A stretch of 64,000 nt of DNA from an uncultured Gemmatimonadota bacterium (lineage in GTDB: Bacteria > ARS69). The notes below the pieces were generated by a model. That model ran no database searches, was not told the DNA's origin, and was given only the letters and a program-made list of their open reading frames with translations. Location: contig CAYYFX010000006.1 of the NCBI GenBank assembly GCA_964471155.1, positions 3,679 to 67,678 of the forward strand, in the 5' to 3' direction. This document shows positions 1 through 64,000 of this stretch, one piece after another. Position numbers and translations under genes: made by a program. Within the stretch, counting starts at the first letter, position 1. The number at the start of each line of letters is the position of its first letter.

Positions 1-884
1 CGGAAGTCCACCCACACGTGCGTGTACTGGTGCCCGAAGAGCGGCGGGAACCCCAGGTGCTCCTGCCCGCCGAACGTCCCCCAGCGGTAGCCCTTCGTCC
101 ACGCGCCCCACGCGTCCGCGTCCGCGCGATGCACCGGCGCCGCGAGCGCGACGAGGTACAGGATCATCGCCTCGCTGTACCCGCCCCAGTCGTACGGCAG
201 GAACCCGTCCACCGGATCCCAGCCGTGCCCGATCATCGGCGCGCGCGGCGACGCCCACGCCCAGTCCGCCCGCGCGAACAGTGTGTCGGCGACCGCGCGC
301 ACCGCGGCCTCCGCGGGATCGTCCGCGTCGAAGTACGACTGGCAGAACAGCGCCCCGGCCAGGAGCAGCGCCGTGTCCACCGTGGACAGCTCCACGTCCT
401 CGAAGCGGAGCCCCGTGTCCATGTGCACGAAGTGGTAGTACAGCCCGCGGTACCCGGCGGCGCCGGACGGCGAGTCGTCCTGCGGCGCGTCCCGCAGGAA
501 CTCCAGCGTGGCCAGCGTGCGCTGCGCCGCTTCCGCCCGCGACACCCAGCCGCGCTCCGCGCCGATCGGGTACGCCGTCAGCGCGAAGCCCGTGGCCGCC
601 ACGCTGGCGAAGGACTCGGTGGGCCACCGGTCGGGCGCGAGGCCGGTGACCGGATGCGCCTGCTCCCAGAAGAAGCGGAAAGTCCGCTCTTGCAGGTCAT
701 CGAGGAACGCGGTTTCGTCGGCGGAAGCCGCGGGCGTGGCGGGCGCGGTGCCGGAGGACTCCGGCGCACGGGCGCAGCCGGCGGCGGCGACGAGCAGCGC
801 GGTGGCCGCCGCGGCCGGCGCCACGAGCCGCCCGCTGCGCTTGTCCGGCACGACACGGCTCGGCGAGACTCGGATTCGGGACAT
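1..884 (-). CDS. DUF3131 (glucoamylase-like six-hairpin) family lipoprotein. Partial: the start codon is at 884-882 and the 3' end lies beyond the window start.
   Basis: The reverse-strand translation begins MSRIRVSPSRVV...LLVAAAGCA (lipobox) and reaches ...HLGFPPLFGHQYTHVWVDFR at the window edge, which matches the DUF3131 core. The frame stays open to position 1. The supplied ORF track omits it because the stop is outside the window. Confidence 0.6.
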   Translation of the reverse strand, partial: MSRIRVSPSRVVPDKRSGRLVAPAAAATALLVAAAGCARAPESSGTAPATPAASADETAFLDDLQERTFRFFWEQAHPVTGLAPDRWPTESFASVAATGFALTAYPIGAERGWVSRAEAAQRTLATLEFLRDAPQDDSPSGAAGYRGLYYHFVHMDTGLRFEDVELSTVDTALLLAGALFCQSYFDADDPAEAAVRAVADTLFARADWAWASPRAPMIGHGWDPVDGFLPYDWGGYSEAMILYLVALAAPVHRADADAWGAWTKGYRWGTFGGQEHLGFPPLFGHQYTHVWVDF

Positions 885-953
885 GGCCGTCCAGGGCGAG
901 CGTTCGACCGCGATTCTAGGTTCCCCCCCCGCACGCGCAAAGGGATTCCTGCC

Positions 954-1886
954 GTGAAAACGAGGCCGCTGTTTTCACCGCGGGTTCTCGTGCGAATCGC
1001 CGTCTATCTCGCCGTGATCGCGGTACTCTTCGTCGTGCGCGGTCGGCGGGACCCTTCGCCGCCGCCGGACGGACGCGCGCCCGCCGACCCGGCGTTGATC
1101 GTGGCGGGCGCGTCGCTGGCGCCGCGGCTCGTGCCGGCATGGTCCGCGGCCTGGGCACGCGACTACCCGACCCCGGTGACCGCGCAGCCGGGCGGGACGA
1201 CCCACGCGCTGGAGGCGCTCCTGTCGGGACGGGCCGACGTGGCGCTCCTCACGCGCCCGCCGACGGCGGACGAGAACGCGTTCCTGCCGGGAGCGCCGGA
1301 GGACACGCTGCCGTGCTATCCGGTGGCCTATGCCGCGCTGCTCGTCCTGCAGCGCGCGGCGGGCGGGCGCACGGCCGTCTCGTGCGGGGAGCTGCGCGCG
1401 ATGCTGGACGGCCCGCCGCGGGAGGGCGAACGGCTGTGGATCGCGGACCCGAACCTCGGCTGGTGGGACGCGCTGCGCGCCTCGCTGGACCTGCCGCCCG
1501 CCCCCGGCCCGTCCGGGAGCGTGCGCTTCCTCGCGGACGCCGCGGCGGTCGGCCAGGCCACGGCGGACGACCCGGGGTCGCTCGGGGTCGTCTCCTCCCT
1601 CGCGTGGACGACGCGCCCGGACGTCATCGCGCTGCCGGTCCGGCCCGACGGCGCGGGCGCGCCGGTCGTCCCGTCGGATGCGTCCGTGGCGGAGGGCCGG
1701 TACCCGCTGGCGCATCACCTGTGGGCCGCCTGCCGGCCGGGCGCGCGCGGGGCCGCGGCCATGTTCGTCACGTACCTGACGAGCGCGCGCGGGCAGCGGC
1801 TCGTGGAGCGCGAGGGGTTTCTCCCGGCACGACGCGTGGCGCGGGAGGTATATTTGACCACCCCTTCGTCGCCGCCGTCGCCCTGA
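954..1886 (+). CDS. Periplasmic PBP-superfamily protein, PstS-like phosphate-binding fold
   Basis: GTG start at 954 with AAGGGA upstream. N-terminal TM/signal segment VLVRIAVYLAVIAVLFVV. Motifs GGTTHALEALLSGRADVALLTRP and GRYPLAHHLW resemble PstS. This is the C-terminal part of track ORF 18..1886; the upstream part of that ORF is antisense to the DUF3131 gene. Confidence 0.5.
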   Translation: MKTRPLFSPRVLVRIAVYLAVIAVLFVVRGRRDPSPPPDGRAPADPALIVAGASLAPRLVPAWSAAWARDYPTPVTAQPGGTTHALEALLSGRADVALLTRPPTADENAFLPGAPEDTLPCYPVAYAALLVLQRAAGGRTAVSCGELRAMLDGPPREGERLWIADPNLGWWDALRASLDLPPAPGPSGSVRFLADAAAVGQATADDPGSLGVVSSLAWTTRPDVIALPVRPDGAGAPVVPSDASVAEGRYPLAHHLWAACRPGARGAAAMFVTYLTSARGQRLVEREGFLPARRVAREVYLTTPSSPPSP

Positions 1887-1906
1887 GGTTCTTCCGGAGG
1901 GTCTCC

Positions 1907-3727
1907 GTGCCCGCTCGCCGCGTCGCGCTCGCCGTCCTTCTTGCCGTCCTTCTCGCCGCGGGTCTGGCCGCGTCCGCGCACGCCGCGCCGCGCACGTACG
2001 GCATCGACGAGGATCCGCTCCGCCTCGGCGCGAAGGCGCTGGAGAAGGGCGAGCTGGCGAAGGCCGCGGAGCACTTCCGCGAGGCGATCGCCGCGGAGTA
2101 CAAGGTGCCCTTCGCCACGCTCGGGCTCGCGGACGTTGCGTCGCGCGAGGGGCGCGCCGCCGAGGCGGAGACCCTGTACCGGGACGCGATCCGCGCGCGA
2201 CGCGCGGAGGGCGCGGAGCTGCCCGAAGCGAACGCGCGGCTCGGTCTGCTGCTCCTGCGCGCGGGCAACGCCCCGGAGGCCGCGGCGGAGTTCGACGCGG
2301 CCCTCGCCGCGAAGCCGGACCTCTGGGAAGCGCAGTACGGACGGGCGCGGCTCGCCCTGGATGCGGGGGACACGGCCACCGCGAATGCGCTGCTGGCGAA
2401 CGGGGCGAAACGGAAGGGCGCCGCCGAGGGGGAGGATCTGTACCACCACGGCCGCGCGCTCGTGCGCTTCGCGGAGAGGGACTTCGCCGCCGCGGAGCTG
2501 GAGGCGCGCGAGGCGATCGCGCTCGATCCCGACGTGCCGGAGTACGCGGCGCTGCTCGGCCGCATCTACGAGGCGCGCGGCACGCCGGCCATGGCCATCG
2601 ACGCCTACGAGCGGATGCTGGCCGCCCCGGGCAGCAGGCCCACCGCGCCCGTGCTGCACACGCTCGGCCGGCTGTACGCGCGGGAGTCCCGCTGGAACGA
2701 CGCGCGCGACGCGTACGTGCGCGCCGTGGAGGCGGACTCCACGTTCGGGCCCGCGCTGAAGGACCTCGCGGACGTGTTCCGGCTCGGCAAGCAGCACGAG
2801 CGCGCCGCGCGCACGTACCTTCGCTACGTGGCGGCGCATCCGGAGGACGCGGAGGCGCTGGCGGGTCTCGCGGGGTCCTACCGCGAGCTCGGGCAGGTCG
2901 GGCCCGCGTTCGAGGCGGCGGAGCGCGCCGTCGCCGTCGCCCCGGAGAGCGAGGCCGCGCGCAAGGAGCTGGTCCGCGCCGGCGTGCGTTCCCCGGACCC
3001 CGCGCAGCGCGCGCGCGCCGTGGAGACGGCGGCCGGCCTGCCGGACTCCACCGCGTGGGACGCCGCCGATCTCACCGCGCTCGCGTCCGCGCAGATGGAC
3101 GCCCAGGCGAACGACGCCGCGCGCGCCAGCCTGGAGCGTGCGCTCGCCGCCGAGCCGGAATCCGCGGACGCGTGGTACCACCTCGGCCTGCTCGAGATGC
3201 GGGAGAGCCGTCCGGACTCCGCGGTCGCCGCGCTGCAGCGCGCGGCGGCGGCCCGCGCGGACTCCCCGCTCATCCATCTGAACCTCGGGATCGCGCTGTA
3301 CCAGGCCCGCCGCCTCGGGGACGCCATCCCGTCCTTCCGCGCCGCGCTCGCGCTGCGCCCGGAGCTCACCGCCGGCCGCCTCCTCCTGGCGCAGGCGCTG
3401 GCCGCGTCGGACTCCCTCCGCTCCGCCGAGGCGGAGTACGGGCAGGTGCTCGCCGCGGAGCCGGGGAACGCGAAGGCGCTGCGCGGGCTGGGCTTCTGCC
3501 GCATCCGGCGCGCGGACTATCGCGGCGCGGCCGACGCGTACGAGGCCGCCGCGCGCGCCGAGCCGGGCAACGCGGACGCGTGGGCGGGGCTGGGCAACGC
3601 GCGGCTGGGGCTGCAGGATTGGGACGGTGCCGAGCAGGCGTTCGGCCGGGCGAAGGCCATCGATCCGTCGAATCCCACGCTGGTCAAGGGCATGGAACTG
3701 CTGGAGAAGTCGAAAGGCTCCGGATGA
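1907..3727 (+). CDS. Secreted tetratricopeptide (TPR) repeat protein
   Basis: GTG at 1907 lies 6 nt after GGAGG. Signal peptide MPARRVALAVLLAVLLAAGLAASAHA. Many A/L/E-rich 34-residue repeats (AWYHLGLLEMRE, AKALRGLGFCRIRRADYRGA). In the frame of track ORF 1139..3727. Confidence 0.8.
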   Translation: MPARRVALAVLLAVLLAAGLAASAHAAPRTYGIDEDPLRLGAKALEKGELAKAAEHFREAIAAEYKVPFATLGLADVASREGRAAEAETLYRDAIRARRAEGAELPEANARLGLLLLRAGNAPEAAAEFDAALAAKPDLWEAQYGRARLALDAGDTATANALLANGAKRKGAAEGEDLYHHGRALVRFAERDFAAAELEAREAIALDPDVPEYAALLGRIYEARGTPAMAIDAYERMLAAPGSRPTAPVLHTLGRLYARESRWNDARDAYVRAVEADSTFGPALKDLADVFRLGKQHERAARTYLRYVAAHPEDAEALAGLAGSYRELGQVGPAFEAAERAVAVAPESEAARKELVRAGVRSPDPAQRARAVETAAGLPDSTAWDAADLTALASAQMDAQANDAARASLERALAAEPESADAWYHLGLLEMRESRPDSAVAALQRAAAARADSPLIHLNLGIALYQARRLGDAIPSFRAALALRPELTAGRLLLAQALAASDSLRSAEAEYGQVLAAEPGNAKALRGLGFCRIRRADYRGAADAYEAAARAEPGNADAWAGLGNARLGLQDWDGAEQAFGRAKAIDPSNPTLVKGMELLEKSKGSG

Positions 3728-3794
3728 GGCGTCCTCCCACGACGCGGCTCGCCGGGCGGAACATCGCGCAGGACCACGAGAGGAGTCTGTCCGC

Positions 3795-4511
3795 ATGAAG
3801 AGCTGGGTGCTCGTCCCGATCTTCCTGGTGTCGCTGGCCGTGTCCTGGCTGATCTGGGACAACTCGCCCGAGTACATCAAGCAGGGCGGGCCGCTGCTGG
3901 TGCTCGGCCTCACCTGCTTCTTCCTCGTGATCACGTTCTGCGTGGAGCGGCTCGTGGTGCTGTGGCGCGCCGGCGGCCGCGGCAGCGTGTCGTCCTTCGT
4001 GCGCAACCTGAAGGACTCGGTGACCGGCGGCGAGCTCGCGACCGCCATCGAGGCGTGCAAGCGGCAGGGCGGCAGCCTCGCGAACATCGTGGGCGCGGGG
4101 CTCTCGCGGTACCACCTGCTGGAGCGGGCCGGCGCGAACGGCAAGGAGAGGATCGAGGAGACGCGCCGGGCCATCGCCGAGGCGAGCGCGCTGGAGACGC
4201 CGCACCTGGAGCGGAACCTCACCGCGCTGTCCACGCTCGCGTCCATCGCCACCCTGCTGGGCCTGCTGGGCACCACGATCGGAATGATCCGCTCGTTCCG
4301 TGCCATGTCGCACGCGGGCGCGCCGGACGCCACGCAGCTCGCGCTCGGCATCTCCGAGGCGCTCGTGAACACGGCGCTCGGCCTCACCACCGCCATCCTC
4401 GGCACCGTGCTCTACAACTACTTCACCACGCGCGTGGACGGGTTCTACAACCGCACCGAGGAGACCGCCTACGAGGTCGTGCAGCTCCTCGAGCACCGCA
4501 AGGGGGCGTGA
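3795..4511 (+). CDS. exbB: MotA/TolQ/ExbB proton-channel family protein
   Basis: ATG at 3795, 9 nt after AGGAG. Three TM segments and the conserved motif LSTLASIATLLGLLGTTIGMIRSF. Confidence 0.85.
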   Translation: MKSWVLVPIFLVSLAVSWLIWDNSPEYIKQGGPLLVLGLTCFFLVITFCVERLVVLWRAGGRGSVSSFVRNLKDSVTGGELATAIEACKRQGGSLANIVGAGLSRYHLLERAGANGKERIEETRRAIAEASALETPHLERNLTALSTLASIATLLGLLGTTIGMIRSFRAMSHAGAPDATQLALGISEALVNTALGLTTAILGTVLYNYFTTRVDGFYNRTEETAYEVVQLLEHRKGA

Positions 4512-4514
4512 CCC

Positions 4515-4979
4515 GTGGCCGGCGCGAGGCCGCGCGCGGGCGTCCGCATCGACATGACCGCCATGGTGGACGTGGCGTTCCTGCTGCTCATCTTCTTCAT
4601 GTCCACCACGCAGTTCCGCCCGCCGGAGCAGGTGTCCGTCACGCTGCCGCTGTCGGACTCCGAGATCCACGTGCCGGAGACCTCCACCATCGTGATCACG
4701 GTGAACAAGGAGGGACGCGTGTACATCTCCAGCGAGAAGGGAACGGATGCCGTGGAGGTGGACGCGGCGAACGCGCTCGACGCGGTGGTGACCTGGCGGA
4801 GGCGGAACCCGGCGGCCGTGGTGGTGGTGAAAGGGGACAAGGACGCGTCCTTCGGCGTGATCTCGGACGTGATGAACACGCTGGCCGAGGCGAAGACCCC
4901 GCGCTTCAACCTGATGACCGACCTCCGGCGCAAGCCGCTCGGCTCGGCGGACGCGGGTCCGGGAGGCGGCAATGGCTGA
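4515..4979 (+). CDS. exbD: Biopolymer transport protein ExbD/TolR
   Basis: IDMTAMVDVAFLLLIFFM matches the ExbD signature (I-N/D-x-T-P-x-x-D-V-x-L-V-L-L-x-F-F). GTG start 3 nt after the exbB stop. Confidence 0.85.
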   Translation: MAGARPRAGVRIDMTAMVDVAFLLLIFFMSTTQFRPPEQVSVTLPLSDSEIHVPETSTIVITVNKEGRVYISSEKGTDAVEVDAANALDAVVTWRRRNPAAVVVVKGDKDASFGVISDVMNTLAEAKTPRFNLMTDLRRKPLGSADAGPGGGNG

Positions 4980-5469
4980 CGTGCAGGTCGCCGATCGCGG
5001 GAAGCGAGGATCCTCCGGGCTCGGCACGCGCCGCCCGAAGCGCCGCGTGGGCATCCGTATCGACATGACGCCCATGGTGGACGTGGCGTTCCTCCTGCTG
5101 ATCTTCTTCATGGTCACCACGGTCTTCCGCCGCCCGCTCGCGATGGAAGTGAACATGCCGGATCCGGACGCGAAGGTGGAGGTGCCGGAGTCCAAGGTGA
5201 TGACCGTGTACGTGGACGCGGACGACACCATGCGCGCCCGGCTCGGCACCGGGGACCTCGTGGAGATGGACTGGAACGGGCTGTTCCGCGCCTTCGCCGA
5301 GAACACCATGACGCACCCCGATCTCATCGTGCTCGTGAAGGTGCACCGCGACGCGCGCTACGAGATGATGGTGAACATGATGGACGCGCTGGAGGAGGCG
5401 AAGATGGAGCGCTTCAGCGTCGTCGAGATGCAGGAGAAGGACCTGGAGCTCCTGCGGGGGAACGGCTGA
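4972..5469 (+). CDS. exbD: Second ExbD/TolR paralog
   Basis: IDMTPMVDVAFLLLIFFMVTTVF. Its start overlaps the previous stop (ATGGCTGA). Confidence 0.85.
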   Translation: MADVQVADRGKRGSSGLGTRRPKRRVGIRIDMTPMVDVAFLLLIFFMVTTVFRRPLAMEVNMPDPDAKVEVPESKVMTVYVDADDTMRARLGTGDLVEMDWNGLFRAFAENTMTHPDLIVLVKVHRDARYEMMVNMMDALEEAKMERFSVVEMQEKDLELLRGNG

Positions 5470-6227
5470 TGGCCCGCGACACCATGCACATCCCGTGGGC
5501 GTTCTCCCTCGCGCAGGCGCCGGCCCTGCCGCTCACCGGCGAGGACCATCCGCTGCGGCGCGAGCTGGCGCGATGGCTGGTGTGGGCGTGCGGCGTCACG
5601 CTGGCGCTCGCGCTGGCGGCGTTCGCCACATGGTACTTCTGGAGCCGCGCGAAGCCGGAGGCGCCGGTGGAGCGGCGCGTGCAGATCGTCCGCTACACGG
5701 ACCTCGGCGTGCCGCCGTCCATCGCGCGGCCCGCCGTGCCTCAGATGGCCATCGCGCAGGCGGTGGCGCCGCCCGCCATCGGCATCCCGGAGCCCGTGAA
5801 GGACGAGATCGCGCCGCAGCAGACCATCGCCACGCAGGAGGAGATCCAGGAGGCGCTGGCGCCCATCACCGCCACGGACCTCGGACTGAGCGGCGGGGAC
5901 TCCCTGGTCGTGGACATCGACGTGGACACGAGCCCCTCCCCGGACGAGTTCGTGGCCGTGGACGAGCAGCCCGTGCGCCTGCGCATCGACCCGCCCGTCT
6001 ACCCGGACGTGGCCCGCTCCGCCGGCATCGAGGGCACCGTGCTGGTGCGCGTGCTCGTGGACAAGGAGGGCAAGGTGAAGGACGTGATCGTCATCGAGCC
6101 CATCCCGCTGCTGGAGGAGGCCGCGGTGAAGTGCGCGCGGACGGCGGTGTTCCGCCCGGCCATCTCGCAGGGGCGGCCCGTGGAGGTGTGGGTCGTGATG
6201 CCGGTGACGTTCAAGCTGTTCGACTAG
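5469..6227 (+). CDS. tonB: TonB-family energy transducer (C-terminal TonB domain)
   Basis: ATG overlaps the exbD stop by 1 nt (TGATGG). One N-terminal TM segment. The C-terminus VRLRIDPPVYPDVARSAGIEGTVLVRVLVDKEGKVKDVIVIE is a TonB_C motif. Confidence 0.75.
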   Translation: MARDTMHIPWAFSLAQAPALPLTGEDHPLRRELARWLVWACGVTLALALAAFATWYFWSRAKPEAPVERRVQIVRYTDLGVPPSIARPAVPQMAIAQAVAPPAIGIPEPVKDEIAPQQTIATQEEIQEALAPITATDLGLSGGDSLVVDIDVDTSPSPDEFVAVDEQPVRLRIDPPVYPDVARSAGIEGTVLVRVLVDKEGKVKDVIVIEPIPLLEEAAVKCARTAVFRPAISQGRPVEVWVVMPVTFKLFD

Positions 6228-6310
6228 GAGCGGGCCCTCAACGCCCGTCCCGCTCGCCTTCCGGCGGTTCTCCCGCTCGAGGCACGACCAGGACGTCGTG
6301 GAGCGAGCGC

Positions 6311-6940
6311 TCACTCATGGTCCCGGAAATGCCCCTTGATCACGCCCCAGGTCGACTCCTCCGTCGACACGACGCCGTTCGTCTCGACGCGGAAGTTGTC
6401 GAAGAAGACGTCGAACACGGGGCTGATGTGGTCCTCGACGATCAGGAGGATCCGATCGTCCGACGGCGTGAAGAACGCGTACGGGTCGAACGTGACGGTG
6501 TAGGTGTGCCACACCCCGTCGTCGACCAGGATGGGGTCGGCGCCGCTGATCGGGTCCGTGCCCACCAACCACCGCCCCACGATGGGCACCGCGGTCTCGT
6601 CCGCGTAGCCGACGAACCCCCCATGGCTGCCGGGGATGGTCCCGGCCACCGGCAAGCCCAGGTAGTCGAAGGAGAGCGTGATCATCTCTCCTGCCGAGAC
6701 CGGGAACTCGACGCTGAAGATGTCCCCGAAGCCGGTCGTCTGGGCGAACGTCACGACGCCGTTCGACGGGTCCAGCGGGTCGGCGACGATGACGCCGGAG
6801 TGGGCGCCGTTGCTCTTCCCGGTCCACTGCGCCAGGGTACCCTGGAAGTCCTCGCTGAAGAGAACCACCTGGGAGACGGTCGACTGGGGGACTCCCATGA
6901 TTGCCGCCAGCGCGATTGCGGGAAGCCAAGCCTTGTGCAT
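6311..6940 (-). CDS. Secreted hypothetical protein with C-terminal STWGVIKGHFR motif
   Basis: ATG at 6940-6938 is preceded by AAGGAGG. Signal peptide MHKAWLPAIALAAIMGVPQ. Its C-terminal decapeptide is shared with the beta-helix protein at 39538..41028. Confidence 0.6.
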   Translation of the reverse strand: MHKAWLPAIALAAIMGVPQSTVSQVVLFSEDFQGTLAQWTGKSNGAHSGVIVADPLDPSNGVVTFAQTTGFGDIFSVEFPVSAGEMITLSFDYLGLPVAGTIPGSHGGFVGYADETAVPIVGRWLVGTDPISGADPILVDDGVWHTYTVTFDPYAFFTPSDDRILLIVEDHISPVFDVFFDNFRVETNGVVSTEESTWGVIKGHFRDHE

Positions 6941-7062
6941 GATGCCTCCTTCGAGCGCCCTGCGCCCCGCACTCCGGCGCCCCGGAAATGGGGCCATCCG
7001 GCGCGTCGCCGATGCAACCCCGCCCCGTTGCCGCGCCCCTCCCGCAGGTCTACACTCCCGCC

Positions 7063-8484
7063 ATGATCCCAATGACGCACTACGCCTCCCGGCGCCGCGA
7101 GCTGCTGGGCCTGCTCCGCACCCCCGCGCTGCTCTGCGGCGGCGGGGAGATCGCGCGCAACGGCCCCTTCAACACGTACCCCGACCGCTTCGACAGCAAC
7201 TTCCTCCTGCTCTTCCCGCCGCTGGAGCCGGACGCGTGCGCGTTCCTGGATCCGGATGACGGCCGCGTCACGCTGTTCCTGCACGAGCGCACCGAGGTGG
7301 ACGCGCTGTGGATGGGCCCGCGCCCGTCCTTCGCGGAGCTGCGCGAACGGCTCGGCGTGGACGACATCCGCCCGGTGGAGAAGCTCGAGGCGGAAGTCGA
7401 AGCCCTGCGCCGGGGCCGCGAGCTACACTCGGTGGCCGTGTCGGACGCGCGCACCACGGAGTGCATCCGCCGCATCACGGGCCTCGCGCTGGACTTCCAC
7501 GATCCGGAGAGGATCGCCTCCCCGCCGCTCCGCGACGCGCTCGCGAAGCTGCGCCTGCACAAGGCGCCGCCCGAGATCGCGGAGATGCGCCGCGCCGCCG
7601 GCATCACGCGGGAGGCGTTTGCCGCCACGCTGGCCGCCACGCGGCCCGGCGTCACCGAGCGCGAGCTCGCGGCCATCCTGGAGTCCGTGTACGCGCGCCA
7701 CGGCGCCACCTGGTGCTACCCCACCATCCTCTCCGTGCGCGGCGAGGTCCTGCACAACCAACACCACGACGGCACGCTCGCGGACGGCGACCTCCTCCTC
7801 GTGGACGCCGGCGCGGAGGTGGACACGGGCTGGGGCTCGGACGTCACGCGCGCCTGGCCGGCGAACGGCCGCTTCGACCCCGAGCAGCGCGCCGTCTACG
7901 CCGCCGTGCTCGCCGCGCAGAAGGCCGCCATCGCCGTCGCCCGCAAGGGCGTCCGCTGGCTCGAGGTGCACCTGGCCGCCACCCGCGTGGCCGCCGAGGG
8001 CCTGCGCGAACTGGGGCTCCTGAAGCAGCCGGTGGAGGCGTGCGTGGAGAGCGGCGCCGCCGCGGTCTTCTTCCCGCACGGCGTGGGTCACCAGCTCGGC
8101 CTGGACGTGCACGACCTCCGCACGTTCGGCGACGCCGTCCTCTACGCGCCCGGCCGCACGCGCAGCACGCAGCCCGGCCTGTCCTTCCTGCGCATGGACC
8201 TGGACCTCGCGCCCGGGATGGTGGTCACGGTGGAGCCCGGCATCTACTTCGTACCGGCCATGCTGCGCGCGCCCGATCGCCGCGCGAAGTTCGCGGACTT
8301 CGTGGACTTCGACCGCGCGGAGCGCTTCCTCGCGCGCAACGGCGGCCGCGGCTTCGGCGGCATCCGCATCGAGGACAACGTGCTCGTCACGGACGGCGAC
8401 CCCGAGATCCTCACGCCGGGCATCCCGAAGGAGATCGACGACGTGGAGGCGGCCATCGCCGCCGGCGTGCTCGCCGCGCGATGA
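7063..8484 (+). CDS. M24-family Xaa-Pro aminopeptidase / prolidase
   Basis: Metal-ligand motifs of the pita-bread fold: DLLLVDAGAEVD, HGVGHQLGLDVHD, VVTVEPGIYF, GGIRIEDNVLVT. Confidence 0.85.
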   Translation: MIPMTHYASRRRELLGLLRTPALLCGGGEIARNGPFNTYPDRFDSNFLLLFPPLEPDACAFLDPDDGRVTLFLHERTEVDALWMGPRPSFAELRERLGVDDIRPVEKLEAEVEALRRGRELHSVAVSDARTTECIRRITGLALDFHDPERIASPPLRDALAKLRLHKAPPEIAEMRRAAGITREAFAATLAATRPGVTERELAAILESVYARHGATWCYPTILSVRGEVLHNQHHDGTLADGDLLLVDAGAEVDTGWGSDVTRAWPANGRFDPEQRAVYAAVLAAQKAAIAVARKGVRWLEVHLAATRVAAEGLRELGLLKQPVEACVESGAAAVFFPHGVGHQLGLDVHDLRTFGDAVLYAPGRTRSTQPGLSFLRMDLDLAPGMVVTVEPGIYFVPAMLRAPDRRAKFADFVDFDRAERFLARNGGRGFGGIRIEDNVLVTDGDPEILTPGIPKEIDDVEAAIAAGVLAAR

Positions 8485-9332
8485 CCGTCCCGCACCGCCC
8501 CTTCGGCGCCACCGGCCGCGACGTCCCCGTGGTGGGGCTCGGCACGTGGAAAATGGAGCGCGACGACCGCGCGCGCGCCGTCGCCGCGGTGCATGCCGCC
8601 CTCGACGCGGGCATGACCCACGTGGACACCGCCGAGCTGTACGGCGACGGCAAGGTGGAGTCGCTCCTGGGCGAAGCGCTCGCGGGCCGGCGCGACGAGG
8701 TCTTCCTCGTGAGCAAGGTCCGTCCGGACCGCGCATCGCGGCAGGGCACGCTCCGTTCGTGCGAGGCGTCGCTCGCGCGGCTGCGGACGGACCGGCTGGA
8801 CTGCTACCTCCTGCACTGGCAGGGCCCGCACCCGCTGGAGGACACGATCGCGGCGTTCGAGGAGCTGCGCGCCGCGGGCAGGATCCTGTCCTACGGCGTC
8901 AGCAACTTCGACGAGGTCGGCCTCGCGGAGGCCGTCCGCATCGCCGGCCCCGGCCGGATCGCCTGCAACCAGGTCCTCTACCACCTCGGCGAGCGCTCCA
9001 TCGAGCACGCCGTGCTCCCGGCGTGCGAGGCGGCCGGCGTGGCGGTGGTGGGCTACACGCCCTTCGACGCCGGAGGCGTCCCGGCCCCCGGCTCCGCGCA
9101 GGACCGCGTCCTGCGGGAGGTCGCCGCCCGGCACGGCGCCACGCCCCGGCAGGTCATCCTGGCCTTCCTCGTGCGCCACCCCTCGGTGTTCGCGATTCCG
9201 AAGACCGCGGACCCGGACCACGTGCGCGAGAACGGCGCCGCGGCCGCCCTGGGCCTCACGGCCGCCGACCGCGAGGCGCTCGACCGGTCCTTCCCGCGCG
9301 GGCCCCGCCGCTCCGGGGTGGCGACGCTGTAA
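8481..9332 (+). CDS. Aldo/keto reductase
   Basis: ATGA overlap with the upstream stop. AKR motifs: GLGTWKM, HVDTAELYG, SKV (catalytic K), LDCYLLHW, ILSYGVSNF, IPKT. Confidence 0.85.
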   Translation: MTVPHRPFGATGRDVPVVGLGTWKMERDDRARAVAAVHAALDAGMTHVDTAELYGDGKVESLLGEALAGRRDEVFLVSKVRPDRASRQGTLRSCEASLARLRTDRLDCYLLHWQGPHPLEDTIAAFEELRAAGRILSYGVSNFDEVGLAEAVRIAGPGRIACNQVLYHLGERSIEHAVLPACEAAGVAVVGYTPFDAGGVPAPGSAQDRVLREVAARHGATPRQVILAFLVRHPSVFAIPKTADPDHVRENGAAAALGLTAADREALDRSFPRGPRRSGVATL

Positions 9333-9427
9333 CCCCCGGTCGAATCGCGGGTTGTCGCCGCTCCGCTCAACTCCGAAGCCGGTCCCGCCGAAAAGGGGAT
9401 CAGGACCCGTCCGGAGGAACCGCTCCC

Positions 9428-11017
9428 GTGAGCGTGACTGCCGTCCGCACCACCAACTCCCTCGTGCTCCTCGGCGACAAGCTCGCGCCGAAACCGCACC
9501 TGATGGGTCTCGTGGAGGTCATCCGCAGGGAGAACGAGCCGCTCCCCCCGGACAAGCAGATCCAGTACATCGTGTGCCAGGACTACTCCAGCCTCGCCCT
9601 GGCGCTGCGCAGGCATCGCGAGCTCATCCGTCTCATCGTCGTGGGGCCCGGTCTCGCCGGGAAGCAGGACATGCTCGTGCGCCTCCTGGGCGGCAGCATC
9701 CGCACGGTCCTGATCCTGGATCCGCGGAGGCCGCTCGCGGAGACCGAGGAGGACACGCGCCGCCTCCTGAAGAACCTGCGGGACCTCGGCTGCCTCGTGA
9801 TCGCCACCGAGGAGGCCACGCCGGACTTCTACCGGCCGCTCGTGAAGGAGCACATCGTCTCGAACATCTCGGTGGAGCTGGATCTCGGCACGATGACCCC
9901 CGAGCAGCGCGCGCAGCATCTGGACCGCCGCCTGGACTCCGTGACGATGTTCCCGTCGCTGCCGGAGACCCAGCACCGCGTCTCGGCGCTGAAGGACACG
10001 GATCCCCCGAAGAAGTGGGCGCAGGCGATCGACCCGGACACGCCGATGCGCACGGTGATCCTCTCGCTGCTGAACAGCGCGCACTACAGCTTCCGCGCGC
10101 GCGTGACCACGATCGAGCAGGCGGTTGCGCTGGTGAGCGCGCACACCATCCGCGACATCGTGCTCGCGTGCACCATCCAGCGCCTGTTCAAGAAGGTGGA
10201 CGCCGCGCGCATCGACCAGTTCTGGCGCCACTCGGTCGCCACCGGCTTCTTCGCGAAGCTCCTGTCCGTGGTGGCCGATCCGGCGTCACAGACCCCGCAG
10301 GACCGTACCGAGCTGGAGCGCTTCGGCCTGGAGGAGCCGCAGCTCGAGGCCCTGCGCAGGGTGCACCTCTGGGACAAGCTGGAGCCGAAGCCCTCCGACG
10401 ACGCCTTCACCGCCGGCCTCCTGCACGACATCGGCAAGGTGACGATGGCGCTGTGCTTCGAGGACGCGCTGCTGATGATGGACCCGCTCGTGGAGCAGGG
10501 CGTGACCGAGGCGGACGCGAAGGGGATGCTCTGGGCCGAGTCCACCGTCCAGCTGGAGCACTCCATCATGGGCGACATGGACCACCAGGCGATCGGCGGC
10601 CGCATCGCGCGCAAGTGGGGACTGGATCCGTCCATCCAGGAGGTCATCATGCGCCACCACGATGTGCGCCGCACCTCGGCGGCGCTCACCAAGCTGGTGG
10701 CCCTGGCCGATCTGGCGGCGAACACGGTGCACGCGTACCCGTACTCCGACGCACAGCACCCCTTCCACCGGATGTTCACGAAGGTCCGCGAGGCCGTCCG
10801 CCAGCAACCCGACCGCCCGGAGGCCGAGGTCATGGCCGAGGTCTTCCCGGCCCTGGTGGAGAGCGACCTGGAGGACGTCCTGGGCCGCCTGAAGGTCCCC
10901 GAGACCCTCTGGAGGCTGGTCCCGGCCGCGGATTTCTTCCGGATGTGCTACCTCGTCGCGCCCTCGATCCGGCGCATGACGGCCAGCTTCCTCGCCATGA
11001 CGGCCGCCAAGGCCTGA
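9428..11017 (+). CDS. HDOD-domain signalling protein with an unassigned ~180-aa N-terminal domain
   Basis: GTG at 9428, 9 nt after GGAGGA. The C-terminal two-thirds is an HDOD domain (LPSLPETQHRVSAL, LLHDIGKV, HH pair). The N-terminal region has no motif I recognise. Confidence 0.75.
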   Translation: MSVTAVRTTNSLVLLGDKLAPKPHLMGLVEVIRRENEPLPPDKQIQYIVCQDYSSLALALRRHRELIRLIVVGPGLAGKQDMLVRLLGGSIRTVLILDPRRPLAETEEDTRRLLKNLRDLGCLVIATEEATPDFYRPLVKEHIVSNISVELDLGTMTPEQRAQHLDRRLDSVTMFPSLPETQHRVSALKDTDPPKKWAQAIDPDTPMRTVILSLLNSAHYSFRARVTTIEQAVALVSAHTIRDIVLACTIQRLFKKVDAARIDQFWRHSVATGFFAKLLSVVADPASQTPQDRTELERFGLEEPQLEALRRVHLWDKLEPKPSDDAFTAGLLHDIGKVTMALCFEDALLMMDPLVEQGVTEADAKGMLWAESTVQLEHSIMGDMDHQAIGGRIARKWGLDPSIQEVIMRHHDVRRTSAALTKLVALADLAANTVHAYPYSDAQHPFHRMFTKVREAVRQQPDRPEAEVMAEVFPALVESDLEDVLGRLKVPETLWRLVPAADFFRMCYLVAPSIRRMTASFLAMTAAKA

Positions 11018-11094
11018 TCGGACTGGTCCGCACCCCCGCCAGGGGGTAGCATCCTCCCCGCACCGTCCGACACGTCCGATCCCCGGAGCGAACC

Positions 11095-12234
11095 TTGACC
11101 GACAGCAAGCTCGCCGCCCTCCGGCGCGAGATCGACCGCTTGAACCAGGAGATCCTCGCCCTCATCCAGGAGCGCGCGGAGATCGTGCTGGAGATCGCCG
11201 AGCAGAAGCGCTCGCACGGGATCGACGGGTACGACCCCCGCCGCGAGGACGAGATGCTGGAGCAGCTCACCGCGGGCCGCCCCGGCGCCTTCGGCCCGGC
11301 CGAAATCCGCGAGATCTTCACCGCCATCTTCCGGACGTCCCTGGACATCCAGGACCGCGAGCGCCGCGCGGCGCTGCGCGTCCGCCGCCGGGACCTCGTG
11401 CCGGACGGCGGCATCCTCGTGCGCAACGTGGCGGTGGGCGCCGGCGCGCCGGTGCTCTTCGCGGGGCCGTGCTCGGTGGAGACGCCCGAGCAGATGGACG
11501 CGGTGGCGGCGTGCCTCGCGTCGCTGCCCGGACCGAAGATCCTGCGCGCCGGCGCCTTCAAGCCGCGCACGAACCCGTACTCGTTCCAGGGCTTGCGCGA
11601 GGAAGGGCTGCGCATCCTGCGCGAGACGGCGGACCGGTACGGCCTGGCCACGGTCACCGAGGTGCTGGACGTGTCCACGCTGGACGTGGTGGCCGAGCAC
11701 ACGGACATGCTGCAGATCGGCGCCCGCAACATGTACAACACGGAGCTGCTGAAGGCCGTGGGCCGGCTGCGCAAGCCGGTGCTGCTCAAGCGCGGCTTCA
11801 TGGCCACGCTGGACGAGCTGCTGCTGTCCGCGGAGTACATCCTTTCCGCCGGGAACGAGGCGGTGGTGCTGTGCGAGCGCGGCATCCGCACGTTCGAGCC
11901 GTGGACGCGCAACACGCTGGACATCGCCGCGATCCCGCTGCTGCGCCGGGAGACGTCCCTGCCCGTGATCGTGGACGTGAGCCACGCGCTCGGCCGGAAG
12001 GACATCCTGGAGCCGTGCGGAAAGGCGGCGCTGGCCGCCGGGGCGGACGGACTGATGGTGGAGTTCCACCCCGCGCCGGACCAGGCGCTGTCGGACGGCT
12101 TCCAGCAGCTTGATCTGCAGTCCTTCCGCGCCCTCGTGAGTGGCCTGGGACTGGGCCGCCCGGGACCGGGCGACACCGGCAACGGCGCCGACATCCACGC
12201 CGGCGTCCCCGCCGCCCGGAGGAACCCTGCATGA
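11095..12234 (+). CDS. Bifunctional chorismate mutase / 3-deoxy-7-phosphoheptulonate (DAHP) synthase, AroA(G)/KDO8PS-like class
   Basis: TTG start 7 nt after GGAG. N-terminal AroQ chorismate-mutase helix (LRREIDRLNQEILALIQERAEIV). C-terminal DAHPS core (LFAGPCSVE, KPRTNPYSFQG, GADGLMVEFHP). Confidence 0.85.
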   Translation: MTDSKLAALRREIDRLNQEILALIQERAEIVLEIAEQKRSHGIDGYDPRREDEMLEQLTAGRPGAFGPAEIREIFTAIFRTSLDIQDRERRAALRVRRRDLVPDGGILVRNVAVGAGAPVLFAGPCSVETPEQMDAVAACLASLPGPKILRAGAFKPRTNPYSFQGLREEGLRILRETADRYGLATVTEVLDVSTLDVVAEHTDMLQIGARNMYNTELLKAVGRLRKPVLLKRGFMATLDELLLSAEYILSAGNEAVVLCERGIRTFEPWTRNTLDIAAIPLLRRETSLPVIVDVSHALGRKDILEPCGKAALAAGADGLMVEFHPAPDQALSDGFQQLDLQSFRALVSGLGLGRPGPGDTGNGADIHAGVPAARRNPA

Positions 12235-13049
12235 GCTCCACGGAATCGAAGCGCCCCGCCGATCCGGCCGGTCCGGCCGATCCTGCCGGCCCCGCCGGTG
12301 CTTCGGACGCCCGGCCGCACGCCACGGACCGCCTGTTCGCCGAGGAGCGTCCCCGCGTGGACGACTTCAACTTCGGCGAGGCCACCGCCGCCGTCTTCGA
12401 TGACATGCTGGACCGCTCCGTGCCGTTCTACACGGAGATCCAGCGCATGGTGGCGGAGCTGGCCGCGGACTACGCGCAGGACGGCAGCGCGGTGTGGGAC
12501 CTGGGCTGCTCCACGTGCACCACGTTCCTGGAGATCGACCGCGCCCTGCCGAAGGACGTGGAGGTCCGCTTCGTGGGGCTGGACTCGTCGCCGGAGATGC
12601 TCGAGCGCGCGAAGGCGAAGCTGACGGCGGCGAGGTTCGCGCGCCCGTTCGACCTGCGCTGCGCGGACCTGAACCTGGACATGAGGATCGAGAACGCGTC
12701 CGTGGTGCTGCTCGTGCTGACGCTGCAGTTCGTGCGGCCGCTGCACCGCGAGAGCCTGGTCCGGTCCATCTACGACGGTCTGCGCCCGGGCGGCTGCCTG
12801 CTGCTCGTGGAGAAGGTGCTGGGCGAGAACTCCACGTTCAATCGCCTGTTCATCAAGCACTACTACGAGTTCAAGCGCCGGAACGGCTACAGCGACCTGG
12901 AGATCGCGCAGAAGCGCGAGGCGCTGGAGAACGTGCTGGTACCCTACCGCCTGGAGGAGAACAAGCAGCTCCTCCGCAAGGTCGGCTTCCAGGAGATCGA
13001 CGTCTTCTTGAAGTGGTACAACTTCTGCGCCACGGTGGCGATGAAGTGA
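12231..13049 (+). CDS. cmoA: Carboxy-S-adenosyl-L-methionine synthase CmoA
   Basis: Motif-by-motif match to CmoA: VFDDMLDRSVPFY, WDLGCS, LDSSPEML, ENASVVLLVLTLQF, FKRRNGYSDLEIAQKREALENVL. ATGA overlap with the upstream gene. Confidence 0.9.
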   Translation: MSSTESKRPADPAGPADPAGPAGASDARPHATDRLFAEERPRVDDFNFGEATAAVFDDMLDRSVPFYTEIQRMVAELAADYAQDGSAVWDLGCSTCTTFLEIDRALPKDVEVRFVGLDSSPEMLERAKAKLTAARFARPFDLRCADLNLDMRIENASVVLLVLTLQFVRPLHRESLVRSIYDGLRPGGCLLLVEKVLGENSTFNRLFIKHYYEFKRRNGYSDLEIAQKREALENVLVPYRLEENKQLLRKVGFQEIDVFLKWYNFCATVAMK

Positions 13050-13858
13050 GCGGCGCGCGGACCGGCGATCCCGCCCTCGCCAAGGAACCCGCGGCGCGTC
13101 CGGCCCCGCCGGCGGCCGAGCCGCCCGCGAGCGCGGTGGTCCGCATCGGACGCTTCTTCTTCGGCAAGCGGGACTTCGTCTTCACGGCCGTGTTCCTCCT
13201 CCTCGCGGTCGCGTCCCGTCCGCAGCCCTTCGGCGGCTCCGCGGGAACGGACCGCTGGCTGAACCTGGCCGGCGTGCTCGTGGCGCTCGCGGGGCAGGTG
13301 CTGCGCGCCGCGGTGATCGGCCTCGCGTACATCCGCCGCGGCGGCAAGGACAAGAGGATCTACGCGGACGATCTCGTGACGGACGGGTTCTTCGCGCACA
13401 GCCGCAATCCGCTGTACCTCGGCAACATGCTGGTCTACCTGGGCCTCTTCCTCGTGCTGAACTCCACGATCGGCTGGCTCGTGGGCGTGCCGTTCTTCCT
13501 CGTCGCGTACCTCTGCATCACCGCCGCGGAGGAGGAGTACCTCGGCCGCCGCTTCGGCGCCGCGTACGAGGAGTACCGCCGCCGCGTCCCGCGGTTCTTC
13601 CCCCGTCTCGCCGGCCTCGGCGACACGATGCGCGGCATGCGCTTCCACTGGCGGCGGGTGATCCGCAAGGAGTACGGGTCGACCTACGCGTGGGTGGTGA
13701 CGGTGCTGGCGCTGCTCGCGTACGAGCGCGTGACGTGGGCCGGCGGCGACGCGAGCGGACCGGCGCTGCGCCGGATCGCGCTCGCCTGGGGGATCCTGAC
13801 GATCCTCTACGGGGTCGCCCGCTGGCTGAAGAAGACCCACCGCATCGACGACGTCTGA
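13046..13858 (+). CDS. Isoprenylcysteine carboxyl methyltransferase (ICMT/PEMT-like) family membrane methyltransferase
   Basis: GTG start overlaps the cmoA stop (GTGA). Multi-TM protein with the ICMT C-terminal motif HSRNPLYLG...EEEYLGRRFGAAYEEYRRRVPRFFP. Confidence 0.7.
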   Translation: MSGARTGDPALAKEPAARPAPPAAEPPASAVVRIGRFFFGKRDFVFTAVFLLLAVASRPQPFGGSAGTDRWLNLAGVLVALAGQVLRAAVIGLAYIRRGGKDKRIYADDLVTDGFFAHSRNPLYLGNMLVYLGLFLVLNSTIGWLVGVPFFLVAYLCITAAEEEYLGRRFGAAYEEYRRRVPRFFPRLAGLGDTMRGMRFHWRRVIRKEYGSTYAWVVTVLALLAYERVTWAGGDASGPALRRIALAWGILTILYGVARWLKKTHRIDDV

Positions 13859-13891
13859 GGTCCGTCCCCGGGGGGACCGGGCGGTCCATCG

Positions 13892-15223
13892 TCACGCCGT
13901 GTTCCCGACCGGAGGCGCGTCGTACTGCAGCAGCCGGCGCTGGCCCTCGAGCGCCCGCTCCCGGGTGAGATCCTGGGTCACCTCGAGCGTGCCGACGTAC
14001 GTGCCGTCCGCATCCCGCATCGCGAAGTAGCGGATGAACACGAACCGGCCGCGGTAGTCGATCCAGAAGTCCGCCACATCCTGGCGCCCGCAGCGGAAGT
14101 CGCCCAGGATCCGCTCGACGACGTCCACGCTCGCCGGCGGGTGGCAGTGCTGGACCTTACGGCCGATCACCGCCTTCGGGCGGACGAACACGCGCTTCGG
14201 CCCTTCGCTGAAGAACCGCACGCGATCGTCCGCGTCCACGAAGGTCAGGTCCACCGGCAGCACCGAGAACATCGCCATCAGCTGCGCCGGCGTCATGGCG
14301 CCGGTGGGGAACAGGACGGCGGCCTGCGGCGGGTCCGCGCGGCCCGCGATGCGCAGGCCGGACTCCCCGGCGCCGCCGCCCGGCGCCGCGGGCATCGGCG
14401 CCGCGGGGGCCGGGGCCGCCGCGGGCGCGGGGGGACGGTAGCCCTCGTCCGGGTCCACGATGCACCAGCCGAACTGCGGCGACTGCGTCCAGACCTCGCC
14501 CCACTCGATGCCCGTGAGCGTCTGGAGCGCCATGGGCAGCAGGATGCGCTCCTCCTTGAAGATCATCTCCTCGACCGCGTGCAGCGCGGGTTCGGCGACC
14601 TCGGAGCGGACGAGCCCCCATTCCTCGCGCGTGGCGCCCTCGGCCGTCAGCGCCTCGCGGAGGCTCGCGAGCCGCGTGCGGACCTCGTCGTCCTTGCCCC
14701 ACATCACCTTCGACGGCCCGGTGATCCCGTGGCGCTCGAGGATCGGGAAGAGCAGGTTCTCCTTCCGCGCGTAGTGCTTGTCCACGTCCATCAGCTCGTT
14801 GAGGAGCGAGAGGCAGCGACGGACCGCGTCCGGCGGCGCCGCCGTCGCCGGGTCCTGCGCGGCGCCGGGGGCCAGCGCCGCCAACGCCTCGCGGATCGAT
14901 CGCACGTGCTGCGCGATCGCCGTGTTCTCCTTCCGGAACGTCGTCACGGGGTGCCCGGGCGGGAGCAGCGGCACGGGACGCTCCGTCAGGACCTCCGCGA
15001 CGACCTGCGAGTGCAGATCGCACATGCCCATGATCTCGCCGACCGGCACGCCCTCGGCGATGAGCTCCTGCTCCATCTGCGCGATCTCGGTGGCGTCGCA
15101 CTCGCGGACGAGCGCCCGCAGCTGCGCCTTGACCTCCGCGGGAGCCTTGCCTTCGTGCAGGTGGCGGATGACATGCTTGAGGGTGGCGATCCGGTGCGCG
15201 CGATTGTTCAGCAGCTCGGACAT
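13892..15223 (-). CDS. DUF438-family protein (DUF1858 / hemerythrin-like / PAS-like)
   Basis: ATG is preceded by GAGGAG. The N-terminus LKHVIRHLHEGKAPAEVKAQL and the arrangement HHE-like region, Pro/Ala linker, PAS-like C-terminus are typical of DUF438 proteins. Confidence 0.7.
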   Translation of the reverse strand: MSELLNNRAHRIATLKHVIRHLHEGKAPAEVKAQLRALVRECDATEIAQMEQELIAEGVPVGEIMGMCDLHSQVVAEVLTERPVPLLPPGHPVTTFRKENTAIAQHVRSIREALAALAPGAAQDPATAAPPDAVRRCLSLLNELMDVDKHYARKENLLFPILERHGITGPSKVMWGKDDEVRTRLASLREALTAEGATREEWGLVRSEVAEPALHAVEEMIFKEERILLPMALQTLTGIEWGEVWTQSPQFGWCIVDPDEGYRPPAPAAAPAPAAPMPAAPGGGAGESGLRIAGRADPPQAAVLFPTGAMTPAQLMAMFSVLPVDLTFVDADDRVRFFSEGPKRVFVRPKAVIGRKVQHCHPPASVDVVERILGDFRCGRQDVADFWIDYRGRFVFIRYFAMRDADGTYVGTLEVTQDLTRERALEGQRRLLQYDAPPVGNTA

Positions 15224-15339
15224 GCGGGGGCTCCTCGGGCGGGCTTCCGCGGGCCGGCAGACCGCGCCCGCGAAAAGCGGATATCCAGATCCGATTAGTC
15301 TCTATGTACGCCTCGCCGGCTCCGGGAGCAAGGGGGGCC

Positions 15340-15368
15340 TTGACATACCTTGCACCACTATGTATAGT
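15340..15368 (+). promoter_or_regulatory. Near-consensus sigma70 promoter (TTGACA-17 nt-TATAGT) for the padR operon
   Basis: TTGACA at 15340-15345, a 17-nt spacer, TATAGT at 15363-15368, about 70 nt upstream of the padR ATG. Flanked by three CTATGTA repeats (15302, 15358, 15373). Confidence 0.5.
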
Positions 15369-15438
15369 GCCTCTATGTAGGCCGGGGTTCGGCCCCGGGG
15401 AGGCACCCCGGTCCGGCTGCCGAACCGTCGGGAGAGCG

Positions 15439-15825
15439 ATGGACATCAACAAGGACCTGATCGCCGCATCCTCCACTCCGATCGTCCTGGCCATCCTGGC
15501 CGAGGCGGACAGCTACGGGTACGCCATCCTGAAGCGTGTCCGGGAGCTGTCGGGCGGTCGCATGGAGTGGACGGACGGGATGCTGTACCCCGTCCTGCAC
15601 CGGCTCGAGCGCCTCGGCCACATCGAGGCGTACTGGCAGGTCGCGGAGACCGGTCGCCGCCGCAAGTACTACCGGATCACGCCGGGCGGCCGCGCGCAGC
15701 TCGCCGAGGAACGGCGACAGTGGCAGGCCGTGGACTCCACCCTGCGCGGCATCTGGCAATCACGCTCCGTCCCGATCCCGGCCGTCCCCGCGCCACAGTT
15801 CGCCCTCGTTCCCCGGGTGGCCTGA
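15439..15825 (+). CDS. PadR-family transcriptional regulator
   Basis: Winged-HTH PadR signature: ILAILAEADSYGYAILKRVRELSGGRMEWTDGMLYPVLHRLERLGHIEAYW, then RKYYRITPGG. Confidence 0.85.
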   Translation: MDINKDLIAASSTPIVLAILAEADSYGYAILKRVRELSGGRMEWTDGMLYPVLHRLERLGHIEAYWQVAETGRRRKYYRITPGGRAQLAEERRQWQAVDSTLRGIWQSRSVPIPAVPAPQFALVPRVA

Positions 15826-15828
15826 CCG

Positions 15829-17187
15829 ATGTCGAATCCCGAGCTCGCAGCATCCCTCGAAGAACAGATCGCCCGGTGGCGCAGCTACCTGCACCGCCGG
15901 CAGGCCATCCACTCCGTGGACGTGGCGGAACTGGAGGATCACCTGCGCGAGCAGATCGCGGGGCTCGCGGCCGCGGGGCTGTCCGACGACGAGGCGTTCC
16001 TCGTCGCCGTGAAGCGCATGGGCGCCCTCGACGACCTCTCGCGCGAGTTCGCGCGCGAGCACTCCGAGCGTCTGTGGAAGCAGCTCGTCGTGGTTCCGGC
16101 GGACCCGGCGGGACCGCGGGCGCGGGGACGGACCGACACGATCGTGCTGTTCGTGCTCGCCGTCGCCGCGGCCCTCACCACGCGCTTCGGCGTCGCCCTC
16201 CTGCCCCTGGAAGGCGCCCAGGTCCGGAACCTGGGCCTGTTCGTGCTCCCCTTCCTCACCGGCTACTTCGTCTGGAAGCGCCGCCTGGCCGCCGGCACGA
16301 TCCGCTGGCTCGGCGCGGCGTTCGTCGCCGCCGGCATCTTCGCGAACGCGTACCCCTTCGCCCCGGGCGGGCACACCGAGGTGCTCACCACGCTGCACCT
16401 GCCCATCGCGCTGTGGCTCGCCGTGGGCGTGGCGTACGCGGGCGGGCGCTGGGCCGAGGTCGCCGGCCGGATGGACTTCATCCGCTTCTCGGGCGAGCTG
16501 GCCATCTACTACGTGCTGATCGCGCTCGGCGGCGGCGTCTTCACGGCGTTCATGATGATGATCTTCCAGGCCATCGGCGTGGACGCGGAACCCTTCTTCG
16601 AGTCATGGATCCTGCCGTGCGGCGCCTCGGGCGCCGTGCTCGTCGCCGCGTGGCTCGTCGAGGCGAAGCAGAGCGTCATCGAGAACATGGCGCCGGTCCT
16701 CACCCGCCTCTTCACGCCGCTGTTCGCCGCGTTGCTCATCACGTACCTCGTGACCCTGCTGTGGACCGGCCGCGGCATCGACATCGAGCGGAACGTGCTC
16801 ATCGCCTTCGACCTGCTGCTGGTCGTGGTCCTCGGGCTCCTCCTGTACTCGGTCTCGGCCCGCGATCCGCAGTCGCCCCCGGGTGCCTTCGACATCCTCA
16901 CGGTCGTGCTGCTCGTCAGCGCGCTCCTCGCGGACGCCGTGGCGCTCTGGGCCATCGCCGCGCGCATCACCGAGTTCGGGTTCACGCCGAACCGCGTGGC
17001 CGCGCTGGGCGAGAACGTGATCCTGCTCGTCAACCTGGCGTGGTCCGCGGTCCTGTACCTCGGCTTCCTGCGCGGGCGGCGGCCCTTCGCCGCGCTGGAG
17101 CGGTGGCAGACGGGCTACCTGCCGGTCTACGCCGTGTGGGCGGCGATCGTGGTGATCGCCTTCCCGTTGCTGTTCGGGTTCGTCTGA
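15829..17187 (+). CDS. Membrane protein: PadR-associated N-terminal domain plus DUF4153-like polytopic domain
   Basis: ATG 3 nt after the padR stop. Soluble N-terminal ~90 aa (EEQIARWRSYLHRRQA...) followed by at least 10 predicted TM helices. This is the usual PadR-partner architecture. Confidence 0.7.
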   Translation: MSNPELAASLEEQIARWRSYLHRRQAIHSVDVAELEDHLREQIAGLAAAGLSDDEAFLVAVKRMGALDDLSREFAREHSERLWKQLVVVPADPAGPRARGRTDTIVLFVLAVAAALTTRFGVALLPLEGAQVRNLGLFVLPFLTGYFVWKRRLAAGTIRWLGAAFVAAGIFANAYPFAPGGHTEVLTTLHLPIALWLAVGVAYAGGRWAEVAGRMDFIRFSGELAIYYVLIALGGGVFTAFMMMIFQAIGVDAEPFFESWILPCGASGAVLVAAWLVEAKQSVIENMAPVLTRLFTPLFAALLITYLVTLLWTGRGIDIERNVLIAFDLLLVVVLGLLLYSVSARDPQSPPGAFDILTVVLLVSALLADAVALWAIAARITEFGFTPNRVAALGENVILLVNLAWSAVLYLGFLRGRRPFAALERWQTGYLPVYAVWAAIVVIAFPLLFGFV

Positions 17188-17265
17188 TCCGGGAGTCGCA
17201 CGGGTGCGGAGTCCTTCGGGCCCGAACGCGATGATCGCCGCCGTCGCGGGCGGATCGGGCGCCGC

Positions 17266-17772
17266 TCAGCGGTCGTTGAGGAGCGCCCACCGCTCGTGAT
17301 CGCGCCAGCGCCCCGCGATCCGCAGGTACCGCGGCGAGTAGCCCTCGCGCCGGAACCCGAGCCGCTTCACGAGCCCCACGGACGCGTCGTTCCCCGGCTG
17401 GATGTTCGCCTCCAGGCGGTGCAGCCGCATCGGGCCGAAGGCGCGCGCGATCACCTTCGCCAGACCTGCCTTCATCAGCCCCCGCCCCGCGTGCGGCACG
17501 AACGCGTAGTACCCGAGGTATCCGCTCTTGAACACGCCGCGCACGATCTCCGAGATGTTCACGACGCCCGCGATCTCGGACGGATCGTCGCGCAGCACCA
17601 CGAGGAAACTCACGTGCGTGCGCCCGTCCACGCGCTTCAGCCAGCGGCGGTAGTCCGCCCCCGTCCGGGGCGGGGACACGAGGCTTCCGTGCAGCTTCCG
17701 GCTGCGCTGCGCCGCGGCCACGAACGCCGCTTCGTGCCGCGGCGCCGGCGTCACGATCCGCACCGCGCTCAT
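17266..17772 (-). CDS. GNAT N-acetyltransferase (RimJ/RimL-like)
   Basis: ATGA overlap with the upstream GNAT. The conserved region HRLEANIQPGNDASVGLVKRLGFRREG is a GNAT motif. Confidence 0.8.
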   Translation of the reverse strand: MSAVRIVTPAPRHEAAFVAAAQRSRKLHGSLVSPPRTGADYRRWLKRVDGRTHVSFLVVLRDDPSEIAGVVNISEIVRGVFKSGYLGYYAFVPHAGRGLMKAGLAKVIARAFGPMRLHRLEANIQPGNDASVGLVKRLGFRREGYSPRYLRIAGRWRDHERWALLNDR

Positions 17773-18362
17773 CGCCGCCGCGCCTCCCACTCCGGCCGCA
17801 GGAGTCCCAGGATGAGCGAGTCCTGCACCTCCTCCTCGACGCGGAAGCGCTCCCGGAGCAACCCCTCGCGCCGGAAGCCCAGCCGCTCCAGGATGGCCAG
17901 GGACTTCGCGTTCCGCGGCTCCACGTCCGCTTCCAGCCGGTGCAGCGCCAGCTCACGGAACGCGAAATCGAAGAGCGCGGTCAACGCCTCCGTCATCAGC
18001 CCCCGTCCCCAGAACGGCCGCTGCAACGCGTACCCGATCTCGGCGCGCTTGTGCTTCCAGTACAACTGGAAGAGTGTGCACGTGCCGATGAGGCGGTCGT
18101 CCTGCTGCAGCGCCACCGCCCACTGGAAGCCGTCGCGCTCGCGGAACCAGCGGTCGATCTGCTCCAGGTACTCCGGCGCGCGCTTCGGGTCGGTCCACGC
18201 GCGCTCGCTCCAGTACCGGGACACGTCCTCGTTCGAGAACAGCGCGTACAGGTCCTCCGCGTCGCCCGGCCGCGTAGGCCGGAGGACCAGGCGCTCCGCC
18301 CGCAGTACCGGGAGCGCCGCCCCCCAGTCGTAGACGCCCGCCGTCATCCCGGGCCCGCTCAT
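17769..18362 (-). CDS. GNAT N-acetyltransferase (RimJ/RimL-like)
   Basis: ATGA overlap with the decarboxylase stop. LRPTRPGDAEDLYALFSNEDVSRYW...HRLEADVEPRNAKSLAILERLGFRREG. Confidence 0.8.
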   Translation of the reverse strand: MSGPGMTAGVYDWGAALPVLRAERLVLRPTRPGDAEDLYALFSNEDVSRYWSERAWTDPKRAPEYLEQIDRWFRERDGFQWAVALQQDDRLIGTCTLFQLYWKHKRAEIGYALQRPFWGRGLMTEALTALFDFAFRELALHRLEADVEPRNAKSLAILERLGFRREGLLRERFRVEEEVQDSLILGLLRPEWEARRR

Positions 18363-19726
18363 GTCCGCACCCCGGGCACGTCGTCCGCCGCCGCGCGCAG
18401 CCGCATGAGGATCTCCGGCAGCCACGCGCGATGCTCCGGCTTCATCAAGCACGACCGCAGGCAGGTGATCGACTCCGTGTCCCACGACGCCACGGCCTCC
18501 GCCTCCTCCGCCAGGGCGCGCGGGTACGCCGCCACGGCGAGGTGAAGATCCCGCGCCGCGGCCGCGTCGAACACCGCGCGCGCCCGCGCCGACGCCTCCG
18601 ACGACCGCTCCGCCCGCACCGCCCAGTTCACGATGTCCAGCGCCGGCGGCATGAGCGGCGCGAAGCGCGCATCGTCACGCAGGGCGTCGTACAGCGCCAG
18701 TGCCGCCTCGCGTCCGGCGTCCAGCGACCGCGCCAGCGCCCCGCCCCGCACGAGCGGCAGCATGCGCATCGTGGTCCAGAGCGCCACGGCCGCCGCCCCC
18801 GGGCGGGAGCACTCCAGCGAGATCTCCCCGAGGTGCAGTTCCTTGGACGTGAAGTACGTGTACGGCGAGTCATGCCGGTAGAAGCGCCCGACGGACGGAT
18901 CCCGGAAGATCACGCATCCGCACCCGTACGGCTGCAACCCGTGCTTGTGCGGATCCACGACGACCGAGTCCGCGTCCGCCACCGCGTCGAAGGCCCGCCG
19001 CCCCTGCGGATCCAGCGTGCCCGACAGGGCGAAGTAGCCGCCGTAGGCCGCGTCGACGTGCACGCGCACGTCGCGCTCGCGGCACACGCGCAGGATCTCC
19101 GGCAGCGGATCCACCGTCCCCGCCGCCGTGGTCCCCAGCGTCGCCACCACGGTCCCCACGTCGCCGCCGCGGAGGACATCCTCCAGCGCGTCCACGTCCA
19201 TCCGCCCGCGCGCGTCCACGGCCACCGTCCGGAACGGCACGCCCAGCACCGCGGACAGGCGGGCGTGCGTGTAGTGCGCCAGCGCCGACGCCGCCACCGC
19301 CTTCCCCGGGCGCAGCTCCCGCCCGACCCACAAGGCCTCGAAGTTCGCCATCGTGCCGCCGCCGCACAGGTGCCCGAGATGCCCGTCCATCCCGAACATC
19401 CGGGCGAGGTCCGCCACGGCCTCCCGCTCCATGGCGGAGCTGGCGCGGCCGCCGTCGAGCGCGTGGTTGTTCGGGTTCAAGGTCATGGCCAGCGCGTAGG
19501 CCAGCCGCGCCACCGGATGCGGAGGCTTGAGCATCTGTCCCGCGTACAGGGGGTGATGGTACGGGTAGTTGTCCTGCAGGCGGTCCGCCGCCGCGAGCAG
19601 CGCGTCGCGCATGCGCTCCGGGTCGGCATCCGCCCCCGCCGCCGGCAACCGGGCGAAGCCCTGCTCCAAGCGCGCCAGCGCCTCGGCCAGGAGCCCGGAC
19701 TCCGTCCCGCCGCGCACCCCGCTCAT
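18359..19726 (-). CDS. PLP-dependent group II (amino-acid) decarboxylase
   Basis: ATG at 19726 overlaps the upstream stop (ATGA). PLP-lysine motif DPHKHGLQPYGCGCV plus the fold-type-I pattern. The first ~130 codons of track ORF 18359..20113 are out-of-frame readthrough, not part of this gene. Confidence 0.8.
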   Translation of the reverse strand: MSGVRGGTESGLLAEALARLEQGFARLPAAGADADPERMRDALLAAADRLQDNYPYHHPLYAGQMLKPPHPVARLAYALAMTLNPNNHALDGGRASSAMEREAVADLARMFGMDGHLGHLCGGGTMANFEALWVGRELRPGKAVAASALAHYTHARLSAVLGVPFRTVAVDARGRMDVDALEDVLRGGDVGTVVATLGTTAAGTVDPLPEILRVCRERDVRVHVDAAYGGYFALSGTLDPQGRRAFDAVADADSVVVDPHKHGLQPYGCGCVIFRDPSVGRFYRHDSPYTYFTSKELHLGEISLECSRPGAAAVALWTTMRMLPLVRGGALARSLDAGREAALALYDALRDDARFAPLMPPALDIVNWAVRAERSSEASARARAVFDAAAARDLHLAVAAYPRALAEEAEAVASWDTESITCLRSCLMKPEHRAWLPEILMRLRAAADDVPGVRT

Positions 19727-20169
19727 GCCGCGCCGCGCGCCTCCCGTGCCAGGTACGCCTCCGTGCCGCCGCCGCCGGGCGCGAGCATCGTGTCCACCCA
19801 CGCCTGCCGCTCGCCCCAGAGGACTTCCAGGTCCCACACGCAGAAGGACTCGTCGCCCCGCGCCGCGCGCCAGCCCTCGCCGCCCTTCCGCACGAACACG
19901 CGCACCGGCAGCTCGTTCTCCTGATCCCACCACGCGATCACCGCGTAGTCCCCGGTGCGTCCCTGGTGCGCGATGAGGAACGCCAGCCCGGGGCACCCGC
20001 GCGCCTCGTCCGGCTCCGGCAGCTCCCGCAGCGCGGCGTCCATCCCGGGCGCGAATCCGATCCAGTCCACCGGCCGCTCGCCGAACCGCACGGAGTACAC
20101 CTTGATCCGCCACGGGCCGAACGTGCGCGTGTCGTGCCTCTCGATGCGCCGCGGCGCGTACGCCTCCAC
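19723..20169 (-). CDS. Hypothetical protein (148 aa) of the decarboxylase array
   Basis: GTG start 1 nt after the upstream TGA, with GGAGGG 4 nt upstream. Non-degenerate composition (YAVIAWWDQENELPVRVFVRKGG). I cannot assign a family from sequence alone. Confidence 0.5.
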   Translation of the reverse strand: MEAYAPRRIERHDTRTFGPWRIKVYSVRFGERPVDWIGFAPGMDAALRELPEPDEARGCPGLAFLIAHQGRTGDYAVIAWWDQENELPVRVFVRKGGEGWRAARGDESFCVWDLEVLWGERQAWVDTMLAPGGGGTEAYLAREARGAA

Positions 20170-20170
20170 G

Positions 20171-20599
20171 TCACCCTCCGAAGCGCTCGTGCACGCGCCA
20201 CACGAGGGCGCGCGACGCGAACGCGAGCGGGACCAGCACGATCCCGTACCCCAGCGTCCCCAGCAGGAGCAGCGGGGCGATCATCCCCACGTGATCCGCC
20301 AGGTCGAAGTCCGTCCAGCCGCCGTGCCGCGCCACGAGCGCCACGCGCTCGATCACCACGAACGCCGCCCAGTACGCCACGATCCCGGCATAGTACGTGG
20401 CCACGCCCCATCCCAGGTGCTCGCGCCCGCCGCAGCGCGCTCGCGACCACACGGTGAGCCGTCCGGCCGAGACGCCGGCGATCACCCCGGCCGCCATCCA
20501 GGAGAACCCGAAGGCGTCCGCCAGCCGGCCCTGCATCAGCTTCACCGCGACCACGTTCCACGCGACCCCGAGCAGCGCCGAGCAGGCCGTGGCCGCCAT
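20171..20599 (-). CDS. Small membrane protein (4 predicted TM)
   Basis: ATG overlaps the upstream small ORF's stop by 1 nt (TGATG). Hydrophobic segments throughout. Confidence 0.5.
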   Translation of the reverse strand: MAATACSALLGVAWNVVAVKLMQGRLADAFGFSWMAAGVIAGVSAGRLTVWSRARCGGREHLGWGVATYYAGIVAYWAAFVVIERVALVARHGGWTDFDLADHVGMIAPLLLLGTLGYGIVLVPLAFASRALVWRVHERFGG

Positions 20600-20736
20600 C
20601 ACGCGGCCGTCACTTCGCCTTCGCCCGGCCGAGCCCCGTGAAGGAACCAGTCCCCCTCGCGGCGCGCGTCGTCCTCGATGGAGTCCAGGAACGCCTTCGG
20701 TCTGGCGTTCGTCCTCCTCGTCTTCAGCCCGGCCAT
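20599..20736 (-). CDS. Small hypothetical protein (45 aa)
   Basis: ATG at 20736 with GGAGGG 4 nt upstream, immediately after the upstream TGA, and coupled to the downstream gene. Sequence MAGLKTRRTNARPKAFLDSIEDDARREGDWFLHGARPGEGEVTAA. Confidence 0.35.
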   Translation of the reverse strand: MAGLKTRRTNARPKAFLDSIEDDARREGDWFLHGARPGEGEVTAA

Positions 20737-20746
20737 CGTCCCTCCG

Positions 20747-21172
20747 TCAGCGGCGGAACCAGTACGGCAGCGCGCCTCGGACACCCGTGTAGATCAGCGC
20801 GGCCGCGATCGCGATCATGGCCGCCGCGCCGCGGCCCTCGTCGAGCGAGGCGAACCCGTTCGCCCCGAGGAGAACGCCGCACGCGATCACGATCCCGCGG
20901 GGGATCGGCTGTTGCAGGAGCGGGCGGTCCGCCGGCGGCGCCGCGGGCGCGCCGGGGACGGCGGCGGATGGCGCGCCGGGTGGCCGTCGCCACTCCCGCC
21001 AGATCCCGTACAGCGCCCCGGCCACGAATCCCGCCGGACCCGTGATGAAGATGCCGAGGAGCGGTCCCTGGTTCGCGTCCGGGGCGAACACGATCGGACC
21101 GAAGAAGCCCGCGGCGAACGCCACCGCGCCGACCACGATCGCCCAGAACAGCACCCGCGCCTCGCGCCCCAT
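20747..21172 (-). CDS. Small membrane protein (3-4 TM)
   Basis: ATG at 21172 lies 6 nt after GGGAGG. Segments LFWAIVVGAVAFAAGFFGPIVFA and GIVIACGVLLGANGFASL. Confidence 0.5.
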   Translation of the reverse strand: MGREARVLFWAIVVGAVAFAAGFFGPIVFAPDANQGPLLGIFITGPAGFVAGALYGIWREWRRPPGAPSAAVPGAPAAPPADRPLLQQPIPRGIVIACGVLLGANGFASLDEGRGAAAMIAIAAALIYTGVRGALPYWFRR

Positions 21173-21217
21173 GCGGCACCTCCCGGGCGGCACGATACCG
21201 CGGCCCGGCGCCGCGCG

Positions 21218-21556
21218 TCACTTCCGGAAGACGAAGTACACCGCTCCCACGAGGCACAGCGCCGCCCACAGGAAGTCCAGCTTCACGGGCTGGCGCATGT
21301 ACAGGACGGCGAAGGGGACGAACACCGCGAGCGTGATCACCTCCTGCAGCACCTTGAGCTGCGGCAGGGACATCACGCCGTACCCGATCCGGTTCGCGGG
21401 CACCTGCAGGACGTACTCGAAGAACGCGATGCCCCAGCTCGCGAGCACGGCCACGAGCAGCGGCCGCGTGCGGAGGTCGCGCAGGTGCGCGTACCAGGCG
21501 AACGTCATGAACACGTTGGAGCACACGAGCAGCGCGGCCGTGCGCAGGATCGTCAT
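21218..21556 (-). CDS. DMT-superfamily small membrane protein (DUF486-like, 4 TM)
   Basis: 112 aa: MTILRTAALLVCSNVFMTFAWYAHL...LPQLKVLQEVITLAVFVPFAVLYM... Confidence 0.65.
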   Translation of the reverse strand: MTILRTAALLVCSNVFMTFAWYAHLRDLRTRPLLVAVLASWGIAFFEYVLQVPANRIGYGVMSLPQLKVLQEVITLAVFVPFAVLYMRQPVKLDFLWAALCLVGAVYFVFRK

Positions 21557-21577
21557 GGACGGTGCGGTTCCTTTCGC

Positions 21578-22063
21578 TCAGTCGGTTTCGAGCAGTGCGT
21601 CCAGGTCCAGGGGAAGCGTGACCATCGCCAGGCCGCCGCCGGCGTCGCGCGGCCACTCCCCGGGCGGACGGTCCACGTACAGCTCCACGCCGTTGCCGTC
21701 GGGGTCGCGCAGGTACAGGGCCTCGCTGACGCCGTGGTCCGCGGCGCCCTCCAATCGGATGCCGGCCGCGCGCAACCGGCGCAAGGCATCCGCCAGGGAC
21801 GCGCGGTCCGGGTACCGGATGGCCACGTGGTACAGCCCCGTGCTGCGCGGCGGAGGCGGCGCCCCTCCGCGGCTCTCCCAGGTGTTGAGCCCGATATGGT
21901 GGTGGTATCCGCCCGCGGAGAGGAACGCGGCGTCGGATCCCATGCGCTGCGTGACCTCGAAGCCGAGCACGTCGCGCCAGAAGCCCAGGGCCCGCTCCAG
22001 GTTCGCCACCTTCAGGTGCACGTGACCGACGGTGACGCGGGGATCGACGGGCGGCGCGGTCAT
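21578..22063 (-). CDS. VOC-family protein (glyoxalase / extradiol-dioxygenase fold)
   Basis: ATGA overlap with the upstream gene. VGHVHLKVANLERALGFWRDVLGFEV...GYHHHIGLNTWES...LYLRDPDGNGVELY are VOC hallmarks. Confidence 0.8.
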   Translation of the reverse strand: MTAPPVDPRVTVGHVHLKVANLERALGFWRDVLGFEVTQRMGSDAAFLSAGGYHHHIGLNTWESRGGAPPPPRSTGLYHVAIRYPDRASLADALRRLRAAGIRLEGAADHGVSEALYLRDPDGNGVELYVDRPPGEWPRDAGGGLAMVTLPLDLDALLETD

Positions 22064-22929
22064 CGCCACGGCCCTTCCGCCGCCGGCGGGGCGTCCTTCA
22101 CGTAGATGTCGGGCACGCGGATCTCCATCTGGCCGGCGGGATTCACCGGCGGCGCGAAGCCGTAGCGCGCGTACAGGCCGTGCGCATCGCGCGTGGCCAG
22201 CGCGAAGCGGCGCAAGCCCTGCAGATCCGGGTGGGACATGACCGCCTCCATCAGCCGCTTCCCGAGACCGCGCCCCTGATGCGACTCCAGCACGTACACG
22301 TCGCAGAGGTACGCGTAGGTGGCCTTGTCCGTCACGACGCGCGCGAAGCCCACCTGCGCTCCGTGATCGTACAGGCCGAAGCAGAGCGAGTTCGCGAGCG
22401 AGCGCGCGACGATCTCCCGCGGGATCCCCTTCGCCCAGTACGATCCGCGGAGATACGCATGGATCGCATCCACGTCCAGGCGCGCGGGGTCCGTGGAGAT
22501 CTCGATGCGGTCGGACGGGACCGCGGGGTTCCCGGGGATCCACTCCCCCGGCGGCGGTCCGGCGAAGGCCACGACGTGGCCGTCCGCGTCCAGGCTGTAC
22601 CCCACGATCGAGCCCCAGTCGCGGAGCGCCGGCGCCGACAGTTCGAGCGCGCCGGCGGCCAGGGCACGCCCGTGGGCCGCGACCGGGTCCGCCACGTGCA
22701 GGTACAGTTCCGCGCGCGGCACCCCGCTCCCGCGCGCCGGATCCGGCAGCCGCTCGCCGAGCAGCCGGCGGATGCCGGCCTCCGGCATGAGCCCCAGCAC
22801 GGCGTCCCCTCCGAGCGCGAACTCCGTCATGCCCGGCACGTCCAGGACGGGCGCGCGCTCCAGCACCCCCGACCAGAACGACGCGCTCCGCGCCTGGTCC
22901 GCCACGTACAGGATGAAGTGCGTGGTCAC
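22060..22929 (-). CDS. Fusion protein: N-terminal VOC/glyoxalase-like domain plus C-terminal GNAT acetyltransferase
   Basis: GTG start overlaps the dioxygenase stop (GTGA). N-terminus THFILYVADQARSASFW...LYLHVADP (VOC). C-terminus YLCDVYVLESHQGRGLGKRLMEAVMSH...ARYGF (GNAT acetyl-CoA site). Confidence 0.75.
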   Translation of the reverse strand: MTTHFILYVADQARSASFWSGVLERAPVLDVPGMTEFALGGDAVLGLMPEAGIRRLLGERLPDPARGSGVPRAELYLHVADPVAAHGRALAAGALELSAPALRDWGSIVGYSLDADGHVVAFAGPPPGEWIPGNPAVPSDRIEISTDPARLDVDAIHAYLRGSYWAKGIPREIVARSLANSLCFGLYDHGAQVGFARVVTDKATYAYLCDVYVLESHQGRGLGKRLMEAVMSHPDLQGLRRFALATRDAHGLYARYGFAPPVNPAGQMEIRVPDIYVKDAPPAAEGPWR

Positions 22930-23528
22930 GGATAGCCCGGGATGTTCGCGCCCAGCCGGATGTCGCGCGTGACGTGCCACACCCCGGCGTCGTCCCTGGC
23001 CGGCACGGCCACGCCCGATCCGCCGCGCCCGTTCCTCGCGCGCTCGCGGTCCCGCGCGCCCAGGTTCGGGTCATCGTCGAAGAGCACGTCCTCGATGTAG
23101 TACGTGCAGCGCCCCGGCTCGATCACGTGCATGTGCACGTGCTGCGGGATCGTCGTTCCCGGATAGCTCGCCGGACGGATCGTGTCGAAGCGGTAGCGCC
23201 CCTCCGCATCCGTCCTCGCCCACCCGCGCAGCCGGCCGTGTCGCGTGTCCGCCTCCGGATAGATGCCGTTCGCGTCCGTCTGGTAGGCGTACACGATGAT
23301 CCCCGGCGCCGGCTTCCCGGCGGTGTCGGTCACGACGCCCCCGATCCCCAGCGCCTCGCCGGGCTCGTCCGCCGGCGCGATGCGCGCGTGCGGGAGGATT
23401 TCCGCCGGCATCCCCGCGAAGACGTCCTCGCACCCCTCGCACGGCAGTCCGACCACGCGCTCGCGCGCGCCGGCATCCGCCGCCGCCGCGACCAGGACCG
23501 TCGCCGCGAACCTCGCCACTCGATGCAC
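22926..23528 (-). CDS. Secreted intradiol ring-cleavage dioxygenase-like protein
   Basis: Signal peptide ATVLVAAAADAGA. The core GRYRFDTIRPASYPG...IPQHVHMHV resembles protocatechuate/catechol intradiol-dioxygenase beta-sandwich motifs. Confidence 0.7.
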   Translation of the reverse strand: MHRVARFAATVLVAAAADAGARERVVGLPCEGCEDVFAGMPAEILPHARIAPADEPGEALGIGGVVTDTAGKPAPGIIVYAYQTDANGIYPEADTRHGRLRGWARTDAEGRYRFDTIRPASYPGTTIPQHVHMHVIEPGRCTYYIEDVLFDDDPNLGARDRERARNGRGGSGVAVPARDDAGVWHVTRDIRLGANIPGYP

Positions 23529-23558
23529 CGCGTCTCCTCCCGGCGCCGCCGGCGCCCG

Positions 23559-24050
23559 TTACTCCGACCCGAGGGGTGCGAGGCCGGAGAGCCGCACCCG
23601 GATCTCCTCGTCCGCGATCCGTCGATCGGGGTCGATCTCGATGCGCGTGGGGTACCCGAGATCCGGATCGTACTCGGCGTGGAAGCGGTCGGCCTCGCCC
23701 ACGTGGGACTGCAGCAGATCGAAGAGCTGGTCCACGGTCCGCGCGCAGAGGCGCGCCGCATCCTCCGGACTCCCGTCCGGGGTGCCGGCGTTCGGCTCCA
23801 CGTCCGTCACGTCCGGCGGAACGCCCTCGCGCACGATCAGCGTGAACGCGGCAGGGCACGGGCAGAAGCACGACACGTTCTCGCGCACGGTGTACTCCGC
23901 GGGACCGCGGGTCTCCCAGAGGCGGCGCGCCGCCCAGAGTTCCACGCCGTCGGACGGCGTGTCGTCCGACAGCAGGCAGCCCGGCACGGCCAGCGCCAGG
24001 GCCAGGGCCAAGGCCGGCGCCACCCGCCGCGCCGCCCGCATCGACGTCAC
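23559..24050 (-). CDS. Lipoprotein, function unknown; first gene of the array
   Basis: Signal peptide with lipobox LALAVPGC. Unbiased composition. Confidence 0.55.
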   Translation of the reverse strand: MTSMRAARRVAPALALALALAVPGCLLSDDTPSDGVELWAARRLWETRGPAEYTVRENVSCFCPCPAAFTLIVREGVPPDVTDVEPNAGTPDGSPEDAARLCARTVDQLFDLLQSHVGEADRFHAEYDPDLGYPTRIEIDPDRRIADEEIRVRLSGLAPLGSE

Positions 24051-24166
24051 GTGCGCACCGCACGCGGCTGGACGTGGTCGCGAACCACCACGGCCACGTG
24101 CGCCAGGCTTCGCTGCATGGATCCCTCCGCGACCGGCAGTATCGCCTCGCCCGCGTCGCGCCGCAA

Positions 24167-24194
24167 TCGACGCCGTCCCCCGGGGCGGCGTCGA
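24167..24194 (-). terminator. GC-rich hairpin (9-bp stem TCGACGCCG/CGGCGTCGA, 10-nt loop) ~28 nt downstream of the osmC stop; candidate intrinsic terminator without a U-tract
   Basis: Perfect inverted repeat at 24167-24175 and 24186-24194. It is followed by a CCCCCGGGGG palindrome at 24198-24207. There is no T-run. Confidence 0.25.
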
Positions 24195-24221
24195 CCGCCC
24201 CCGGGGGTCCGGCGTCCCGCA

Positions 24222-24800
24222 TCACCGCGCGCGCCCGTGCAGGACACGCTCCACCGTCACCGGAACGGGACGGCAGACCGTCTGGCAGACGGGCGAGTGC
24301 AGCCGCGCGAACTCCATCAGGGCCTCCAGCTCGTCGTCCGGGCAGTCCGCCTTGACCTCCATGCGGATGCGGATCCCCTCGTAGCCCGGTCCGACGCTGT
24401 CGTCGAGCGCGAGGAGCCCGCGGACGTCCAGGTCGCCCTCGAGCCTCGTGTCGATGGACTCGATCCGCACGCCGCGCGCCGCCGCGTGCAGCACGAACGT
24501 CGTGGTCACGCAGCCGGCCAGCGCGTGCAGCAGGAACTCCACCGGGTTCGCGCCCTCGTTGTTCCCCAGGAGCACGGGCGGCTCGCCGTTCGTGAACACG
24601 AAGGGCTCCGCGCGCGAGTCGTCCTCCCGTCCCGCGCCGTGGAAGTCCTTGATGGTCGACACGTTCTCGCCGCCGCCCATCCACCGGTTGGCCGCGCGGA
24701 ACTGGAACCGCGCCAGCGCGGGCTGCGCCGTGATCGCCGCGATCGTCTCATGCATCCGCTCCGTGTCGAGCCCGTTCACCATCTTCATCGTGCCCTGCAT
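24222..24800 (-). CDS. OsmC/Ohr-family peroxiredoxin-like protein
   Basis: ATG at 24800, 6 nt after GGAGG. OsmC motifs EFLLHALAGCVTTT and HSPVCQTV (two conserved Cys). Confidence 0.8.
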   Translation of the reverse strand: MQGTMKMVNGLDTERMHETIAAITAQPALARFQFRAANRWMGGGENVSTIKDFHGAGREDDSRAEPFVFTNGEPPVLLGNNEGANPVEFLLHALAGCVTTTFVLHAAARGVRIESIDTRLEGDLDVRGLLALDDSVGPGYEGIRIRMEVKADCPDDELEALMEFARLHSPVCQTVCRPVPVTVERVLHGRAR

Positions 24801-25013
24801 GTCGTTCCTCCGTTCCTCTTGCCCGCGCCCCATGCGCGAGGACGGAGGTGCCCAAAGGAAGAAGCGTGCCGGAAATCGCCCCCGGCGCATGTCCTTGATC
24901 CGCCGCGACTTGCGAATCGGCCGGTCCCCCGGCGACCGCCGGCGACTCCCGGGTTTCCGGGACTTCGGCCGCGATTCCCCGGGATCCCGGGAGTGCGGGA
25001 CACGGGACGCCGG

Positions 25014-26918
<1,905 letters not shown>

Positions 26919-26924
26919 GCGCGC

Positions 26925-27344
26925 CTACGCGCCTTCCGCCGGTTCCGGCAGCCGGTCCCGGCCCAGGTACGCCAGCGCGGCCTCGCGCGTGCGGAAGACC
27001 GCCACCCGCTTCATGCCGGCGGGATCCGCCTCGCGGTGCGCCTCGTACATGCGGGCGATGCCGAACGCGAAGTCCTGCGGCGCGACGATCGCGATCTTCG
27101 TGGGCGATGCCGGGGACGGCACGTCCATCGTGGCGGAGAACGCCGCGAGGTCGCGCACGCGGCCGGTGGACGGCAGCGCGATCTCCACGACCTCCGTGGT
27201 GTCCACGAGTTCGTCGAAGCCCTGCACGTCCTCGCGCGACCAGACCTCCCGCTGGAACGCGAAGATCTCCGTGTCCGAGACCGCTCCCCGGACGTGCGCG
27301 ACGACGAGGCGGTGGTCGTGGTGGATGGTGTAGTCGATCGGCAT
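26925..27344 (-). CDS. Hypothetical protein, possibly STAS/SpoIIAA-like
   Basis: 139 aa with unbiased composition, sandwiched between the transporter and the EBP with 6-15 nt gaps. The C-terminal pattern KIAIVAPQDFAFGIARMYE...VFRTREAALAYL resembles a STAS domain. This is a weak call. Confidence 0.45.
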   Translation of the reverse strand: MPIDYTIHHDHRLVVAHVRGAVSDTEIFAFQREVWSREDVQGFDELVDTTEVVEIALPSTGRVRDLAAFSATMDVPSPASPTKIAIVAPQDFAFGIARMYEAHREADPAGMKRVAVFRTREAALAYLGRDRLPEPAEGA

Positions 27345-27359
27345 GCGCTCTCCCGGCCC

Positions 27360-28667
27360 TCAGGCCGCCTCGGCCCTCCGACGGTACTCCCGTCCGATCG
27401 CCACCGCCACCGCGATCCACGCCGCCACCAGCACCAGGTTCACGCGCGCGAAGTCCTGCGTGGCGAGCGACAGCGGGACGGTCCCCACCCACACCAGCGC
27501 CGCGGACAGCAGGTCCCCCGCGCGCACGAAGAACGTGTCGATGGCCTGCTTCGCCTTGTACTTCTCCTCGCGCGTGGTCGGCAGGAAGAGCACGTTGCGG
27601 ACGGTGTTCTGCAGCGAGTAGTCCGTGGCGTTCTCCGCGGTCTTCGCCCAGCGCACCGCTGCCAGCACCGGCCAGAACGCGAGCAGCGCGTACGCGCCGA
27701 GCGCGATGACCGGCAGGACGAGGATCGCCACGCGCACGCCCAGGTACTTCAGGATGCGGGACACGAGGAAGAGCTGCAGCAGCACGCCGGCCAGGTTCAC
27801 GTAGAAGAAGAAGTCCGCGTAGAACGCCCCGATCCAGTCCCGCTCGGACATCTCCCCCGCGCGCTGCGCCGCTTCCGCCGCCACGACGCGGTCCAGCACG
27901 TAGCCGCCCGTGGTGTTCACCCAGTTGAGGAGCGCCATCAGGATCGCGATGAGCAGCAGGTAGCGGCTGCCGGTCACGAGACGGAACGCGCCGCCGGCGG
28001 CCAGCGGCTCCACCGGCGCCGGGGCCCCGCCGCGCGCGGCACCGCGCTCGCGATCGTCCACGGCGTGCGTGAGCAGGAGCGAGACGAGCAGCAGCCCCGC
28101 GGCGACGACCAGCATCTCCTCGACGCCGAGCGCGCGGATCATCCGGTTCGCCACCCAGCTCCCGGCCACCGCGCCGAACGAGGCGCCGAACGCCACGATC
28201 GCGAAGAGGCGCTTCCCGCGCTCCGGGGTGTACACGTCGTTGGCGAAGGACCAGAACTGCGCGATGACCATCAGGTTGAAGATGCCCACCCACAGGAAGA
28301 ACGCCACGCCGAGGTACGGGACGCGCGCCTTCGCGAGCAGCCAGAAGCCCACGAGACAGGCGGCGAAGAACACGGTGACCACGTCGATGAGCGTTCGCCG
28401 CGGGAAGCGCGAGGCGAGCCGCGCGTACGCCGGCACCGCGAACAGCAGGAGGAACGCCTGGCCCGCCGTGGTGTATGCCTTGAGCTCCGCGCCGCCGCCC
28501 GCCAGGATCAGCGCCTCGCGCACCGGCTTGATCAGGTAGTACGTGGTGAGGAGGAGGAGGACGTTGAGCGTGAGCAGCAGGACGGTGCCGCCCTCGCCGG
28601 CGCGGACCTCGGCGAACAGTCCCAGGAAGCGCTCGAGGGGGCTTCGCGGACGGTCGCCGGCTTCCAT
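27360..28667 (-). CDS. TLC-family (ATP/ADP-translocase-like) nucleotide transporter homolog
   Basis: About 11 TM segments. The TLC hallmark FWSFANDVYTPERGKRLFAIVAFGASFGAVAGSW corresponds to [26 protein letters not shown] in Rickettsia Tlc. Also LIKPVREALIL. Confidence 0.75.
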   Translation of the reverse strand: MEAGDRPRSPLERFLGLFAEVRAGEGGTVLLLTLNVLLLLTTYYLIKPVREALILAGGGAELKAYTTAGQAFLLLFAVPAYARLASRFPRRTLIDVVTVFFAACLVGFWLLAKARVPYLGVAFFLWVGIFNLMVIAQFWSFANDVYTPERGKRLFAIVAFGASFGAVAGSWVANRMIRALGVEEMLVVAAGLLLVSLLLTHAVDDRERGAARGGAPAPVEPLAAGGAFRLVTGSRYLLLIAILMALLNWVNTTGGYVLDRVVAAEAAQRAGEMSERDWIGAFYADFFFYVNLAGVLLQLFLVSRILKYLGVRVAILVLPVIALGAYALLAFWPVLAAVRWAKTAENATDYSLQNTVRNVLFLPTTREEKYKAKQAIDTFFVRAGDLLSAALVWVGTVPLSLATQDFARVNLVLVAAWIAVAVAIGREYRRRAEAA

Positions 28668-28736
28668 GCGGGCCTCGGGAACGGTTGACAGGGTGCGCGT
28701 CCGGCGGGAAGGCTCCCGGCGGAACGGAGGAGCGCG

Positions 28737-29963
28737 ATGAACCTTCCTCGACGGGGCGGCCGGCGGTCAAGGGCGGGCTGGGGGACGGCAGCGATCCTGG
28801 CCGGCGCCGTCGTCTGGCCGGCGCTGGCGGCGGCGCCGGCGTCCGCGGTGGACTGGCCGTGGGAAACGGACGACTACGACTGGCCCGACGGCTCGGACCT
28901 CCCGGTGGAGCCGCTGGACCGGCCGACCGCGGAGGCCGCGGTGGCGGAGGCCGTGGCCGCCGAGGGGCTCTTCCGCTTCGCGGTGTTCGGCGACCAGCGC
29001 GCCCTGGCGGACGGCGAGTGGCAGGAGCTGATGCGCCGCATCGTGGAGTGGGAGCGCGACCACGGCGACCTGGCGTTCGTCCTCGACACGGGCGACATCG
29101 TGAACGACGGCCGCCACACCAACCAGTTCCACCGGCTCACGACCGAGATCCTCTCGATCGCGCCGGAGCTGCCGTACCTGGTGGGCGTGGGCAACCACGA
29201 GGTGCACAACAACGAGGATCCGGCCGCGCGCGCGAACACCGCCGCGTACCTGCGCGCGCTGGACCCGCGGTTCTCCGCCGAGCGCATGTACTACCGCAAG
29301 GATCTCGGCGGCGCGACCTTCCTGTTCCTGGACACGAACGACCTCGTGTACGGCGACGCCGGCGAGCGCGGCGCGTGCCCGCCGGAACCGGAGCCGGGAT
29401 CGCGCGCCGCGGCGCAGGTGGACTGGCTGGCCGCGCAGCTCGCGGAGACCCGCGCCGCCGGGCCGCGGCTCGTGATCGCGGTGCTGCACCATCCCTTCGT
29501 GCAGTCCTCGGCGAAGCACCGCGCGTCCGCGGCCTCGCTGTGGAACCTGCGCGTGGACGGGACGCCCTTCGTGGACCTGCTCGTGGACGGCGGCGTGGAC
29601 GTGGTGCTGACCGGTCACACGCACACGTACGAGCGCTTCCACCTCCACCGCGAGGACGGCGCGCGCCTGGACGTGATCAACCTCTCGGGACGGCCGCGGG
29701 GGTCCGCGTTCGGGCTCGGCGCGGGACTGCGGCGGTCGAAGGACATCCGCGGCGAGGAACGCGTGCGGCTCGCCGACCGGGGCTGGCAGGGGCTGGAGCC
29801 GTGGACCATCACGCAGGAGGAGTGGCTGCCGAAGGACGAGGAGGCCGATCAGTTCGCCGTGTTCACCGTGGAGCCGGGCGGCGGGTTGACGATGGAGGTG
29901 CGTTTCCTCGACCCGGGCGCCGCGGCCGGAACGACCGGCGGACCGGCGGTGCGGTTGCGATAG
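28737..29963 (+). CDS. Secreted calcineurin-like metallophosphoesterase
   Basis: ATG 4 nt after GGAGGAG. Signal peptide. Phosphoesterase motifs: FGDQR...LDTGDIVNDG, GNHE, VLHHP, GHTHTYERF. Confidence 0.8.
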   Translation: MNLPRRGGRRSRAGWGTAAILAGAVVWPALAAAPASAVDWPWETDDYDWPDGSDLPVEPLDRPTAEAAVAEAVAAEGLFRFAVFGDQRALADGEWQELMRRIVEWERDHGDLAFVLDTGDIVNDGRHTNQFHRLTTEILSIAPELPYLVGVGNHEVHNNEDPAARANTAAYLRALDPRFSAERMYYRKDLGGATFLFLDTNDLVYGDAGERGACPPEPEPGSRAAAQVDWLAAQLAETRAAGPRLVIAVLHHPFVQSSAKHRASAASLWNLRVDGTPFVDLLVDGGVDVVLTGHTHTYERFHLHREDGARLDVINLSGRPRGSAFGLGAGLRRSKDIRGEERVRLADRGWQGLEPWTITQEEWLPKDEEADQFAVFTVEPGGGLTMEVRFLDPGAAAGTTGGPAVRLR

Positions 29964-29974
29964 CGGGCTCCGGC

Positions 29975-31633
29975 CTACTCGCCGTCCCTCAGGATGCCCG
30001 TGAGCCGCCAGGAGCCTCCGTCGCGCCGGTAGTGGGCCTCCGTGGGCGGCAGCGACCCCTCGCCACCCGCCGCCGTCCATCGCACCACCGCGTACTCCCG
30101 CCCCCGCACCACGTCCCCCGCCACCTCCGCCCCCGGCGCGCCCGCCTCCGTGGGTCCCGCGATCCGCCGCCCCGCGTCGTCCAGCACCTCCACGCGGTAC
30201 CGCAGCGCGGACGGTCTTCCCGCCTCCGCCAGCGCATCCCCGGCGTCCACGCGGAAGCCCTCGCCCTGCATCACCACGCGGTCCAGGCCCGTCACCGGCG
30301 TCACGCGCGTCAGCGCCCAGTCCACCGTCTTCTCCCACCGCGCCAGCAGCACGCGCGTGAGTTCCTCGTCCGCCGACGGGTCGTCGAACCGCGCCGCCGT
30401 CACCGCGGCCCGCACGTGCTCCGGCGTCAGCCGCGCCATCACCGTCCCCGCCCAGAACGCGTCCGCCGGCCGCCACGCCAGCACGGTGTCGTTCACGTAG
30501 TTCGCCTTCCACGCGGCGGGGTCGTACGCCTCCGCCTCGAACAACCCCACCAGCGGATGCCGCGGCGCGGCCAGCGTCTCGTACGGGCGGGTCAGCAACC
30601 CGAACGACGGGATGCCGGTCGCCACCTCGCCGAGATCGAAGTCGTAGGCGAAGCCGATGCGCGGCTCGAACCGCGCGGCCCAGTACCCGCCGAGGCACCC
30701 GTCGAAGTCCACGAGGTAGTGCCGCAGGAAGTGCCGGCCGTCCCCCTCCGTGTACAGGTCCAGCGAGTTGTCCTCCTTGAGATCCACGTGGTTCAGCCAC
30801 GCGCCGAACACGCGGAGCGCCCGCAGGGAGCGGCGCTGCGGGTGCGGGATCGTGTCGTTCGGGTCGTCGGCGCGCGTGCCGCGGTACGACCAGCCGCCGA
30901 TCGGCTTGCCCGGCAGGTAGCGGCTCACGAGCACGCGGTACTCGCCGGCGGCGTTGCGCGGCGCGTACTTCGCGAGCAGCGCGTCCACGGCCTCGTCCCG
31001 GATGGGCGCGCGCGTCCCGTCGTCGGCCTTGTCGGTGGCGCCCTCGGCCACCGTGAGCTGCTCGCGCGCGAAGTACACCACGCGGTCATCCGGCACGTGG
31101 TATCCGAGCGCCCAGAACAGCCGCGCCGCCACCGCGTCCGCCGCGGTGGCCACCACCGGCGCGTACGGCTTGTCGAACTTGCAGATGTACCGCACGCCGC
31201 GCGCGTCCTCGATGACGAGGCCGGGGTTGCGCCCGCCGCTCTTCATGCCGGTGATCTGCCAGGGGCGGAATGCCTCCGGCCCGGGATCCTCCCCGCCCGC
31301 GCCGGCTGCCACCTGCGCGGGGGTCGGCGTGCCGCGGTCCTCGTACCAGGAGGACGACGGCACCTCGCCGAAGCGGTTCACGTCCAGCGCGGGCGGCGCC
31401 GGCACCGGATCCAGGCCCAGGCGGATCCGCTTCGGTCCGAAGTTCTCGATGTGATGCGAGAGCCGCCAGAACTCCTTCTCCGCGGGCTCGGGGATGTCCG
31501 CCGTGTCGTGCACCACATGCACGGGCTCGCCATCCACGAAGCGCACCGGCGGCGGCGCGCACGACGCCGCGCCGAGCGCCGCCACGGCGGTGGCCACGAC
31601 CGCGGCGGCGCGCACGCCCGCGCGCGCCCTCAC
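29975..31633 (-). CDS. Lipoprotein with eukaryotic-protein-kinase-like catalytic motifs (putative secreted atypical kinase)
   Basis: GTG at 31633, 5 nt after GGAGG, overlapping the Omp85 gene's stop. Lipobox ALGAASC. Motifs GVRYICKFDK (beta3 Lys?), FGAWLNHVDLKEDNSL (HxD-LK-xx-N catalytic loop) and YLVDFDGCLG (DFG-like). The 5' ~1.4 kb of track ORF 29975..33004 is a frame artefact. Confidence 0.6.
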   Translation of the reverse strand: MRARAGVRAAAVVATAVAALGAASCAPPPVRFVDGEPVHVVHDTADIPEPAEKEFWRLSHHIENFGPKRIRLGLDPVPAPPALDVNRFGEVPSSSWYEDRGTPTPAQVAAGAGGEDPGPEAFRPWQITGMKSGGRNPGLVIEDARGVRYICKFDKPYAPVVATAADAVAARLFWALGYHVPDDRVVYFAREQLTVAEGATDKADDGTRAPIRDEAVDALLAKYAPRNAAGEYRVLVSRYLPGKPIGGWSYRGTRADDPNDTIPHPQRRSLRALRVFGAWLNHVDLKEDNSLDLYTEGDGRHFLRHYLVDFDGCLGGYWAARFEPRIGFAYDFDLGEVATGIPSFGLLTRPYETLAAPRHPLVGLFEAEAYDPAAWKANYVNDTVLAWRPADAFWAGTVMARLTPEHVRAAVTAARFDDPSADEELTRVLLARWEKTVDWALTRVTPVTGLDRVVMQGEGFRVDAGDALAEAGRPSALRYRVEVLDDAGRRIAGPTEAGAPGAEVAGDVVRGREYAVVRWTAAGGEGSLPPTEAHYRRDGGSWRLTGILRDGE

Positions 31634-32940
31634 CGCACCCTCCGCGACCGGCTCTCGAACACCGTCTCCGTGCCCACGAAGAACTGGAACCCCTCCTCGC
31701 TTCGCGCCACGTGCGCCGTGAACCCGTTGTCCCCGATCACGTACGCCACGCCGAGCCCGACCGACGGCTCGATGTCCGCCAGCCGCAGCTCGTCCGCACG
31801 CGCCGCCACCGTGCCCCAGTCCGCGAACAGGCTCCCGTGCATGCGCGTGGTCACCGGGTAGTGGTACTCCGCCGTCAGCAGCATCCCCGTGCGGTCCGTG
31901 AAGCGGTCCCGCGAGTACCCGCGCATCCCGGTCTTCCCGCCGAGGCGCACGAGCTCCGTGTAGGGGATGTCCTCCGGATCGTCGGACACCACGCCCTCCG
32001 CCATCGCCCGCAGCGCGAGCCGCCGGTTCCCGCGCCACACGTTCACGTGCGTCTGCACCTCGCCCAGCCAGTGCCGGTAGTCCGCGTCGCCGCCCGAGTC
32101 CGCCACGTTCGTCCCGCCGGCGACCCGCACGAGCGATCCCCGCGTGGCGAAGGCCTCGCGGTCCCGCGAGTCCCACGCCAGCTCCGCCTCCGCGCCGTGG
32201 TAGTCGCTGGACTTCGCGCGGGCGAACTCCTCCGGGAACCCGACGGCCACGGCCTCGTCCTCCTCGTCCTCCGGCGTGGCGAGATCGTCCCGTCGCGCGT
32301 AGCCCGTGAGCGCCGCCTTCCACTCCTTCGCCGGACGCAGCGCCACGGACGCCTCCACCAAGAGCCGCCGCCGCTGCGCCTCGAAGTCCTCCTCGCCCGA
32401 CTCCGGCCCGATCCCGTGGAACAGCCGCTTCGGCTTGTTGTCCACGCGCGCGAGCGCCTCCCATTGCAATACCTTCGGCGCGCTGCGGAAATGCGCGGCG
32501 ACCAGGTTCTCGTCGTCCGAGAGGAAGCCGCCGCTGAGGCGCAGCTTCGCGCCGGGCTGCGGCCAGTCCGTGGCGGTGGCGTCCAGCCCCACGAGCGAGA
32601 ACCCGAGGTTCGTCTCGTACCCGAAGAACAGCGTGGAGCGGAACGGTCCGCGCTGGTAGCCGAAGCTCAGGAGGTCCGCGAGCCCCGACAGCACGTGCGC
32701 GCGATCCTCGGCCTCGGCCAGCTTCACCACCGGCCAGGTGGCGACGCGCAGGCCCGCCCATGGCACGAACAGCAGGCCGCGGCCCACGTACTGCAGGGCG
32801 GAGGCCTGCCGCGGGAGGGGCCGCTCCGTTCCGCGGACGGCGGCCGTCGAGTCGGGCGCGCCCTCCGCGGCCCCCGCGGGGGGCCCGGAGAGCGCGAGGA
32901 CGGCCACCACCGCGAGCGAACCTGGGCGACGCAGGAACAT
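31630..32940 (-). CDS. Omp85/D15 surface-antigen-family outer-membrane beta-barrel protein
   Basis: Signal peptide MFLRRPGSLAVVAVLALSGPPAGAA. C-terminal barrel motifs LGGKTGMRGYSRDRFTDRTGMLLTAEYHYPV...GSLFADWGTV...SVGLGVAYV...FQFFVGTETVF. Confidence 0.7.
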   Translation of the reverse strand: MFLRRPGSLAVVAVLALSGPPAGAAEGAPDSTAAVRGTERPLPRQASALQYVGRGLLFVPWAGLRVATWPVVKLAEAEDRAHVLSGLADLLSFGYQRGPFRSTLFFGYETNLGFSLVGLDATATDWPQPGAKLRLSGGFLSDDENLVAAHFRSAPKVLQWEALARVDNKPKRLFHGIGPESGEEDFEAQRRRLLVEASVALRPAKEWKAALTGYARRDDLATPEDEEDEAVAVGFPEEFARAKSSDYHGAEAELAWDSRDREAFATRGSLVRVAGGTNVADSGGDADYRHWLGEVQTHVNVWRGNRRLALRAMAEGVVSDDPEDIPYTELVRLGGKTGMRGYSRDRFTDRTGMLLTAEYHYPVTTRMHGSLFADWGTVAARADELRLADIEPSVGLGVAYVIGDNGFTAHVARSEEGFQFFVGTETVFESRSRRVR

Positions 32941-33120
32941 CGGGCACCTTCCCCGGGAAGCGGCGAGGGCGCGGATCATCGGCGGGGGTCGCGGATCGCG
33001 TCAAGGCGCCGCCGTCCGAACCTCGCGCACGTCCCGCGCATCCAAGCGACGTCGGAGCGCGTCCGCCCCGGGCGTTCCCGGGGCCTGGCGTCGTTGCTGC
33101 GCCCCCGCCCGGGAATTAGG

Positions 33121-34803
33121 ATGGCCTCCATGTCCCAGACCGAACCCCTGGAGATCGCCCGCCGGGCCCCGTCCTCGGCGTCGGCGTCGGACTCCTCCGG
33201 TCCCGCGTTCGCGCGCTTCGACCCGGAGACCCGGCGCGAGGCCGAGCGGTCCCTGTCCGTCGCGGCGCTGACCTACGCGGTCGTGTACTTCCTGGCGTAC
33301 ACCACGGGCTGGCTGCTGGACCCCGGACCCGGTCCCTCCCCCTTCCCGCCCCTGCACTCCCTGGTCGTCGCCGGGCTCTCCATCCTCGGGGCGGTCGTCG
33401 TGGGGTTCAAGGCGCGCAAGGGGATGCTCCCCCCGGTCAGCTTCGAGCCGCTCGCCGGCGCGTTCGGCGTCCTGGGATCGCTCGGGATCGCGGCCGGGTC
33501 GCACGAGTGGCGCGCCTTCATCGAGGCGGATCCGCGGATCGCCGGCATCTCCTGGATCGGCGTGTGGGTCATCGCGTATCCGAACCTGGTGACGCTCTGC
33601 CCGATGACCGTGCTCCGTGTCGGGCTCCTGTCGGCCCTGTGCATGCCGGTCATGTACGCGATCGCGGTTCCCTTCGAGGGCCTGCCGGTCGTGGACGGCC
33701 GGCCCAGCGCGGGCGCGGCGATCACGTTCCTCGCGCAGCTCACGTTCCCCATCCTGCTCTGCGCGGGCATGTCCACGTTCATGGCCATCCGCATCTTCCG
33801 CATGGCCCACGACGTCTCGCGCGCCCGCCGCCTCGGCAACTACCACCTCGTGGAGCTGCTCGGACGCGGCGGCATGGGCGAGGTGTGGCGCGCCACGCAC
33901 CGTCTCCTCGCGCGGCCGGCGGCGGTGAAGGTGATCCGGTCGAACGGCGCGGGCGGCGGATCGTCCGGCTCCGGCACGCCGGGCAGCACCATGCTCAAGC
34001 GCTTCGAGCGCGAGGCGAAGGCCACGGCGTCCCTCACCTCGCCGCACACCGTGGCGCTGTACGACTTCGGTCTCGCCCAGGACGGCGCGTTCTACTACGT
34101 GATGGAGCTGCTCGAGGGCATGGACCTGCGCACGCTCGTCGAGAGGACGGGCCCGGTGCCGTCGGCGCGCGTGGTGCACTTTCTGCGCCAGGCCTGCGCC
34201 TCGCTCGCGGATGCGCACCAGTGCGGGCTGATCCACCGGGACGTGAAGCCCGCGAACCTGTACCTCTGCCGCCGCGGTCTCCAGTACGACTTCGTGAAGG
34301 TCCTGGACTTCGGCCTCGTGAAGGGCGCCCCCGAGGGGATGGACACGGGGCAGCTCACCATGGAGGGCACCACCAGCGGCACGCCGGCCTTCATGGCGCC
34401 GGAGATGTCGCTGGCGACCGGCCCGATCGACGCGCGGGTGGACCTGTATGCGCTCGGATGCGTGGCGTACTGGCTGCTGACGGGCCGACTGGTCTTCGAG
34501 GGGCCGAACGCCCTCGCCATCCTCGTGCAGCACGCCAAGGAGGAGCCGGTCCCGCCGTCGAAGGTCGTCGAGCTCCCCGTCAACCCCGACCTCGACGCGC
34601 TCGTGATGCAGCTCCTGCGGAAGGACCCGGCGCAGCGCCCCCCCGACGCCGTGGAGCTGGACCGCCGGCTGGCCGCCATCGAGGCGAAGCACGGCGCGTG
34701 GACGCAGGAGCAGGCCGAGCGCTGGTGGCGCGCGCACCTCCCGCACCTCGCGGGCGCGGGCGCCCTCCGGACGGAGCGTCCGCTCGCCGCTGCCGCGCCG
34801 TGA
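33121..34803 (+). CDS. Membrane-anchored Ser/Thr protein kinase (N-terminal ~230-aa polytopic domain, C-terminal Hanks kinase)
   Basis: Kinase motifs: GRGGMGEVW, AVKVI, HRDVKPANLYL, VLDFGL, GTPAFMAPE. The N-terminal region has 6-7 TM helices and no soluble sensor domain. Confidence 0.85.
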   Translation: MASMSQTEPLEIARRAPSSASASDSSGPAFARFDPETRREAERSLSVAALTYAVVYFLAYTTGWLLDPGPGPSPFPPLHSLVVAGLSILGAVVVGFKARKGMLPPVSFEPLAGAFGVLGSLGIAAGSHEWRAFIEADPRIAGISWIGVWVIAYPNLVTLCPMTVLRVGLLSALCMPVMYAIAVPFEGLPVVDGRPSAGAAITFLAQLTFPILLCAGMSTFMAIRIFRMAHDVSRARRLGNYHLVELLGRGGMGEVWRATHRLLARPAAVKVIRSNGAGGGSSGSGTPGSTMLKRFEREAKATASLTSPHTVALYDFGLAQDGAFYYVMELLEGMDLRTLVERTGPVPSARVVHFLRQACASLADAHQCGLIHRDVKPANLYLCRRGLQYDFVKVLDFGLVKGAPEGMDTGQLTMEGTTSGTPAFMAPEMSLATGPIDARVDLYALGCVAYWLLTGRLVFEGPNALAILVQHAKEEPVPPSKVVELPVNPDLDALVMQLLRKDPAQRPPDAVELDRRLAAIEAKHGAWTQEQAERWWRAHLPHLAGAGALRTERPLAAAAP

Positions 34804-34807
34804 TTCC

Positions 34808-37111
34808 GTGACGGTGGATCGCTCCCGCCTCGAAGGCGCGGTCGGCGTCGCCACGCTGTGCGCCTTCCTCCTGGTCGCCAACCAGGTCGCGGCGAAGGCC
34901 GTGCGCGACGCGCTCTTCCTCTCGCACTTCGACGTCACGCTCCTGCCCCGCCTGGTGATGGCCGCGTCCGCCGTGTCCATCGTGGCCGCGCTGGCGGCCT
35001 CCCGCCTGCTCGGGCGGTTCGGACCCTCCCGGCTCCTGCCCGCCGCCTGCGCGATCAGCGCGACCGTCGTGCTCGGCCTCGCCGCGATCCAGCCCGCCCT
35101 GCCGCGCGTGACCGCGGTCGGGATCTACGTGCACATCAGCATCTTCGGCGCGGTGCTCATCTCCTGGTTCTGGTCCATGCTGAACGAAGGGCTCGATCCG
35201 AGCACGGCGCGCCGGCGCGTGGGCCGCATCGCGGGCGGCGGGACGCTGGGCGGGCTGCTGGGCGGGCTCGCCGCGGAGCGCGTGGCCAGCATGTTCTCCA
35301 CGGACGCGATGCTCCCGCTGCTCGCCGCCGCGCACGCGGCGTGCGCGCTGCTGGCCTGGCAGACCTCCAGCGTGCTGGACATCCGCCACCCCGCGTCGGC
35401 CGGCGATCCGCCCGCGCGCTCGGGGTTCCAGGTGCTCGCCGAGGTCAGGTACCTGCGCGAGCTCGGCGCGCTCGTGATGGTGGGCACCGTCGCGGCCACG
35501 CTGCTGGACTTCGTGTTCAAGGCGCGCGCCGCCGCCACCTTCGACGGCGACGAGCTGCTCCGCGCCTTCGCGCTCTTCTACTCGGCCACGAGCCTCGCCA
35601 CCTTCCTGCTGCAGTCCACGCTGACGCGGCGGCTGCTGGCCCGCGGGGTGGCGCCCACCGCGGCCTCCCTGCCGGCGATCGTGACGCTGGGCGCGGCCGG
35701 CGCGCTCATCGTGCCCGGGTTCCTGGCGGCGGGCATCGCGCGCGGCCTGGAGTCCGCGGTGCGCAGCTCCTTCTTCCGGTCCAGCTACGAACTCTTCTAC
35801 ACGCCGGTGCGCCGCGCCGACAAGCGCGCGGCGAAGACGCTCGTGGACGTGGGCTTCGACCGCCTCGGGGACGCGGTGGGCGGCGGGCTCGTGCAGGTCG
35901 TGCTGCTGGGCGGCGCCGCGCTCGGCCTGGGGACCGCGGCCGGCGGCCTGACCACGGTGGCGCTGCTCGTCCTCGCCGGGGTGCTGGGGCTCGTCGGGCT
36001 GACGCTCGCCCGGCGGCTGGACCGAGGGTACACGCGCGCGCTGGAGTCCAGCCTTCTGGATCACGGCGCCCCGGGCGCCGGCGCCACGGCCACCACGCTG
36101 CGGTCCGCGCTGGAGTCGCAGTCCGCGTTCTTCCCCACGCTCACGCAGCTCGAGCTCGGCGGCGAGGGGATGGACGTCCGGGAAGGTACGCCGCCCGACG
36201 CGATCGCCGTGGCGGACGTCGCGGCGGCGGCGGCGGCGGCCCCGTCCGCGACGCCCGCGGCGCCCGCGGTCGACGCCCCGCCGGTTCCCGAGGACCCGGT
36301 GCTGCGGCACGCCACGGAGCTGCGCTCCGGGAACGTGGACCGCGTGCGCGCCGCCCTGGCCGCGATCGGCGAACCGCCCTCCGAGCTGATCTCCATCCTG
36401 ATCCGGCTGCTGGCATGGGACGCGGTTTCAGCGGACGTGGTGGAGGTGCTGCGCCGCGCCGGCGACCGGCACGTGGGGCAGCTCGTGGACGCGCTGCTGG
36501 ATCCGGACGAGGAGTTCGCCACGCGGCGGCGCCTGGCGCGCGTGCTCGCCACGAGCTCGTCGCCGCGGGCGGTGCGCGGACTGCTCGCCGCGCTCGGCGA
36601 CGCGCGCTTCGAGGTGCGCTTCCGCGCCGCCGTGGCGCTGGCGCGATTGCACGAGCGGCGCCCGGACGTGGAGATGGATCCGCTGTCGGTGCTCGCCGCC
36701 GTGGAGCGCGAGGCGCGCGTGAACCGGCACGTGTGGGAGAGCAACCGGCTGCTGGACGAGATCGGTCGCGAGGAGTCCCCGTTCTACGACGAGATCCTGC
36801 GCACGCGCTCGTCGCGCAGCCTGGAGCACGTGTTCAACGTGCTGTCGCTCGTGTACCCGCCGCAGGCCCTGCGCATCGCGTACCGCGGTCTGCACGCGGA
36901 GGACCGCACGCTGCGCGGCACCGCGCTGGAGTACCTGGAGCAGATCCTCCCGCCCGCCGTGCGGGAGTGCCTGTGGCCGTTCCTGGACGACGACCGGGAT
37001 GTCCACGGCGCGGCCCGCGGCCTGGACGACGTGATGGACTCCCTGCTGCGCTCGCACGAGTCCATCCAGGTGGATCTGCAGCGGCTGCGGCAACGCGAGG
37101 ACTCGCGCTGA
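34808..37111 (+). CDS. TLC-family transporter-like membrane domain fused to a C-terminal HEAT/ARM repeat domain
   Basis: GTG start 5 nt after the kinase stop. N-terminal ~400 aa with at least 10 TM and the TLC motif ISWFWSMLNEGLDPSTARRRVGRIAGGGTLGGLLGG. The C-terminus has HEAT-like repeats (RAVRGLLAALGDARFEVRFRAAVALARL...). Confidence 0.75.
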   Translation: MTVDRSRLEGAVGVATLCAFLLVANQVAAKAVRDALFLSHFDVTLLPRLVMAASAVSIVAALAASRLLGRFGPSRLLPAACAISATVVLGLAAIQPALPRVTAVGIYVHISIFGAVLISWFWSMLNEGLDPSTARRRVGRIAGGGTLGGLLGGLAAERVASMFSTDAMLPLLAAAHAACALLAWQTSSVLDIRHPASAGDPPARSGFQVLAEVRYLRELGALVMVGTVAATLLDFVFKARAAATFDGDELLRAFALFYSATSLATFLLQSTLTRRLLARGVAPTAASLPAIVTLGAAGALIVPGFLAAGIARGLESAVRSSFFRSSYELFYTPVRRADKRAAKTLVDVGFDRLGDAVGGGLVQVVLLGGAALGLGTAAGGLTTVALLVLAGVLGLVGLTLARRLDRGYTRALESSLLDHGAPGAGATATTLRSALESQSAFFPTLTQLELGGEGMDVREGTPPDAIAVADVAAAAAAAPSATPAAPAVDAPPVPEDPVLRHATELRSGNVDRVRAALAAIGEPPSELISILIRLLAWDAVSADVVEVLRRAGDRHVGQLVDALLDPDEEFATRRRLARVLATSSSPRAVRGLLAALGDARFEVRFRAAVALARLHERRPDVEMDPLSVLAAVEREARVNRHVWESNRLLDEIGREESPFYDEILRTRSSRSLEHVFNVLSLVYPPQALRIAYRGLHAEDRTLRGTALEYLEQILPPAVRECLWPFLDDDRDVHGAARGLDDVMDSLLRSHESIQVDLQRLRQREDSR

Positions 37112-37121
37112 ATCGCCCGGC

Positions 37122-37135
37122 GGTCCGGCCGGACC
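37122..37135 (+). terminator. Perfect 14-nt palindrome GGTCCGGCCGGACC 11 nt after the TLC-HEAT stop; possible U-tract-less terminator hairpin
   Basis: Self-complementary sequence at 37122-37135 with no following T-run. Confidence 0.2.
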
Positions 37136-37297
37136 CCGATCAGGCCGCCGCCCGGCTCGTGCACCCGGCCAGCGCGAGCGCGGCCCCCAGGACGACTCCC
37201 ACGCGACGGGACACGCGATCTCCTCCGGGAGCGGGGAAGGCAGTATGCTTCGCGACCCGACGGGACACAAGCGGCCGCGAGGGCGGAGGGTACACGC

Positions 37298-39187
37298 ATG
37301 GAACAGGCCGCGGCCGCCGAACGCCCGTCGCGGGCCGCGTTCGTCATGGGCATGGTGCTGCTGGTCGCACTCGTGCTCGGCGTGTACGCGCGGACCGTCG
37401 GCTTCGGCCTCACCTCCTGGGACGACGACGTCCACCTGACCGCGAACCCGCGGCTGGCGCCCACGCTCGCGAGCGCCGCCGGGTTCTGGGCGGCGCCGTA
37501 CTCGGGGCTGTACATCCCGCTCACGTACACGGTGTACGCGGCGGAGGCCGCGCTGGCGGAGGCGCTCGCCGGGGATCCGCTCGATCCACGCGTGTTCCAC
37601 GCGGGGTGCGTCGTGCTGCACGCGGCGGCGGCGTGCCTGGCCTTCGCGCTCCTGCACGCGGTGACGGGGAGGGCGACGCCGGCGGTCCTGGGCGCCGCCC
37701 TGTGGGCCGTGCATCCGCTGCAGGTGGAGAGCGTGGCGTGGGTGTCCGAGACGAAGGGGCTGCTGGCGGCGGTGTTCATGCTCGCCGCGCTGCGGGCCTA
37801 CCTGCGATTCCGGGATGCGGGTCGCGGGCGCGGCGCGTACCTGCTCGCCACGGCGTGCTTCGCGCTGGCGCTGCTCGCGAAGCCGGTGGCGCTCGTGACG
37901 CCGCTGCTCGCCGTCATCCTGGACGCCGGAGTGCGCCGCCGGCCGCTGCGCGACGCGTGGCGACCGCTCGCGCCGTGGTTCGCGCTGGCCGCCGGGTTCG
38001 CCCTGCTCACGAAGGCGCTGCAGCCCGACGACGTCGTGATGGACATCGCGCCGGTCGCCGCGCGGCCGATCGTCGCGCTCGACGCGTTGGGGTTCTACCT
38101 GGCGAGGACCGTGGCGCCGTTCGACCTCGCGATCGACTATGGGCGTTCGCCGGCGGCGGTCCTCTCGCGGCCGGCGTGGGGCGGGCTGTGGATCGTGGCG
38201 CTGCTGGTCGCCGCCGCGGGCGCGGCGCCGCCGCTGCGGCGAACGGTCGGCGTTCCGCTCCTGTGGTTCGCCGCCGCGCTGTCCCCCGTGCTCGGACTCG
38301 TGCCGTTCGGCTACCAGTACACGTCCACCGTCGCGGACCGCTACGTGTACGTCGCGCTGCTGGGGCCGGCGATGGCGGCGGTGTTCCTGCTGGCGCGCTT
38401 CCCGGGGCGCACGGCCCGCGTCGTGGCGGCGGCGGCCGTCGTCCTGCTCGCGCAGGCGTCCCTGCGGCAGGCGAACGCGTGGCGCTCCAGCGGCACGCTG
38501 TACGCGGCCACGCTCGCCGTGAACCCGGGCAGCATCCACGCGAACAACAACCTCGGGCTGCTCGCGCTGGAGGAGGAGCGCGCGGCGGAGGCGCTGGCGC
38601 GATTCGACCGCGCGCTCGCCACGCGCGACGACTACGTGCCGGCGCTGGTGAACCGCGCGAAGGCGCTGCGCCGGCTGGGCCGCGAGGACGAGGCGGTCGC
38701 CGCGGCGGAGCGCGCGGCGGGGATCGCGCCGGGGTTCGTCCCCGCGCGCGTGGAAGCCGCCGCCGCCCTGCTCGCGGCGGGGCGCGAGGACGACGCGGTG
38801 GCGCACCTCCAGGCCGCGTTCGCCGCGCGGCCGGACGACCCGGACGTGAACGTGAGCCTCGCGCGTTTCGCCCGGTCCCGCGGCGAGATCGCCGTGGCCG
38901 AGCAGCATCTGCGCCGCGCGCTGGCGGCGGACCCCGGCTTCGCGGAGGCGCACCGCGAGCTGGCCTCGTGCCTCTGGCAGCAGGGCGACGAGGCCGCCGC
39001 GGTTGCCGCCTACGAGGCCGCGTTGCGCGCGGACCCGCGATCCTTCGCGGCCCATCGCGACCTGGGCAAGCTGCTCATGAACCGCGGGGATGCGGCGGGT
39101 GCCGCCGCCCACTGGCGGGAGGCCGCCGCGCTCCGGCCGGAGGATGCGGAAGTGCGCGCCTACCTGCAGCGGCTGGTCGGCGAATAG
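37298..39187 (+). CDS. TMTC/PMT_2-like polytopic membrane protein with C-terminal TPR repeats (putative glycosyltransferase-family scaffold)
   Basis: ATG 7 nt after GGAGGG. N-terminal loop motif TSWDDDVHLTANP (the DD/DE motif of PMT/TMTC-type C-family glycosyltransferases). At least 10 TM segments. Five or more C-terminal TPRs (NNNLGLLALEEER..., AEAHRELASCLWQQGD...). Confidence 0.75.
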   Translation: MEQAAAAERPSRAAFVMGMVLLVALVLGVYARTVGFGLTSWDDDVHLTANPRLAPTLASAAGFWAAPYSGLYIPLTYTVYAAEAALAEALAGDPLDPRVFHAGCVVLHAAAACLAFALLHAVTGRATPAVLGAALWAVHPLQVESVAWVSETKGLLAAVFMLAALRAYLRFRDAGRGRGAYLLATACFALALLAKPVALVTPLLAVILDAGVRRRPLRDAWRPLAPWFALAAGFALLTKALQPDDVVMDIAPVAARPIVALDALGFYLARTVAPFDLAIDYGRSPAAVLSRPAWGGLWIVALLVAAAGAAPPLRRTVGVPLLWFAAALSPVLGLVPFGYQYTSTVADRYVYVALLGPAMAAVFLLARFPGRTARVVAAAAVVLLAQASLRQANAWRSSGTLYAATLAVNPGSIHANNNLGLLALEEERAAEALARFDRALATRDDYVPALVNRAKALRRLGREDEAVAAAERAAGIAPGFVPARVEAAAALLAAGREDDAVAHLQAAFAARPDDPDVNVSLARFARSRGEIAVAEQHLRRALAADPGFAEAHRELASCLWQQGDEAAAVAAYEAALRADPRSFAAHRDLGKLLMNRGDAAGAAAHWREAAALRPEDAEVRAYLQRLVGE

Positions 39188-39342
39188 TCCGCCTTCGCCT
39201 CGAGAAGGTGCTCGGTGTGTCCGCGGAGTTCTGGCTCGGGCTCCAGCAGGACTGGGATCTGTGGCACGCGTTACGTGCGCCGGAGGCCCGGGCCATCGCG
39301 CGGCTCAAGCCGTTGCCGGAGCCGCGCCGGAGCGCGGCGTGA
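39181..39342 (+). pseudogene. Remnant of a HigA-family (XRE-HTH) antitoxin gene; only the C-terminal ~50 codons remain
   Basis: The frame-1 translation RLRLEKVLGVSAEFWLGLQQDWDLWHALRAPEA matches the HigA C-terminus (ALRLARFFGTSPEFWLNLQTAYDL). The HTH-encoding 5' part is missing because the upstream TPR gene ends at 39187 in another frame. Confidence 0.4.
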
Positions 39343-39537
39343 TGGTCAAGGCTCCGCGGCCCGGGGCGAGTCCCCCCAGGCGGCCGTGATCGCGCCGAAG
39401 ATGTCCGCCTGGTCCACGTACGGACCGCGCACCGGATCCGTCCCGCGGTGGCGAGGAAGACGTTGTGGCCGGCGCCGTCCGCGATGAGGAGGATGACGTG
39501 CTTCGCGCGCGCGGCGGATGCCCACGAGGCCTTCACG

Positions 39538-41028
39538 TCACCGGAATCGCGCCTTGATCGATCCCCAGGTGGCCCGCTCCAGGGACGACGGACCGCACCA
39601 CGCACCGAGCACGCCGATGAGCCCGCAGCCGCCGCTGTTCCCGGCCGCGCACGGCGAGTCCGCCTGCAGGCTGAAGTCCTCGTTCTCCCGCGAGCAGAAC
39701 AGGGGATCCGCGCAGAGGTTCCCGTCCGCGCCCTCCCGACCGGCGAGGCAGTCGGTCCAGTCCCCGCCGTGGTTGCCGAAGATGTCGGTGCAGCGGACCG
39801 TCAGCGCCGCGGGTGTTCCGGCGCAGCGGACCGGGGTGATGGGGCCGTCGGGCGCGCCGCCGAAGGCCAGGATGGAGTTCTCCAGCACCAGCGTGCCGCC
39901 CTCCTGGATCTCGATCGTGGCCATCGGCCGGCAGCCGACCCAGACGCAGTGGTCCGCCGTCACCGAACCGCTCGGGCCCCCGCACAGGCTACCGGCCGTG
40001 ATGCTGCTCCGCTGCCGACTGCTCCCGACGAACGTGCAGTGCTCCAGCCGAACGCGGCCCGCGCAGAACAGGTCCGTCCCGCCCATCCAGCCGCCCCAGT
40101 TGCGGAGGAACGTGGTGTTCCGGATCGTCACGTTCCCGTACAGGAAGCCCGCCCCGCCGAACACGTCCGCCGAGCAGTCCTCGAACACGCAGCTTCCCAC
40201 GAGGACCTCGCTGTCGGGGCCGGTGAACAGACCGCCGCTGTCCACGTTCCAGCCGCCGTTGAACCGGCAGCGGAGGATCGCCGCCTTCCCGCCGACGATC
40301 ACGTGGTTGCCGCTCGTGTACTCGCAGTACGGCGCCCCGCCCGGATCGAAGATGCAGTCGATCAGCGAGCCGTCGTCCATGCAGACCGCGCCGCCGTAGG
40401 CGCACGCGCCGTTCCCGCGGAAGAGGCAGCGTTCCACCTCGACCCGACCGCCCCGCGCGTAGATCGCGCCGCCGTAGATCGCCGCGCTGTTCTCGATGAA
40501 CTCGCAGTCCAGCGCGCGCAGGAATCCCCCCTCGATGAAGACGCCGCCGCCGCGGGCCGCGCCGCTCACGTACGGGACCCCCTCGACACGGCAGTCCACC
40601 AGCGTCAGCGACGCCCCGCCCGCGCGGATCGCCCCGCCGTCGCCTTCCCCGGTCCACCGCCCGTGGAACGCGTTGGCCATCGTGATGCCCTCGATGCGCG
40701 CCGTGGTCCCCGCGTCGAATGCGAAGCAGAAGTGCGGCGAGCGCCCGTGGCCCTCGTCCCCGTCGAGGATGGTGGCGTCGATCATGGTGGCGTCGCGGCC
40801 GGAGACCGACCGGAAGTCCAGGTCCTTGGCGCCGACCTGGATGTCCAGGTTCTCGAGCCCGCCGAACACCCCGGCACCCAGCTCGATGACGTCCCCGCTC
40901 TGGGCGAGCTGCACGGCGGAGCGCAGGTCCGGGACGTCACCGGACCCGTCCGGGTTCACGAGGATCGTGGCGGCAAACGCGGAGCCGGAGGCGATCAGGA
41001 ATACCGGCGCGAAGACGATCGGGCGCAT
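39538..41028 (-). CDS. Secreted right-handed parallel beta-helix (pectate-lyase-fold) protein with C-terminal ATWGSIKARFR motif
   Basis: ATG at 41028 after GGAGG. Signal peptide MRPIVFAPVFLIASGSAFAATIL. Many Gly/Asn/Cys-rich ~22-aa beta-helix repeats (GGAIYARGGRVEVERCLFRGNGA...). The 5' part of track ORF 39538..41124 is not included. Confidence 0.7.
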   Translation of the reverse strand: MRPIVFAPVFLIASGSAFAATILVNPDGSGDVPDLRSAVQLAQSGDVIELGAGVFGGLENLDIQVGAKDLDFRSVSGRDATMIDATILDGDEGHGRSPHFCFAFDAGTTARIEGITMANAFHGRWTGEGDGGAIRAGGASLTLVDCRVEGVPYVSGAARGGGVFIEGGFLRALDCEFIENSAAIYGGAIYARGGRVEVERCLFRGNGACAYGGAVCMDDGSLIDCIFDPGGAPYCEYTSGNHVIVGGKAAILRCRFNGGWNVDSGGLFTGPDSEVLVGSCVFEDCSADVFGGAGFLYGNVTIRNTTFLRNWGGWMGGTDLFCAGRVRLEHCTFVGSSRQRSSITAGSLCGGPSGSVTADHCVWVGCRPMATIEIQEGGTLVLENSILAFGGAPDGPITPVRCAGTPAALTVRCTDIFGNHGGDWTDCLAGREGADGNLCADPLFCSRENEDFSLQADSPCAAGNSGGCGLIGVLGAWCGPSSLERATWGSIKARFR

Positions 41029-41127
41029 GGGACCTCCCCGTCCACGACCCGAGGGCACGCCCCACACTAGGAGCACCCACGCCCCGTTACAAGCGCCGAG
41101 GATCCTCACGACGCACGCTGACATTTG

Positions 41128-41622
41128 TCAGGGTCTCGCCGGCCGGCCTCCCTGCAGCGTGTCGCGCACCGCGGTCTGCCGGTACGTGAAGATCCGGTGG
41201 AGCTGCCGCTGCACCAGGGGCAACGCCCCGTCCCCGAGCGGTGCGAACGGCAGCCGGTACCGCACGCGATCCCGGATGCGCGTCCCGCTCGCCGTGTCCT
41301 CGAAGTCGTGCGTGTGGACCCACCGCGCGTACGGCCCCGCGATCTGCTCATCGGTGAACGCGAGCGGCGGCTCCCACCGCGTGATGCGCGACGTCCACCC
41401 GAACGGCACGCCGAACAGGCGCAACCGGTACCGGATCTCCGCGCCCGGGCGCATGGCGATCGGGGGCGGCGTCACGATGCGGAAGCGAAGCTCCGGCGGC
41501 GTGATCCGCTCCAGGTTCCCGGCCTCGCCGAAGAACGCGAAGACCACGTCCCGCGGGAGCGGAAGGTCCATCTCCGCCTCCAGGACGTGATCCCCGCCGT
41601 CACGCAGCCCGGTCCGGACCAC
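41128..41622 (-). CDS. SRPBCC-superfamily protein (polyketide-cyclase/Bet v1-like)
   Basis: 164 aa from the GTG at 41622. The alternative ATG at 41571 has GGAGG 5 nt upstream and would give 147 aa. Typical SRPBCC pattern ...[21 protein letters not shown]... Confidence 0.65.
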
Positions 41623-42106
41623 CGGACTCCCCCCGCGGATCGTGCAGCATCTCCACGTCCACCACGCCCGTCTCCTCCACGACCAGTTCGCGACCCGTCA
41701 GCCGGAAGCCGTGCCGCGCGTACAGCCGGCGCGCCGGCGCGTTGTCCTTCCCCACGTGCAGCCGGACCGCGCGGTACCCGGACGCCGCGGCCCAGTGCAG
41801 CACCGCCTCCACGAGCGCATCCCCCGCGCCGGTCCCCCGCGCGTCGGGATGGACCCACATGGACATCAGGAAGGCGCACGCCGGGTCGTCCCAGTGGGGC
41901 ACGCCCGCCGCGAGCCCGCGCGCGCCGGCCGGCGTCTCCCACACGAACGTGGCCGCCTCCGCGATCCAGCGCGTCCACTCGGCGACGGGCCGCCCCTCCT
42001 CCCGCGCCCGCGTGCTGGCGAAGGCCTCCGGGCTGTCGGCGAGCGCGGCGAGCCGCAGCGCCCGCAGCATTGCCTCGTCCCCCGCGACCGCGCGCCGCAC
42101 GCTCAT
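41600..42106 (-). CDS. GNAT N-acetyltransferase
   Basis: ATGA overlap with the Mpg stop. [49 protein letters not shown]. Confidence 0.7.
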
Positions 42107-42696
42107 GTCGTCCGCCGCCGCGGCCGCCGTGACGGCCGCGCGTGCCCGTCGATCCAGAACCGCCACGGCCGCGCCGCCCAGTACGGCCCGGCATAGTCGA
42201 TCCCGATCCGCGGCCCGCGCCGCACCGCCGACGCCGGCACCCGCACGCCGCGATCCTCCACGCGGATGCGCGGCGAGGTCACCGCGTCGTCGCCGTCCAG
42301 CGCCTTGTCCACGCGCAGGTGGCGGGTCACGCGCGCCGGTCCCTCCACGAGCACGCGCCCCTCGCGGTCGCCCGCGAGCACGCCGCGGATCAGCACCGCC
42401 TCCGGACGCTCCGCGCCCGCCGTGCTGAAGTTCAGCAGCCAGTGCATCCCGTAGACGAAGTACACGTACACCGTCCCGCCGTCGGCATACAGCGGGGCCA
42501 CGCGCGGCGTCCGCCGCCCGCGCGCCGCGTGCGACGCCAGGTCCCTCGGCCCCTTGTACGCCTCGGTCTCGGTGATCATGCCGCGGATCTCGCGGCCTCG
42601 CCGGCGGACCACGATGAACTTCCCCAGCAGGTCGCGCGCCACCTGCAGCGTGGGACGGTTGAACGCCCCCCGATCCAGCCGCACCGCCTCGGCCAT
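42103..42696 (-). CDS. mpg: DNA-3-methyladenine glycosylase (Mpg/AAG family)
   Basis: VARDLLGKFIVVRRRGREIRGMITETEAYKGPRDLASHA...GTVYVYFVYGMHWLLN is the Mpg signature. Confidence 0.8.
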   Translation of the reverse strand: MAEAVRLDRGAFNRPTLQVARDLLGKFIVVRRRGREIRGMITETEAYKGPRDLASHAARGRRTPRVAPLYADGGTVYVYFVYGMHWLLNFSTAGAERPEAVLIRGVLAGDREGRVLVEGPARVTRHLRVDKALDGDDAVTSPRIRVEDRGVRVPASAVRRGPRIGIDYAGPYWAARPWRFWIDGHARPSRRPRRRTT

Positions 42697-42698
42697 GC

Positions 42699-43478
42699 TC
42701 AGCCCTTCACGTACGCCAGCTTCTCGGCCACCTTGCCGTCCCGTACGCGCAGCACGTCCACGCCGCGGACGTGTCCGGACACGCCGTCCCGCGTCCAGTC
42801 GTACCGCCACCGCACGACGCACCGGTCCCCGGCCACGACCAGCTCCTCCGCCGTGAAGCGCGCGCTCGGCGACCGCGCGAAGAAGCCCTCCAGGAACTCG
42901 CGCACGCGCGGCTTCCCCTCGAAGCGCTCGCCGTCCGGCGCCGGCCGCGTGCTCTCGAAGACGCAGTCGTCGGTCATCCGCGCGAGCACTCCGTCCACGT
43001 CGTGCCGGTTCCACGCGTCGTTGTAGTCCTCGATCACGCGGCACACGTCCGCCGCCGCCGTCGCCGCGGCCGAAGGGGCGGATTGCCGCGCGCGGTTCCG
43101 CCGCGCCATCCCGGCGAGCCGCGCGAACCCCAGCTTCTCGTAGAAGGGTGCGACGGTCTCGTCGCACACGGCGTCCACCATGTACACGTCCGCCAGGTGC
43201 GCCGTCATCCGTCGCACCAGCTCCGCGCCGATCCCGCGCCCGCGCCACTCCGGCCGCACCTCCAGCAGCGGCACGTACGCCGCCAGGACGCCGTCGCTGA
43301 TCGCCGTGATGAAGCCCGCCGCCCGGTCCGCGTCCGTGTCCCACGCCAGGATCGCGTGCGTGCTGCGGGCGAGGATCGCGCGCAGCGCCTCGGTCGACGG
43401 CGGATCCGGCCATCCCTCGAAGAATCCGTGCAGCCCGGCGGCCGCCACGCCCTCCGCGCCCTCGCGGTACTCGATCAT
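42699..43478 (-). CDS. GNAT acetyltransferase fused to a SnoaL/NTF2-like domain
   Basis: ATGA overlap with the OsmC stop. N-terminus VRPEWRGRGIGAELVRRM...FYEKLGF (GNAT). C-terminus VIEDYNDAWNRHDVDGVLARMTDDCVFE...VAGDRCVVRWRYDW (SnoaL-like). Confidence 0.7.
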   Translation of the reverse strand: MIEYREGAEGVAAAGLHGFFEGWPDPPSTEALRAILARSTHAILAWDTDADRAAGFITAISDGVLAAYVPLLEVRPEWRGRGIGAELVRRMTAHLADVYMVDAVCDETVAPFYEKLGFARLAGMARRNRARQSAPSAAATAAADVCRVIEDYNDAWNRHDVDGVLARMTDDCVFESTRPAPDGERFEGKPRVREFLEGFFARSPSARFTAEELVVAGDRCVVRWRYDWTRDGVSGHVRGVDVLRVRDGKVAEKLAYVKG

Positions 43479-43963
43479 CCGCGCGTGTCCTCGAACCGGA
43501 TGCGCGGCTCGCAACGCACGGGGAAGTTCACGGAGTTGGCCACGAAGCACAGCGCGTGCGCCTTCCCGTGCAGCGCCGCCGCGACGGCCGGGTCGTCCCC
43601 GCGGCGGATGGCGACCTCCGGGTGCAGCACCACCTCCGTGAAGCGTCCGATGCCGTCCGGACCCACCGTCATCGTTCCCTCCGCACGGTCCTCGTACCCG
43701 ACGCACGTGACCTGCGCCTGCGCGCACAGGTGCAGGTACCACAGCATGTGGCACGACGACACCGCCGCCACCACGAGATCCTCCGGGTTGTAGCGCGACG
43801 CGTCGCCGCGGAACGCGGGATCGGACGACCCGGGGATGTCCGGCTTCCCCGCGGCGCGCAGCACATGCTCCCGGCCGTAGGCGCGGTAGTCGCTGGTGCC
43901 CGTGCCGCGATCGCCCGTCCACTCGAGCGAGACCTCGTACCGGTGCTCCCGCTTCGTCGCCAT
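43475..43963 (-). CDS. OsmC-family protein
   Basis: ATG after GGAGGGG. NPEDLVVAAVSSCHMLWYLHLCAQ (OsmC Cys motif). Confidence 0.8.
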   Translation of the reverse strand: MATKREHRYEVSLEWTGDRGTGTSDYRAYGREHVLRAAGKPDIPGSSDPAFRGDASRYNPEDLVVAAVSSCHMLWYLHLCAQAQVTCVGYEDRAEGTMTVGPDGIGRFTEVVLHPEVAIRRGDDPAVAAALHGKAHALCFVANSVNFPVRCEPRIRFEDTRG

Positions 43964-44000
43964 GGGGCTGCCCCTCCGGAGGGCGGGACGATACCACAGC

Positions 44001-44047
44001 GCCCGGCTCAGGCCGTGCGCCCGGCTCAGGCCGTGCGCCCGGCCTCG
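44001..44047. repeat. Tandem direct repeat: 18-bp unit GCCCGGCTCAGGCCGTGC x2 plus an 11-bp partial third copy, spanning the GrpB stop codon
   Basis: Exact copies at 44001-44018 and 44019-44036, partial copy at 44037-44047. On the coding (-) strand this duplicates ...AGRTA-stop. Confidence 0.8.
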
Positions 44048-44610
44048 TCCGGCTCCCATCCCGTCGCTCCCGCCCACGCCTCCGCGGCGGTGATCACCAG
44101 GTCGCAAACCGGGTCCTTGATCGCGCAGTAGGCGTCGATGTCGTCCGGATGCCGCCGGGCGAGCTCGCGCTTCAACTGCTCCAGCGATCGCGCGGCGTCC
44201 GGATGCGCGCGCAGGTAGTCCCGGAACAGGAGCGGATAGCGCTGGTTCGGCATGCCGGCGACGCGCACGTGCAGGTTCACCCGGCGCCGCCCCGCCGGCT
44301 CGCGGAACAGGAGCTTCGCCCACCGGGACGGCTCCGCGTCCTCTCCCGCCGGCACGTGGTCGGCCGAGATGCGCTCCACCCGCCGCCATCCGGCCGCCGC
44401 CAGCGCCTCGGCGACGCCGGCGCCCAGGTCGCCCACGGTGGCCTGGATGTCGATCACGTCCTTCGCGGCGAGACCCGGCACGGCGGTGGAGCCGATGTGG
44501 TCCACGCGAAGGGCGCGAGGCCCGAGCGCGCCGCGGATCCCGTCCCGCAGTGCCGCGAACTCCCCGGCCCACCCCGGACGCCAGGCCACGATCTCGATGC
44601 GCCCGCCCAT
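44026..44610 (-). CDS. GrpB-family (UPF0157) nucleotidyltransferase-fold protein
   Basis: IEIVAWRPGWAGEFAALRDGIRGALGPRALRVDHIGSTAVPGLAAKDVIDIQ is the GrpB motif. The first 82 codons of the track ORF are excluded. Confidence 0.75.
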   Translation of the reverse strand: MGGRIEIVAWRPGWAGEFAALRDGIRGALGPRALRVDHIGSTAVPGLAAKDVIDIQATVGDLGAGVAEALAAAGWRRVERISADHVPAGEDAEPSRWAKLLFREPAGRRRVNLHVRVAGMPNQRYPLLFRDYLRAHPDAARSLEQLKRELARRHPDDIDAYCAIKDPVCDLVITAAEAWAGATGWEPDEAGRTA

Positions 44611-44618
44611 GGATCGCG

Positions 44619-45101
44619 TCAGAGCCGCGGGAAGGTGAGGCCGAACCGTTCGCACAACCCCGGCACGCTCTCGAGCTCCATGTCCAGCGCGTACTTCTCC
44701 GAGATGGCGGCGAACTTCGCCACGTCGCCCCAGGCCTCGGCCACCTCGCGGAAGTAGTTCTCGAAACCGGCGGGCGAGATGATCTCGATGATCTCGCACG
44801 GCGTGTCGCCCGCGTTCCAGAACGTGTGCCATTGCTTGCGCGGCTTGAACACCCACGATCCCGGCTCCGCGACGACGACGTCGTCCCCGAGCAGCGCGCC
44901 CAGCCGGCCGGCGAGCACGTACGAGAGCTCGTCCTCGTTGTGGTGGAAGTGCAGCGGCGCCGCCAGGGCCCGCGGCGCGATGGGGTGATGCACCACCGAG
45001 AACCGTCCGTCCGTGTCCGCGCCCTCGACCTTCCAGTGCACGCCGAGCCCGCCGAAGTCGAAGACGTCGCCGTCCGCGCGTGTCACGACCCGCGCGCTCA
45101 A
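44619..45101 (-). CDS. Cupin-domain protein
   Basis: TTG start 7 nt after AGGAG. HPIAPRALAAPLHFHHNEDELSYVLAGRLGALLGDDVVVAEPGSWVFKPRKQWHTFWN is the cupin two-His/Glu metal motif. Confidence 0.65.
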   Translation of the reverse strand: MSARVVTRADGDVFDFGGLGVHWKVEGADTDGRFSVVHHPIAPRALAAPLHFHHNEDELSYVLAGRLGALLGDDVVVAEPGSWVFKPRKQWHTFWNAGDTPCEIIEIISPAGFENYFREVAEAWGDVAKFAAISEKYALDMELESVPGLCERFGLTFPRL

Positions 45102-45163
45102 CCTCCCACTCCTGCCATCCCCTGCGTCGCCGTCACTCGGACCTCCGGATCGGGGTTCCCGGC

Positions 45164-45604
45164 TCACGACGCCGGTCGCAGCGCCCGCTGCGTCTCCTCG
45201 AACTCGCCCGCGGCGGGGCTGGTCACGAGATACCTCGCCTCGGGCTCCAGCGCGACCAGGCCGGTCACCCAGCCCTGCACGCCGATGCGCGGACCGGCCA
45301 CCACTTCCACGAGCGCCTCGGGTCCGTAGTCCACGCCGCGTACCCGCGCGCCGCGCTTCCAGGCCGCCGTCGTCTTCGTCTCCAGGATCCGCGGCTCCCA
45401 GCGCGCGTGCGCGTTCGGGTCCTCGGCGAACCCCGCCCACACGAGGAGATCCCTCCAGTCCAGCGCGGCCAGGTTCACGGCCTCGCGCAGCCGGTCCGGA
45501 TCCCCGCCGCTCGCGCGGATCGCGGCGAAGCGGATCCGCTCCAGGTCCTCCGGTGTCGGCACGCGCCCCAGCGGGAGCGTATCCCCGCAGTGCTCCGCGA
45601 GCAA
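45164..45604 (-). CDS. Hypothetical protein (146 aa)
   Basis: TTG-start ORF with balanced, non-Arg/Pro-biased composition (MLAEHCGDTLPLGRVPTPEDLERIRFAAI...). It sits in the gap between the cupin and VOC genes. I recognise no family. Confidence 0.4.
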   Translation of the reverse strand: MLAEHCGDTLPLGRVPTPEDLERIRFAAIRASGGDPDRLREAVNLAALDWRDLLVWAGFAEDPNAHARWEPRILETKTTAAWKRGARVRGVDYGPEALVEVVAGPRIGVQGWVTGLVALEPEARYLVTSPAAGEFEETQRALRPAS

Positions 45605-45700
45605 CCGCTCGCATCCGCGGCGTGTTCCGTGCGGAAGAGCGCCAGGAGCTTCGTCTTCGTGCGCCGGCTGAGGGGGATCACGCGTTCGCCTACCGCGCGC

Positions 45701-46140
45701 TCACGCGTCGCCGCCGCCGTTCCGTTCCCAGCCGCCGGTGGCGCACCGCACCCAGAGGTCGCCGCTCATGTCGCACCAGGGACCGAACGGCTGGTCGGCG
45801 CGCGACGATGACCCGAAGCGCAGCACGTTCCCGTCCGGATCGGCTACCTGCACCTCGTAGGCCCAGGGGTGATTGGTGGGTTCCTGCCGGATGCGGGCGC
45901 CGCGGGCCTTCACTTCCTCGCACAGGCGGGCCGCATCGTCCACGCCGATCCACACCCAGCCGCCCTCGTGGCCCTGGTCGCCCTCGCACAGCATGAGCTG
46001 GCACGCGTCGCGCGACACGCACGCGATGCACGCCTCGTCCTTCCAGGCGAGCTTGAAGCCGAGCACGCGAACGTAGTAGTCGACGCTCGCATCCAGTTTC
46101 CGCACCCGAAGGATCGGGACGGCGATGCCGGTCCGGTTCA
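45701..46140 (-). CDS. VOC-family (glyoxalase/bleomycin-resistance fold) protein
   Basis: IAVPILRVRKLDASVDYYVRVLGFKL...YEVQVADPDGNVLRF. Start taken at Met17 (ATG 46140). Confidence 0.7.
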
Positions 46141-46252
46141 TGGGCGGTGCGGCGGAGCGGCGGCTCGACATACAGGGGACTCCCGGCAACAGCGCGCATT
46201 CTCGCCCCGCCGGGAACCGCGATGCAAGCGCCGCGGGACGACCGCGCCGGGG

Positions 46253-46837
46253 TCAGGCGCCGAACCAGGCGGGCGCCGCGCCGGGCTTCCACTTGATGTT
46301 GCAGCCCACGCTGGGGGCCTGATCCGCCGGCGCGGCGCGCCCCTGCGCCACGGCGTCGATGGCCGCGCGGAGGTCCTTGCCGGTCACGGGCACGTCGTTG
46401 CCGGGGCGGCTGCCGTCGAGCTGCCCGCGGTACGCGAGCGCGCCGCTCGCGTCGAACAGGAAGAAGTCCGGCGTGCACGCGGCGCGGAACGCTTTCGCCG
46501 CATCCTGCGACGCGTCCAGCGCGTACGGGAACGTCCAGCCCTGGGCCACGGCCAGCTCCTTCATGAGCGGCGGCGCATCATCCGGGTACGCCTCCACGTC
46601 GTTCGAGTTGATGGCCACGACGCCGATGCCCGCATCCGCAGCGTGCTTCCCCACGCGGCCCAGCTCGGCCATGACGTGCTTCACGAAGGGACAGTGGTTG
46701 CACAGGAACATCACCAGCGTCCCCTTCGCGCCGGCGGCGTCGCGCTGCGTGACCGTGCGGCCGGTCACCGCGTCCACCACGGCGAACGCCGGGAGCGCGG
46801 TGCCGAGCTCGAGCATGGTGGACGGGGTCCTCGCCAT
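46253..46837 (-). CDS. Thioredoxin-fold thiol-disulfide oxidoreductase (AhpC/TSA-Redoxin-like)
   Basis: ATG 6 nt after GAGGAGG. CNHCPF (CxxC) active site. The AhpC/TSA-Redoxin-like family assignment is tentative. Confidence 0.7.
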   Translation of the reverse strand: MARTPSTMLELGTALPAFAVVDAVTGRTVTQRDAAGAKGTLVMFLCNHCPFVKHVMAELGRVGKHAADAGIGVVAINSNDVEAYPDDAPPLMKELAVAQGWTFPYALDASQDAAKAFRAACTPDFFLFDASGALAYRGQLDGSRPGNDVPVTGKDLRAAIDAVAQGRAAPADQAPSVGCNIKWKPGAAPAWFGA

Positions 46838-46945
46838 CGTTCGCCTCCTCGTGGATGCCGTTCGACCGAACCTAGGCCCGCATCCGCGCGCGGGCAAGGG
46901 CGGACGCGAGGTCCCGCCGGGGCGCGTCGCGACCGCTCCCGGGCC

Positions 46946-48115
46946 TCAGTCCCCGGACCGCGGCGCCGGCATTCCGCGCAGCACGAGGAACCCGACGACG
47001 CCCGAGACCAGGGACCCGAGCAGGATCCCCAGGCGTTCGAGGCCCAGGTACTCCGCATCGCCCGCCTCGAACGCGAGCGACGCGATGAACAGGCTCATCG
47101 TGAAGCCGATCCCGCACAGGAGCGCGGCGCCGTGCAGCGCGCGCCACCCCACGCCCTCCGGCAGCGAGGCGGCGCGCAGCGCCACGGCCAGCGCGCACGC
47201 GCCGAGGACGCCGACCTGCTTCCCGAGGAACAGCCCCGCCATGATGCCGAGCGGCACCGGGTGCACCAGATCCGCGACCGCGAGCCCCAGCACCGGCACC
47301 CCCGCGTTCGCGAACGCGAAGATCGGCATGACGCCGTAGGACACCCACGGATGCAGCGCGTGCTCCAGCGCGTGCAGCGGCGACTCCGCGTCCGGGCGCG
47401 CGTCCCGCGTGCGCAGCGGGATGCACATGGCCAGCGCCACCCCGGACAGCGTGGCATGGACGCCGGACTTCAGCACCGCCACCCAGAGCAGCACGCCCAC
47501 GAGAATGTACGGCCCCGTGCGGGTCACCCCGAAGCGGTTCAACGCCACGAGCACGGCCAGCAGCCCCGCCGCGAGGCCGAGGGAGAGCATCGAGAGCTTC
47601 GCCGTGTAGAAGATGGCGATGACGAGGATGGCGCCGAGGTCGTCGAAGATCGCCACGCTGAGGAGGAACACGCGCAGCGCCACGGGCGCGCGGCCCCCGA
47701 GCAGCGAGAACACGCCGAGCGCGAAGGCGATATCCGTGGCGGTGGGGATGGCCCAGCCGCGCATGGCCACGGGGTCGCCCCGGTTGAGCAGCGCGTAGAT
47801 CAGCGCGGGCGCGGCCATGCCGCCGGCCGCGGCGAACGCGGGAAGCGCGGCGCGGCGCACGCTGGAGAGGTGTCCCTCCACGATCTCGCGCTTCAACTCC
47901 AGTCCCACGAGCAGGAAGAAGACGGCCATGAGGCCGTCGTTGATCCAGAGCCACAGCGGCTTCGCCAGCTTGAACGTGCCGAGCTGGATGGCGAAGGGGA
48001 CGTCCAGCAGCGCGGTGTACGCGCCGGCCAGCGGCGAGTTCGCCACGATCATGGCCACCACCGTGGCGGCCATCAGCAGCATGCCGCCGGCGGCCTCGCC
48101 GCGCAGGAACTCCAT
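46946..48115 (-). CDS. nhaA: Na+/H+ antiporter NhaA
   Basis: NhaA signatures: [54 protein letters not shown]. 12 TM segments. Confidence 0.85.
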
Positions 48116-48161
48116 CAGGCGCGAATCCCCCGGGGGGCCGAGCGGAGCGGCGGTCACGGGG

Positions 48162-48815
48162 TCAGGCCGCCGGATGCGCGGCGGCGGCGACGCGCGGCGC
48201 ACCGTCGAAGAAGTCCACCTCGCCGGTCTCCAGCGCGTACTCCGCGCCGACCACGAGCAGGCCGTCCCGCTGGATGAGCTGTTCGAGGATCTCGGAGCCG
48301 TGCCGGAGCTGGTTCGCGGAAACGCGCACGTTCGCGCGCACCGCCTCGCGGGCGAGCGCCTCGCGATCCGCGCGCAGCTCCGTGTGGAGCAGTCCCTCCA
48401 CCGAGGGCCGGACGCGGTCCACGATCGAGCGCAGGTTCCTGGACTGGTTCTCCGTGGGCCGCTGGAGCTGGTCCAGGACGGCGCCGATGGCGCCGCAGCG
48501 CGTGTGACCCAGGACGACGACGAGTCGCGTGCCGAACTGCTCGGCCGCGAACTCCACGCTCCCCACCTGCGAGGGCGCCACGATGTTCCCCGCCACCCGG
48601 ATCACGAAGAGGTCCCCCAGGCCCTGGTCGAAGATCATCTCCACGGGGACGCGCGAGTCCGAGCACCCCAGGATCACGGCGAACGGGCTCTGGCCGGCCA
48701 GGAAGTCGGCGCGGCGGGTCCCGCTCGCGAACGTGTCGAGGCTGCGTACCCCGGACGCGAAGCGCCGGTTCCCTTCCCGCAGGCGTTCGAGGGCTTCGAG
48801 GGCGGGGACGGTCAC
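48162..48815 (-). CDS. Beta-class carbonic anhydrase
   Basis: GTG start after GGGAGA. Zinc-ligand motifs CSDSRV and HTRCGA; [13 protein letters not shown]-terminus typical of beta-CA. Confidence 0.85.
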
Positions 48816-48885
48816 GGAGGTCTCCCGGATGGGCGTCGCGCGCAGGCTACGGGACGCCCGCCGCGATGTCGACCGCAACCGGTCG

Positions 48886-49401
48886 TCAGCCGCGGATCTC
48901 CCACTGCTCCCGCGGCCGCAGCGGGAAGTCCAGGCCCTGGGGGATGGGCCGGCCCAGGATCCGGCACATCGCGGCGATCTGCCCCTGGTGGTGGTAGAGG
49001 TGCGTGATCGTTCGCAGGACGATCTGCCCCGGGACGAGCGCCGGCTGATCGCCGTGCCACGTGCGCATCGGCCGCGGCGTGCTGAGTTCCCCGGGCGAAG
49101 CGGACCGCAGGTACGCGTCCGTCGCGCCGTGCACGTGCGCGCGGTACGCCTCCAGCGACGCGATCGTGGGGTAGTCCGCGTTGCGATCCTCGGCGTCGAA
49201 GGCGCCCTGGATCACGCCGATCCAGTACTGCTCCGCGCTCAGCTCGTGATGGAACTGCAGGCGCATCGTTCCGTCGCCGAAGCCGGGGATCTCCCGGTCG
49301 ATCTCCTCGGCGCCGAACGCGCGGCAGTGTGCCAGGAGACCGCGCACGCTGTGGTGCGCGCGATCGTGGATGTCACGGAGCAGGTCTCCCGTGTACATCA
49401 T
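48886..49401 (-). CDS. DinB/YfiT-like (DinB_2) metal-dependent hydrolase-fold protein
   Basis: A four-helix-bundle His triad is implied by HHELSAEQYW...HLYHHQGQ. Confidence 0.75.
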   Translation of the reverse strand: MMYTGDLLRDIHDRAHHSVRGLLAHCRAFGAEEIDREIPGFGDGTMRLQFHHELSAEQYWIGVIQGAFDAEDRNADYPTIASLEAYRAHVHGATDAYLRSASPGELSTPRPMRTWHGDQPALVPGQIVLRTITHLYHHQGQIAAMCRILGRPIPQGLDFPLRPREQWEIRG

Positions 49402-49904
49402 CCCCCGGTGGACGTCGGCTCGAGGGGCGGCAGCAGCTCGAGCCGGCGCAGCCGCAGGGTCCCGGCCACGTTCGCGACCGTCATCTCGAACCGAACGTCG
49501 CTGACGGCGCCGGAGTCCAGCGACCAGAACACCGCGGCCGTCGCCCGAGCGACGATGATCTCACCGAACGGCTGCGAGCCGCGGATGAGCGTCTCGAGCT
49601 CGATCTCGACGTCGCCGGGGCACCCCGGCGTGTCCGTCCAGTAGGAGGGGTCCAGCCAGGGCAGCAAGCAGGGATCCGAACCCTCCGGGATCACCGCCTC
49701 GAACGCCGGCGCGAGAAGGGACGAGTACTCCTCGAACGAGTGCGTCTGCACCGCGTTCTCGTAGGCGTCGAGGAACTCCGCGAGCAGATCCGGTCGGGGG
49801 TCCGCCGGGGGGTCGTCAGGGGCGCCCAGGAAGTCGCACGACGCCACAGCGACGGCCGCCAGCACCGGCAGCAGGCGAAGACCACGGGAAGGGAAGCCGT
49901 ACAT
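49398..49904 (-). CDS. Lipoprotein, function unknown
   Basis: Signal peptide with lipobox AVAVASC. Its stop overlaps the DinB start. Confidence 0.5.
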   Translation of the reverse strand: MYGFPSRGLRLLPVLAAVAVASCDFLGAPDDPPADPRPDLLAEFLDAYENAVQTHSFEEYSSLLAPAFEAVIPEGSDPCLLPWLDPSYWTDTPGCPGDVEIELETLIRGSQPFGEIIVARATAAVFWSLDSGAVSDVRFEMTVANVAGTLRLRRLELLPPLEPTSTGG

Positions 49905-49974
49905 CGCGCACCTCCACGGGGGCGACGGGCAGTGCCCAGAGTACCACGATCACCCCATGGCAAGGAACGGGGAC

Positions 49975-50574
49975 TCAGTCCATCCGGATCAGGTCCAGTC
50001 CCGGCAACGGCCCGCCCGGATACTGTTGCATGCGACCACCCTCCTTCAAGGAGCCGAGGTCCACGCACGCGAACCCGAGGCGTTCGATCAGCGCGCCCAC
50101 CTCGGCCTTCGCCTGCTCGTCATCCCCGGAGCAGAACATCACGCGCCGCCCGCCGGCCACCCGCGGGTCCTTCGCGAGCATCTCCGGTGTCAGCGTGTTG
50201 AACGCCTTCACCACGCGCGCCCCCGGCACCAGCTCCGCCACCACCTCGCTGGAGGTGCGCCCGCCGAGATCCGCCGGCACGAAATCCGGCGGCACGAGGG
50301 GGTTCGACGGGTCGATGAGGATGCGCCCGTTCCACGGCGGCGCGTCACGGACCGCCGCCGGGATGTCCGGCCACTTCACGGCCACGAAGACCATGGGCGC
50401 GGCGAGCGCCTCGCGCGGGGTCACCGCCCGCGTGCGCCCGCCGAGCTCCGCCACGAGCGGGGCGAGCGAGTCCGGCCCGCGCCGCGCGGCAAGCAGCGCT
50501 TCCACGCCGGCCCGCGCGAGCTGCGTGGCGAACGCCTTCCCGATCCCGCCGGTTCCGATCACGCCGACCTGCAT
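49975..50574 (-). CDS. NAD(P)-binding F420-dependent-NADP-reductase-like (NPD_FA) oxidoreductase
   Basis: ATG 7 nt after GGAGGA. Rossmann motif VGVIGTGGIGKAFA... Confidence 0.75.
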   Translation of the reverse strand: MQVGVIGTGGIGKAFATQLARAGVEALLAARRGPDSLAPLVAELGGRTRAVTPREALAAPMVFVAVKWPDIPAAVRDAPPWNGRILIDPSNPLVPPDFVPADLGGRTSSEVVAELVPGARVVKAFNTLTPEMLAKDPRVAGGRRVMFCSGDDEQAKAEVGALIERLGFACVDLGSLKEGGRMQQYPGGPLPGLDLIRMD

Positions 50575-50637
50575 GTGCGCTTCCTCCAAGATGCCGGATC
50601 CACGATCCGGACCGCCGGGTACGCCGCCCGCCGCATC

Positions 50638-51153
50638 CTAGCGGGTGTGGTGCGCGTGATGGTGGTCGTGACCCGCGCCGGGCTCCGCGGCGTGGCCCTT
50701 CGACTCCGGATCGTGTCCGTGGCGGGCGTGCACGACCGCATGGCCTCGTCCCCGGGCGATCAACCAGCGATTCACCGGGAACGCCGCCGCGCCCGCGAGG
50801 ATCAGGGATGCCGCGAGGCTTCCCCAGAAGCGCGGCGACGAGACGTGCGACTCCATCGCTCCCGGGATGACGAGCATGACAACGTTATCCACGACTTCCA
50901 TGATCGCGATGCTCGCCGTGTCGGCCGCCAGCGCCAGCCTGGCCGCGGCCCCCAGCGCAACGCCGGACGCGAGAAGGGGGCGCATCGTCAGCGAGTAGCC
51001 GAAGACGAACGCGAGAAGCACGGAGACGCCGATGGTCCGCCCCGTACCCCAGCCGAGCGTGTTGCCCAGGACCATGCCGAGCACCTCCCCGATGGCGCAG
51101 CCGGTGAGGCAGTGGATGGTGGCGCTCAGGGCGAGGCGATCGAGGTCCTTCAT
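50638..51153 (-). CDS. DUF4396-family membrane protein with a His-rich C-terminal tail
   Basis: ATG 6 nt after GAGGAG. ATIHCLTGCAIGE (CxxGC) and 4 TM segments. Tail HARHGHDPESKGHAAEPGAGHDHHHAHHTR. Confidence 0.6.
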   Translation of the reverse strand: MKDLDRLALSATIHCLTGCAIGEVLGMVLGNTLGWGTGRTIGVSVLLAFVFGYSLTMRPLLASGVALGAAARLALAADTASIAIMEVVDNVVMLVIPGAMESHVSSPRFWGSLAASLILAGAAAFPVNRWLIARGRGHAVVHARHGHDPESKGHAAEPGAGHDHHHAHHTR

Positions 51154-51244
51154 GGGCATCTCCTCTCTCGGCCGCCCGGCGATTGAACCGGCCGGGCGCC
51201 AGGGACTATCATTCGATGCGATCCGCCGACGGGAGATTCCCGGC

Positions 51245-53425
51245 ATGACCCCTTCGATCCTCCGCGCCCCTGCCCACGCCTGGACTCTCGCCTGCCTCGT
51301 CGCGGCCATGCCGGTTTCCGCCGCGGCGCAATGCGTCGACTACGCCGATCACCTGCGATGGATCGGTGGCGTGGACACCGGCTTCGACGGCGAGGCCCGC
51401 GACATCGCGGTCGCCGGATCCCGCGCATACCTGGCGAACCTCAACTCGGGCTTCTACGTCCTCGACGTGGGCGACCCGCGCGCGCCGCGCATCCTCGGTC
51501 ACGTGGACACGCCGCACTCGGCCTCGGCGGTGGACGTGGCCGGCCCGTACGCGTACGTCGCGGACGGCGCCACCGGGCTGCTCGTGATCGACGTGTCCGA
51601 TCCCGGGGATCCGCGGATCGTGGGCACCGTGGACACGCCGGGATACGCGTGGGACGTCGTCGTGTCGGGGACGCTCGCCTACCTGTCGGACCAGTACCGC
51701 CTGCTCGTGATCGACGTGGCGAACCCGGCCGCACCTTGGATCCGGGGCGGCGTGGATCTCGCCCAGTTCGGGGTACAGATCGCGCTCTCCGGGCACCACG
51801 TGTTCGCCGCCGTGCGCACGGCGGGTTTCCAGGTCATCGACGTCGGCGACCCGTCGGCGCCCGCGGTCGTGGCGGGCGGTCCTCCCACGCCGGTGGAGGG
51901 CATCGCCGTGCACGGCGCGCACGCCTACCTGGCCTGCCAGGGCAACGGCCTGGTCGTGCTGGACATCTCGGACCCGGTCCATCCGCAGGTCGTGGGCGTC
52001 GCGGACGAGCCGGGCGCGACCGCCGGCCGCGTGGCGGTGGACGGCCCGCTCGCCTGGGTCGCGGACGGCTCCCGGAGCGTACGCACCGTGGACGTGAGCG
52101 ACCCCGCGGATCCGCGCCTGCTCGGCCGCATGAGCCTCTCCCCCTTCTCGGTCCAGGGCATCGCGGCGATCGGCCCGCTCGCCTACGTGGCGAACGGCTA
52201 CGCCGGCGTGCAGATCCTCGACGGCACGGCGCCGGCGGCCGTGCCCACCCTCGGATCGCTGGACGAGTACCTCGGGTTCCGGGGCGTGGCCGCCACCGCC
52301 ACACACGCCTTCGTCGGCCTCGACGATCTGTTCCAGTCGGTGGACATCACCGACATCCACACGCCGGTCGCCGACGGCGGCGTTGCCCTGGGCCGCGACA
52401 TCCTCCGGATCGCCCTGGACGGGAATCTCGCGTATGTCGCGAACTCGGGACTCGCGATCGTGGACGTGAGCGATCCGCGCTTCCCGCAGATCGTCTCGAA
52501 CGTCGACGTGGGCGCACACTGCATCGACCTCGTTCTCGCGGGCACGCGCGTGCTCGCCGCGAGCGGCGAGGACGGGCTGGTCGTCTTCGACGTGAGCGAC
52601 CCCGCGGCGCCCGCGATCGAGGGTTGGATTCCCACCGGGGACTACGCCGCGGGCATCGCCCTGTACGGGAACCTGGCGTTCGTCGCCGACCGTGACGGGG
52701 GTCTGCTGGTCGTGGAGGTCTCCCGGCCGACGGCCCCCCGGATCATCGAGACGGTGCCGCTCCAGGACGCGGTGGACGTCGACGTCATCGGCGACGCCGT
52801 CGTCGTCGCGACGCAGCTCACCGGCATCCACGTCTTCCGAGCCACGGACCCGTCGGACCATCGCATCGTGACGAACCTGCGGACGCCGTACTCCACCCGC
52901 AGCGTCACGGGCGCCGGGCCGTTCGCGTACGTCGCCGACTCGGGGGTGGGCGTCGTGCTGGTCGACGTGTCGGATCCGCGGGCTCCCCGGGTGACCGGGT
53001 CCGTGGACGTCCCGTACTCCCGCGACATCTTCGTTGCCGCGGAGCACGTCTTCGTCACGACGACCTACGATCCCGGTGGCCTGCGCATCGTGCCGCGGCA
53101 CTGCGGTCCCGCCTTCGCCTCCACCGGTGTTCCTGTCCCCGCGTCCGCGGCCCCGACCGCGCTCCGGACGTTCCCCAATCCCAGCGTGAAGTTCGCGTCG
53201 GTGCGCGTGGAGACCTCCGCGCGAGGCGCCGTCCGCGCGACGATCCACGATGCCGCCGGCCGCCTCGTGCGCCGTCTCGCGGACGGCACGATGGACGCGG
53301 GCGCGCATGATCTCGCCTGGGACCACCGGGATGCGACCGGCCGGCCCGTGGCGTCCGGGGTCTACCTGCTGCGCGTGGCCACGGTGGACGGGACCCGCAC
53401 GACCCGCATGGTGGTCCTGAAGTAG
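51245..53425 (+). CDS. Secreted LVIVD-repeat beta-propeller protein with C-terminal T9SS-type (Por_Secre_tail) sorting domain
   Basis: Signal peptide ACLVAAMPVSAAA. At least 12 repeats of the L-V-V/I-D-V-S-D-P pattern (LLVIDVSDPGDPRIVG, LVVLDISDPVHPQVVG...). The last 84 aa FPNPSVKF...GVYLLRV...TRMVVLK fit the TIGR04183 pattern. Confidence 0.8.
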   Translation: MTPSILRAPAHAWTLACLVAAMPVSAAAQCVDYADHLRWIGGVDTGFDGEARDIAVAGSRAYLANLNSGFYVLDVGDPRAPRILGHVDTPHSASAVDVAGPYAYVADGATGLLVIDVSDPGDPRIVGTVDTPGYAWDVVVSGTLAYLSDQYRLLVIDVANPAAPWIRGGVDLAQFGVQIALSGHHVFAAVRTAGFQVIDVGDPSAPAVVAGGPPTPVEGIAVHGAHAYLACQGNGLVVLDISDPVHPQVVGVADEPGATAGRVAVDGPLAWVADGSRSVRTVDVSDPADPRLLGRMSLSPFSVQGIAAIGPLAYVANGYAGVQILDGTAPAAVPTLGSLDEYLGFRGVAATATHAFVGLDDLFQSVDITDIHTPVADGGVALGRDILRIALDGNLAYVANSGLAIVDVSDPRFPQIVSNVDVGAHCIDLVLAGTRVLAASGEDGLVVFDVSDPAAPAIEGWIPTGDYAAGIALYGNLAFVADRDGGLLVVEVSRPTAPRIIETVPLQDAVDVDVIGDAVVVATQLTGIHVFRATDPSDHRIVTNLRTPYSTRSVTGAGPFAYVADSGVGVVLVDVSDPRAPRVTGSVDVPYSRDIFVAAEHVFVTTTYDPGGLRIVPRHCGPAFASTGVPVPASAAPTALRTFPNPSVKFASVRVETSARGAVRATIHDAAGRLVRRLADGTMDAGAHDLAWDHRDATGRPVASGVYLLRVATVDGTRTTRMVVLK

Positions 53426-53426
53426 G

Positions 53427-54035
53427 CTAGGCGCGCGTGACGGCCAGCGTCAGTTGGTACACGCCCAGCGCCGCGAGGATCCCTCCGGATGCGAGCAGCA
53501 GGCCCCGCTGCGCGCGCGGTCCGAGCAGTCCGGCGGTGCCGAACGCCGCGATCATCCCGATCATGGTGGCGATCAGCGTGCCGTAGAACGCCGCGACCAC
53601 GGCCACGCCCGCGGCCGGCGACTCCCGCCACGCGTCCAACACGAGCGGACCGAGCACAAGGGTCCACCCCAGGTACGGACCCGGATTCAGGACGTTCACC
53701 ATCGTGGCCTGCAGCAGGGTCCGCGGCGACTGCGCGGCCGGTCGCGCACCGCCGGCGTCCCCGCGGCTCCACCGGCGGAGCACGCCCCACGCGAGGAACA
53801 GCAGGAGGACGCCGCCCGCGGCCCGGAGCGCGCCGCGCATTCCGGGCGAGAGCTGTCCCAGCACCAGGAGCGCCACGAGCGCGATGGGACCGTCGCTCAC
53901 CAGCGGAGCGAAGGCCGCGGGGATCGTCCGTCGCCATCCGTTCGCGAGCGTGCTCGAGAGGAGGTACGCGAAGAGGGGTCCGGGCTGCACGGCGGCCGCG
54001 AACGCCAGCCCGATCGCGACGACGACGTGGTTCAT
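53427..54035 (-). CDS. LysE/RhtB-family amino-acid exporter
   Basis: Six TM segments. The N-terminus AIGLAFAAAVQPGPLFAYLLSSTLANGWRR is a LysE motif. Confidence 0.75.
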   Translation of the reverse strand: MNHVVVAIGLAFAAAVQPGPLFAYLLSSTLANGWRRTIPAAFAPLVSDGPIALVALLVLGQLSPGMRGALRAAGGVLLLFLAWGVLRRWSRGDAGGARPAAQSPRTLLQATMVNVLNPGPYLGWTLVLGPLVLDAWRESPAAGVAVVAAFYGTLIATMIGMIAAFGTAGLLGPRAQRGLLLASGGILAALGVYQLTLAVTRA

Positions 54036-54108
54036 GCGCCGGCGCCCGCCGGCAGGCGCGGCACGCGCTCCAGGGACCGCCCGTGCTCCGCGGCCGCGCG
54101 CGCGCGCC

Positions 54109-54594
54109 TCAGCATGAGCGCGGCAACCCTCCGGCCCACTTCAGGATCCAGCGCATGCACCGGTGCGCCGCGTCCACGGGCTCGCAGTGCATCATGGGGC
54201 ACCCGCCGGGGATCACGCGCACGCCCGCCGCGCGCCCGGTGAGGACCGCGGTGTCGGACAGGCTGCCCGGACCGATCGAGCGGTGCACCCAGACGCGGCG
54301 GATCCCGCATCCGGCGCACCGGCGGATGACGTCGTCCGTCACGGACGGATGCGTGGCGACCACCACTCCGTCCACCGGCCCGGGGAGCGAGACCACGTCG
54401 GGGTAGCACGCGTCCCCCTCCACGCTCCCGGCATGCGGGTTGATGGCGTACACGGTGCGCCCCGACGCGCGGAGCTTCCGGTAGATCGCGTTCGCCGCGG
54501 AGTCCCCCGCGCGCGACACGCCGGCCACGGCGATCCGCTCCTGTGCCAGGAAGTCCCGCACCGCATCGTCGTAGGGGATCCGCTCTTCAGCCAC
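54109..54594 (-). CDS. CoA-binding-domain protein (YccU-like)
   Basis: GTG 9 nt after GGGGAG. ERIAVAGVSRAGDSAANAIYRKLRASGRTVYAINP...VDGVVVATHP. Confidence 0.7.
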   Translation of the reverse strand: MAEERIPYDDAVRDFLAQERIAVAGVSRAGDSAANAIYRKLRASGRTVYAINPHAGSVEGDACYPDVVSLPGPVDGVVVATHPSVTDDVIRRCAGCGIRRVWVHRSIGPGSLSDTAVLTGRAAGVRVIPGGCPMMHCEPVDAAHRCMRWILKWAGGLPRSC

Positions 54595-55525
54595 CGGGCA
54601 GCCGCTCCCCGGCGCCGCCGCTCGTCCGGTTCCCGCCGGCAAGCCGGTCCGCCAGCGCCGTGATCTCCTCGCATCGCGACAGGCGCTCCCGCCAGTGCGC
54701 CGGGATGCCGGCCTCCCCGTGGAACGCACCGGCCACCTGCCCGCACACGGCGGCCGTGGTGTCGGCATCGTCGCCCAGGTTGGCCGCGAGGAGGACGGCC
54801 TCCTCGAAGGTCTCCGAGCGCGCGAAGCACCACAGCGCGGCCTCCAGGCTGGCCACGACGTACCCCGTCCCGCGGATGTCCCTCTCGGGCTTCCCGCGGT
54901 AGTCGCCGCGGGCGATGGCGGCGATCCTCGCCTCGCCGCGGAACGTGGCCGCATCGCCCGACAGCACCGCCTCCTTCGCCGCTCCCCCGAGCGCGCGGCA
55001 CAGGATGCCCGCCAGCAGCCGGCACGCGTCCCGGCACTCCGCGGCTCCGTGCGTGGTCCGCGAGCTCTCGGCGGCGAAGTGCCGCGTGGCATCCACGTCC
55101 GGGAAGAAGAACATGGCGATCGGCGCGAGTCGCATGATGCAGCCGTTGCCGGCGGTATCGGGAGACACGGGACCGGCGAACGGTTCGCCGTCGCGGCGGA
55201 AGCGGCGAAGCGACCCGGCGACGGTGCCGCCGATGTCGAAGCAGGTCCCGTTGCTCGAAAGATAGCCCGACTCCGCCCACCGGCAATAGCGGCGCATCTG
55301 ATCCGCGGCATCGAACCCGCCGCACTCCACGAGGCTCGTGCCGAGGCAGAGGGCCATCGACGTGTCGTCGGTCCACTCGCCGGGCTCGAGATCGAACGGC
55401 CCCCCGCCGACCATGTCGGTGATCGGGGCGAACGACCCGCGCGGGTGGAACTCCACGGCGCTCCCCACGGCGTCTCCCGCCGCGAGACCGAGCAGGCACC
55501 CTCGCTGGCGCTCCCTGCCGGTCAT
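54587..55525 (-). CDS. ADP-ribosylglycohydrolase-family protein (DraG/ARH-like)
   Basis: RGCLLGLAAGDAVGSAVEF, WTDDTSMALCL, ANLGDDADTTAAVCGQVAGAFHG. Its stop overlaps the CoA-binding gene's start by 8 nt. Confidence 0.8.
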   Translation of the reverse strand: MTGRERQRGCLLGLAAGDAVGSAVEFHPRGSFAPITDMVGGGPFDLEPGEWTDDTSMALCLGTSLVECGGFDAADQMRRYCRWAESGYLSSNGTCFDIGGTVAGSLRRFRRDGEPFAGPVSPDTAGNGCIMRLAPIAMFFFPDVDATRHFAAESSRTTHGAAECRDACRLLAGILCRALGGAAKEAVLSGDAATFRGEARIAAIARGDYRGKPERDIRGTGYVVASLEAALWCFARSETFEEAVLLAANLGDDADTTAAVCGQVAGAFHGEAGIPAHWRERLSRCEEITALADRLAGGNRTSGGAGERLPGG

Positions 55526-55627
55526 GGCGTCTCCTCGGCGCTCGATTGTACGCCGCCCGCGCCGGCAGTGCGAAGGCCCCGCCCGGATGCCGGACGGGGC
55601 CCTCGTCGTTCACGCCGCGGGCGCGCG

Positions 55628-56689
55628 CTACCGCTCCGCGTTGTCGAACAGCGGCGGCTCCGCGATCGCCACCGCGTCGCTCGCCGTCGAGTCCGCCACG
55701 GCCCCCTCCGCCGGCGCCTCGGCGAGCACGCCGCTCGTGGGATCATCCATGTCGCCGCCGAGCCCGCTCACGCGCGCCAGGCTCACCGCCGCCTTCGAGT
55801 CCCCCGGCGCGAGGTCCACGGCCGCCGCGTACGCCTGCTCCGCGCCGCGGTACTGCCCGGTCCGCTCCAGCGCCACGCCGAGGTTGTTGAAGAAGACGGC
55901 CTGCCCCGGCCCCGCCGCACACGCGCGCTCCAGCGGCTCCACGGCCTCCGTGAAACGCTCCCCCTCGATCCGGAGCAGGCCGAGGTTGTTGTTCGCCCAC
56001 GCGTCGTCGGGGTCGATCGCCAGCGCCGCGAGGTACGCGGCCTCGGCCTCGTCCACGCGCCCCAGCGTGTGCAGCACGCGACCCAGCACGCGCTGCGCGT
56101 CCACGCTCTCCGGGGCCCGCGCCACCGCGGTCTCGACCGGCGCGAGCGCGTCGGCGGCGCGATCCATCGACAGCCGCACGCGCGCCAGGGCCACCAGCGC
56201 CTTGACGTGGTTCGGGTCGATCGCCAGGCACTGCTCCAGCGCGGGCTCCGCCTCGGCGAAGTTGCCGTCCTGCCGGAGCGCCAGGCCCGTCATGAACCAG
56301 CCCCACGCGTTCCCCTCGTGCGCGTCCGTGTAGCTCGCGAACAGCGCCGCGGCGAGCGGCCAGTCGCCGGCGTCCCACGCGGCCTGCGCCTCCGACCACG
56401 TGGCCGGCTCGCGCGGCTCGACCGGCGCGGACGTCTCCGCCGCGGGCGCCGGCGCGCCCGCCGTCGTCGGCGACGTCACCGCGGTTGCTGCCGACTCGTC
56501 CGCCACGGGACGCGACGGCGTCGCGCGCCGCGAGTCCATGGCCAGCCTCGAGTCGCGCGGGCTCGGCCCGCTCCGCCCGATCGCCAGCACGCCGATCCCG
56601 ATCACCACCATCAGCCCGATCACCGACAGCACCACGCGCTTCGCGAATCCCGCGTCGCCCTGCCCGCTGCGAATCCGGCTCCCGTTCAT
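55628..56689 (-). CDS. Membrane-anchored TPR repeat protein
   Basis: N-terminal TM VVLSVIGLMVVIGIGVLAI, Ser/Thr/Pro-rich linker, then at least 5 TPRs (GNAWGWFMTGLALRQDGNFAEAEPALEQCLAIDPNH...). Confidence 0.7.
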   Translation of the reverse strand: MNGSRIRSGQGDAGFAKRVVLSVIGLMVVIGIGVLAIGRSGPSPRDSRLAMDSRRATPSRPVADESAATAVTSPTTAGAPAPAAETSAPVEPREPATWSEAQAAWDAGDWPLAAALFASYTDAHEGNAWGWFMTGLALRQDGNFAEAEPALEQCLAIDPNHVKALVALARVRLSMDRAADALAPVETAVARAPESVDAQRVLGRVLHTLGRVDEAEAAYLAALAIDPDDAWANNNLGLLRIEGERFTEAVEPLERACAAGPGQAVFFNNLGVALERTGQYRGAEQAYAAAVDLAPGDSKAAVSLARVSGLGGDMDDPTSGVLAEAPAEGAVADSTASDAVAIAEPPLFDNAER

Positions 56690-56915
56690 GTCCGTTCCTC
56701 CTCGATCCCTGCGTTCGACTCGCGACGCCCCGCGCGTCGCTCGCCGCCCGCATACCGCAAGGAGGGGGCCGAACCGGCGCCGCGCCCGGCCGATCGCGCA
56801 AGTGGTTGCCCCTCCACGGGATCGAGGCGCCGCCCGCCCGGCCCCGGACGGGGCGCGGCGCCGGTTCGTGTCCGCGCGGACACGAGCGTCGTGGCCGGGC
56901 GGCCACGACGGATCG

Positions 56916-58292
56916 TCAGGATCCGGGCTTCTTCAACCCGTGCCGGCGCATGATGCGCGAGAGGCTCGCGTGATCGGAGAGCTGCAGCGCCTCGGCGGTG
57001 CGCGTCACATGCCAGCCGTTGCGCTCCAGCGCGCGCAGCACCAGGCGTCGCTCCGCCTCCGCCTTCAACTCCGCGAGCGACCCCGCGCGTTCGAAGAGGT
57101 CATCCGCGGCCGGCGCGACGGCCGACCCCGCGCCCCCTTCCCCCTGCACGACCTCCACGTCGATCGTCTCCCCCGGCGCGGCCAGCACCAGCCGCTCCAC
57201 GGCGTTGCGCAGCTCGCGCACGTTGTTGCGACTCCACGCACGGCCGGCCAGCGCGTTCGCCGCCGCGTCCGTGATGCCCTTCGGGCGCTGCCCGAAGCGC
57301 TTCGCGGTGAGCCCGAGGAAGTGCCGCACGAGCAGCGGCACGTCGCCCTCGCGCTCGCGCAGCGGCGGCACGCGCAGCACGTGCACGTTCAGCCGGTACA
57401 GCAGGTCCTCGCGGAACCTCCCGGCCGCCGTCTCCGCGTCCAGATCGCGGTTCGTCGCCGCCACCACGCGCGCCGCCGCCGCGATCGGCTTCTCGCCGCC
57501 CACGCGCGTGAGCCTCTCGTCCTCCAGCACGCGCAGCAGCTTCGCCTGCGCCGCCGCCGGCAGCTCCCCGATCTCGTCCAGGAAGATCGTGCCGCGGCCC
57601 GCCAGCTCGAACGCGCCGCGGCGCGCGCGGTCCGCGCCCGTGAACGCGCCGCGCTCGTGCCCGAACAGCTCGGACTCCACCAGGTTCTCGGGGAGCGCCG
57701 CGCAGTTCACCGCCACGAACGGCCCGCGGGGCCGCTTGCCCACGCGGTGGAGCTCGCGCGCCACCAGCTCCTTGCCCGACCCGCTTTCGCCCGTGACGAG
57801 CACCGGGCTGGGAATGGGCGCGAGCTTCGCGATCCCCTCGCGCAGCGCCCGGATCGCGGCGCTCTTCCCCACGAGCGAGGACTCCTCCTCGAACCGCTCC
57901 GAGAGCCGCCGCACCTCGCGCGTGAGCCGGCCGTGGTCCAGCGCGCGCCCGATCTCGTGCACCACCCGCTCGATCGGCTCCGCCTTGTCCAGGAAACCGT
58001 ACGCGCCGAGCTTCACCGCGCGCACGCAGCGGTCGAAGTCCCCCGTGCCCGTGTACACCAGCACGGACACGTCCGCGCCCTGCGCGCGCAGCGTCTCCAG
58101 CAGCGCGAAGCCGTCCTCGCCGGGCAGCTCCAGGTCCAGGAGCACGCAGTCGATCGGCTCGCGCGCGAGCGCTTCGCGCGCCGCCGGCACCGTGGACGCC
58201 TCGCGCGTCTCGTACCCGCCCAGCCGCCGGAGATCGTACGCGTACTGCTCCCGCATCGCGGGCACGTCCTCCACGATCAGCACGACGCTCAC
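56916..58292 (-). CDS. Sigma54-dependent two-component response regulator (NtrC/AtoC family)
   Basis: GTG overlaps the HK stop (GTGA), 6 nt after GGGAGG. Receiver (LLDLELPGEDG), AAA+ ([23 protein letters not shown]), C-terminal HTH. Confidence 0.9.
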   Translation of the reverse strand: MSVVLIVEDVPAMREQYAYDLRRLGGYETREASTVPAAREALAREPIDCVLLDLELPGEDGFALLETLRAQGADVSVLVYTGTGDFDRCVRAVKLGAYGFLDKAEPIERVVHEIGRALDHGRLTREVRRLSERFEEESSLVGKSAAIRALREGIAKLAPIPSPVLVTGESGSGKELVARELHRVGKRPRGPFVAVNCAALPENLVESELFGHERGAFTGADRARRGAFELAGRGTIFLDEIGELPAAAQAKLLRVLEDERLTRVGGEKPIAAAARVVAATNRDLDAETAAGRFREDLLYRLNVHVLRVPPLREREGDVPLLVRHFLGLTAKRFGQRPKGITDAAANALAGRAWSRNNVRELRNAVERLVLAAPGETIDVEVVQGEGGAGSAVAPAADDLFERAGSLAELKAEAERRLVLRALERNGWHVTRTAEALQLSDHASLSRIMRRHGLKKPGS

Positions 58293-59914
58293 GCCGCACC
58301 TCCCGCGGGGAGGGTGACGGTGATCCGCGTCCCCCGTCCATCCCGATCCTCGATCCGCACGGAGCCCTCGGCGTCCGCCACGAGCCGCCGCACGATCGCG
58401 AGCCCGAGCCCGCTGCCGCCGGGCTTCGTGGTCCAGTACGGCTCGAAGGCCCGTTCCCGCACGTCGGCGGGGATGCCGGGGCCGTCGTCCTCGACCACGA
58501 GCCGGACCGAGGGGGGCGGTCCCGCGTCCGCGCGAACGAGCACCGCCACGTGCGCCGCGCCGCTCTCGCACGCGTTCGTCACCAGGTTGTCCACGACCCG
58601 CCGCAGCGCCGTGGCGTCCGCGTGGACGCGCGGCACGTTCGCGCCCGCGTCCACCCGCGCCCGCCCGGCGGCGGCCGCCCGCGCGATCTCCGCCACGTCG
58701 CACGGCGCCTTCTCCCGCCGCGCCGCGAGGCGCCGCCAGTTCGTGGACAGCTCGTCCAGGTACGCCAGTCCGGAGTCCAGCGTGCCGCGCCGCTCCGCGA
58801 ACACGCGCGCCAGCTCTGCCGGCCGGTCCGCCACCTCGCCGAGATGCCTCACCACGTTGCGGATCGGGGGGAACGCGTTCTTCAGGTCGTGGTTCACCTG
58901 GCGCGCGAGGTCGCCGACCGCCGCACGCCGCTCCGCCTCGCGCAGCCGCGACACGCTGGCGCGCAGTCGCTCCGTCATCTCCTGCAGGAACCGCGACAAG
59001 GCGCCGATCTCGTCCTTCCGCCCCGTGGCGAAGTCCACGTCCAGATGGTCCAGGTCCACCGCGCGCGTCTTCTCCGCCAGCCGCTCCACGGGCCGCGCGA
59101 GACGCGCCGCCAGCACCGTGGCCAGCGCGACCGACGCGAGCGCCGCGGCGCCGAACGCCAGCAGCAGGCGCCGGTCGAGCGCGCGCAGGACCTCGCGCCG
59201 TCCGTCCAGCGAGTGCGCGAACGTGATGCGCGCCGTCCCCGCCGCCGCCCCGGGCAGGCGCGCCGGCACCTCCAGCGAACGCTGCAGCGCGGCCGTGCCG
59301 GCGCGCGCGTCGTCGCCGATCGTGAGCGAGGCCGCCACTTCCGGATCGGGAACCAGCTCGGCGAGGCGCTCGGCCGAGAGCTCCACGCCGGCGACCAGCC
59401 GGTACGCTTCGCCCGACAGCGTGAACGCGGCCACGCGCGCGAGGGCCGGGAACTCGCCGTCCGGGCGCCGCAGCGCCACGACGCCCGCGGCATCCCCGCA
59501 CGTCTCCAGGAACGCCGGCGTCTCCGCGTCCACGCGCCCGAAGTCGTTGCGGAACTGCCCGGAACCGAGGATCTCCCCGCGCGCGTCCACGAGCAGCAGC
59601 GCGTCCAGTCCCGTCAGCCCCTGCGCGCGCGGCGCCCAGTCCCGCACGTACGCGGGATCGCTGTCGTCCACGAGCGCGAGGCGCAGCCGGCCGTCCGCCT
59701 TCGCCGCCTCCACGAGGGCGGCGAGGTGCGCATCGAGCTGCCGGCGCCGCGCATCCAGCGTGCGCGCCGCGTTCGCGACGAGCGCGTCCGCGCGCGCGCG
59801 GATCTGGCGGTCGAGGCGCTGCGCCACGTCCTGCCGGATGGCGAGACCGGTCGCGGCGAGCGGCAGCAGCGCCAGCACGGCAGCGCCGGCGAACAGGCGC
59901 GCGCGGATCGTCAC
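58289..59914 (-). CDS. Sensor histidine kinase (periplasmic sensor-TM-HAMP-HisKA-HATPase)
   Basis: GTG overlaps the SBP gene's stop (GTGA). H-box VNHDLKNAF, N-box LVTNACESG, G-boxes DDGPGIP and GGSGLGLAIV. Two TM segments flank a ~250-aa periplasmic domain. The 5' ~1.4 kb of track ORF 58289..61282 is excluded. Confidence 0.85.
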   Translation of the reverse strand: MTIRARLFAGAAVLALLPLAATGLAIRQDVAQRLDRQIRARADALVANAARTLDARRRQLDAHLAALVEAAKADGRLRLALVDDSDPAYVRDWAPRAQGLTGLDALLLVDARGEILGSGQFRNDFGRVDAETPAFLETCGDAAGVVALRRPDGEFPALARVAAFTLSGEAYRLVAGVELSAERLAELVPDPEVAASLTIGDDARAGTAALQRSLEVPARLPGAAAGTARITFAHSLDGRREVLRALDRRLLLAFGAAALASVALATVLAARLARPVERLAEKTRAVDLDHLDVDFATGRKDEIGALSRFLQEMTERLRASVSRLREAERRAAVGDLARQVNHDLKNAFPPIRNVVRHLGEVADRPAELARVFAERRGTLDSGLAYLDELSTNWRRLAARREKAPCDVAEIARAAAAGRARVDAGANVPRVHADATALRRVVDNLVTNACESGAAHVAVLVRADAGPPPSVRLVVEDDGPGIPADVRERAFEPYWTTKPGGSGLGLAIVRRLVADAEGSVRIEDRDGRGTRITVTLPAGGAA

Positions 59915-61266
59915 GGCACGTCGTTCAGGCGGCGCAGCCGATCGAGCCGGAGGATGCCGTCGTAGCCCCACGTGAGGCCGGTCACCTCCGCGCGGGACAC
60001 CACGGTCGCGCGCGTGCACACGAGCGGCTCCGGCAGCGCGGCGCCCCCGGGAGCGAGGGCCTCGATCCGCCGGCGCTGGTGCGCGGCGACCGCCGGTCCG
60101 CGCGCGAGCCCGAGGACCACGGGCGCCTCGCCGAGCGCCGCCGCCTGCGTGACGCCCTCGGCATGCCGCGGCGCCACGACCACCGGTCCGAGGTCCCGCG
60201 CCCAGCGCGAGGCGATGCGCTCCGCCAGGGTCACCGCGTCCGCATCCGGCGCCGGCGCCACGAGCGAGCGCGATGCCGCGATCCTCGTCGCGTCGGGACC
60301 GCGCGCGACCGCCCCGGTCCCGTCCAGGGGATCGAGCAGGATCGAGTCCGCCGGCCGCGCCGTGGAGCGGAGCACCTGTTCCGCGAGCTCGCGGCGCACG
60401 TCGTCCGGCGGGCCGGCGGGCCATGCGGTCGTGGCGGACACGAGGTACGACCGGCTCCACGGGAGCGGCGTGAGACGGACATCGGCCAGCGCGGCGAAGT
60501 GGGCGAGCGCGGCGCGCTGCCGCGTCACGAGGAGGTCCACGTCCGGCAGCATCGCGTCGCGCGGGTCGGCCTTCGGCATGAGCACGAAGCGCACCTCGCC
60601 GGCGGCGTCCTCCACGGACCAGACGGTGCGATCCCGCTCGTACCGGTCCCGGATCGCGCGGCCGCGCGTGCCGCCCGGCCAACCGCGCGGCGCGGAGCGG
60701 TACACGGCGAACTCGTCCGTGGCCAGCAGCCGCGGCAGGTCCGGATCCGCCGCGGCCAGCCGGATCGTCAGGGTGAGGCCCGACGCCGTGACGTCGCGCA
60801 GGAGCACATCCCGCCACAGGGCGAAGCGGGCCGGGTCGCCGCGGGCGATGCGGCGACTCCGGCGCCACGCCTCGAGCACGCCCGACGCGGACACGGGGCC
60901 GCCATCCGTGAAGAGCGCGCCCTCGCGGATCCGGAACGTCCAGGTCAGCCCGCCGTCCTCGCTGCCCCACGACTCCGCAAGCGCGGGCACGGGGTCGCCC
61001 GAGCAGTCGACGTCCGTCAGCCCCTCGTACACGTGGCGGAAGACGAGGGCCTCGGAGTCGTTGATCGGCGACGGCACGTTCTCGGGGCGGATGCTCTCCA
61101 GGAGCGCCACCGTGAGCACCCCGGTCGGGCCGCCGGCGTCCACCGGCACATCCGGACACCACGCGGGCGGCGCCGGCCGGGGCGCCGTGCCGCCGCAGCC
61201 GGCCAGCAGCAGCGCCGCCAGCAGGCGGGGCGGAGGAAGGGCGAGGGAGGCTCGGCGGCGGTTCAC
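59911..61266 (-). CDS. Family-5 solute-binding-protein-like (SBP_bac_5) lipoprotein co-transcribed with the histidine kinase
   Basis: GTG 7 nt after GAGGA. Lipobox LLLAGCGG. ALAESWGSEDGGLTWTFRIREGALFTDGGPVSASGV matches the family-5 signature (LAESWE...DG..WTF.LR.GVKFHDG). Confidence 0.65.
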   Translation of the reverse strand: MNRRRASLALPPPRLLAALLLAGCGGTAPRPAPPAWCPDVPVDAGGPTGVLTVALLESIRPENVPSPINDSEALVFRHVYEGLTDVDCSGDPVPALAESWGSEDGGLTWTFRIREGALFTDGGPVSASGVLEAWRRSRRIARGDPARFALWRDVLLRDVTASGLTLTIRLAAADPDLPRLLATDEFAVYRSAPRGWPGGTRGRAIRDRYERDRTVWSVEDAAGEVRFVLMPKADPRDAMLPDVDLLVTRQRAALAHFAALADVRLTPLPWSRSYLVSATTAWPAGPPDDVRRELAEQVLRSTARPADSILLDPLDGTGAVARGPDATRIAASRSLVAPAPDADAVTLAERIASRWARDLGPVVVAPRHAEGVTQAAALGEAPVVLGLARGPAVAAHQRRRIEALAPGGAALPEPLVCTRATVVSRAEVTGLTWGYDGILRLDRLRRLNDVP

Positions 61267-61339
61267 GCCGCCATCCTCGCACCGGGGCGGCGCTTTGACC
61301 ATGCCCTCCCCCGCAGGGCGGCGACGCGCACCGCCCGGA

Positions 61340-62194
61340 TCAACGCTTCGTGGCCACGACCTCCAGGTACTCGCCGGGCGCCACGAACGTTCCGTCGAGC
61401 GCCACGTTGCGCGCGTCCAGGAGCGCCAGCAGGTCCCGTTCGAGCGCCGCCTGGCCCTCGCGCGGGAGCGCCGCGAACGCGCGCAGCACGGGGCCGTAGT
61501 AGGCGCGGAAGATCTCGAGGAAGTGCACGGGCGAGCGGTACCGGAACGCGAAGTGGTGCCGCGCCACCCGGAGGTCCACCGTCGACCCCGGCAGCAGCTC
61601 CGCGAGCCGCGCCTCCGTCCCCCACTGCGCCGGCGACCTCAGTCCCGCCGGCGGCGGCACGTGCCGGCCCACCACGCGGAACATCTCGCCGATGAACCCC
61701 TCGGGTGTCCAGTTCGCCAGCGCCACGCGGCCGCCGCGCCGGCACACGCGCAGCATCTCCGCGGCCGTGCGCTCCTGGTCCGGCGCGAACATGGCGCCGA
61801 ACACGGAGAGGACGACGTCGAACGACTCGTCGTCGAAGGGCAGGTTCTCGGCGTCGGCCTCGCGGATCCGCAGGTCGAAGCCGTCCGCGGCCGCGCGACG
61901 GCGCGTGCCCGCGAGGAGGGCCGGCACGTAGTCCGACGCGGTCACGTTCGCCCAGCGGCGCGCCGCCGCGAGCGACGCGTTCCCGTTGCCGGCCGCCACG
62001 TCCAGGACGGCCTCGCCGCCGCGCACGTCCGCCGCTTCGCACAGGGTCTCGCCGACGATCTGCAGCGAGCGGCCGATGACGGCGTAGTCGCCGGACGCCC
62101 ACGTCTCGCGCTGCACGCTCTTGATGCGCCACAGGTCCGGGCCGATCGGCTGCGCCGGGACGGCCGGCGCGGCAAGGCGGGATTCGGTGTTCAT
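61340..62194 (-). CDS. Class I SAM-dependent methyltransferase
   Basis: ATG 6 nt after AAGGAG. Motif I VLDVAAGNGNAS and post-I D, motif II FDVVLSVFGAMF. Confidence 0.75.
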   Translation of the reverse strand: MNTESRLAAPAVPAQPIGPDLWRIKSVQRETWASGDYAVIGRSLQIVGETLCEAADVRGGEAVLDVAAGNGNASLAAARRWANVTASDYVPALLAGTRRRAAADGFDLRIREADAENLPFDDESFDVVLSVFGAMFAPDQERTAAEMLRVCRRGGRVALANWTPEGFIGEMFRVVGRHVPPPAGLRSPAQWGTEARLAELLPGSTVDLRVARHHFAFRYRSPVHFLEIFRAYYGPVLRAFAALPREGQAALERDLLALLDARNVALDGTFVAPGEYLEVVATKR

Positions 62195-62378
62195 GGTCGC
62201 TCCTTCGTGGTGAGTGGGCTCGCCGGGGATCGGCCCCTCGCCGTCCCGCGCTGACTGGGGGAATACGCCGGCGGGGGCCCGGCCGAACAGGAGTGGCCGC
62301 GCGTCCGGGAGGAAGCGCACGGGCATGCCGCCGGCGACGTGGCGGAGGCCGCGGCGGGGTGCACACGGCCCGCAGGGT

Positions 62379-62963
62379 TCAGGGCCGGCGTTCCAGGTGC
62401 CGGAGCACCGCTTTCCCGCGCGGAGCCAGCTCGTAGCCGCACGGCAGGCTGGTCGTCAGCCCGAGGTTCTTCAGCTTGCGGACGGCGGGCTTCAGCCACT
62501 CGCGCTCCACCCCGAGGCGTTCGGCCAGCGCCGCCGCCACGAGGCCGGGGTGGCGCTCGATCGCGCGCAGTACCCTGAGCGTCCAGGCGCCGTGGGCGGA
62601 CGCCGCGTCGAGGCGCCGCAGACGGGCGCGAAGCGCCGCCAGGTCGTCCCCGCCCAGGGCGTCTTGGTCACGCAGGGCGATCCGCGGATCGGCACCGCCG
62701 TATCGGACCTCGATGCGGTAGATCTCGCCCTCGTGCCCATCGAGCCGCTCCCGCAGCGCGGACAGGGACTCGAATCCCGCGTCCGTCGCATCGCGCGCGG
62801 TGAGCCGGGCGCGGTCCCGCGTCTCGACCCGTCCGATCGCGAGGACGCCGATCGCCGTCGTAAGCGAACCACCCGCCTTCACGGTGGGTCGTCGCCACCG
62901 CCGGAAGACGACGCGCACCGCGCCGGACCGGATGGCTTCGAGCTCGGCGCGCTTCAGCAGCAT
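62379..62963 (-). CDS. ASCH (PUA-like) domain protein with C-terminal winged-helix
   Basis: MLLKRAELEAIRSGAVRVVFRRW fits the ASCH N-terminus. C-terminal HTH-like LRVLRAIERHPGLVAAALAERLGV. Its stop overlaps the upstream methyltransferase by 10 nt. Confidence 0.55.
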   Translation of the reverse strand: MLLKRAELEAIRSGAVRVVFRRWRRPTVKAGGSLTTAIGVLAIGRVETRDRARLTARDATDAGFESLSALRERLDGHEGEIYRIEVRYGGADPRIALRDQDALGGDDLAALRARLRRLDAASAHGAWTLRVLRAIERHPGLVAAALAERLGVEREWLKPAVRKLKNLGLTTSLPCGYELAPRGKAVLRHLERRP

Positions 62964-63694
62964 GCAGGGACCGGCCGCAGCACGTAGATCGTCCACGGGG
63001 CGACGGTGCGCTCGCTCACCCACTCGCGGCCGTCGTCCGCGGCCGCGAGCGGCCGTTCCATCCGCTCCACATCCACCCCCGCGACCCGGTACACCTCGCG
63101 GTAGGACTCGTCCGTCCAGACGATGTCCTCGACGGGGCGACGGTCCGGCACGTCCAGCATCACGATCCTCACGCGGTCGCCGCTGCGGGCCGCGCGATTC
63201 TCCGGGAAGTCCCGCGTGGAGAACGACGCCCACTCGTTCACGTAGATCTCCGGCGACGAGACGATCGTCACGATGCGCCCGCCCGGCGCCAGCGCGCGCG
63301 CGAGCCCCGCGAACAGCGACGCCTTGCGCTCGAAGCCGGGAATGTTGTCGAAGGTGAACGCGGCGAACACGAGGTCGAAGGCGCCGGCGGGCAGGTCGCC
63401 GGGATCGCCGTCCGGGACGAGCCGGTAGTCCCCCTCCGGATCCCGCGCGCGCGCCTGCGCCAGCATCGCCTCGGCGATGTCGATCCCGGTGACCCCGAAG
63501 CCCAGCGCCCGCAGGAACCGCGTGGAGCGGCCCGTCCCGCAGCCGAAGTCCAGCGCCCGCGTTCCCCGCACGTGCGCCCGCAGGATCGCCGGGACGTCCC
63601 GGAACGCCAGGAGGTACGTGCCCGGGAAGTCCAGCCCCGCATACGCCTCGGCGCGCATCCGGTCGTCGTAGACGTTCCCGAAGGTCCCGCTCAT
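62954..63694 (-). CDS. Class I SAM-dependent methyltransferase
   Basis: ALDFGCGTGRSTRFL (motif I), LVFAAFTFDNIPG (motif II), RIVTIVSSPE. Confidence 0.75.
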   Translation of the reverse strand: MSGTFGNVYDDRMRAEAYAGLDFPGTYLLAFRDVPAILRAHVRGTRALDFGCGTGRSTRFLRALGFGVTGIDIAEAMLAQARARDPEGDYRLVPDGDPGDLPAGAFDLVFAAFTFDNIPGFERKASLFAGLARALAPGGRIVTIVSSPEIYVNEWASFSTRDFPENRAARSGDRVRIVMLDVPDRRPVEDIVWTDESYREVYRVAGVDVERMERPLAAADDGREWVSERTVAPWTIYVLRPVPACC

Positions 63695-63704
63695 CGCGTC
63701 CCCG

Positions 63705-64000
63705 TCACCGCACGTCCGCGCCGCGCTCGGCCAGGAGCTGCCGCAGCACGGATCGGTGGCAGCGGGCCTCGTCCTCGCAGTAGCACCCCACGGAGAAGCT
63801 GGCGCCGTGCGACAGTGCGGCCAGCAGGTCCAGCACGCGGCTGTTCTCCGGGCGCGCCATCTCCGCGCGGTACGTCCTCACGAACGCCGCCCACGCGCGC
63901 GGCGAGTCCGCGGCCAGCGCGCGCTTCACGGTGTCGGCGTCCGGCGCGAGGTTCGGCAGCCACACGTCGTACCAGTTCCCCGACGCGAACTCCGACTTCG
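63705..64000 (-). CDS. DUF488-family protein (partial; 5' end beyond the window)
   Basis: The C-terminal DUF488 signature SVGCYCEDEARCHRSVLRQLL is present. The reading frame stays open upstream to the window edge (…KSEFASGNWYD-VWLPNL…). Confidence 0.55.
   Translation of the reverse strand, partial: KSEFASGNWYDVWLPNLAPDADTVKRALAADSPRAWAAFVRTYRAEMARPENSRVLDLLAALSHGASFSVGCYCEDEARCHRSVLRQLLAERGADVR

Follow-up and report, generated by a model that had tools for sequence, protein, structure and literature searches.

What might a lipid-anchored protein with kinase-type catalytic motifs be doing at the cell envelope, when its gene lies directly behind that of an outer-membrane barrel of the Omp85 family? 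The question is raised by a locus from an uncultured Gemmatimonadota bacterium, which was analysed within a stretch of 64,000 nucleotides (GCA_964471155.1, CAYYFX010000006.1:3679-67678; hereafter the window). The prevailing view is that neither the periplasm nor the outer membrane contains ATP, and that envelope machines therefore work without hydrolysing nucleotides at the outer membrane. The two genes, their junction and the domains of the lipoprotein are as follows.

31630..32940, minus strand: gene for the Omp85 barrel, 436 aa (449 aa in the ORF 31630..32979, which begins at another ATG)
31630..31633, minus strand: GTGA overlap of the Omp85 stop TGA and the lipoprotein start GTG, read from the sequence; translational coupling
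29975..31633, minus strand: lipoprotein gene, 552 aa, encoding an atypical protein-kinase-like domain (translation; AF2 model, pLDDT 92)
31559..31633, minus strand: signal peptide and lipobox (…ALGAASC), with Cys25 at 31559..31561 (pattern-based)
30299..31276, minus strand: kinase-like catalytic domain, approximately residues 120-445, with Gly-rich loop, β3 Lys152, catalytic loop, DFG-like motif and helical C-lobe
29978..30286, minus strand: C-terminal FN3-like β-sandwich domain, residues 450-552

The 436-residue Omp85 protein (start at 32940) has the N-terminus MFLRRPGSLAVV and the 552-residue lipoprotein the N-terminus VRARAGVRAAAVVATAVAALGAASC. The TGA stop of the former (31632..31630) and the GTG start of the latter (31633..31631) overlap by 4 nt, just as the initial annotation had read them, and the lipoprotein with its lipobox is encoded where that annotation had placed it. 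In a pattern-based test the n-region of the signal sequence (…AVAALGAASC) is basic and its core hydrophobic, and the lipobox Cys is kept in 207 of 267 family members, the remainder being mostly N-terminally truncated or gapped. A 4-nt overlap is likewise present in the orthologous gene calls of loci L081 and L084. The Cys codon follows the Omp85 stop within 88 nt (median 47 nt) in 52 of 54 measurable loci, which means that the lipoprotein start codon can only abut or overlap that stop. A same-strand Omp85 gene is positioned directly upstream in 75 of 82 evaluable homologous loci, drawn from several phyla, such that the adjacency first remarked on in this one genome is almost always found in homologs. 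Mirror-tree comparison of the two proteins gave a correlation of r = 0.89 (Mantel p = 0.001), and tandem duplications in loci L037, L059 and L073 carry barrel and lipoprotein as one unit; three orphan lipoprotein paralogs have no barrel neighbour. The Omp85 and lipoprotein genes are coupled in translation, are inherited together and diverge in step.

At the amino acid sequence level the lipoprotein is highly conserved and not polymorphic. Its family comprises 4,211 clusters at 50% identity and ranges over MAGs labelled Myxococcota, Acidobacteriota, Gemmatimonadota, Krumholzibacteria and Calditrichia. The cluster annotations, from MAGs, read only 'hypothetical protein'. No meaningful family match was obtained in Pfam, in NCBIfam, or in phmmer and profile searches of the PDB, in keeping with the earlier impression that the protein belongs to no recognised named family; weak matches to TIGR03195, MerT and DUF4941 were dismissed as noise. 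A search for a Rosetta-stone fusion returned one long member (P0281, 1,158 aa), which is uninformative on fusions because its extension contains no Pfam domain and its catalytic loop is degenerate.

The kinase assignment in the initial annotation was based on three motifs, all of which are present as described: the β3-Lys-like GVRYICKFDK (residues 145-154), the catalytic-loop-like AWLNHVDLKEDNSL (residues 278-291) and the DFG-like YLVDFDGCLG (residues 306-315). Conservation was counted over 267 family members at 50%-identity diversity and defines the following segments.

30821..30865, minus strand: family-specific invariant block D257-P-N259-D260-x3-H264-x2-R267-R268-x2-R271
30767..30790, minus strand: catalytic loop H282-V-D284-L-K286-E-D-N289
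30701..30709, minus strand: DFG-equivalent D309-F310-D311

None of the residues for catalysis or for binding nucleotide and metal is lost; these are the Gly-rich loop, Lys152, Asp284, Lys286, Asn289 and Asp309-Phe-Gly/Asp. The Gly-rich loop reads K131-x-x-G134-x3-G138, and Lys152 (codon 31178..31180) is Lys in 258 of the 267 members. Within the catalytic loop D284 is found in 263 members, N289 in 261 and H282 in 221, with position 286 occupied by Lys (181) or Arg (61). D309 is kept in 265 members and F310 in 256, and position 311 is Gly in 161 and Asp in 91, making the family consensus a literal DFG. The invariant block is stricter still (D260, R268 and R271 in 267/267; D257, H264 and R267 in 266/267). 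With the key residues kept in 96-99% of these diverse members the motifs hold throughout the family and, taken together with the pairing (75/82) and the tight junction (52/54), constitute a pattern beyond chance. Helix 161-175 has no invariant Glu that could serve as the αC partner of Lys152, the conserved residues there being T163 and R171; on the strength of sequence conservation the sole nearby acidic candidate is D154, which is invariant beside K152. An hhalign comparison of the family profile with the Ser/Thr kinase encoded nearby gave a weak 34-column local match (E 0.054), in which the lipoprotein motifs are in register with HRDVKPAN and HRD..N/DFG of that kinase. We regard this register as supportive only.

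The fold of the lipoprotein is atypical protein-kinase-like, of the CtkA/HipA/Fam20/PI4KII type. As in the PKL superfamily it is bilobal and combines a conserved β3 Lys with a catalytic-loop Asp/Asn and a DFG-type Asp, and the fold agrees with the kinase assignment. None of the three refutation tests proposed with the initial annotation (fold, motif conservation, adjacency to Omp85) went against its interpretation, which the analysis supports; kinase activity and dependence on the barrel are putative. The fold is nearest to the atypical HipA/CtkA/Fam20/PI4KII branch rather than to canonical eukaryotic protein kinases, and no kinase Pfam model matches. When 44 members were searched with PF00069 and PF07714 (Pkinase), none gave a match at E ≤ 1, and the Pfam models for HipA, PI3/PI4-kinase, Fam20C and CotH were unmatched in the same set, except for HipA_2 at E 0.016 in 2 of the 44. 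Identity with CtkA (JHP0940 of Helicobacter pylori) and HipA/HipT-type kinases is approximately 11%, with no Pfam HipA or CtkA match, and compared with these enzymes the present family adds a lipobox, a 95-residue N-terminal extension, the FN3-like C-terminal domain, the DDPND..H..RR..R block and an obligate Omp85 neighbour. Fam20C/Fam20B and CotH, eukaryotic or spore-coat proteins whose substrates are known, have no lipid anchor or barrel partner and no detectable sequence similarity to the lipoprotein. The lipid kinases PI4KII-α and MavQ act at the cytosolic face and are palmitoylated, with no lipobox, whereas the lipoprotein has no PI3_PI4_kinase Pfam match. Proteins with kinase-like folds can also be pseudoenzymes or catalyse a different reaction, for instance AMPylation or glutamylation.

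The partner had been described as a dedicated Omp85 paralog. It is indeed an Omp85 protein and adjacent, but it lacks POTRA domains, which places it in the 'noNterm' class. It matches PF01103 with 47.4 bits (cut-off 24) over residues 218-413 and scores far under the cut-offs of the NCBIfam BamA and TamA models; PF01103 is present in all 15 homologs. In the model a signal peptide and one long, low-confidence N-terminal helix are all that precedes a barrel of about 16 strands, which structurally resembles BamA, TamA and Sam50. Both lid-lock motifs are present, GMRGY in loop 6 (R340 and G341 invariant) and FADWG in strand 13 (F372 and G376 invariant, D374 at least 90%).

The 16-strand Omp85 barrel, the lid-lock motifs and the absence of POTRA domains are shared with the 'noNterm' proteins LIC12252/12254/12258 of Leptospira, whose genes are also followed immediately by lipoprotein genes (PMC11358297). 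The downstream lipoproteins of Leptospira are, however, DUF1566 and Big-domain adhesin-like proteins rather than kinase-like ones, no TLC link has been reported for them, and the barrel described here carries the long N-terminal helix. Two-partner secretion (FhaC/TpsB with TpsA) and BamA-BamBCDE likewise join an Omp85 barrel to one or more dedicated partners; TPS genes are adjacent as here, and the N-terminal helix recalls H1 of FhaC. In contrast to both, the present pair has neither POTRA nor TPS domain (the lipoprotein contains no Pfam domain of any kind) and the partner is a lipoprotein and putative enzyme, whereas the Bam lipoproteins have unrelated folds and no catalytic motifs.

The two MFS genes that flank the pair in the window are TLC/NTT-type nucleotide-transporter homologs and recur with the pair elsewhere, a point overlooked in the initial annotation. 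The neighbourhood is arranged as follows.

27360..28667, minus strand: TLC1, a 435-aa TLC/NTT-type (ATP/ADP-translocase-like) MFS transporter (Pfam TLC, PF03219)
32941..33120, no strand: intergenic region that separates the Omp85-lipoprotein operon from the divergent STK-TLC-HEAT-TPR operon
33121..34803, plus strand: membrane Ser/Thr protein kinase, transcribed away from the Omp85 gene, with a 4-nt gap to TLC-HEAT downstream (Pkinase, E 5e-37)
34808..37111, plus strand: TLC-HEAT, 767 aa, a TLC-like membrane domain fused to HEAT repeats (Pfam HEAT_2, 34.2 bits)

TLC1 scores 42.8 bits against PF03219 (cut-off 21) and reaches E 5.8e-9 with TIGR00769, the NTP/NDP exchanger superfamily, although at 35 bits against a cut-off of 387, which sets these proteins at a distance from characterised ATP/ADP translocases. 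TLC-HEAT scores 18.7 bits with Pfam TLC, just under the cut-off, and its ortholog in locus L017 scores 23.5 bits. Both genes neighbour the pair in the window and lie outside its operon. Among 80 pair loci, 31 have TLC genes next to the pair, frequently directly upstream or downstream of it within one operon, and TLC-HEAT homologs occur in 28; some of the TLC genes encode a HEAT-repeat fusion and precede a gene for a cNMP-binding protein. Locus L084 contains a TLC-Omp85-lipoprotein operon with 4-nt overlaps, and TLC1-TLC-HEAT-cNMP-Omp85-lipoprotein operons are found in L017, L020, L034, L061 and L062. The link extends over MAGs labelled Myxococcota, Acidobacteriota, Gemmatimonadota and Fibrobacteraceae, and when 22 long metagenomic TLC1 loci were scanned reciprocally, about 11 carried the pair. 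Approximately 60% of pair loci have no TLC gene within 8 kb; the link is facultative. TLC-HEAT and the cNMP-binding gene of the other loci match the arrangement of the NTT-HEAT(-cNBD) fusions of Major et al. (2017), in which no outer-membrane barrel or kinase-like partner was reported. The NTT-HEAT plus cNBD arrangement is widespread in free-living bacteria (PMC5381601).

The divergent neighbour is, as first noted, a membrane Ser/Thr kinase, with a hydrophobic N-terminal third, and close orthologs lie within the module in L035, L039, L053 and L024. Other neighbours were rejected as conserved partners: the adjacent metallophosphoesterase is present in 3 of 80 loci, a 139-aa ORF in 1 and a nearby σ54 activator in 7. 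Despite this activator a σ54 promoter was also rejected, since the region 32941..33120 contains no consensus and window-wide matches were below shuffle expectation. All-against-all clustering of stop-to-stop ORFs is noisy in DNA of 73% G+C and was used as a pointer only. An origin from a mobile element or phage was discarded in view of the housekeeping chromosomal context and the lack of any tRNA or Rfam match.

We read the pair as an outer-membrane complex of barrel and lipoprotein with an active extracytoplasmic phosphotransferase, supplied with nucleotide possibly by the TLC transporters, and put the probability of this reading at roughly 0.5. The POTRA-less 16-stranded barrel and the lipid-anchored enzyme would form a 1:1 outer-membrane module. 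The lipoprotein would be exported by the Sec/Lol route and would then dock on the barrel or be threaded through it, with the barrel holding or exposing it at the outer membrane, where it would transfer phosphate or another nucleotide-derived group to an envelope substrate (protein, lipid or glycan). Since no ATP pool is known in the periplasm, nucleotide would have to come from TLC1 and TLC-HEAT, acting as TLC/NTT-type inner-membrane antiporters that swap cytoplasmic ATP for periplasmic ADP and are regulated via HEAT and cNMP-binding modules, perhaps also by the adjacent membrane Ser/Thr kinase. A eukaryotic parallel is the ER ATP/ADP exchanger AXER (SLC35B1), which feeds lumenal enzymes and operates alongside secretory-pathway kinases such as Fam20C. 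A broader and distinctly more tentative version, which we hold to be doubtful, would make this a dedicated system of extracytoplasmic phosphorylation in diderms of several phyla, with TLC/NTT export of ATP into the periplasm under cNMP, HEAT and Ser/Thr-kinase control and a Fam20/CtkA-like lipoprotein kinase, paired with the POTRA-less Omp85 barrel, modifying envelope or surface molecules. The canonical TLC/NTT function is nucleotide import, not export (PMC5381601), which counts against the ATP-export proposal.

That same canonical activity, together with the operon linkage of the pair to TLC genes, is accommodated by nucleotide scavenging, in which the lipoprotein would be a surface or periplasmic nucleotide receptor and the Omp85 protein a passage, with TLC proteins importing ATP or nucleotides as in energy parasites. 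The architecture resembles barrel-plus-lipoprotein nutrient uptake systems, a kinase-like fold binds nucleotides, and many hosts, among them Myxococcota and Bdellovibrionales-labelled MAGs, come from lineages that live by predation or scavenging. We nevertheless consider scavenging unlikely. Asp284, Lys/Arg286 and both metal ligands are near-invariant yet would be needless in a pure binding protein, the known work of Omp85 barrels is to insert or translocate proteins and not to conduct solutes, the RGY and FxDxG lid-lock motifs of this one are intact, and non-predatory Acidobacteriota and Gemmatimonadota have members of the family too.

The active site also bears on the proposal that the lipoprotein is a structural accessory, a pseudokinase subunit of a BAM/TAM-like machine comparable to BamB-E, with the TLC adjacency reflecting only co-regulation of envelope genes. 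Pseudokinases usually lose one or more of the Lys, the catalytic Asp and the DFG Asp, whereas all three are 96-99% kept here, and a POTRA-less barrel is poorly suited to receiving substrate outer-membrane proteins; we find this role quite improbable, even though lipoprotein partners are typical of Omp85 proteins, the two genes co-diverge, and the lipoprotein shows no evident conserved αC Glu and no matching kinase Pfam model. The secreted kinase CtkA would be the model for a secreted or surface effector that uses ATP from its target, the barrel serving as a TPS-like transporter and the kinase phosphorylating molecules of prey, host or competitor. This is very unlikely, given a cargo without TPS domain, a barrel without POTRA, a conserved rather than polymorphic lipoprotein and a housekeeping chromosomal context, and it would leave the TLC, HEAT and cNMP linkage unexplained.

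The recurrence of the barrel-lipoprotein pair with TLC-like genes suggests an undescribed enzyme system outside the cytoplasm; literature searches brought up no account of a kinase-like lipoprotein in the periplasm or outer membrane with a link to Omp85 or TLC. The kinase-like superfamily gains a new family, large and unnamed, of lipid-anchored, predicted-exported proteins that keep a complete kinase-type active site, are tied to a dedicated Omp85 barrel and are repeatedly encoded with ATP/ADP-translocase-like transporters. The linkage provides a first functional context for two orphan groups, the POTRA-less Omp85 proteins and, as a candidate context, the NTT-HEAT(-cNBD) transporters of free-living bacteria. 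If the ATP-export reading is true, the system would parallel, in prokaryotes, the ER/Golgi ATP importer with the secretory-pathway kinases, and would give the noNterm Omp85 barrels and the NTT-HEAT transporters their first assigned function. Regulated nucleotide chemistry outside the bacterial cytoplasm is now a testable question with defined genes.

The Omp85-family barrel and the kinase-like lipoprotein are encoded on the reverse strand of the window (G+C approximately 73%), flanked by two MFS-like genes of the TLC/NTT (ATP/ADP-translocase-like) transporter family, TLC1 and TLC-HEAT. The features of this locus and of the wider window are:

13892..15301 (-), DUF438-hemerythrin-PAS_10 sensor protein
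25014..26918 (-), GAF-PAS sigma-54 enhancer-binding protein, downstream of TLC1
26925..27344 (-), 139-aa ORF with no family match, downstream of TLC1
27360..28667 (-), TLC1; PF03219, 42.8 bits (cut-off 21)
28737..29963 (+), calcineurin-like metallophosphoesterase with Arg-rich signal peptide, convergent on the lipoprotein gene, stops 11 nt apart
31633 (GTG) to 29975 (-), lipoprotein ORF, 552 codons; product N-terminus VRARAGVRAAAVVATAVAALGAASC
31633..31630 (-), GTGA overlap; Omp85 TGA 31632..31630 over lipoprotein GTG 31633..31631
31630..32979 (-), Omp85-family ORF; PF01103, 47.4 bits (Pfam cut-off 24)
33121..34803 (+), membrane Ser/Thr kinase, divergent from the Omp85 operon and 4 nt upstream of TLC-HEAT
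34808..37111 (+), TLC-HEAT, a TLC-like membrane domain fused to HEAT repeats
37298..39187, TPR protein, downstream of TLC-HEAT
50999..53425 (+), LVIVD-repeat/FlgD_ig protein

The Omp85 gene is likely to start at the ATG at 32940, giving a product of 436 aa, and its last codons are agg gtg cgg tga. As the initial annotation had described, its end overlaps the GTG start of the 552-aa lipoprotein, and a membrane Ser/Thr kinase lies divergently beside the pair. No sigma-54 promoter consensus was found upstream of the Omp85 operon. The window has no tRNA or Rfam matches, and the remainder of it is of an ordinary chromosomal kind, with aminopeptidase P, chorismate mutase/DAHP synthase and NhaA. The metallophosphoesterase may act in the periplasm as a phosphatase or nucleotidase; it occurs in only 3 of 80 loci and is not a conserved partner. 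The closest relative of the lipoprotein, with 95% identity, is at locus L081 in a MAG labelled Gemmatimonadota, where a 689-aa FlgD_ig/Flg_new_2 gene (11791..13860, +), absent from the window, lies between the lipoprotein and metallophosphoesterase genes.

Translation of the lipoprotein gene gives GVRYICKFDK, AWLNHVDLKEDNSL and YLVDFDGCLG, the three kinase-like motifs exactly as first read. The AlphaFold2 model (mean pLDDT 92, pTM 0.91, 44-sequence alignment) has the kinase order of secondary structure, with β1, a Gly-rich loop, β2, β3 with Lys152, helix C, helix E, the catalytic loop H282-x-D284-x-K286-x-x-N289, a β hairpin and D309-F310-D311, and Foldseek agrees on this fold. The motif residues are also retained by homologs, in 256-265 of 267 diverse members (K152 in 258, D284 in 263, N289 in 261, D309 in 265 and F310 in 256). 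Position 286 is Lys or Arg in 242 members. Position 311 is occupied by Gly in 161 members and by Asp in 91, which makes the family consensus literally DFG. When the family profile is aligned with the neighbouring genuine Ser/Thr kinase, HVDLKEDN…DFD falls on HRDVKPAN…DFG in register but weakly (E 0.054). Helix C has no apparent conserved glutamate in the family. The block D257-P-N-D260-x3-H264-x2-R267-R268-x2-R271 (30821..30865, -), invariant in essentially all 267 members, is family-specific and differs from the canonical kinase motifs; binding of an anionic substrate, or of a partner, is a possible role. The lipobox Cys is kept in 207 of 267 members by pattern-based lipoprotein prediction, the exceptions being mostly truncated sequences, and the protein is predicted to be exported and lipid-anchored. 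What the analysis shows is a lipoprotein that is exported and whose kinase-type active site is intact.

Neither the lipoprotein nor its family profile matches any model in Pfam or NCBIfam or any PDB sequence. A word-indexed search gave 649 homologs, every one labelled 'hypothetical'. When 1.84 billion cluster representatives were searched exhaustively with the profile, 4,211 clusters matched at E <= 1e-3, 1,395 of them at E <= 1e-30. The hosts are uncultured MAGs throughout, with genome matches labelled Gemmatimonadota, Krumholzibacteriia, 'Fibrobacteraceae', Myxococcota (Kofleriaceae, Haliangiales, Polyangiaceae, Nannocystaceae, Bradymonadales), Acidobacteriota (Vicinamibacterales, Bryobacteraceae, Solibacteraceae) and Calditrichia. 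In several of these MAGs the family is present in at least two copies. In one family protein, P0281 (1158 aa), the catalytic loop is degenerate (NHTLARSINTRG) and the C-terminus is extended by 600 aa that match no Pfam model; this protein may be a pseudoenzyme offshoot.

The association of the lipoprotein with its barrel extends across genomes. Our sample comprised 85 homologs over 80 genome loci, 82 of them with enough upstream sequence to judge, and a same-strand Omp85 gene ends at the lipoprotein start in 75 of these 82. Among the seven exceptions, the Omp85 gene lies approximately 400 nt upstream (L023) or adjacent on the opposite strand (L075), or the lipoprotein is a second copy in a locus already holding a pair (L046, L073). 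The other three are genuine orphans with no adjacent Omp85 gene:

L022 8007..9581, second lipoprotein copy in a locus that also has a complete pair
L028 8001..9584, from the same MAG as L022, with a GDSL lipase upstream
L033 2888..4468, with an M13 peptidase upstream

Of 54 measurable loci, 52 have the lipobox Cys codon within 88 nt downstream of the Omp85 stop (median 47 nt), so that the signal peptide must begin at or over the stop, and the 4-nt overlap is also found in independent gene calls. Distance matrices for the two proteins are correlated (r = 0.89, Mantel p = 0.001, 70 pairs), nearest neighbours are congruent within the top three for 57 of 70, and tandem duplications (L037, L059, L073) copy the whole pair. 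The Omp85 partner evolves faster (mean pairwise distance 0.75 against 0.63 for the lipoprotein), and only 15 homologs of it were returned by word-indexed search. Its model (pLDDT 78.5) begins with a signal peptide, followed by a long helix (48-91) modelled with low confidence and then by some 16 strands over residues 95-423. The lid-lock motifs (loop-6 RGY, strand-13 FxDxG) are conserved. The model contains no POTRA domain, which places the barrel in the POTRA-less 'noNterm' class. The noNterm Omp85 genes of Leptospira likewise have lipoprotein genes directly downstream (PMC11358297), as the window barrel does, and a Borrelia Omp85 is a proposed member of an envelope export cluster (PMC13078400). 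These data show that the pair is a unit, in which a POTRA-less Omp85 barrel is co-translated and co-evolves with the lipoprotein.

The pair also shows recurrent operon linkage to TLC/NTT transporters across phyla; this linkage is facultative. TLC1 orthologs are found at 31 of the 80 loci with the pair, and relatives of TLC-HEAT at 28, in three recurrent same-strand orders: TLC1, Omp85, lipoprotein (L004, L005, L006, L009, L030, L073, L074, L076, L022, and L084 with 4-nt overlaps); TLC1, TLC-HEAT, a two-domain cNMP-binding protein, Omp85, lipoprotein (L017, L020, L034, L061, L062); and Omp85, lipoprotein, TLC1, TLC-HEAT (L037, L039). The cNMP-binding protein (approximately 300 aa; L017 5582..6490, +) also follows TLC-HEAT in L030, L068 and L076; no such gene was seen beside TLC-HEAT in the window. 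TLC-HEAT followed by the cNMP-binding protein matches the published NTT-HEAT plus cNBD arrangement; such NTT-HEAT and NTT-HEAT-cNBD proteins occur widely among free-living bacteria and are uncharacterised, and the paper on them makes no mention of a barrel or kinase partner (PMC5381601). A reciprocal metagenome scan seeded with TLC1 orthologs returned 80 loci. Of these, 22 have long flanks, and roughly 11 of the 22 include the pair, most often in the order Omp85, lipoprotein, TLC1 and sometimes a second TLC; by reasoning, not from a computed background, a family this rare would seldom be expected in 20 kb of DNA taken at random. In 7 of the 10 MAGs represented by at least two loci, one or more copies are TLC-linked. 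Close orthologs of the membrane Ser/Thr kinase (E < 1e-70) lie inside the module in L035, L039, L053 and L024, and this kinase may be a regulatory fifth component.

We propose that the barrel would anchor or expose the lipoprotein at the outer membrane, where the lipoprotein would be an active phosphotransferase or related nucleotide-dependent transferase acting on some envelope substrate. The TLC antiporters would bring ATP into the periplasm in exchange for ADP, and the HEAT, cNMP and Ser/Thr-kinase modules would regulate nucleotide supply. Given what is established about AAC-type exchange, it is thermodynamically plausible that an electrogenic ATP4-/ADP3- exchanger would run in this direction when the cell respires. 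The ER ATP/ADP exchanger, which serves alongside secretory-pathway kinases, offers an analogue of the TLC transporters and the lipoprotein.

A nucleotide-scavenging uptake system would account for the transporters differently, but is unlikely given the near-invariance of the catalytic Asp and Lys and both metal ligands. The same residues argue against a non-catalytic, accessory role in a specialised assembly machine, which we consider rather improbable. That the lipoprotein is a secreted or surface effector is more doubtful still, as it is highly conserved, sits in a housekeeping chromosomal context and is linked to TLC genes.

Each component of the proposed nucleotide-dependent system falls within a known superfamily (PKL, Omp85, TLC); a literature search found no paper on an Omp85-linked kinase-like lipoprotein or its TLC transporter link. 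Taken together they form a candidate nucleotide-dependent enzyme system outside the cytoplasm and, if this is confirmed, the association of barrel, lipoprotein and TLC transporter would amount to envelope machinery of a new kind.

Follow-up and report, generated by a model that had tools for sequence, protein, structure and literature searches.

Conserved linkage of a Hanks-type kinase gene with genes for two divergent NTT/TLC transporters

In a 64-kb stretch of DNA from an uncultured Gemmatimonadota bacterium (the window), a gene for a Hanks-type Ser/Thr kinase (STK) directly precedes a gene for a TLC-type membrane domain fused to HEAT repeats (TLC-HEAT). Does this adjacency reflect a functional relationship between kinase and transporter, and does it concern these two genes only? 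A preliminary description, made from the sequence, had proposed a two-gene signalling module. The unit proved to be larger, including also a second TLC gene (TLC2), an Omp85 barrel and a lipoprotein with a predicted kinase-like fold.

Products of the kinase and transporter genes

Both reading frames are coding frames of the plus strand, with a GC3 of 0.96-0.97 in GC3 frame analysis. The STK gene extends from an ATG at 33121 to a TGA at 34801-34803, and the TLC-HEAT gene (34808-37111, 767 aa) begins with a GTG at 34808, upstream of which no in-frame start was found. The spacer is 4 nt long; the "5 nt" given earlier is the same distance counted to the G of the GTG. The N-terminal ~235 aa of STK (33121..33825, +) are hydrophobic, and the AlphaFold model (pLDDT 86) places six predicted membrane helices at residues 35-66, 78-99, 108-125, 145-156, 161-186 and 197-238, all with a pLDDT above 90. 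In the model, the last of these continues straight into the N-lobe of the cytoplasmic kinase domain, which is encoded together with a Trp-rich C-terminal tail at 33826..34803 (+). The kinase domain matches Pfam Pkinase (128 bits, aa 241-507) and, by Foldseek, PknB (TM-score 0.88, 36-38% identity). No sensor domain was found at the C-terminus, and the ~230-aa N-terminal multi-helix domain noted beforehand was thus confirmed. STK shares the kinase fold and all catalytic motifs with PknB; however, PknB has one membrane helix, and its extracellular PASTA sensors follow the kinase domain, whereas in STK the six-helix domain precedes the kinase and no extracytoplasmic sensor follows it.

Conserved residues are found in every part of the protein: L45, Y52, W145 and W149 in the membrane domain, K270, H372-R373-D374, N379 and D396-F397-G398 at the catalytic site, and W527, W535 and W536 in the tail are invariant. 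STK is a distinct kinase family with every catalytic motif present. The membrane domain has no Pfam match. A profile built for it retrieved 875 cluster representatives, in every one of which the domain is N-terminal, and 7 of 10 shorter proteins checked among the matches have a kinase domain, mostly an incomplete one. The domain is found essentially only on the STK family.

TLC-HEAT consists of a membrane domain of ~410 aa (34808..36040, +), for which comparison with solved NTTs and hydropathy agree on 12 helices, followed by an Ala/Pro-rich linker of ~80 aa and a cytoplasmic HEAT-repeat domain with a conserved C-terminal region, together ~270 aa (36041..37111, +). The fusion had been recognized correctly, but the ~350 aa first assigned to HEAT repeats is too high. 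HEAT_2 (PF13646) scores 34 bits against a cut-off of 27.7 at aa 559-616, and the family profile, built from 30 homologues, matches alphaRep/PBS-type HEAT proteins with E-values down to 2.5e-30. Many residues are invariant between aa 534 and 746. Conservation of the HEAT and C-terminal region equals that of the membrane domain, which fits the expectation for a specific interaction surface.

The Pfam TLC match of the window protein is sub-threshold (18.7 bits, cut-off 21) and covers aa 314-370 only; most homologues have PF03219. Over helices 3-12, the family profile aligns with two solved structures, 9j3j of plant NTT1 (E = 2.6e-18) and 9j3n (E = 3.7e-13). Homology to the classical ATP/ADP translocases (plant NTT1, Npt/Tlc of Chlamydia and Rickettsia) includes the signature stretches FWxxxNE, YxPL and KxxIDV. 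TLC-HEAT differs from them in its low Pfam score, in a C-terminal extension of ~350 aa and in its hosts, which are free-living and have large genomes. TLC2 (27360..28667, -; 435 aa) is a short TLC/NTT-like transporter without HEAT repeats. It matches Pfam TLC (42.8 bits, cut-off 21) as well as MFS_1, aligns with the solved NTT 9j3n (E = 4e-5) and shares 27% identity with the membrane domain of TLC-HEAT. Within the NTT/TLC superfamily, both proteins are divergent.

Alignment to solved NTT structures bears on the charged residues that are conserved in nucleotide transporters, to which the preliminary description had pointed. In TLC-HEAT, Glu385 of NTT1 alone is retained, as the invariant Asp234; the position of Lys527 is occupied by the invariant Asp355, and that of Glu245 by a non-conserved residue. 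TLC2 likewise has Asp at the Lys527 position and has not kept Glu245. Lys527 of NTT1 binds ATP, and a K527E mutant is unable to do so (PMC3306366). Because of the Asp at this position and the loss of Glu245, ATP/ADP exchange cannot be assumed for either protein, and on these alignments their identity as nucleotide transporters appears doubtful, which in part bears out a counter-argument named beforehand, a lack of the conserved charged residues. Fusions of the same architecture, an N-terminal NTT/TLC domain and C-terminal PF13646 HEAT repeats, were described in 2017 as a monophyletic clade that is common in free-living bacteria such as Acidobacteria and Deltaproteobacteria and for which a link to cyclic-nucleotide-binding domains was reported (Major, Embley and Williams, PMC5381601). 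Their function was left uncharacterized there, in agreement with the earlier statement that none had been demonstrated, and neither Hanks kinases nor a second TLC gene, Omp85 proteins or lipoproteins resembling kinases are mentioned.

Linkage of the genes across phyla

Eighty related genome loci were surveyed, 42 of them with full flanks. In 52 of the 80 loci (30 of the 42), TLC-HEAT has an orthologous STK gene at a distance of no more than 8 kb. The kinase gene is directly adjacent in 40, in three gene orders: directly upstream on the same strand (15 loci), as the next gene downstream (22) or convergent (3). Linked loci span Gemmatimonadota, Acidobacteriota, Krumholzibacteriota, Latescibacteria, Eiseniibacteriota and Myxococcota, and the adjacency itself reaches at least five phyla. 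Junctions are tight, with the 4-nt spacer in the window and an 8-nt overlap at another locus (L163). Identity to the kinase of the window is bimodal: 61 matches fall at 45-95% and 15 at 25-40%, with none between. The membrane domain is present in the same ORF in 55 of the 61 high-identity kinases and in none of the 15 low-identity ones. Thus, the STK and TLC genes stay neighbours across phyla despite rearrangement. Loss of synteny in other genomes, named beforehand as an argument against a partnership of STK and TLC-HEAT, was not what was found, and the linkage of a kinase with the same membrane domain favours such a partnership.

Orthologues of TLC2 (43-62% identity) occur within 8 kb of TLC-HEAT in 36/80 loci (24/42 with full flanks); their position is often immediately behind the kinase gene. 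In Vicinamibacterales the order is TLC-HEAT, STK, TLC2, the kinase gene standing between both transporter genes. Of three STK orthologues sampled independently, two again adjoin TLC genes. The third is flanked by an RND efflux operon and a radical-SAM gene and has no TLC gene in its vicinity, indicating that the pairing is frequent but not obligatory; no orthologous kinase was linked to TLC-HEAT in 12 of the 42 full-flank loci. All-against-all clustering of the ORFs from the 80 loci gave only five recurrent families, namely STK, TLC-HEAT, TLC2, the Omp85 barrel and the kinase-fold lipoprotein. The conserved unit is a module of ~10 kb with more than two genes, and in the window all five lie inside 10 kb.

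The divergently encoded envelope proteins

Upstream of STK, a 141-bp intergenic region (32980..33120) with a single weak sigma-70-like match, on the minus strand, separates the kinase operon from a divergent operon. No terminator-like sites were found between 27000 and 41500. The first divergent gene (31630..32979, -) encodes an Omp85-family outer-membrane barrel of 449 aa (Pfam Omp85, 47 bits, cut-off 24) with a signal peptide. Its stop overlaps the GTG start of the next gene (GTGA), a translational coupling. That gene (29975..31633, -) encodes a 552-aa lipoprotein of an unnamed family whose lipobox ends at Cys25. A sequence match was found in none of Pfam, NCBIfam and PDB; the AlphaFold model (pLDDT 92.8, pTM 0.91) confidently predicts a protein-kinase-like fold for this exported protein, and its top Foldseek matches in the PDB are all kinases (CtkA, Fam20C, Rio2, HipA and PINK1). 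Residues K131, G134, G138, K152, D154, D284, N289, D309 and F310 are invariant. With the best matches, the Golgi casein kinase Fam20C and Helicobacter pylori CtkA, it has in common an exported kinase fold, the Gly-rich loop, the beta-3 Lys, the catalytic Asp/Asn and the metal-binding Asp. The structural likeness is weak (TM-score 0.3-0.5, ~10-13% identity) and does not extend to a sequence-family match, and the putative kinase of the window differs from both in being of a lipid-anchored type and coupled to an Omp85 barrel.

In 61 of 80 metagenome loci, the gene immediately upstream of the lipoprotein homologue encodes an Omp85 protein. Most homologues of the pair stand without TLC genes; seen from the lipoprotein, only roughly one in four loci of at least 10 kb contains a TLC gene. 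Seen from TLC-HEAT, a lipoprotein homologue lies within 8 kb in 19 of the 42 full-flank loci. In other phyla, the same place in the module is filled by an 851-aa Omp85 protein whose N-terminal region carries "GDWDRHRxQW" and "DRD" motifs. These motifs are the sole basis for considering it kinase-like, as hhalign gave 3% probability with an aligned stretch outside the kinase core. Across phyla, about half of the full-flank loci have either the pair or the 851-aa form close to TLC-HEAT.

Two further genes lie within or beside the module in the window. An exported calcineurin-like phosphoesterase of 408 aa (28737..29963, +; Pfam Metallophos, 48 bits), whose signal peptide is a hydrophobic N-terminus ending AAAPASA, is an occasional neighbour; homologues adjoin the kinase-like lipoprotein gene only in L002, L016, L128, L133 and L151. 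The gene at 37298..39187 (+) encodes a polytopic membrane protein with ~8 hydrophobic segments in aa 1-370, a region without a Pfam match, and C-terminal TPR repeats (aa 370-625). Confined to the two closest loci, L001 and L002, it is lineage-specific and outside the conserved module.

Possible roles of the module

Hanks kinases are numerous in Acidobacteriota, Myxococcota and Gemmatimonadota, and unrelated kinases do occur in the flanks of some loci, so that the adjacency might be fortuitous. We consider this highly improbable, since it is contradicted by the cross-phylum linkage, maintained through three gene orders, of a single orthologous kinase family whose membrane domain is unique and by the bimodal kinase identities; moreover, a search for further Hanks kinases in the 64-kb window found none besides STK. 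STK and the module genes almost certainly work together. The TLC carriers might export ATP or another nucleotide phosphate donor and return the spent nucleotide, fuelling the kinase-fold lipoprotein, which the Omp85 barrel would keep at the outer membrane, with STK matching supply to demand. Classical NTTs are ATP/ADP exchangers (PMC3306366), and the intact kinase motifs, lipobox and confident fold of the lipoprotein, its likeness to secreted kinases, its recurrent proximity to TLC-HEAT, the 851-aa form with kinase-like motifs and the phosphoesterase gene that sometimes follows would all fit. Such an energy supply nevertheless seems unlikely: both carriers have Asp where K527E abolishes ATP binding in NTT1 and lack a conserved Glu245, only a minority of lipoprotein loci contain a TLC gene, and the kinase likeness of the 851-aa form is confined to motifs.

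Alternatively, the TLC proteins may take up an external, nucleotide-like nutrient, for example a nucleotide, NAD or SAM, in the manner of proton-driven NTT-family members of other bacteria, STK tuning uptake and the Omp85 and lipoprotein genes being unrelated neighbours. The NTT family includes NAD and SAM carriers. Superfamily membership, altered pocket residues suited to a non-ATP substrate, the mostly solitary occurrence of Omp85-lipoprotein homologues and the wide distribution of NTT-family genes in free-living bacteria (PMC5381601) are compatible with scavenging. We judge it rather unlikely, however, as the recurrence of the envelope proteins near TLC-HEAT is hard to explain by unrelated neighbours, and plain import has no obvious need for two paralogous carriers and a dedicated kinase. 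Quite unlikely, in our view, is that the STK membrane domain is an integral accessory subunit of a TLC complex, the kinase reporting flux to other cytoplasmic targets instead of controlling the transporter. Its exclusiveness to the STK family, its invariant Trp and Tyr, the rigid helix that joins it to the kinase and the tight gene coupling are in line with this, but no conserved candidate for a downstream target is encoded in the module.

A precedent for kinase-transporter coupling exists in Mycobacterium tuberculosis, where pknF adjoins the gene for Rv1747, an ABC transporter that has a cytoplasmic regulatory protein-interaction module (FHA), is phosphorylated by PknF and is controlled by phosphorylation. 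Here, too, a Hanks kinase gene lies beside a gene for a transporter with a cytoplasmic module, but the carrier is NTT/MFS-like rather than ABC, HEAT repeats replace FHA, the kinase topology is different, and the phosphorylation known there is a prediction here. We infer, with a probability of about 0.5, that STK and the transporters form a dedicated regulatory pair inside a five-family trans-envelope module; the 12 unlinked loci, the STK orthologue without a TLC neighbour and the TLC-free Omp85-lipoprotein pairs count against this reading. In such a pair, STK would reside next to the transporters in the inner membrane, and its membrane domain would sense the state of the transporter or membrane, or else a periplasmic or lipid signal. 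This signal would reach the kinase domain through the long helix that leads into the N-lobe from the last membrane helix. The kinase domain may then phosphorylate TLC-HEAT on its cytoplasmic linker or its HEAT platform, as well as loops of TLC2, toggling transport on and off. The cargo would be a charged small molecule, related to the ATP/ADP of classical NTTs but probably distinct from it, and its transport is probably tied to the divergently encoded outer-membrane pair of Omp85 barrel and kinase-like lipoprotein.

Gene neighbourhood of the kinase and TLC-HEAT genes

Real reading frames were picked by third-position GC content, the GC content of the window being about 73%. The gene for the membrane-embedded Hanks-type Ser/Thr kinase (STK, 33121-34803, forward strand) starts with an ATG at 33121 and ends with a TGA at 34801-34803. 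The GTG start (34808) of the gene encoding the TLC-HEAT protein, a fusion of a TLC/NTT-like membrane domain with HEAT repeats (34808-37111, +), lies 4 nt past this stop, and there is no in-frame start further upstream. The codons, read directly, bear out the coordinates of the preliminary description (33121-37111). Its observation of a TLC and HEAT fusion tightly joined to a kinase gene is confirmed in both parts, the corrections being limited to the spacer, which is 4 nt instead of 5 nt, and to the size of the HEAT part, which is about 270 aa and not about 350 aa. A promoter and terminator scan was uninformative at 73% GC.

Pfam and hydropathy assigned most of the neighbouring genes. Divergent from STK, on the reverse strand, are the genes for an Omp85-family barrel (31630-32979) and, recognized from its sequence, a 552-aa lipoprotein (29975-31633). 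Beyond an exported calcineurin-like phosphoesterase (28737-29963, +) follows TLC2 (27360-28667, -), a short TLC-like transporter. STK, TLC-HEAT, TLC2, the barrel and the lipoprotein together span 9.8 kb, arranged as two divergent operons plus TLC2. The locus nearest to the window belongs to an uncultured Gemmatimonadota MAG and shows 91% amino-acid identity. Outside this block, a 629-aa polytopic membrane protein with TPR repeats (37298-39187, +) is encoded 186 nt 3' of TLC-HEAT; it has about eight N-terminal membrane segments without a Pfam match, carries its TPR repeats C-terminally, and is kept in the two closest loci only. Also found were a beta-helix protein (39538-41124, -) and, just past TLC2, a sigma-54 activator (25017-26924, -) bearing sensor domains of the GAF and PAS types. 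These three genes are not conserved with the module and were dropped from its core.

Relatives of TLC-HEAT were collected by scanning its alignment against 185,579 species genomes, where they occurred at 486 loci or more. Eighty loci were kept with flanks of up to 8 kb on each side, 42 of them with full flanks, and were searched with the window proteins by tblastn. A kinase 45-95% identical to the window kinase domain was encoded within 8 kb of TLC-HEAT in 52 of the 80 loci (30 of the 42 with full flanks), spanning Gemmatimonadota, Acidobacteriota (Vicinamibacterales, Bryobacterales and Terriglobia), Krumholzibacteriota, Latescibacteria, Eiseniibacteriota and Myxococcota. The synteny of the two genes in other genomes, which the preliminary description had proposed as a check, is therefore found across phyla. 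The orthologous kinase gene lay directly 5' of TLC-HEAT on the same strand in 15 loci, was the next gene 3' in 22 and was convergent in three. Identity to the window kinase was bimodal, with 61 matches at 45-95%, 15 at 25-40% and none between; the N-terminal membrane domain was present in the same ORF in 55 of the 61 high-identity kinases and in none of the 15 low-identity ones. The 64-kb window itself contains only one Hanks kinase. When three STK orthologues were sampled independently, two were in TLC contexts, one with kinase and TLC-HEAT genes overlapping by 8 nt, and the third was flanked by an RND efflux operon on one side and a radical-SAM gene on the other, an unrelated context. The linkage of STK and TLC-HEAT is thus strong, yet not obligatory. 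In two loci the membrane-domain kinase is found as a tandem duplicate 5' of TLC-HEAT (L006, 4527-7872; L057, 290-3723).

Five recurrent families, and no others, came out of the tblastn search and of a clustering in which all ORFs of the 80 loci were compared all-against-all; additional ORF clusters turned out to be shadows of these five, read antisense or in an alternative frame. Within 8 kb of TLC-HEAT, TLC2 was detected in 36 of 80 loci (24 of 42 with full flanks), the lipoprotein in 25 (19 of 42) and the barrel in 17 (13 of 42), the last figure probably being an undercount because sequence similarity is weak. Where both were detected, the barrel gene was nearly always directly 5' of the lipoprotein gene. 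Loci of Vicinamibacterales have the order TLC-HEAT, STK, TLC2, Omp85, lipoprotein. Phosphoesterase homologues recurred in just five of 160 loci and were left out of the core. The window phosphoesterase carries a signal peptide and its gene is convergent with the lipoprotein gene, and homologues are encoded 3' of the lipoprotein gene in L016, L128, L133 and L151, an arrangement hinting at a pair of exported kinase and phosphoesterase.

The kinase STK and the two TLC-type proteins

Judged by its motifs, the kinase domain of STK (aa 241-507; Pfam Pkinase, 128 bits) is a standard Hanks-type domain, in which the Gly-rich loop, the beta-3 Lys, HRD...N and DFG are all there. The residues G248, G250, K270, H372-R373-D374, N379 and D396-F397-G398 were invariant in 43 orthologues, and the AlphaFold model matched PknB with a TM-score of 0.88 (Foldseek). 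The preceding 235 residues are hydrophobic. The membrane domain of about 230 aa and six or seven helices noted earlier is hence real, and AlphaFold modelled it with six helices at pLDDT above 90, the last of which (197-238) runs unbroken into the kinase N-lobe. This architecture differs from PknB/PASTA receptor kinases, whose kinase domain is followed by just one membrane helix and by a sensor outside the cell; the NCBIfam model PknB_PASTA_kin scored 233 bits on STK, against a cut-off of 450, and covered the kinase domain alone.

The membrane domain had no match in Pfam or NCBIfam, and the full STK model returned only kinase-domain matches in Foldseek, which hence gave nothing on this part of the protein. 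Within it, L45, Y52, W145 and W149 are invariant, and there is a 'GVSWVGVWI' motif. A profile of the domain, run against 1.84 billion cluster representatives, gave 875 matches, which were N-terminal every time, the full-length proteins having 520-600 aa. Ten shorter matches were checked in Pfam; in seven of them there was a kinase domain, for the most part truncated, and the other three matched nothing. No other fusion partner was seen in this set. Since the profile matched only N-terminally on kinase-length proteins or fragments, the membrane domain is essentially exclusive to the STK family. The C-terminal end of STK (aa 508-560; 34642-34803, +) is a conserved Trp-rich tail, 'WTxExAExWWRxHLP', with W527, W535 and W536 invariant, and could be a docking element.

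TLC-HEAT opens with about 410 aa of membrane domain, which an Ala/Pro-rich linker joins to the HEAT repeats; a highly conserved region forms its C-terminal end. Hydropathy analysis placed 11-12 segments between aa 9 and 404, in keeping with about 12 helices. The Pfam family PF03219 (cut-off 21 bits) matched TLC-HEAT below threshold, with 18.7 bits and over aa 314-370 only, and matched TLC2 above it (42.8 bits); most TLC-HEAT homologues carry a precomputed PF03219 match. A profile built from 30 homologues aligned with the solved nucleotide transporters 9j3j (the plant chloroplast ATP/ADP translocase NTT1, E = 2.6e-18) and 9j3n (E = 3.7e-13), the NTT alignment covering profile positions 93-403, corresponding to helices 3-12. 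With its NTT domain followed by C-terminal HEAT repeats (PF13646), the protein has the architecture of the NTT-HEAT fusion clade. TLC-HEAT and TLC2 are thus, by profile, genuine yet divergent members of the NTT/TLC superfamily.

The preliminary description had made a nucleotide cargo depend on the conserved charged residues of nucleotide transporters. Roles of pocket residues were taken from mutagenesis of Arabidopsis NTT1, in which Lys155 serves ADP binding, Lys527 ATP binding and Glu245 translocation, and in which the K527E mutant has lost ATP binding (PMC3306366). Residues were matched in HMMER profile alignments to the solved NTTs. Lys527 is replaced in TLC-HEAT by an invariant Asp355 ('dRlGD' vs 'NPLGK'), with an invariant Arg352 three residues before, and in TLC2 by Asp as well. 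Glu245 is also lost: it corresponds to position 111 of TLC-HEAT, a family-variable site that is Ser in the window, and to Gly in TLC2. A charge in the membrane is kept, in that Glu385, a conserved membrane glutamate of NTT1 (the number is consistent with the NTT1 sequence), corresponds to an invariant Asp234, and the invariant Lys238 aligns with an NTT1 Lys four residues after Glu385. The region of Lys155 precedes the start of the HMMER alignment; by eye, TLC-HEAT has no conserved Lys at the expected place. In helix 1, Lys30, Arg33 and Asp34 are conserved or invariant. On these alignments the database label 'ATP:ADP antiporter' is not justified, and the cargo may be other than ATP/ADP.

The Omp85 barrel and the 552-aa lipoprotein

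The barrel (31630-32979, -) scored 47.4 bits with Pfam Omp85 (cut-off 24) and begins with a signal-like segment. The GTG start of the lipoprotein gene overlaps the stop of the barrel gene (GTGA); the two genes are translationally coupled. The lipobox of the lipoprotein (29975-31633, -) ends at Cys25, a residue conserved to 90% or more. The protein had no sequence match in Pfam, NCBIfam or the PDB, and the family profile likewise gave nothing relevant against the PDB. Nor did it fall into the named kinase families HipA, CotH, Fam20 or PI3/4K; HipA_2 was hit only faintly, in two of 39 members (E = 0.016). One search returned 649 homologues, and among the matches listed all that had a source name were called 'hypothetical protein'.

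An AlphaFold model from a 39-sequence alignment reached a pLDDT of 92.8 and a pTM of 0.91. In a Foldseek search of the PDB all seven matches with E <= 0.001 were kinases, prominent among them the secreted kinases CtkA of H. pylori and Fam20C, the Golgi casein kinase (probability 0.99-1.0), and Rio2, PINK1, HipA and PI3K-like kinases came just under the threshold. The lipoprotein is accordingly modelled with a bilobal kinase-like fold, the relationship being distant because the TM-scores are modest (0.3-0.5). Across the 39 sequences, down to 34% identity, K131, G134, G138, K152, D284, N289, D309 and F310 are invariant, and conservation of H282 and K286 reaches 90% or more. K131, G134 and G138 belong to a Gly-rich loop, K152 is the beta-3 Lys, H282, D284, K286 and N289 lie in a catalytic loop reading 'HVDLKEDN', and D309 and F310 are part of a metal-binding 'DFD'. 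In the model, the invariant residues lie on the expected structural elements, and they are those that kinase activity requires.

Starting from the lipoprotein family, a reverse search through metagenome contigs found Omp85 directly 5' in 61 of 80 loci. TLC or kinase genes were present in a minority of these 80 loci (TLC2 in nine, TLC-HEAT in seven, STK in four), so the barrel-lipoprotein pair is a broader family, of which only a subset is found alongside TLC and kinase genes.

An Omp85 protein of about 850 aa stands in for the barrel-lipoprotein pair in Krumholzibacteriota, Latescibacteria and part of the Gemmatimonadota. It occupies the module position in L163 (5366-7918) and also in L035, L036, L039, L043, L020, L030, L064, L048, L026 and L162. 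Its N-terminal 600 residues or so contain the invariant motifs 'Y.FR..DKDP', 'GDWDRHRxQW' and 'DRD', spaced as are Lys152, Asp284 and Asp309 of the lipoprotein. When the 851-aa protein was compared with the lipoprotein kinase core by hhalign, the only match was a helical segment past the core, at E = 0.015 and 3% probability. These Omp85 proteins thus possibly contain a fused kinase-like domain, as a motif-level lead.

Proposed function and significance

In the loci, a dedicated polytopic Hanks kinase shows conserved genetic linkage to two divergent NTT-type carriers, and this linkage frequently takes in an outer-membrane barrel together with an exported lipoprotein of kinase-like fold. In the alignments, the predicted cytoplasmic HEAT platform is conserved as much as the carrier domain. 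We propose that STK would sit beside the carriers in the inner membrane, where its six-helix domain may read a membrane, transporter or periplasmic signal. The kinase would then phosphorylate TLC-HEAT in its linker or HEAT region, and possibly TLC2 as well, and in this way gate transport. The nearest precedent is PknF of M. tuberculosis with its neighbouring ABC transporter Rv1747.

A more far-reaching proposal is phosphorylation across the envelope, in which the carriers export a nucleotide phosphate donor to the periplasm, where it feeds the kinase-fold lipoprotein, and STK gates the supply. Its appeal is that a single explanation accounts for all five genes, and we nevertheless regard it as unlikely, since it is weakened both by the replacement of Lys527 by Asp in the TLC proteins and by the many barrel-lipoprotein pairs, the majority, that occur without TLC genes. 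In this equally unlikely reading the Omp85-tethered lipoprotein, or in other phyla possibly an Omp85-fused kinase-like domain, would phosphorylate an envelope or surface target. The periplasm is classically viewed as lacking a dedicated ATP supply. If nucleotide export were true it would contradict this view, and would be the bacterial equivalent of the way eukaryotes import ATP into their secretory pathway for Fam20-type kinases.

The NTT-HEAT fusions were described in 2017 as a widespread, monophyletic and uncharacterised clade, for which cyclic-nucleotide-binding partners and no kinase were noted (PMC5381601). In our literature search we found no later functional work on them, and no prior description of a kinase link of NTT-HEAT proteins, of the lipoprotein family or of nucleotides being supplied in the periplasm to an exported kinase. 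The fusion architecture was hence known before. What appears to be new is the conserved partnership with a kinase, the module of five genes and the lipoprotein family with its kinase-like fold.

Although widespread in free-living bacteria, NTT-HEAT fusions have been without a known function since 2017, and specific conserved partners, namely a Hanks kinase with its own membrane domain, a second carrier and an outer-membrane pair, now provide a handle on them. The change of Lys527 to Asp, together with the loss of Glu245, calls for caution with the 'ATP:ADP antiporter' label used by several databases. The lipoprotein represents a large unnamed kinase-like family with a confidently predicted fold, catalytic motifs that are intact and a partner from the Omp85 family, and the barrel-lipoprotein pair, mostly found without TLC genes, merits study in its own right. 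If the lipoprotein is active, diderm bacteria would have in it a kinase working outside the cytoplasm. Through its recurrent neighbourhood with the ATP/ADP-translocase superfamily the nucleotide source of periplasmic enzymes becomes a testable question.

Follow-up and report, generated by a model that had tools for sequence, protein, structure and literature searches.

Predictions of bacterial surface display rely mainly on C-terminal sorting and anchoring signals. The catalogued small signals of this kind are all tripartite, combining a motif, a transmembrane helix and an Arg cluster (10.1101/2023.06.07.544157). PEP-CTERM/exosortase (TIGR02595, VPLPA-CTERM) resembles the peptide described here in being a short C-terminal unit on many unrelated, genome-dispersed Sec-exported proteins. 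The T9SS type A domain (TIGR04183 / PF18962, PF13860) occurs in the same lineages and genomes as our peptide. Our peptide has the ten-residue consensus (S/T)WGxIKAx(Y/F)R and is common to the C-termini of two unrelated exported proteins encoded in the window, by which we mean the whole 64,000-nucleotide stretch of DNA analysed, from an uncultured Gemmatimonadota bacterium. It is a widespread C-terminal unit on proteins secreted by Eisenbacteria-like and related bacteria, and it probably decides where its carriers end up in the cell envelope, a role that we assign because relatives carry known surface-sorting signals at the same place. Both copies in the window and their carriers lie on the minus strand:

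39538..41028, minus strand: exported right-handed beta-helix / PMP-repeat protein of 496 aa, carrier of tag 1 (PF13229, 37.2 bits, plus POMP repeat)
40972..41028, minus strand: predicted Sec signal peptide of the beta-helix protein, MRPIVFAPVFLIASGSAFA followed by A (heuristic reading)
39541..39573, minus strand: C-terminal tag ATWGSIKARFR of the beta-helix protein, with the stop codon at 39538..39540
6311..6940, minus strand: exported 209-aa protein with a CBM-like jelly roll at residues 24–188, carrier of tag 2 (AlphaFold2 pLDDT 80.5)
6323..6355, minus strand: tag STWGVIKGHFR of the 209-aa protein, followed by DHE and the stop codon (6311..6322)

The beta-helix protein ends in ERATWGSIKARFR and the 209-aa protein in EESTWGVIKGHFRDHE, each directly before the stop codon. 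That a C-terminal peptide is shared by these otherwise unrelated proteins was the starting point of the original prediction, and a six-frame scan, sequence shuffles and a BLASTP comparison agree on it. The six-frame regex scan returned two motif matches in the whole window, both at the C-terminus of a gene with a signal peptide. The back-translated pattern ACNTGGGGN4ATHAARN6TTYMG matched exactly the two tag sites in the window and was found in 0/100 dinucleotide-preserving shuffles, and by BLASTP the two carriers are alike only over their last 18 residues, 10 of which are identical. At the DNA level, the similarity between the two sites is limited to the shared codons. Both carriers probably have a signal peptide: the N-termini are Sec-like according to our own heuristic (MHKAWLPAIALAAIMGVPQSTVSQ followed by V in the 209-aa protein), and the homologue P0002 carries a clearer signal peptide. 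Foldseek related the fold of the 209-aa protein to CBM22, CBM16 and the EphA ligand-binding domain. In its AlphaFold2 model, residues 189–197 form a disordered linker (pLDDT <50), followed by a short helix at residues 198–206 (pLDDT ~50); across the two models, the tag was tethered and predicted with low confidence, being a helix in one and a coil in the other. These data show the tag to be a C-terminal unit of 10–16 residues, with a short linker, rich in Pro/Glu and predicted as disordered, between the tag and the folded domain.

Scanning one genome per species with a degenerate DNA pattern yielded 133 matches to the tag. In 107 of these, the stop codon lies right behind the final Arg, and in a further 14 one residue lies in between, such that 121/133 end within one residue of the stop; overall, 0–4 residues lie behind the motif. 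Hundreds of tag occurrences were found in frame and ending at a stop codon, and when 1.84 billion representative proteins were searched with a profile, the single-copy matches were all located at the extreme end. The carriers come from metagenome-assembled genomes (MAGs) labelled Eisenbacteria, Latescibacterota, Krumholzibacteriia, Gemmatimonadota, KSB1, Ignavibacteria and others, their genomes range from 31 to 74% GC and all synonymous codons are in use. Their domains include beta-helix, CBM-like, NHL, FG-GAP, PD40, CHRD and FN3 modules. A signal-peptide-like N-terminus was present in 98/106 complete carriers, as read by a home-made heuristic that picks the best start codon, and about 3–5 carriers have a lipobox. 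Together with the near-stop location, this is the distribution expected of a generic sorting tag, namely signal-peptide proteins marked at their C-terminus. The tag thus extends well beyond the two window proteins, is rarely internal and is enriched on exported proteins, in line with the original prediction. In viral contigs, four pattern matches comprised two ordinary C-terminal tags, one wrong-frame match and one internal match in a tail fibre, which is probably due to chance; these matches are uninformative.

Within single families, the residues of the tag are strongly retained. Among the tagged homologues of the beta-helix protein, Trp is present in 83/83, Lys in 81/83 and Gly in 76/83, and the last residue is Arg in 64/83. 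The orthologue in the syntenic locus L100 ends in ERSSWGSIKALFR, with the Gly, Ser and Arg codons changed synonymously, and its N-terminus is the same as that of the window protein, as is the case for P0028. In a 132-aa family with an FN3 domain, 120/120 members listed end in the identical RTWGSIKAMFR, with the remaining sequence being 60–70% identical. Such comparisons show strong selection on the tag at the peptide level. The perfectly conserved FN3 protein is also the only carrier seen in low-GC lineages labelled Ignavibacteria, Bacteroidetes and Chlorobiaceae.

The tag is neither restricted to one copy nor to one site. In P0268, P0278, P0280, P0282 and others, 2–5 copies occur in tandem or interleaved with repeated domains, and in P0269, P0270 and P0276 the tag directly follows the signal peptide. 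Patescibacteria carry the motif on secreted M23 peptidases, again directly after the signal peptide; to our knowledge, these bacteria have neither an outer membrane nor a T9SS. Several internal copies are slightly degenerate (WG to WA), and internal copies within duplicated proteins may be leftovers of a duplication in the recent past. Two tape-measure-like proteins with tandem motif-like repeats, P0272 and P0281, were judged unrelated to the tag.

The homologues of the two window proteins reveal what else occupies the position of the tag. Among homologues of the 209-aa protein, the C-terminus bears PEP-CTERM, VPLPA-CTERM or the TWG tag, or has no such element, with the PEP-CTERM and VPLPA-CTERM matches exceeding the NCBIfam cut-offs, and PEP-CTERM fills the same slot as the tag, after the same CBM-like domain. 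For the beta-helix protein, the tag is present on 83/120 homologues and a T9SS type A / FlgD_ig C-terminal domain on others instead, and never both. Thus, each of the two families shows a choice of anchor: PEP-CTERM, VPLPA-CTERM or the TWG tag in the CBM-like family, and the T9SS domain or the tag in the beta-helix family. In addition, one NHL-repeat carrier resembles the PEP-CTERM protein ScyF. The window itself encodes a T9SS domain:

53171..53416, plus strand: T9SS type A sorting domain ending an LVIVD-repeat protein (gene 51245..53425; TIGR04183 32.6 bits, cut-off 23; PF13860 42 bits)

Accordingly, the T9SS type A domain is an alternative C-terminal module within the same genome as the tag, and proteins with a T9SS domain accompany the tag in the same genomes and in 36/119 loci. 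The tagged window proteins had no match to TIGR04183, PF18962, PF13860 or PF13585, models against which the LVIVD protein passes as a positive control. A homology between the beta-sandwich of the 132-aa family and T9SS C-terminal domains was rejected (hhalign probability 0.3%). Taken together, and as judged from the termini of homologues, these substitutions show that, in evolution, the tag and a PEP-CTERM or T9SS C-terminal domain can take each other's place.

No available model accounts for the tag. In scans of 12 carriers, none of the Pfam or NCBIfam models covered it, and both window proteins and 10 other carriers had no CTERM match at E values up to 1, in a scan that does detect PEP-CTERM in carrier homologues. 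Searching the PDB with the tag profile found nothing beyond chance; the xIKAL segment matched a designed coiled-coil heptad. Literature searches, motif strings included, returned nothing on the tag, which is apparently undescribed so far. As stated in the original prediction, no sortase-like gene lies beside the tag genes in the window, and the neighbourhoods of 119 loci shared no conserved enzyme. When 2,902 ORFs from these loci and the window were clustered all-vs-all, no untagged neighbour recurred except for Ignavibacteria synteny. Next to the beta-helix gene lies a TMTC-like TPR membrane protein, an adjacency kept only in the syntenic relative L100. In locus L121, three tagged paralogues lie beside an Rce1-like CPBP protease and a PorV/PorP-like barrel; the protease was dismissed as a partner of the tag, its adjacency to tagged genes not being met beyond this locus. 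Lastly, the 132-aa FN3 family is encoded directly upstream of a SpoIID-family gene in 9 of ~27 loci, and overlaps its start in three.

Based on these findings, we give an about even chance to the view that [TS][PA]VExx-[ST]-W-G-x-I-K-A-[LM]-[YF]-R-COOH is a modular envelope-localisation tag of Sec-exported proteins, mostly from the FCB group, and acts as an uncleaved docking motif. The original prediction of a sorting or anchoring signal stands in so far as a conserved C-terminal tag occupies the slot of PEP-CTERM and T9SS domains, and finds no support where it likens the tag to a processed signal of the LPXTG or PEP-CTERM type, given the missing transmembrane segment and basic cluster and the 2–5 copies. 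The lack of a tripartite design, together with multiple copies and internal or post-signal-peptide sites, argues for a docking peptide rather than a cleaved sorting signal; multiple copies and a tolerance of position characterise binding modules rather than cleaved signals. We arrived at docking by exclusion, because no receptor or ligand was found; nor did a processing enzyme come to light. In the proposed mechanism, the tag would stay on the protein after Sec export as a short linear docking motif and, upon binding, probably form a helix of 2.5 turns with its N-terminus capped by Ser/Thr. The binding face would comprise W1, I4, K5, Y8 and R9, G2 and A6 would permit close packing, and positions 3 and 7 should stay free; the variable positions of the tag are indeed i and i+4. 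The helix may dock non-covalently on some conserved element of the envelope, be it a receptor protein or a polymer (peptidoglycan or LPS, for instance), and so retain or position the carrier there, with extra copies adding avidity. The near-absolute preference for the very C-terminus and the strict choice of Lys over Arg at position 5 would also suit an enzyme reading the free C-terminus, or a chemistry of the Lys. Somewhat short of even is our confidence in the broader proposal of a new envelope localisation system, in which a non-tripartite, uncleaved docking peptide of ~10 residues would address a conserved receptor or wall polymer and serve surface-type proteins in large numbers, in at least eight mostly uncultured FCB-related phyla. 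The RTWGSIKAMFR FN3 family of low-GC lineages and the M23 hydrolases of Patescibacteria would fit this proposal.

Several other explanations have to be weighed against uncleaved docking. The tag could be a true C-terminal sorting signal, removed or transferred by a dedicated machine, either a sortase-like enzyme or a T9SS using a minimal tag, such that carriers would cross the outer membrane or become attached to it. This would account for the extreme C-terminal site, with the stop codon right behind Arg in 80% of the matches, and for its exchange with PEP-CTERM and T9SS C-terminal domains. T9SS-type lineages supply most of the carriers, with T9SS-domain proteins in the same genomes and in about a third of the loci, tag and T9SS domain both end in hydrophobic-hydrophobic-basic-COOH (LYR or MFR vs LVR or VLK), and the CPBP protease and PorV/PorP-like barrel of L121 would suit such a machine. 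However, the tripartite design is missing, because the tag lacks both transmembrane segment and Arg cluster, no CTERM or T9SS model matches it, and ten residues are too few for the Ig-like T9SS fold. Tandem, internal and N-terminal copies, the occurrence in Patescibacteria and the non-recurrent CPBP adjacency also disagree with a processed signal, which we therefore consider unlikely. Alternatively, the tag could tether periplasmic or outer-membrane proteins to peptidoglycan, by binding murein or by an Lpp-like cross-link of its invariant Lys through an L,D-transpeptidase. Peptidoglycan is common to all lineages involved, Arg hardly ever takes the place of the Lys (kept in 81/83) and the Tyr/Phe-Arg end is loosely like the YRK of Lpp. 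Furthermore, the motif marks M23 peptidases in Patescibacteria, the FN3 family precedes the SpoIID-family gene, and those carriers that are lipoproteins would gain two attachment points. Against this, the Lys of the tag is not C-terminal, the SpoIID adjacency is confined to a third of the loci, and most carriers have surface-type domains, with homologues being surface-anchored via PEP-CTERM or T9SS, making a murein tether improbable.

We have similarly little expectation that the tag is an autonomous in-plane membrane anchor, that is, an interfacial helix inserting into a leaflet or LPS like the C-terminal amphipathic helices of PBP5/PBP6, with no protein partner. Its richness in interfacial residues (W, Y/F, K, R), the helix in one AlphaFold2 model, the tolerance of multiple copies and various positions and its presence in lineages with very different envelopes would be compatible with such a role. 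But ten residues are very short for stable anchoring, the mean hydrophobicity is ~0 and the helical hydrophobic moment is no higher than in shuffles, 24–75% of which reach it, as compared to 1.5% for the 20-residue PBP5 helix. Moreover, the identity of W, G, K and R is kept far more strictly than is usual in lipid-binding helices. A non-targeting role appears highly improbable, whether as a C-terminal degron read by an envelope protease, as a handle for chaperones or folding, or as a self-association motif. While conserved free-ended peptides resemble degrons in the logic of ssrA/Tsp, and the xIKAL match to a coiled-coil heptad would fit self-association, such a role leaves unexplained the replacement by PEP-CTERM and T9SS domains in homologues, the multiple copies and the perfect conservation in the housekeeping-like 132-aa family. 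Finally, chance resemblance, or a DNA repeat (a mobile-element end or a terminator) encoding the peptide, has nothing but the shortness of the motif in its favour and retains next to no probability. It is refuted by the empty shuffles, by hundreds of in-frame occurrences at stops from 31 to 74% GC with free synonymous variation, and by the absence of DNA similarity outside the codons.

A ten-residue tag without the tripartite design would constitute a new class of small C-terminal signal. It would mark many 'hypothetical' proteins of Eisenbacteria, Latescibacterota, Krumholzibacteriia, Gemmatimonadota-labelled MAGs, KSB1 and Ignavibacteria as envelope-localised, and point to a new receptor or tethering chemistry in phyla without genetic systems. 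For annotators, the tag offers a simple HMM to build.

Measured against PEP-CTERM, LPXTG, GlyGly-CTERM and MYXO-CTERM, the tag has no hydrophobic stretch and a single final Arg. From PEP-CTERM in particular, it differs in having no PEP motif, transmembrane helix, Arg cluster or HMM match, in that it can be repeated, internal or N-terminal, and in that no exosortase-like partner was seen. The T9SS domain, with which the tag is mutually exclusive on beta-helix homologues, is a folded Ig-like beta-sandwich of ~70–100 residues, whereas the tag is a tethered peptide of 10–16 residues to which no homology was detected. The C-terminal anchors of PBP5/6 are set apart by their amphipathic character, being helices of ~15–20 residues with a positive mean hydrophobicity and a high hydrophobic moment. 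Non-covalent envelope repeats, such as the choline-binding CW_binding_1, GW, SLH and LysM, are short aromatic/Gly units on diverse exported proteins and are sometimes arranged in tandem for avidity. The likeness is in logic only, the tag also being sometimes tandem: those repeats are folded units of 20–80 residues with known ligands, whereas the tag has ~10 residues and is usually single and at the extreme C-terminus. In Braun lipoprotein (Lpp), which ends in ...YRK, the final Lys is linked to peptidoglycan (meso-diaminopimelate) by L,D-transpeptidases. Lpp and the tag are alike in the Tyr-Arg end, the key Lys and, as proposed for the tag, the envelope tether; the Lys, however, is the last residue in Lpp and at position -5 in the tag. 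The ligands of PTS1/PEX5 TPR and PDZ domains are uncleaved targeting peptides of ~3–12 residues that are read at a free C-terminus. Those systems are eukaryotic or cytoplasmic, and the analysis turned up no TPR or PDZ partner for the tag; their ligands resemble the tag as short C-terminal peptides.

Two genes of the window (GC 73%) encode proteins that end in the TWG tag, the ten-residue peptide (S/T)WGxIKAx(Y/F)R:

39538..41028, minus strand: 496-aa beta-helix protein, C-terminus ...ERATWGSIKARFR (stop)
6311..6940, minus strand: 209-aa protein, C-terminus ...EESTWGVIKGHFRDHE (stop)

A six-frame regex scan returned these two matches only, the back-translated tag pattern hit the same two sites alone, and none of 100 dinucleotide-preserving shuffles contained a match. 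BLASTP revealed no similarity between the two proteins outside the tag, and at the DNA level the likeness of their genes was confined to shared codons. The original prediction was right in both the coordinates and the description of the tag pair. By our own heuristic, both N-termini resemble Sec signal peptides. The 496-aa carrier is a right-handed beta-helix with PMP-type repeats, and the 209-aa carrier was modelled by AlphaFold2 as a jelly roll (residues 24-188, mean pLDDT 80.5), the closest solved folds being CBM22, CBM16 and the ephrin-receptor ligand-binding domain.

The window is an ordinary chromosomal stretch of a diderm, including genes for TonB, ExbD and an Omp85-family protein as well as metabolic and regulatory genes. 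A MAG labelled 'uncultured Gemmatimonadota' shares synteny with it at 87-89% nucleotide identity:

34178..41601: segment shared with L100, the relative's locus on contig CAZNDO010000001.1 ('uncultured Gemmatimonadota bacterium binchicken_co242_78')

The phylum labels of related MAGs disagree, however, as synteny points to Gemmatimonadota, whereas homologues of the window proteins are mostly labelled Candidatus Eisenbacteria. Neither tagged gene adjoins a sortase-like gene, as originally noted, or a peptidase gene. The beta-helix gene has a convergent neighbour at 37298..39187 (plus strand), encoding a membrane protein with a WDDD motif in its multi-pass N-terminal half, which by eye looks TMTC/PMT-like, and a C-terminal TPR domain; this pairing is kept in L100, the close relative, alone and so does not establish a functional link. 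A plus-strand cluster (4512..6227) comprising two genes for ExbD and one for TonB is convergent with the 209-aa gene, with no sign of a functional link.

Across genomes, the tag pattern proved robust and widespread. Scanning one genome per species with the DNA pattern WSNTGGGGNNNNATCAARGCNNNNTWYMG, which fixes Ile as ATC and Ala at position 6 and does not require a stop codon, yielded at least 133 matches in at least 119 loci, so the tag is not restricted to the two window proteins. Among the 133 matches listed, the stop codon directly follows the Arg in 107 and comes one residue later in 14, and only about five tags are truly internal. A signal-peptide-like N-terminus was found, again heuristically, in 98 of the 106 complete carriers listed, few of which have a lipobox; the expected preference for exported proteins and for the C-terminus is thereby borne out. 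The carrier domains are highly varied (beta-helix, NHL, FG-GAP, PD40, CHRD, FN3 and many unknown). Since the GC content of the listed loci spans 31 to 74% and all synonymous codons for Gly, Ala, Arg, Ser and Thr occur among the listed matches, selection acts on the tag peptide; that the tag reflects chance or a DNA element is practically negligible as an explanation. By the submitters' labels, the listed loci come from Eisenbacteria, Latescibacterota, Krumholzibacteriia, Gemmatimonadota, KSB1, Kryptoniota, Ignavibacteria/Melioribacter, Caldithrix, Delongbacteria, Chlorobiaceae and Bacteroidetes, lineages that mostly belong to the FCB group or neighbour it. Moreover, a 16-position tag profile run against 1.84 billion representative proteins gave 65 matches at E <= 0.001, with all single-copy matches at the extreme end of the protein. 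The extended consensus of the tag is [TS][PA]VExx[ST]WGxIKA[LM][YF]R-COOH. One carrier family (loci L007, L016, L035, L044, L077, L083 and L090 of the scan) recurrently shows C-x-P-N-P-C a few residues ahead of the tag, e.g. ..CEPNPCDFGSPVEAASWGKIKANYRR.

Beyond the window, one prominent carrier family packs signal peptide, FN3-like sandwich and tag into 132 residues:

L025:476-874, plus strand: 132-aa family gene, with about 26 further loci (e.g. L010, L023, L042, L066, L072, L104)

This family comprises 907 clusters, every one named 'hypothetical', and its C-terminus RTWGSIKAMFR is identical in all 120 members listed, the remainder of the protein being 60-70% identical. Of the matches listed, all real ones from low-GC lineages (labels Ignavibacteria, Melioribacter, Bacteroidetes and Chlorobiaceae) belong to it, and MAGs of KSB1, Kryptoniota and Caldithrix contribute members too. 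The gene is found immediately upstream of one for a SpoIID-family protein in 9 of about 27 loci, where maf and an LPG_synthase_TM gene come next; three of these loci show an overlap between its stop codon and the start of the SpoIID gene.

Homologues of the window carriers reveal what can take the tag's place. Proteins related to the 209-aa carrier have the jelly-roll domain in common as far as ...FFDNIxV, after which their C-termini diverge: many terminate in PEP-CTERM or VPLPA-CTERM (four above NCBIfam cut-offs), some (P0003, P0005) in the TWG tag, and some others in nothing. At the C-terminal end, [ST]WGx[IVL]Kxx[YF]R is found in 83 of 120 beta-helix homologues (W conserved in 83, K in 81, Y/F in 80 and G in 76 of these 83); in homologues lacking the tag, a T9SS type A / FlgD_ig domain stands in its place, both occurring together in none. 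Such exchange is the 'choice-of-anchor' argument by which sorting signals are recognised, and it supports a localisation role of the tag. A divergent C-terminus without Trp, ..[FI]GS[IL]K[QR]LYG[GN].., in the beta-helix homologues P0088, P0094, P0124, P0131 and P0144 may represent a related sub-type. Within the window, an LVIVD-repeat beta-propeller protein (51245..53425, plus strand) ends in a T9SS type A / FlgD_ig domain, which suggests a T9SS-type route of secretion in this organism; the protein also gave a sub-threshold match to a choice-of-anchor B domain. An HMM derived from domains of this type detected them in 36 of the 119 tag loci listed, indicating that tag and T9SS module coexist in the same cells.

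The profile search also uncovered proteins with several copies. Lipoproteins weakly matching NTF2/SnoaL are built as [domain + tag] x 2, some proteins have one tag directly after the signal peptide and a second at the C-terminus, and others bear 2-5 tandem tags. In two genomes of Patescibacteria, a lineage in which neither outer membrane nor T9SS is expected, the motif directly follows the signal peptide of M23 peptidases and of one further protein each, and is thus not strictly C-terminal:

P0268, P0269, P0270, P0274-P0280, P0282, P0287, P0290, P0293, P0329: weakly NTF2/SnoaL-like lipoproteins with 2-5 motif copies
L121:7357-9987: locus of three tagged paralogues in tandem
L006:1277-1966, L006:2800-3351, L096:489-1271 and L096:3009-3851, all minus strand: Patescibacteria proteins with ..R[SA][ST]WGxIKALYRG.., two of them M23 peptidases

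The three tandem paralogues at L121 precede a gene for an Rce1-like CPBP intramembrane protease, and a PorV/PorP-like barrel is encoded close by; a CPBP protease adjoining tagged genes was met at this locus alone. The five tandem motif-like repeats (VTKTWGEIKSAF, GWSALKALYRW) of the tape-measure-like proteins P0272 (692 aa) and P0281 (925 aa) are probably an unrelated convergent repeat.

In AlphaFold2 models the tag comes after a disordered linker; residues 198-206 of the 209-aa protein are modelled as a short helix (pLDDT about 50), and the tag of the 132-aa family as coil (pLDDT 56-61). In neither model does it pack on its domain. Its two variable positions are spaced i and i+4, as are Gly and Ala, and Ser/Thr stands at the N-cap. 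The arrangement agrees with a helix of 2.5 turns in which W, I, K, Y/F and R make up a conserved face, the helical reading being our own.

We consider it very probable that the TWG tag serves localisation or anchoring in some sense. As to mechanism, we give about an even chance to a retained, tethered docking peptide, as inferred wholly by computation: kept on the protein after Sec export, the tag would dock non-covalently, in a helical binding mode, on a conserved envelope component and so position or retain its carrier, with additional copies adding avidity. It is rather unlikely that the tag is a sorting signal subject to processing, perhaps a minimal one for the T9SS, as a once-cleaved terminal signal does not predict the [domain + tag] x 2, two-ended and tandem layouts. 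A peptidoglycan tether would be favoured by the near-invariant Lys, by the contexts with M23 and SpoIID and by the lipoproteins among the carriers, but we regard it as improbable. Equally doubtful is an autonomous interfacial membrane anchor, which looks weak given a mean hydrophobicity of about 0 and a hydrophobic moment no better than that of shuffles. A non-targeting role, for instance as degron or self-association motif, seems slighter still. The tag pattern lends itself readily to testing.

No Pfam or NCBIfam model and no PDB sequence matches the tag, and we found nothing on it in the literature; its design and distribution appear uncatalogued, while C-terminal tags that localise exported proteins are a known kind of feature. 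Small sorting signals at the C-terminus, as catalogued, consist of three parts, a motif, a transmembrane helix and an Arg cluster (10.1101/2023.06.07.544157). In contrast, the TWG tag has neither transmembrane helix nor Arg cluster. The originally proposed analogy to sorting or anchoring signals is supported in position and not in design, the tag occupying the place that PEP-CTERM and T9SS domains hold in homologues.
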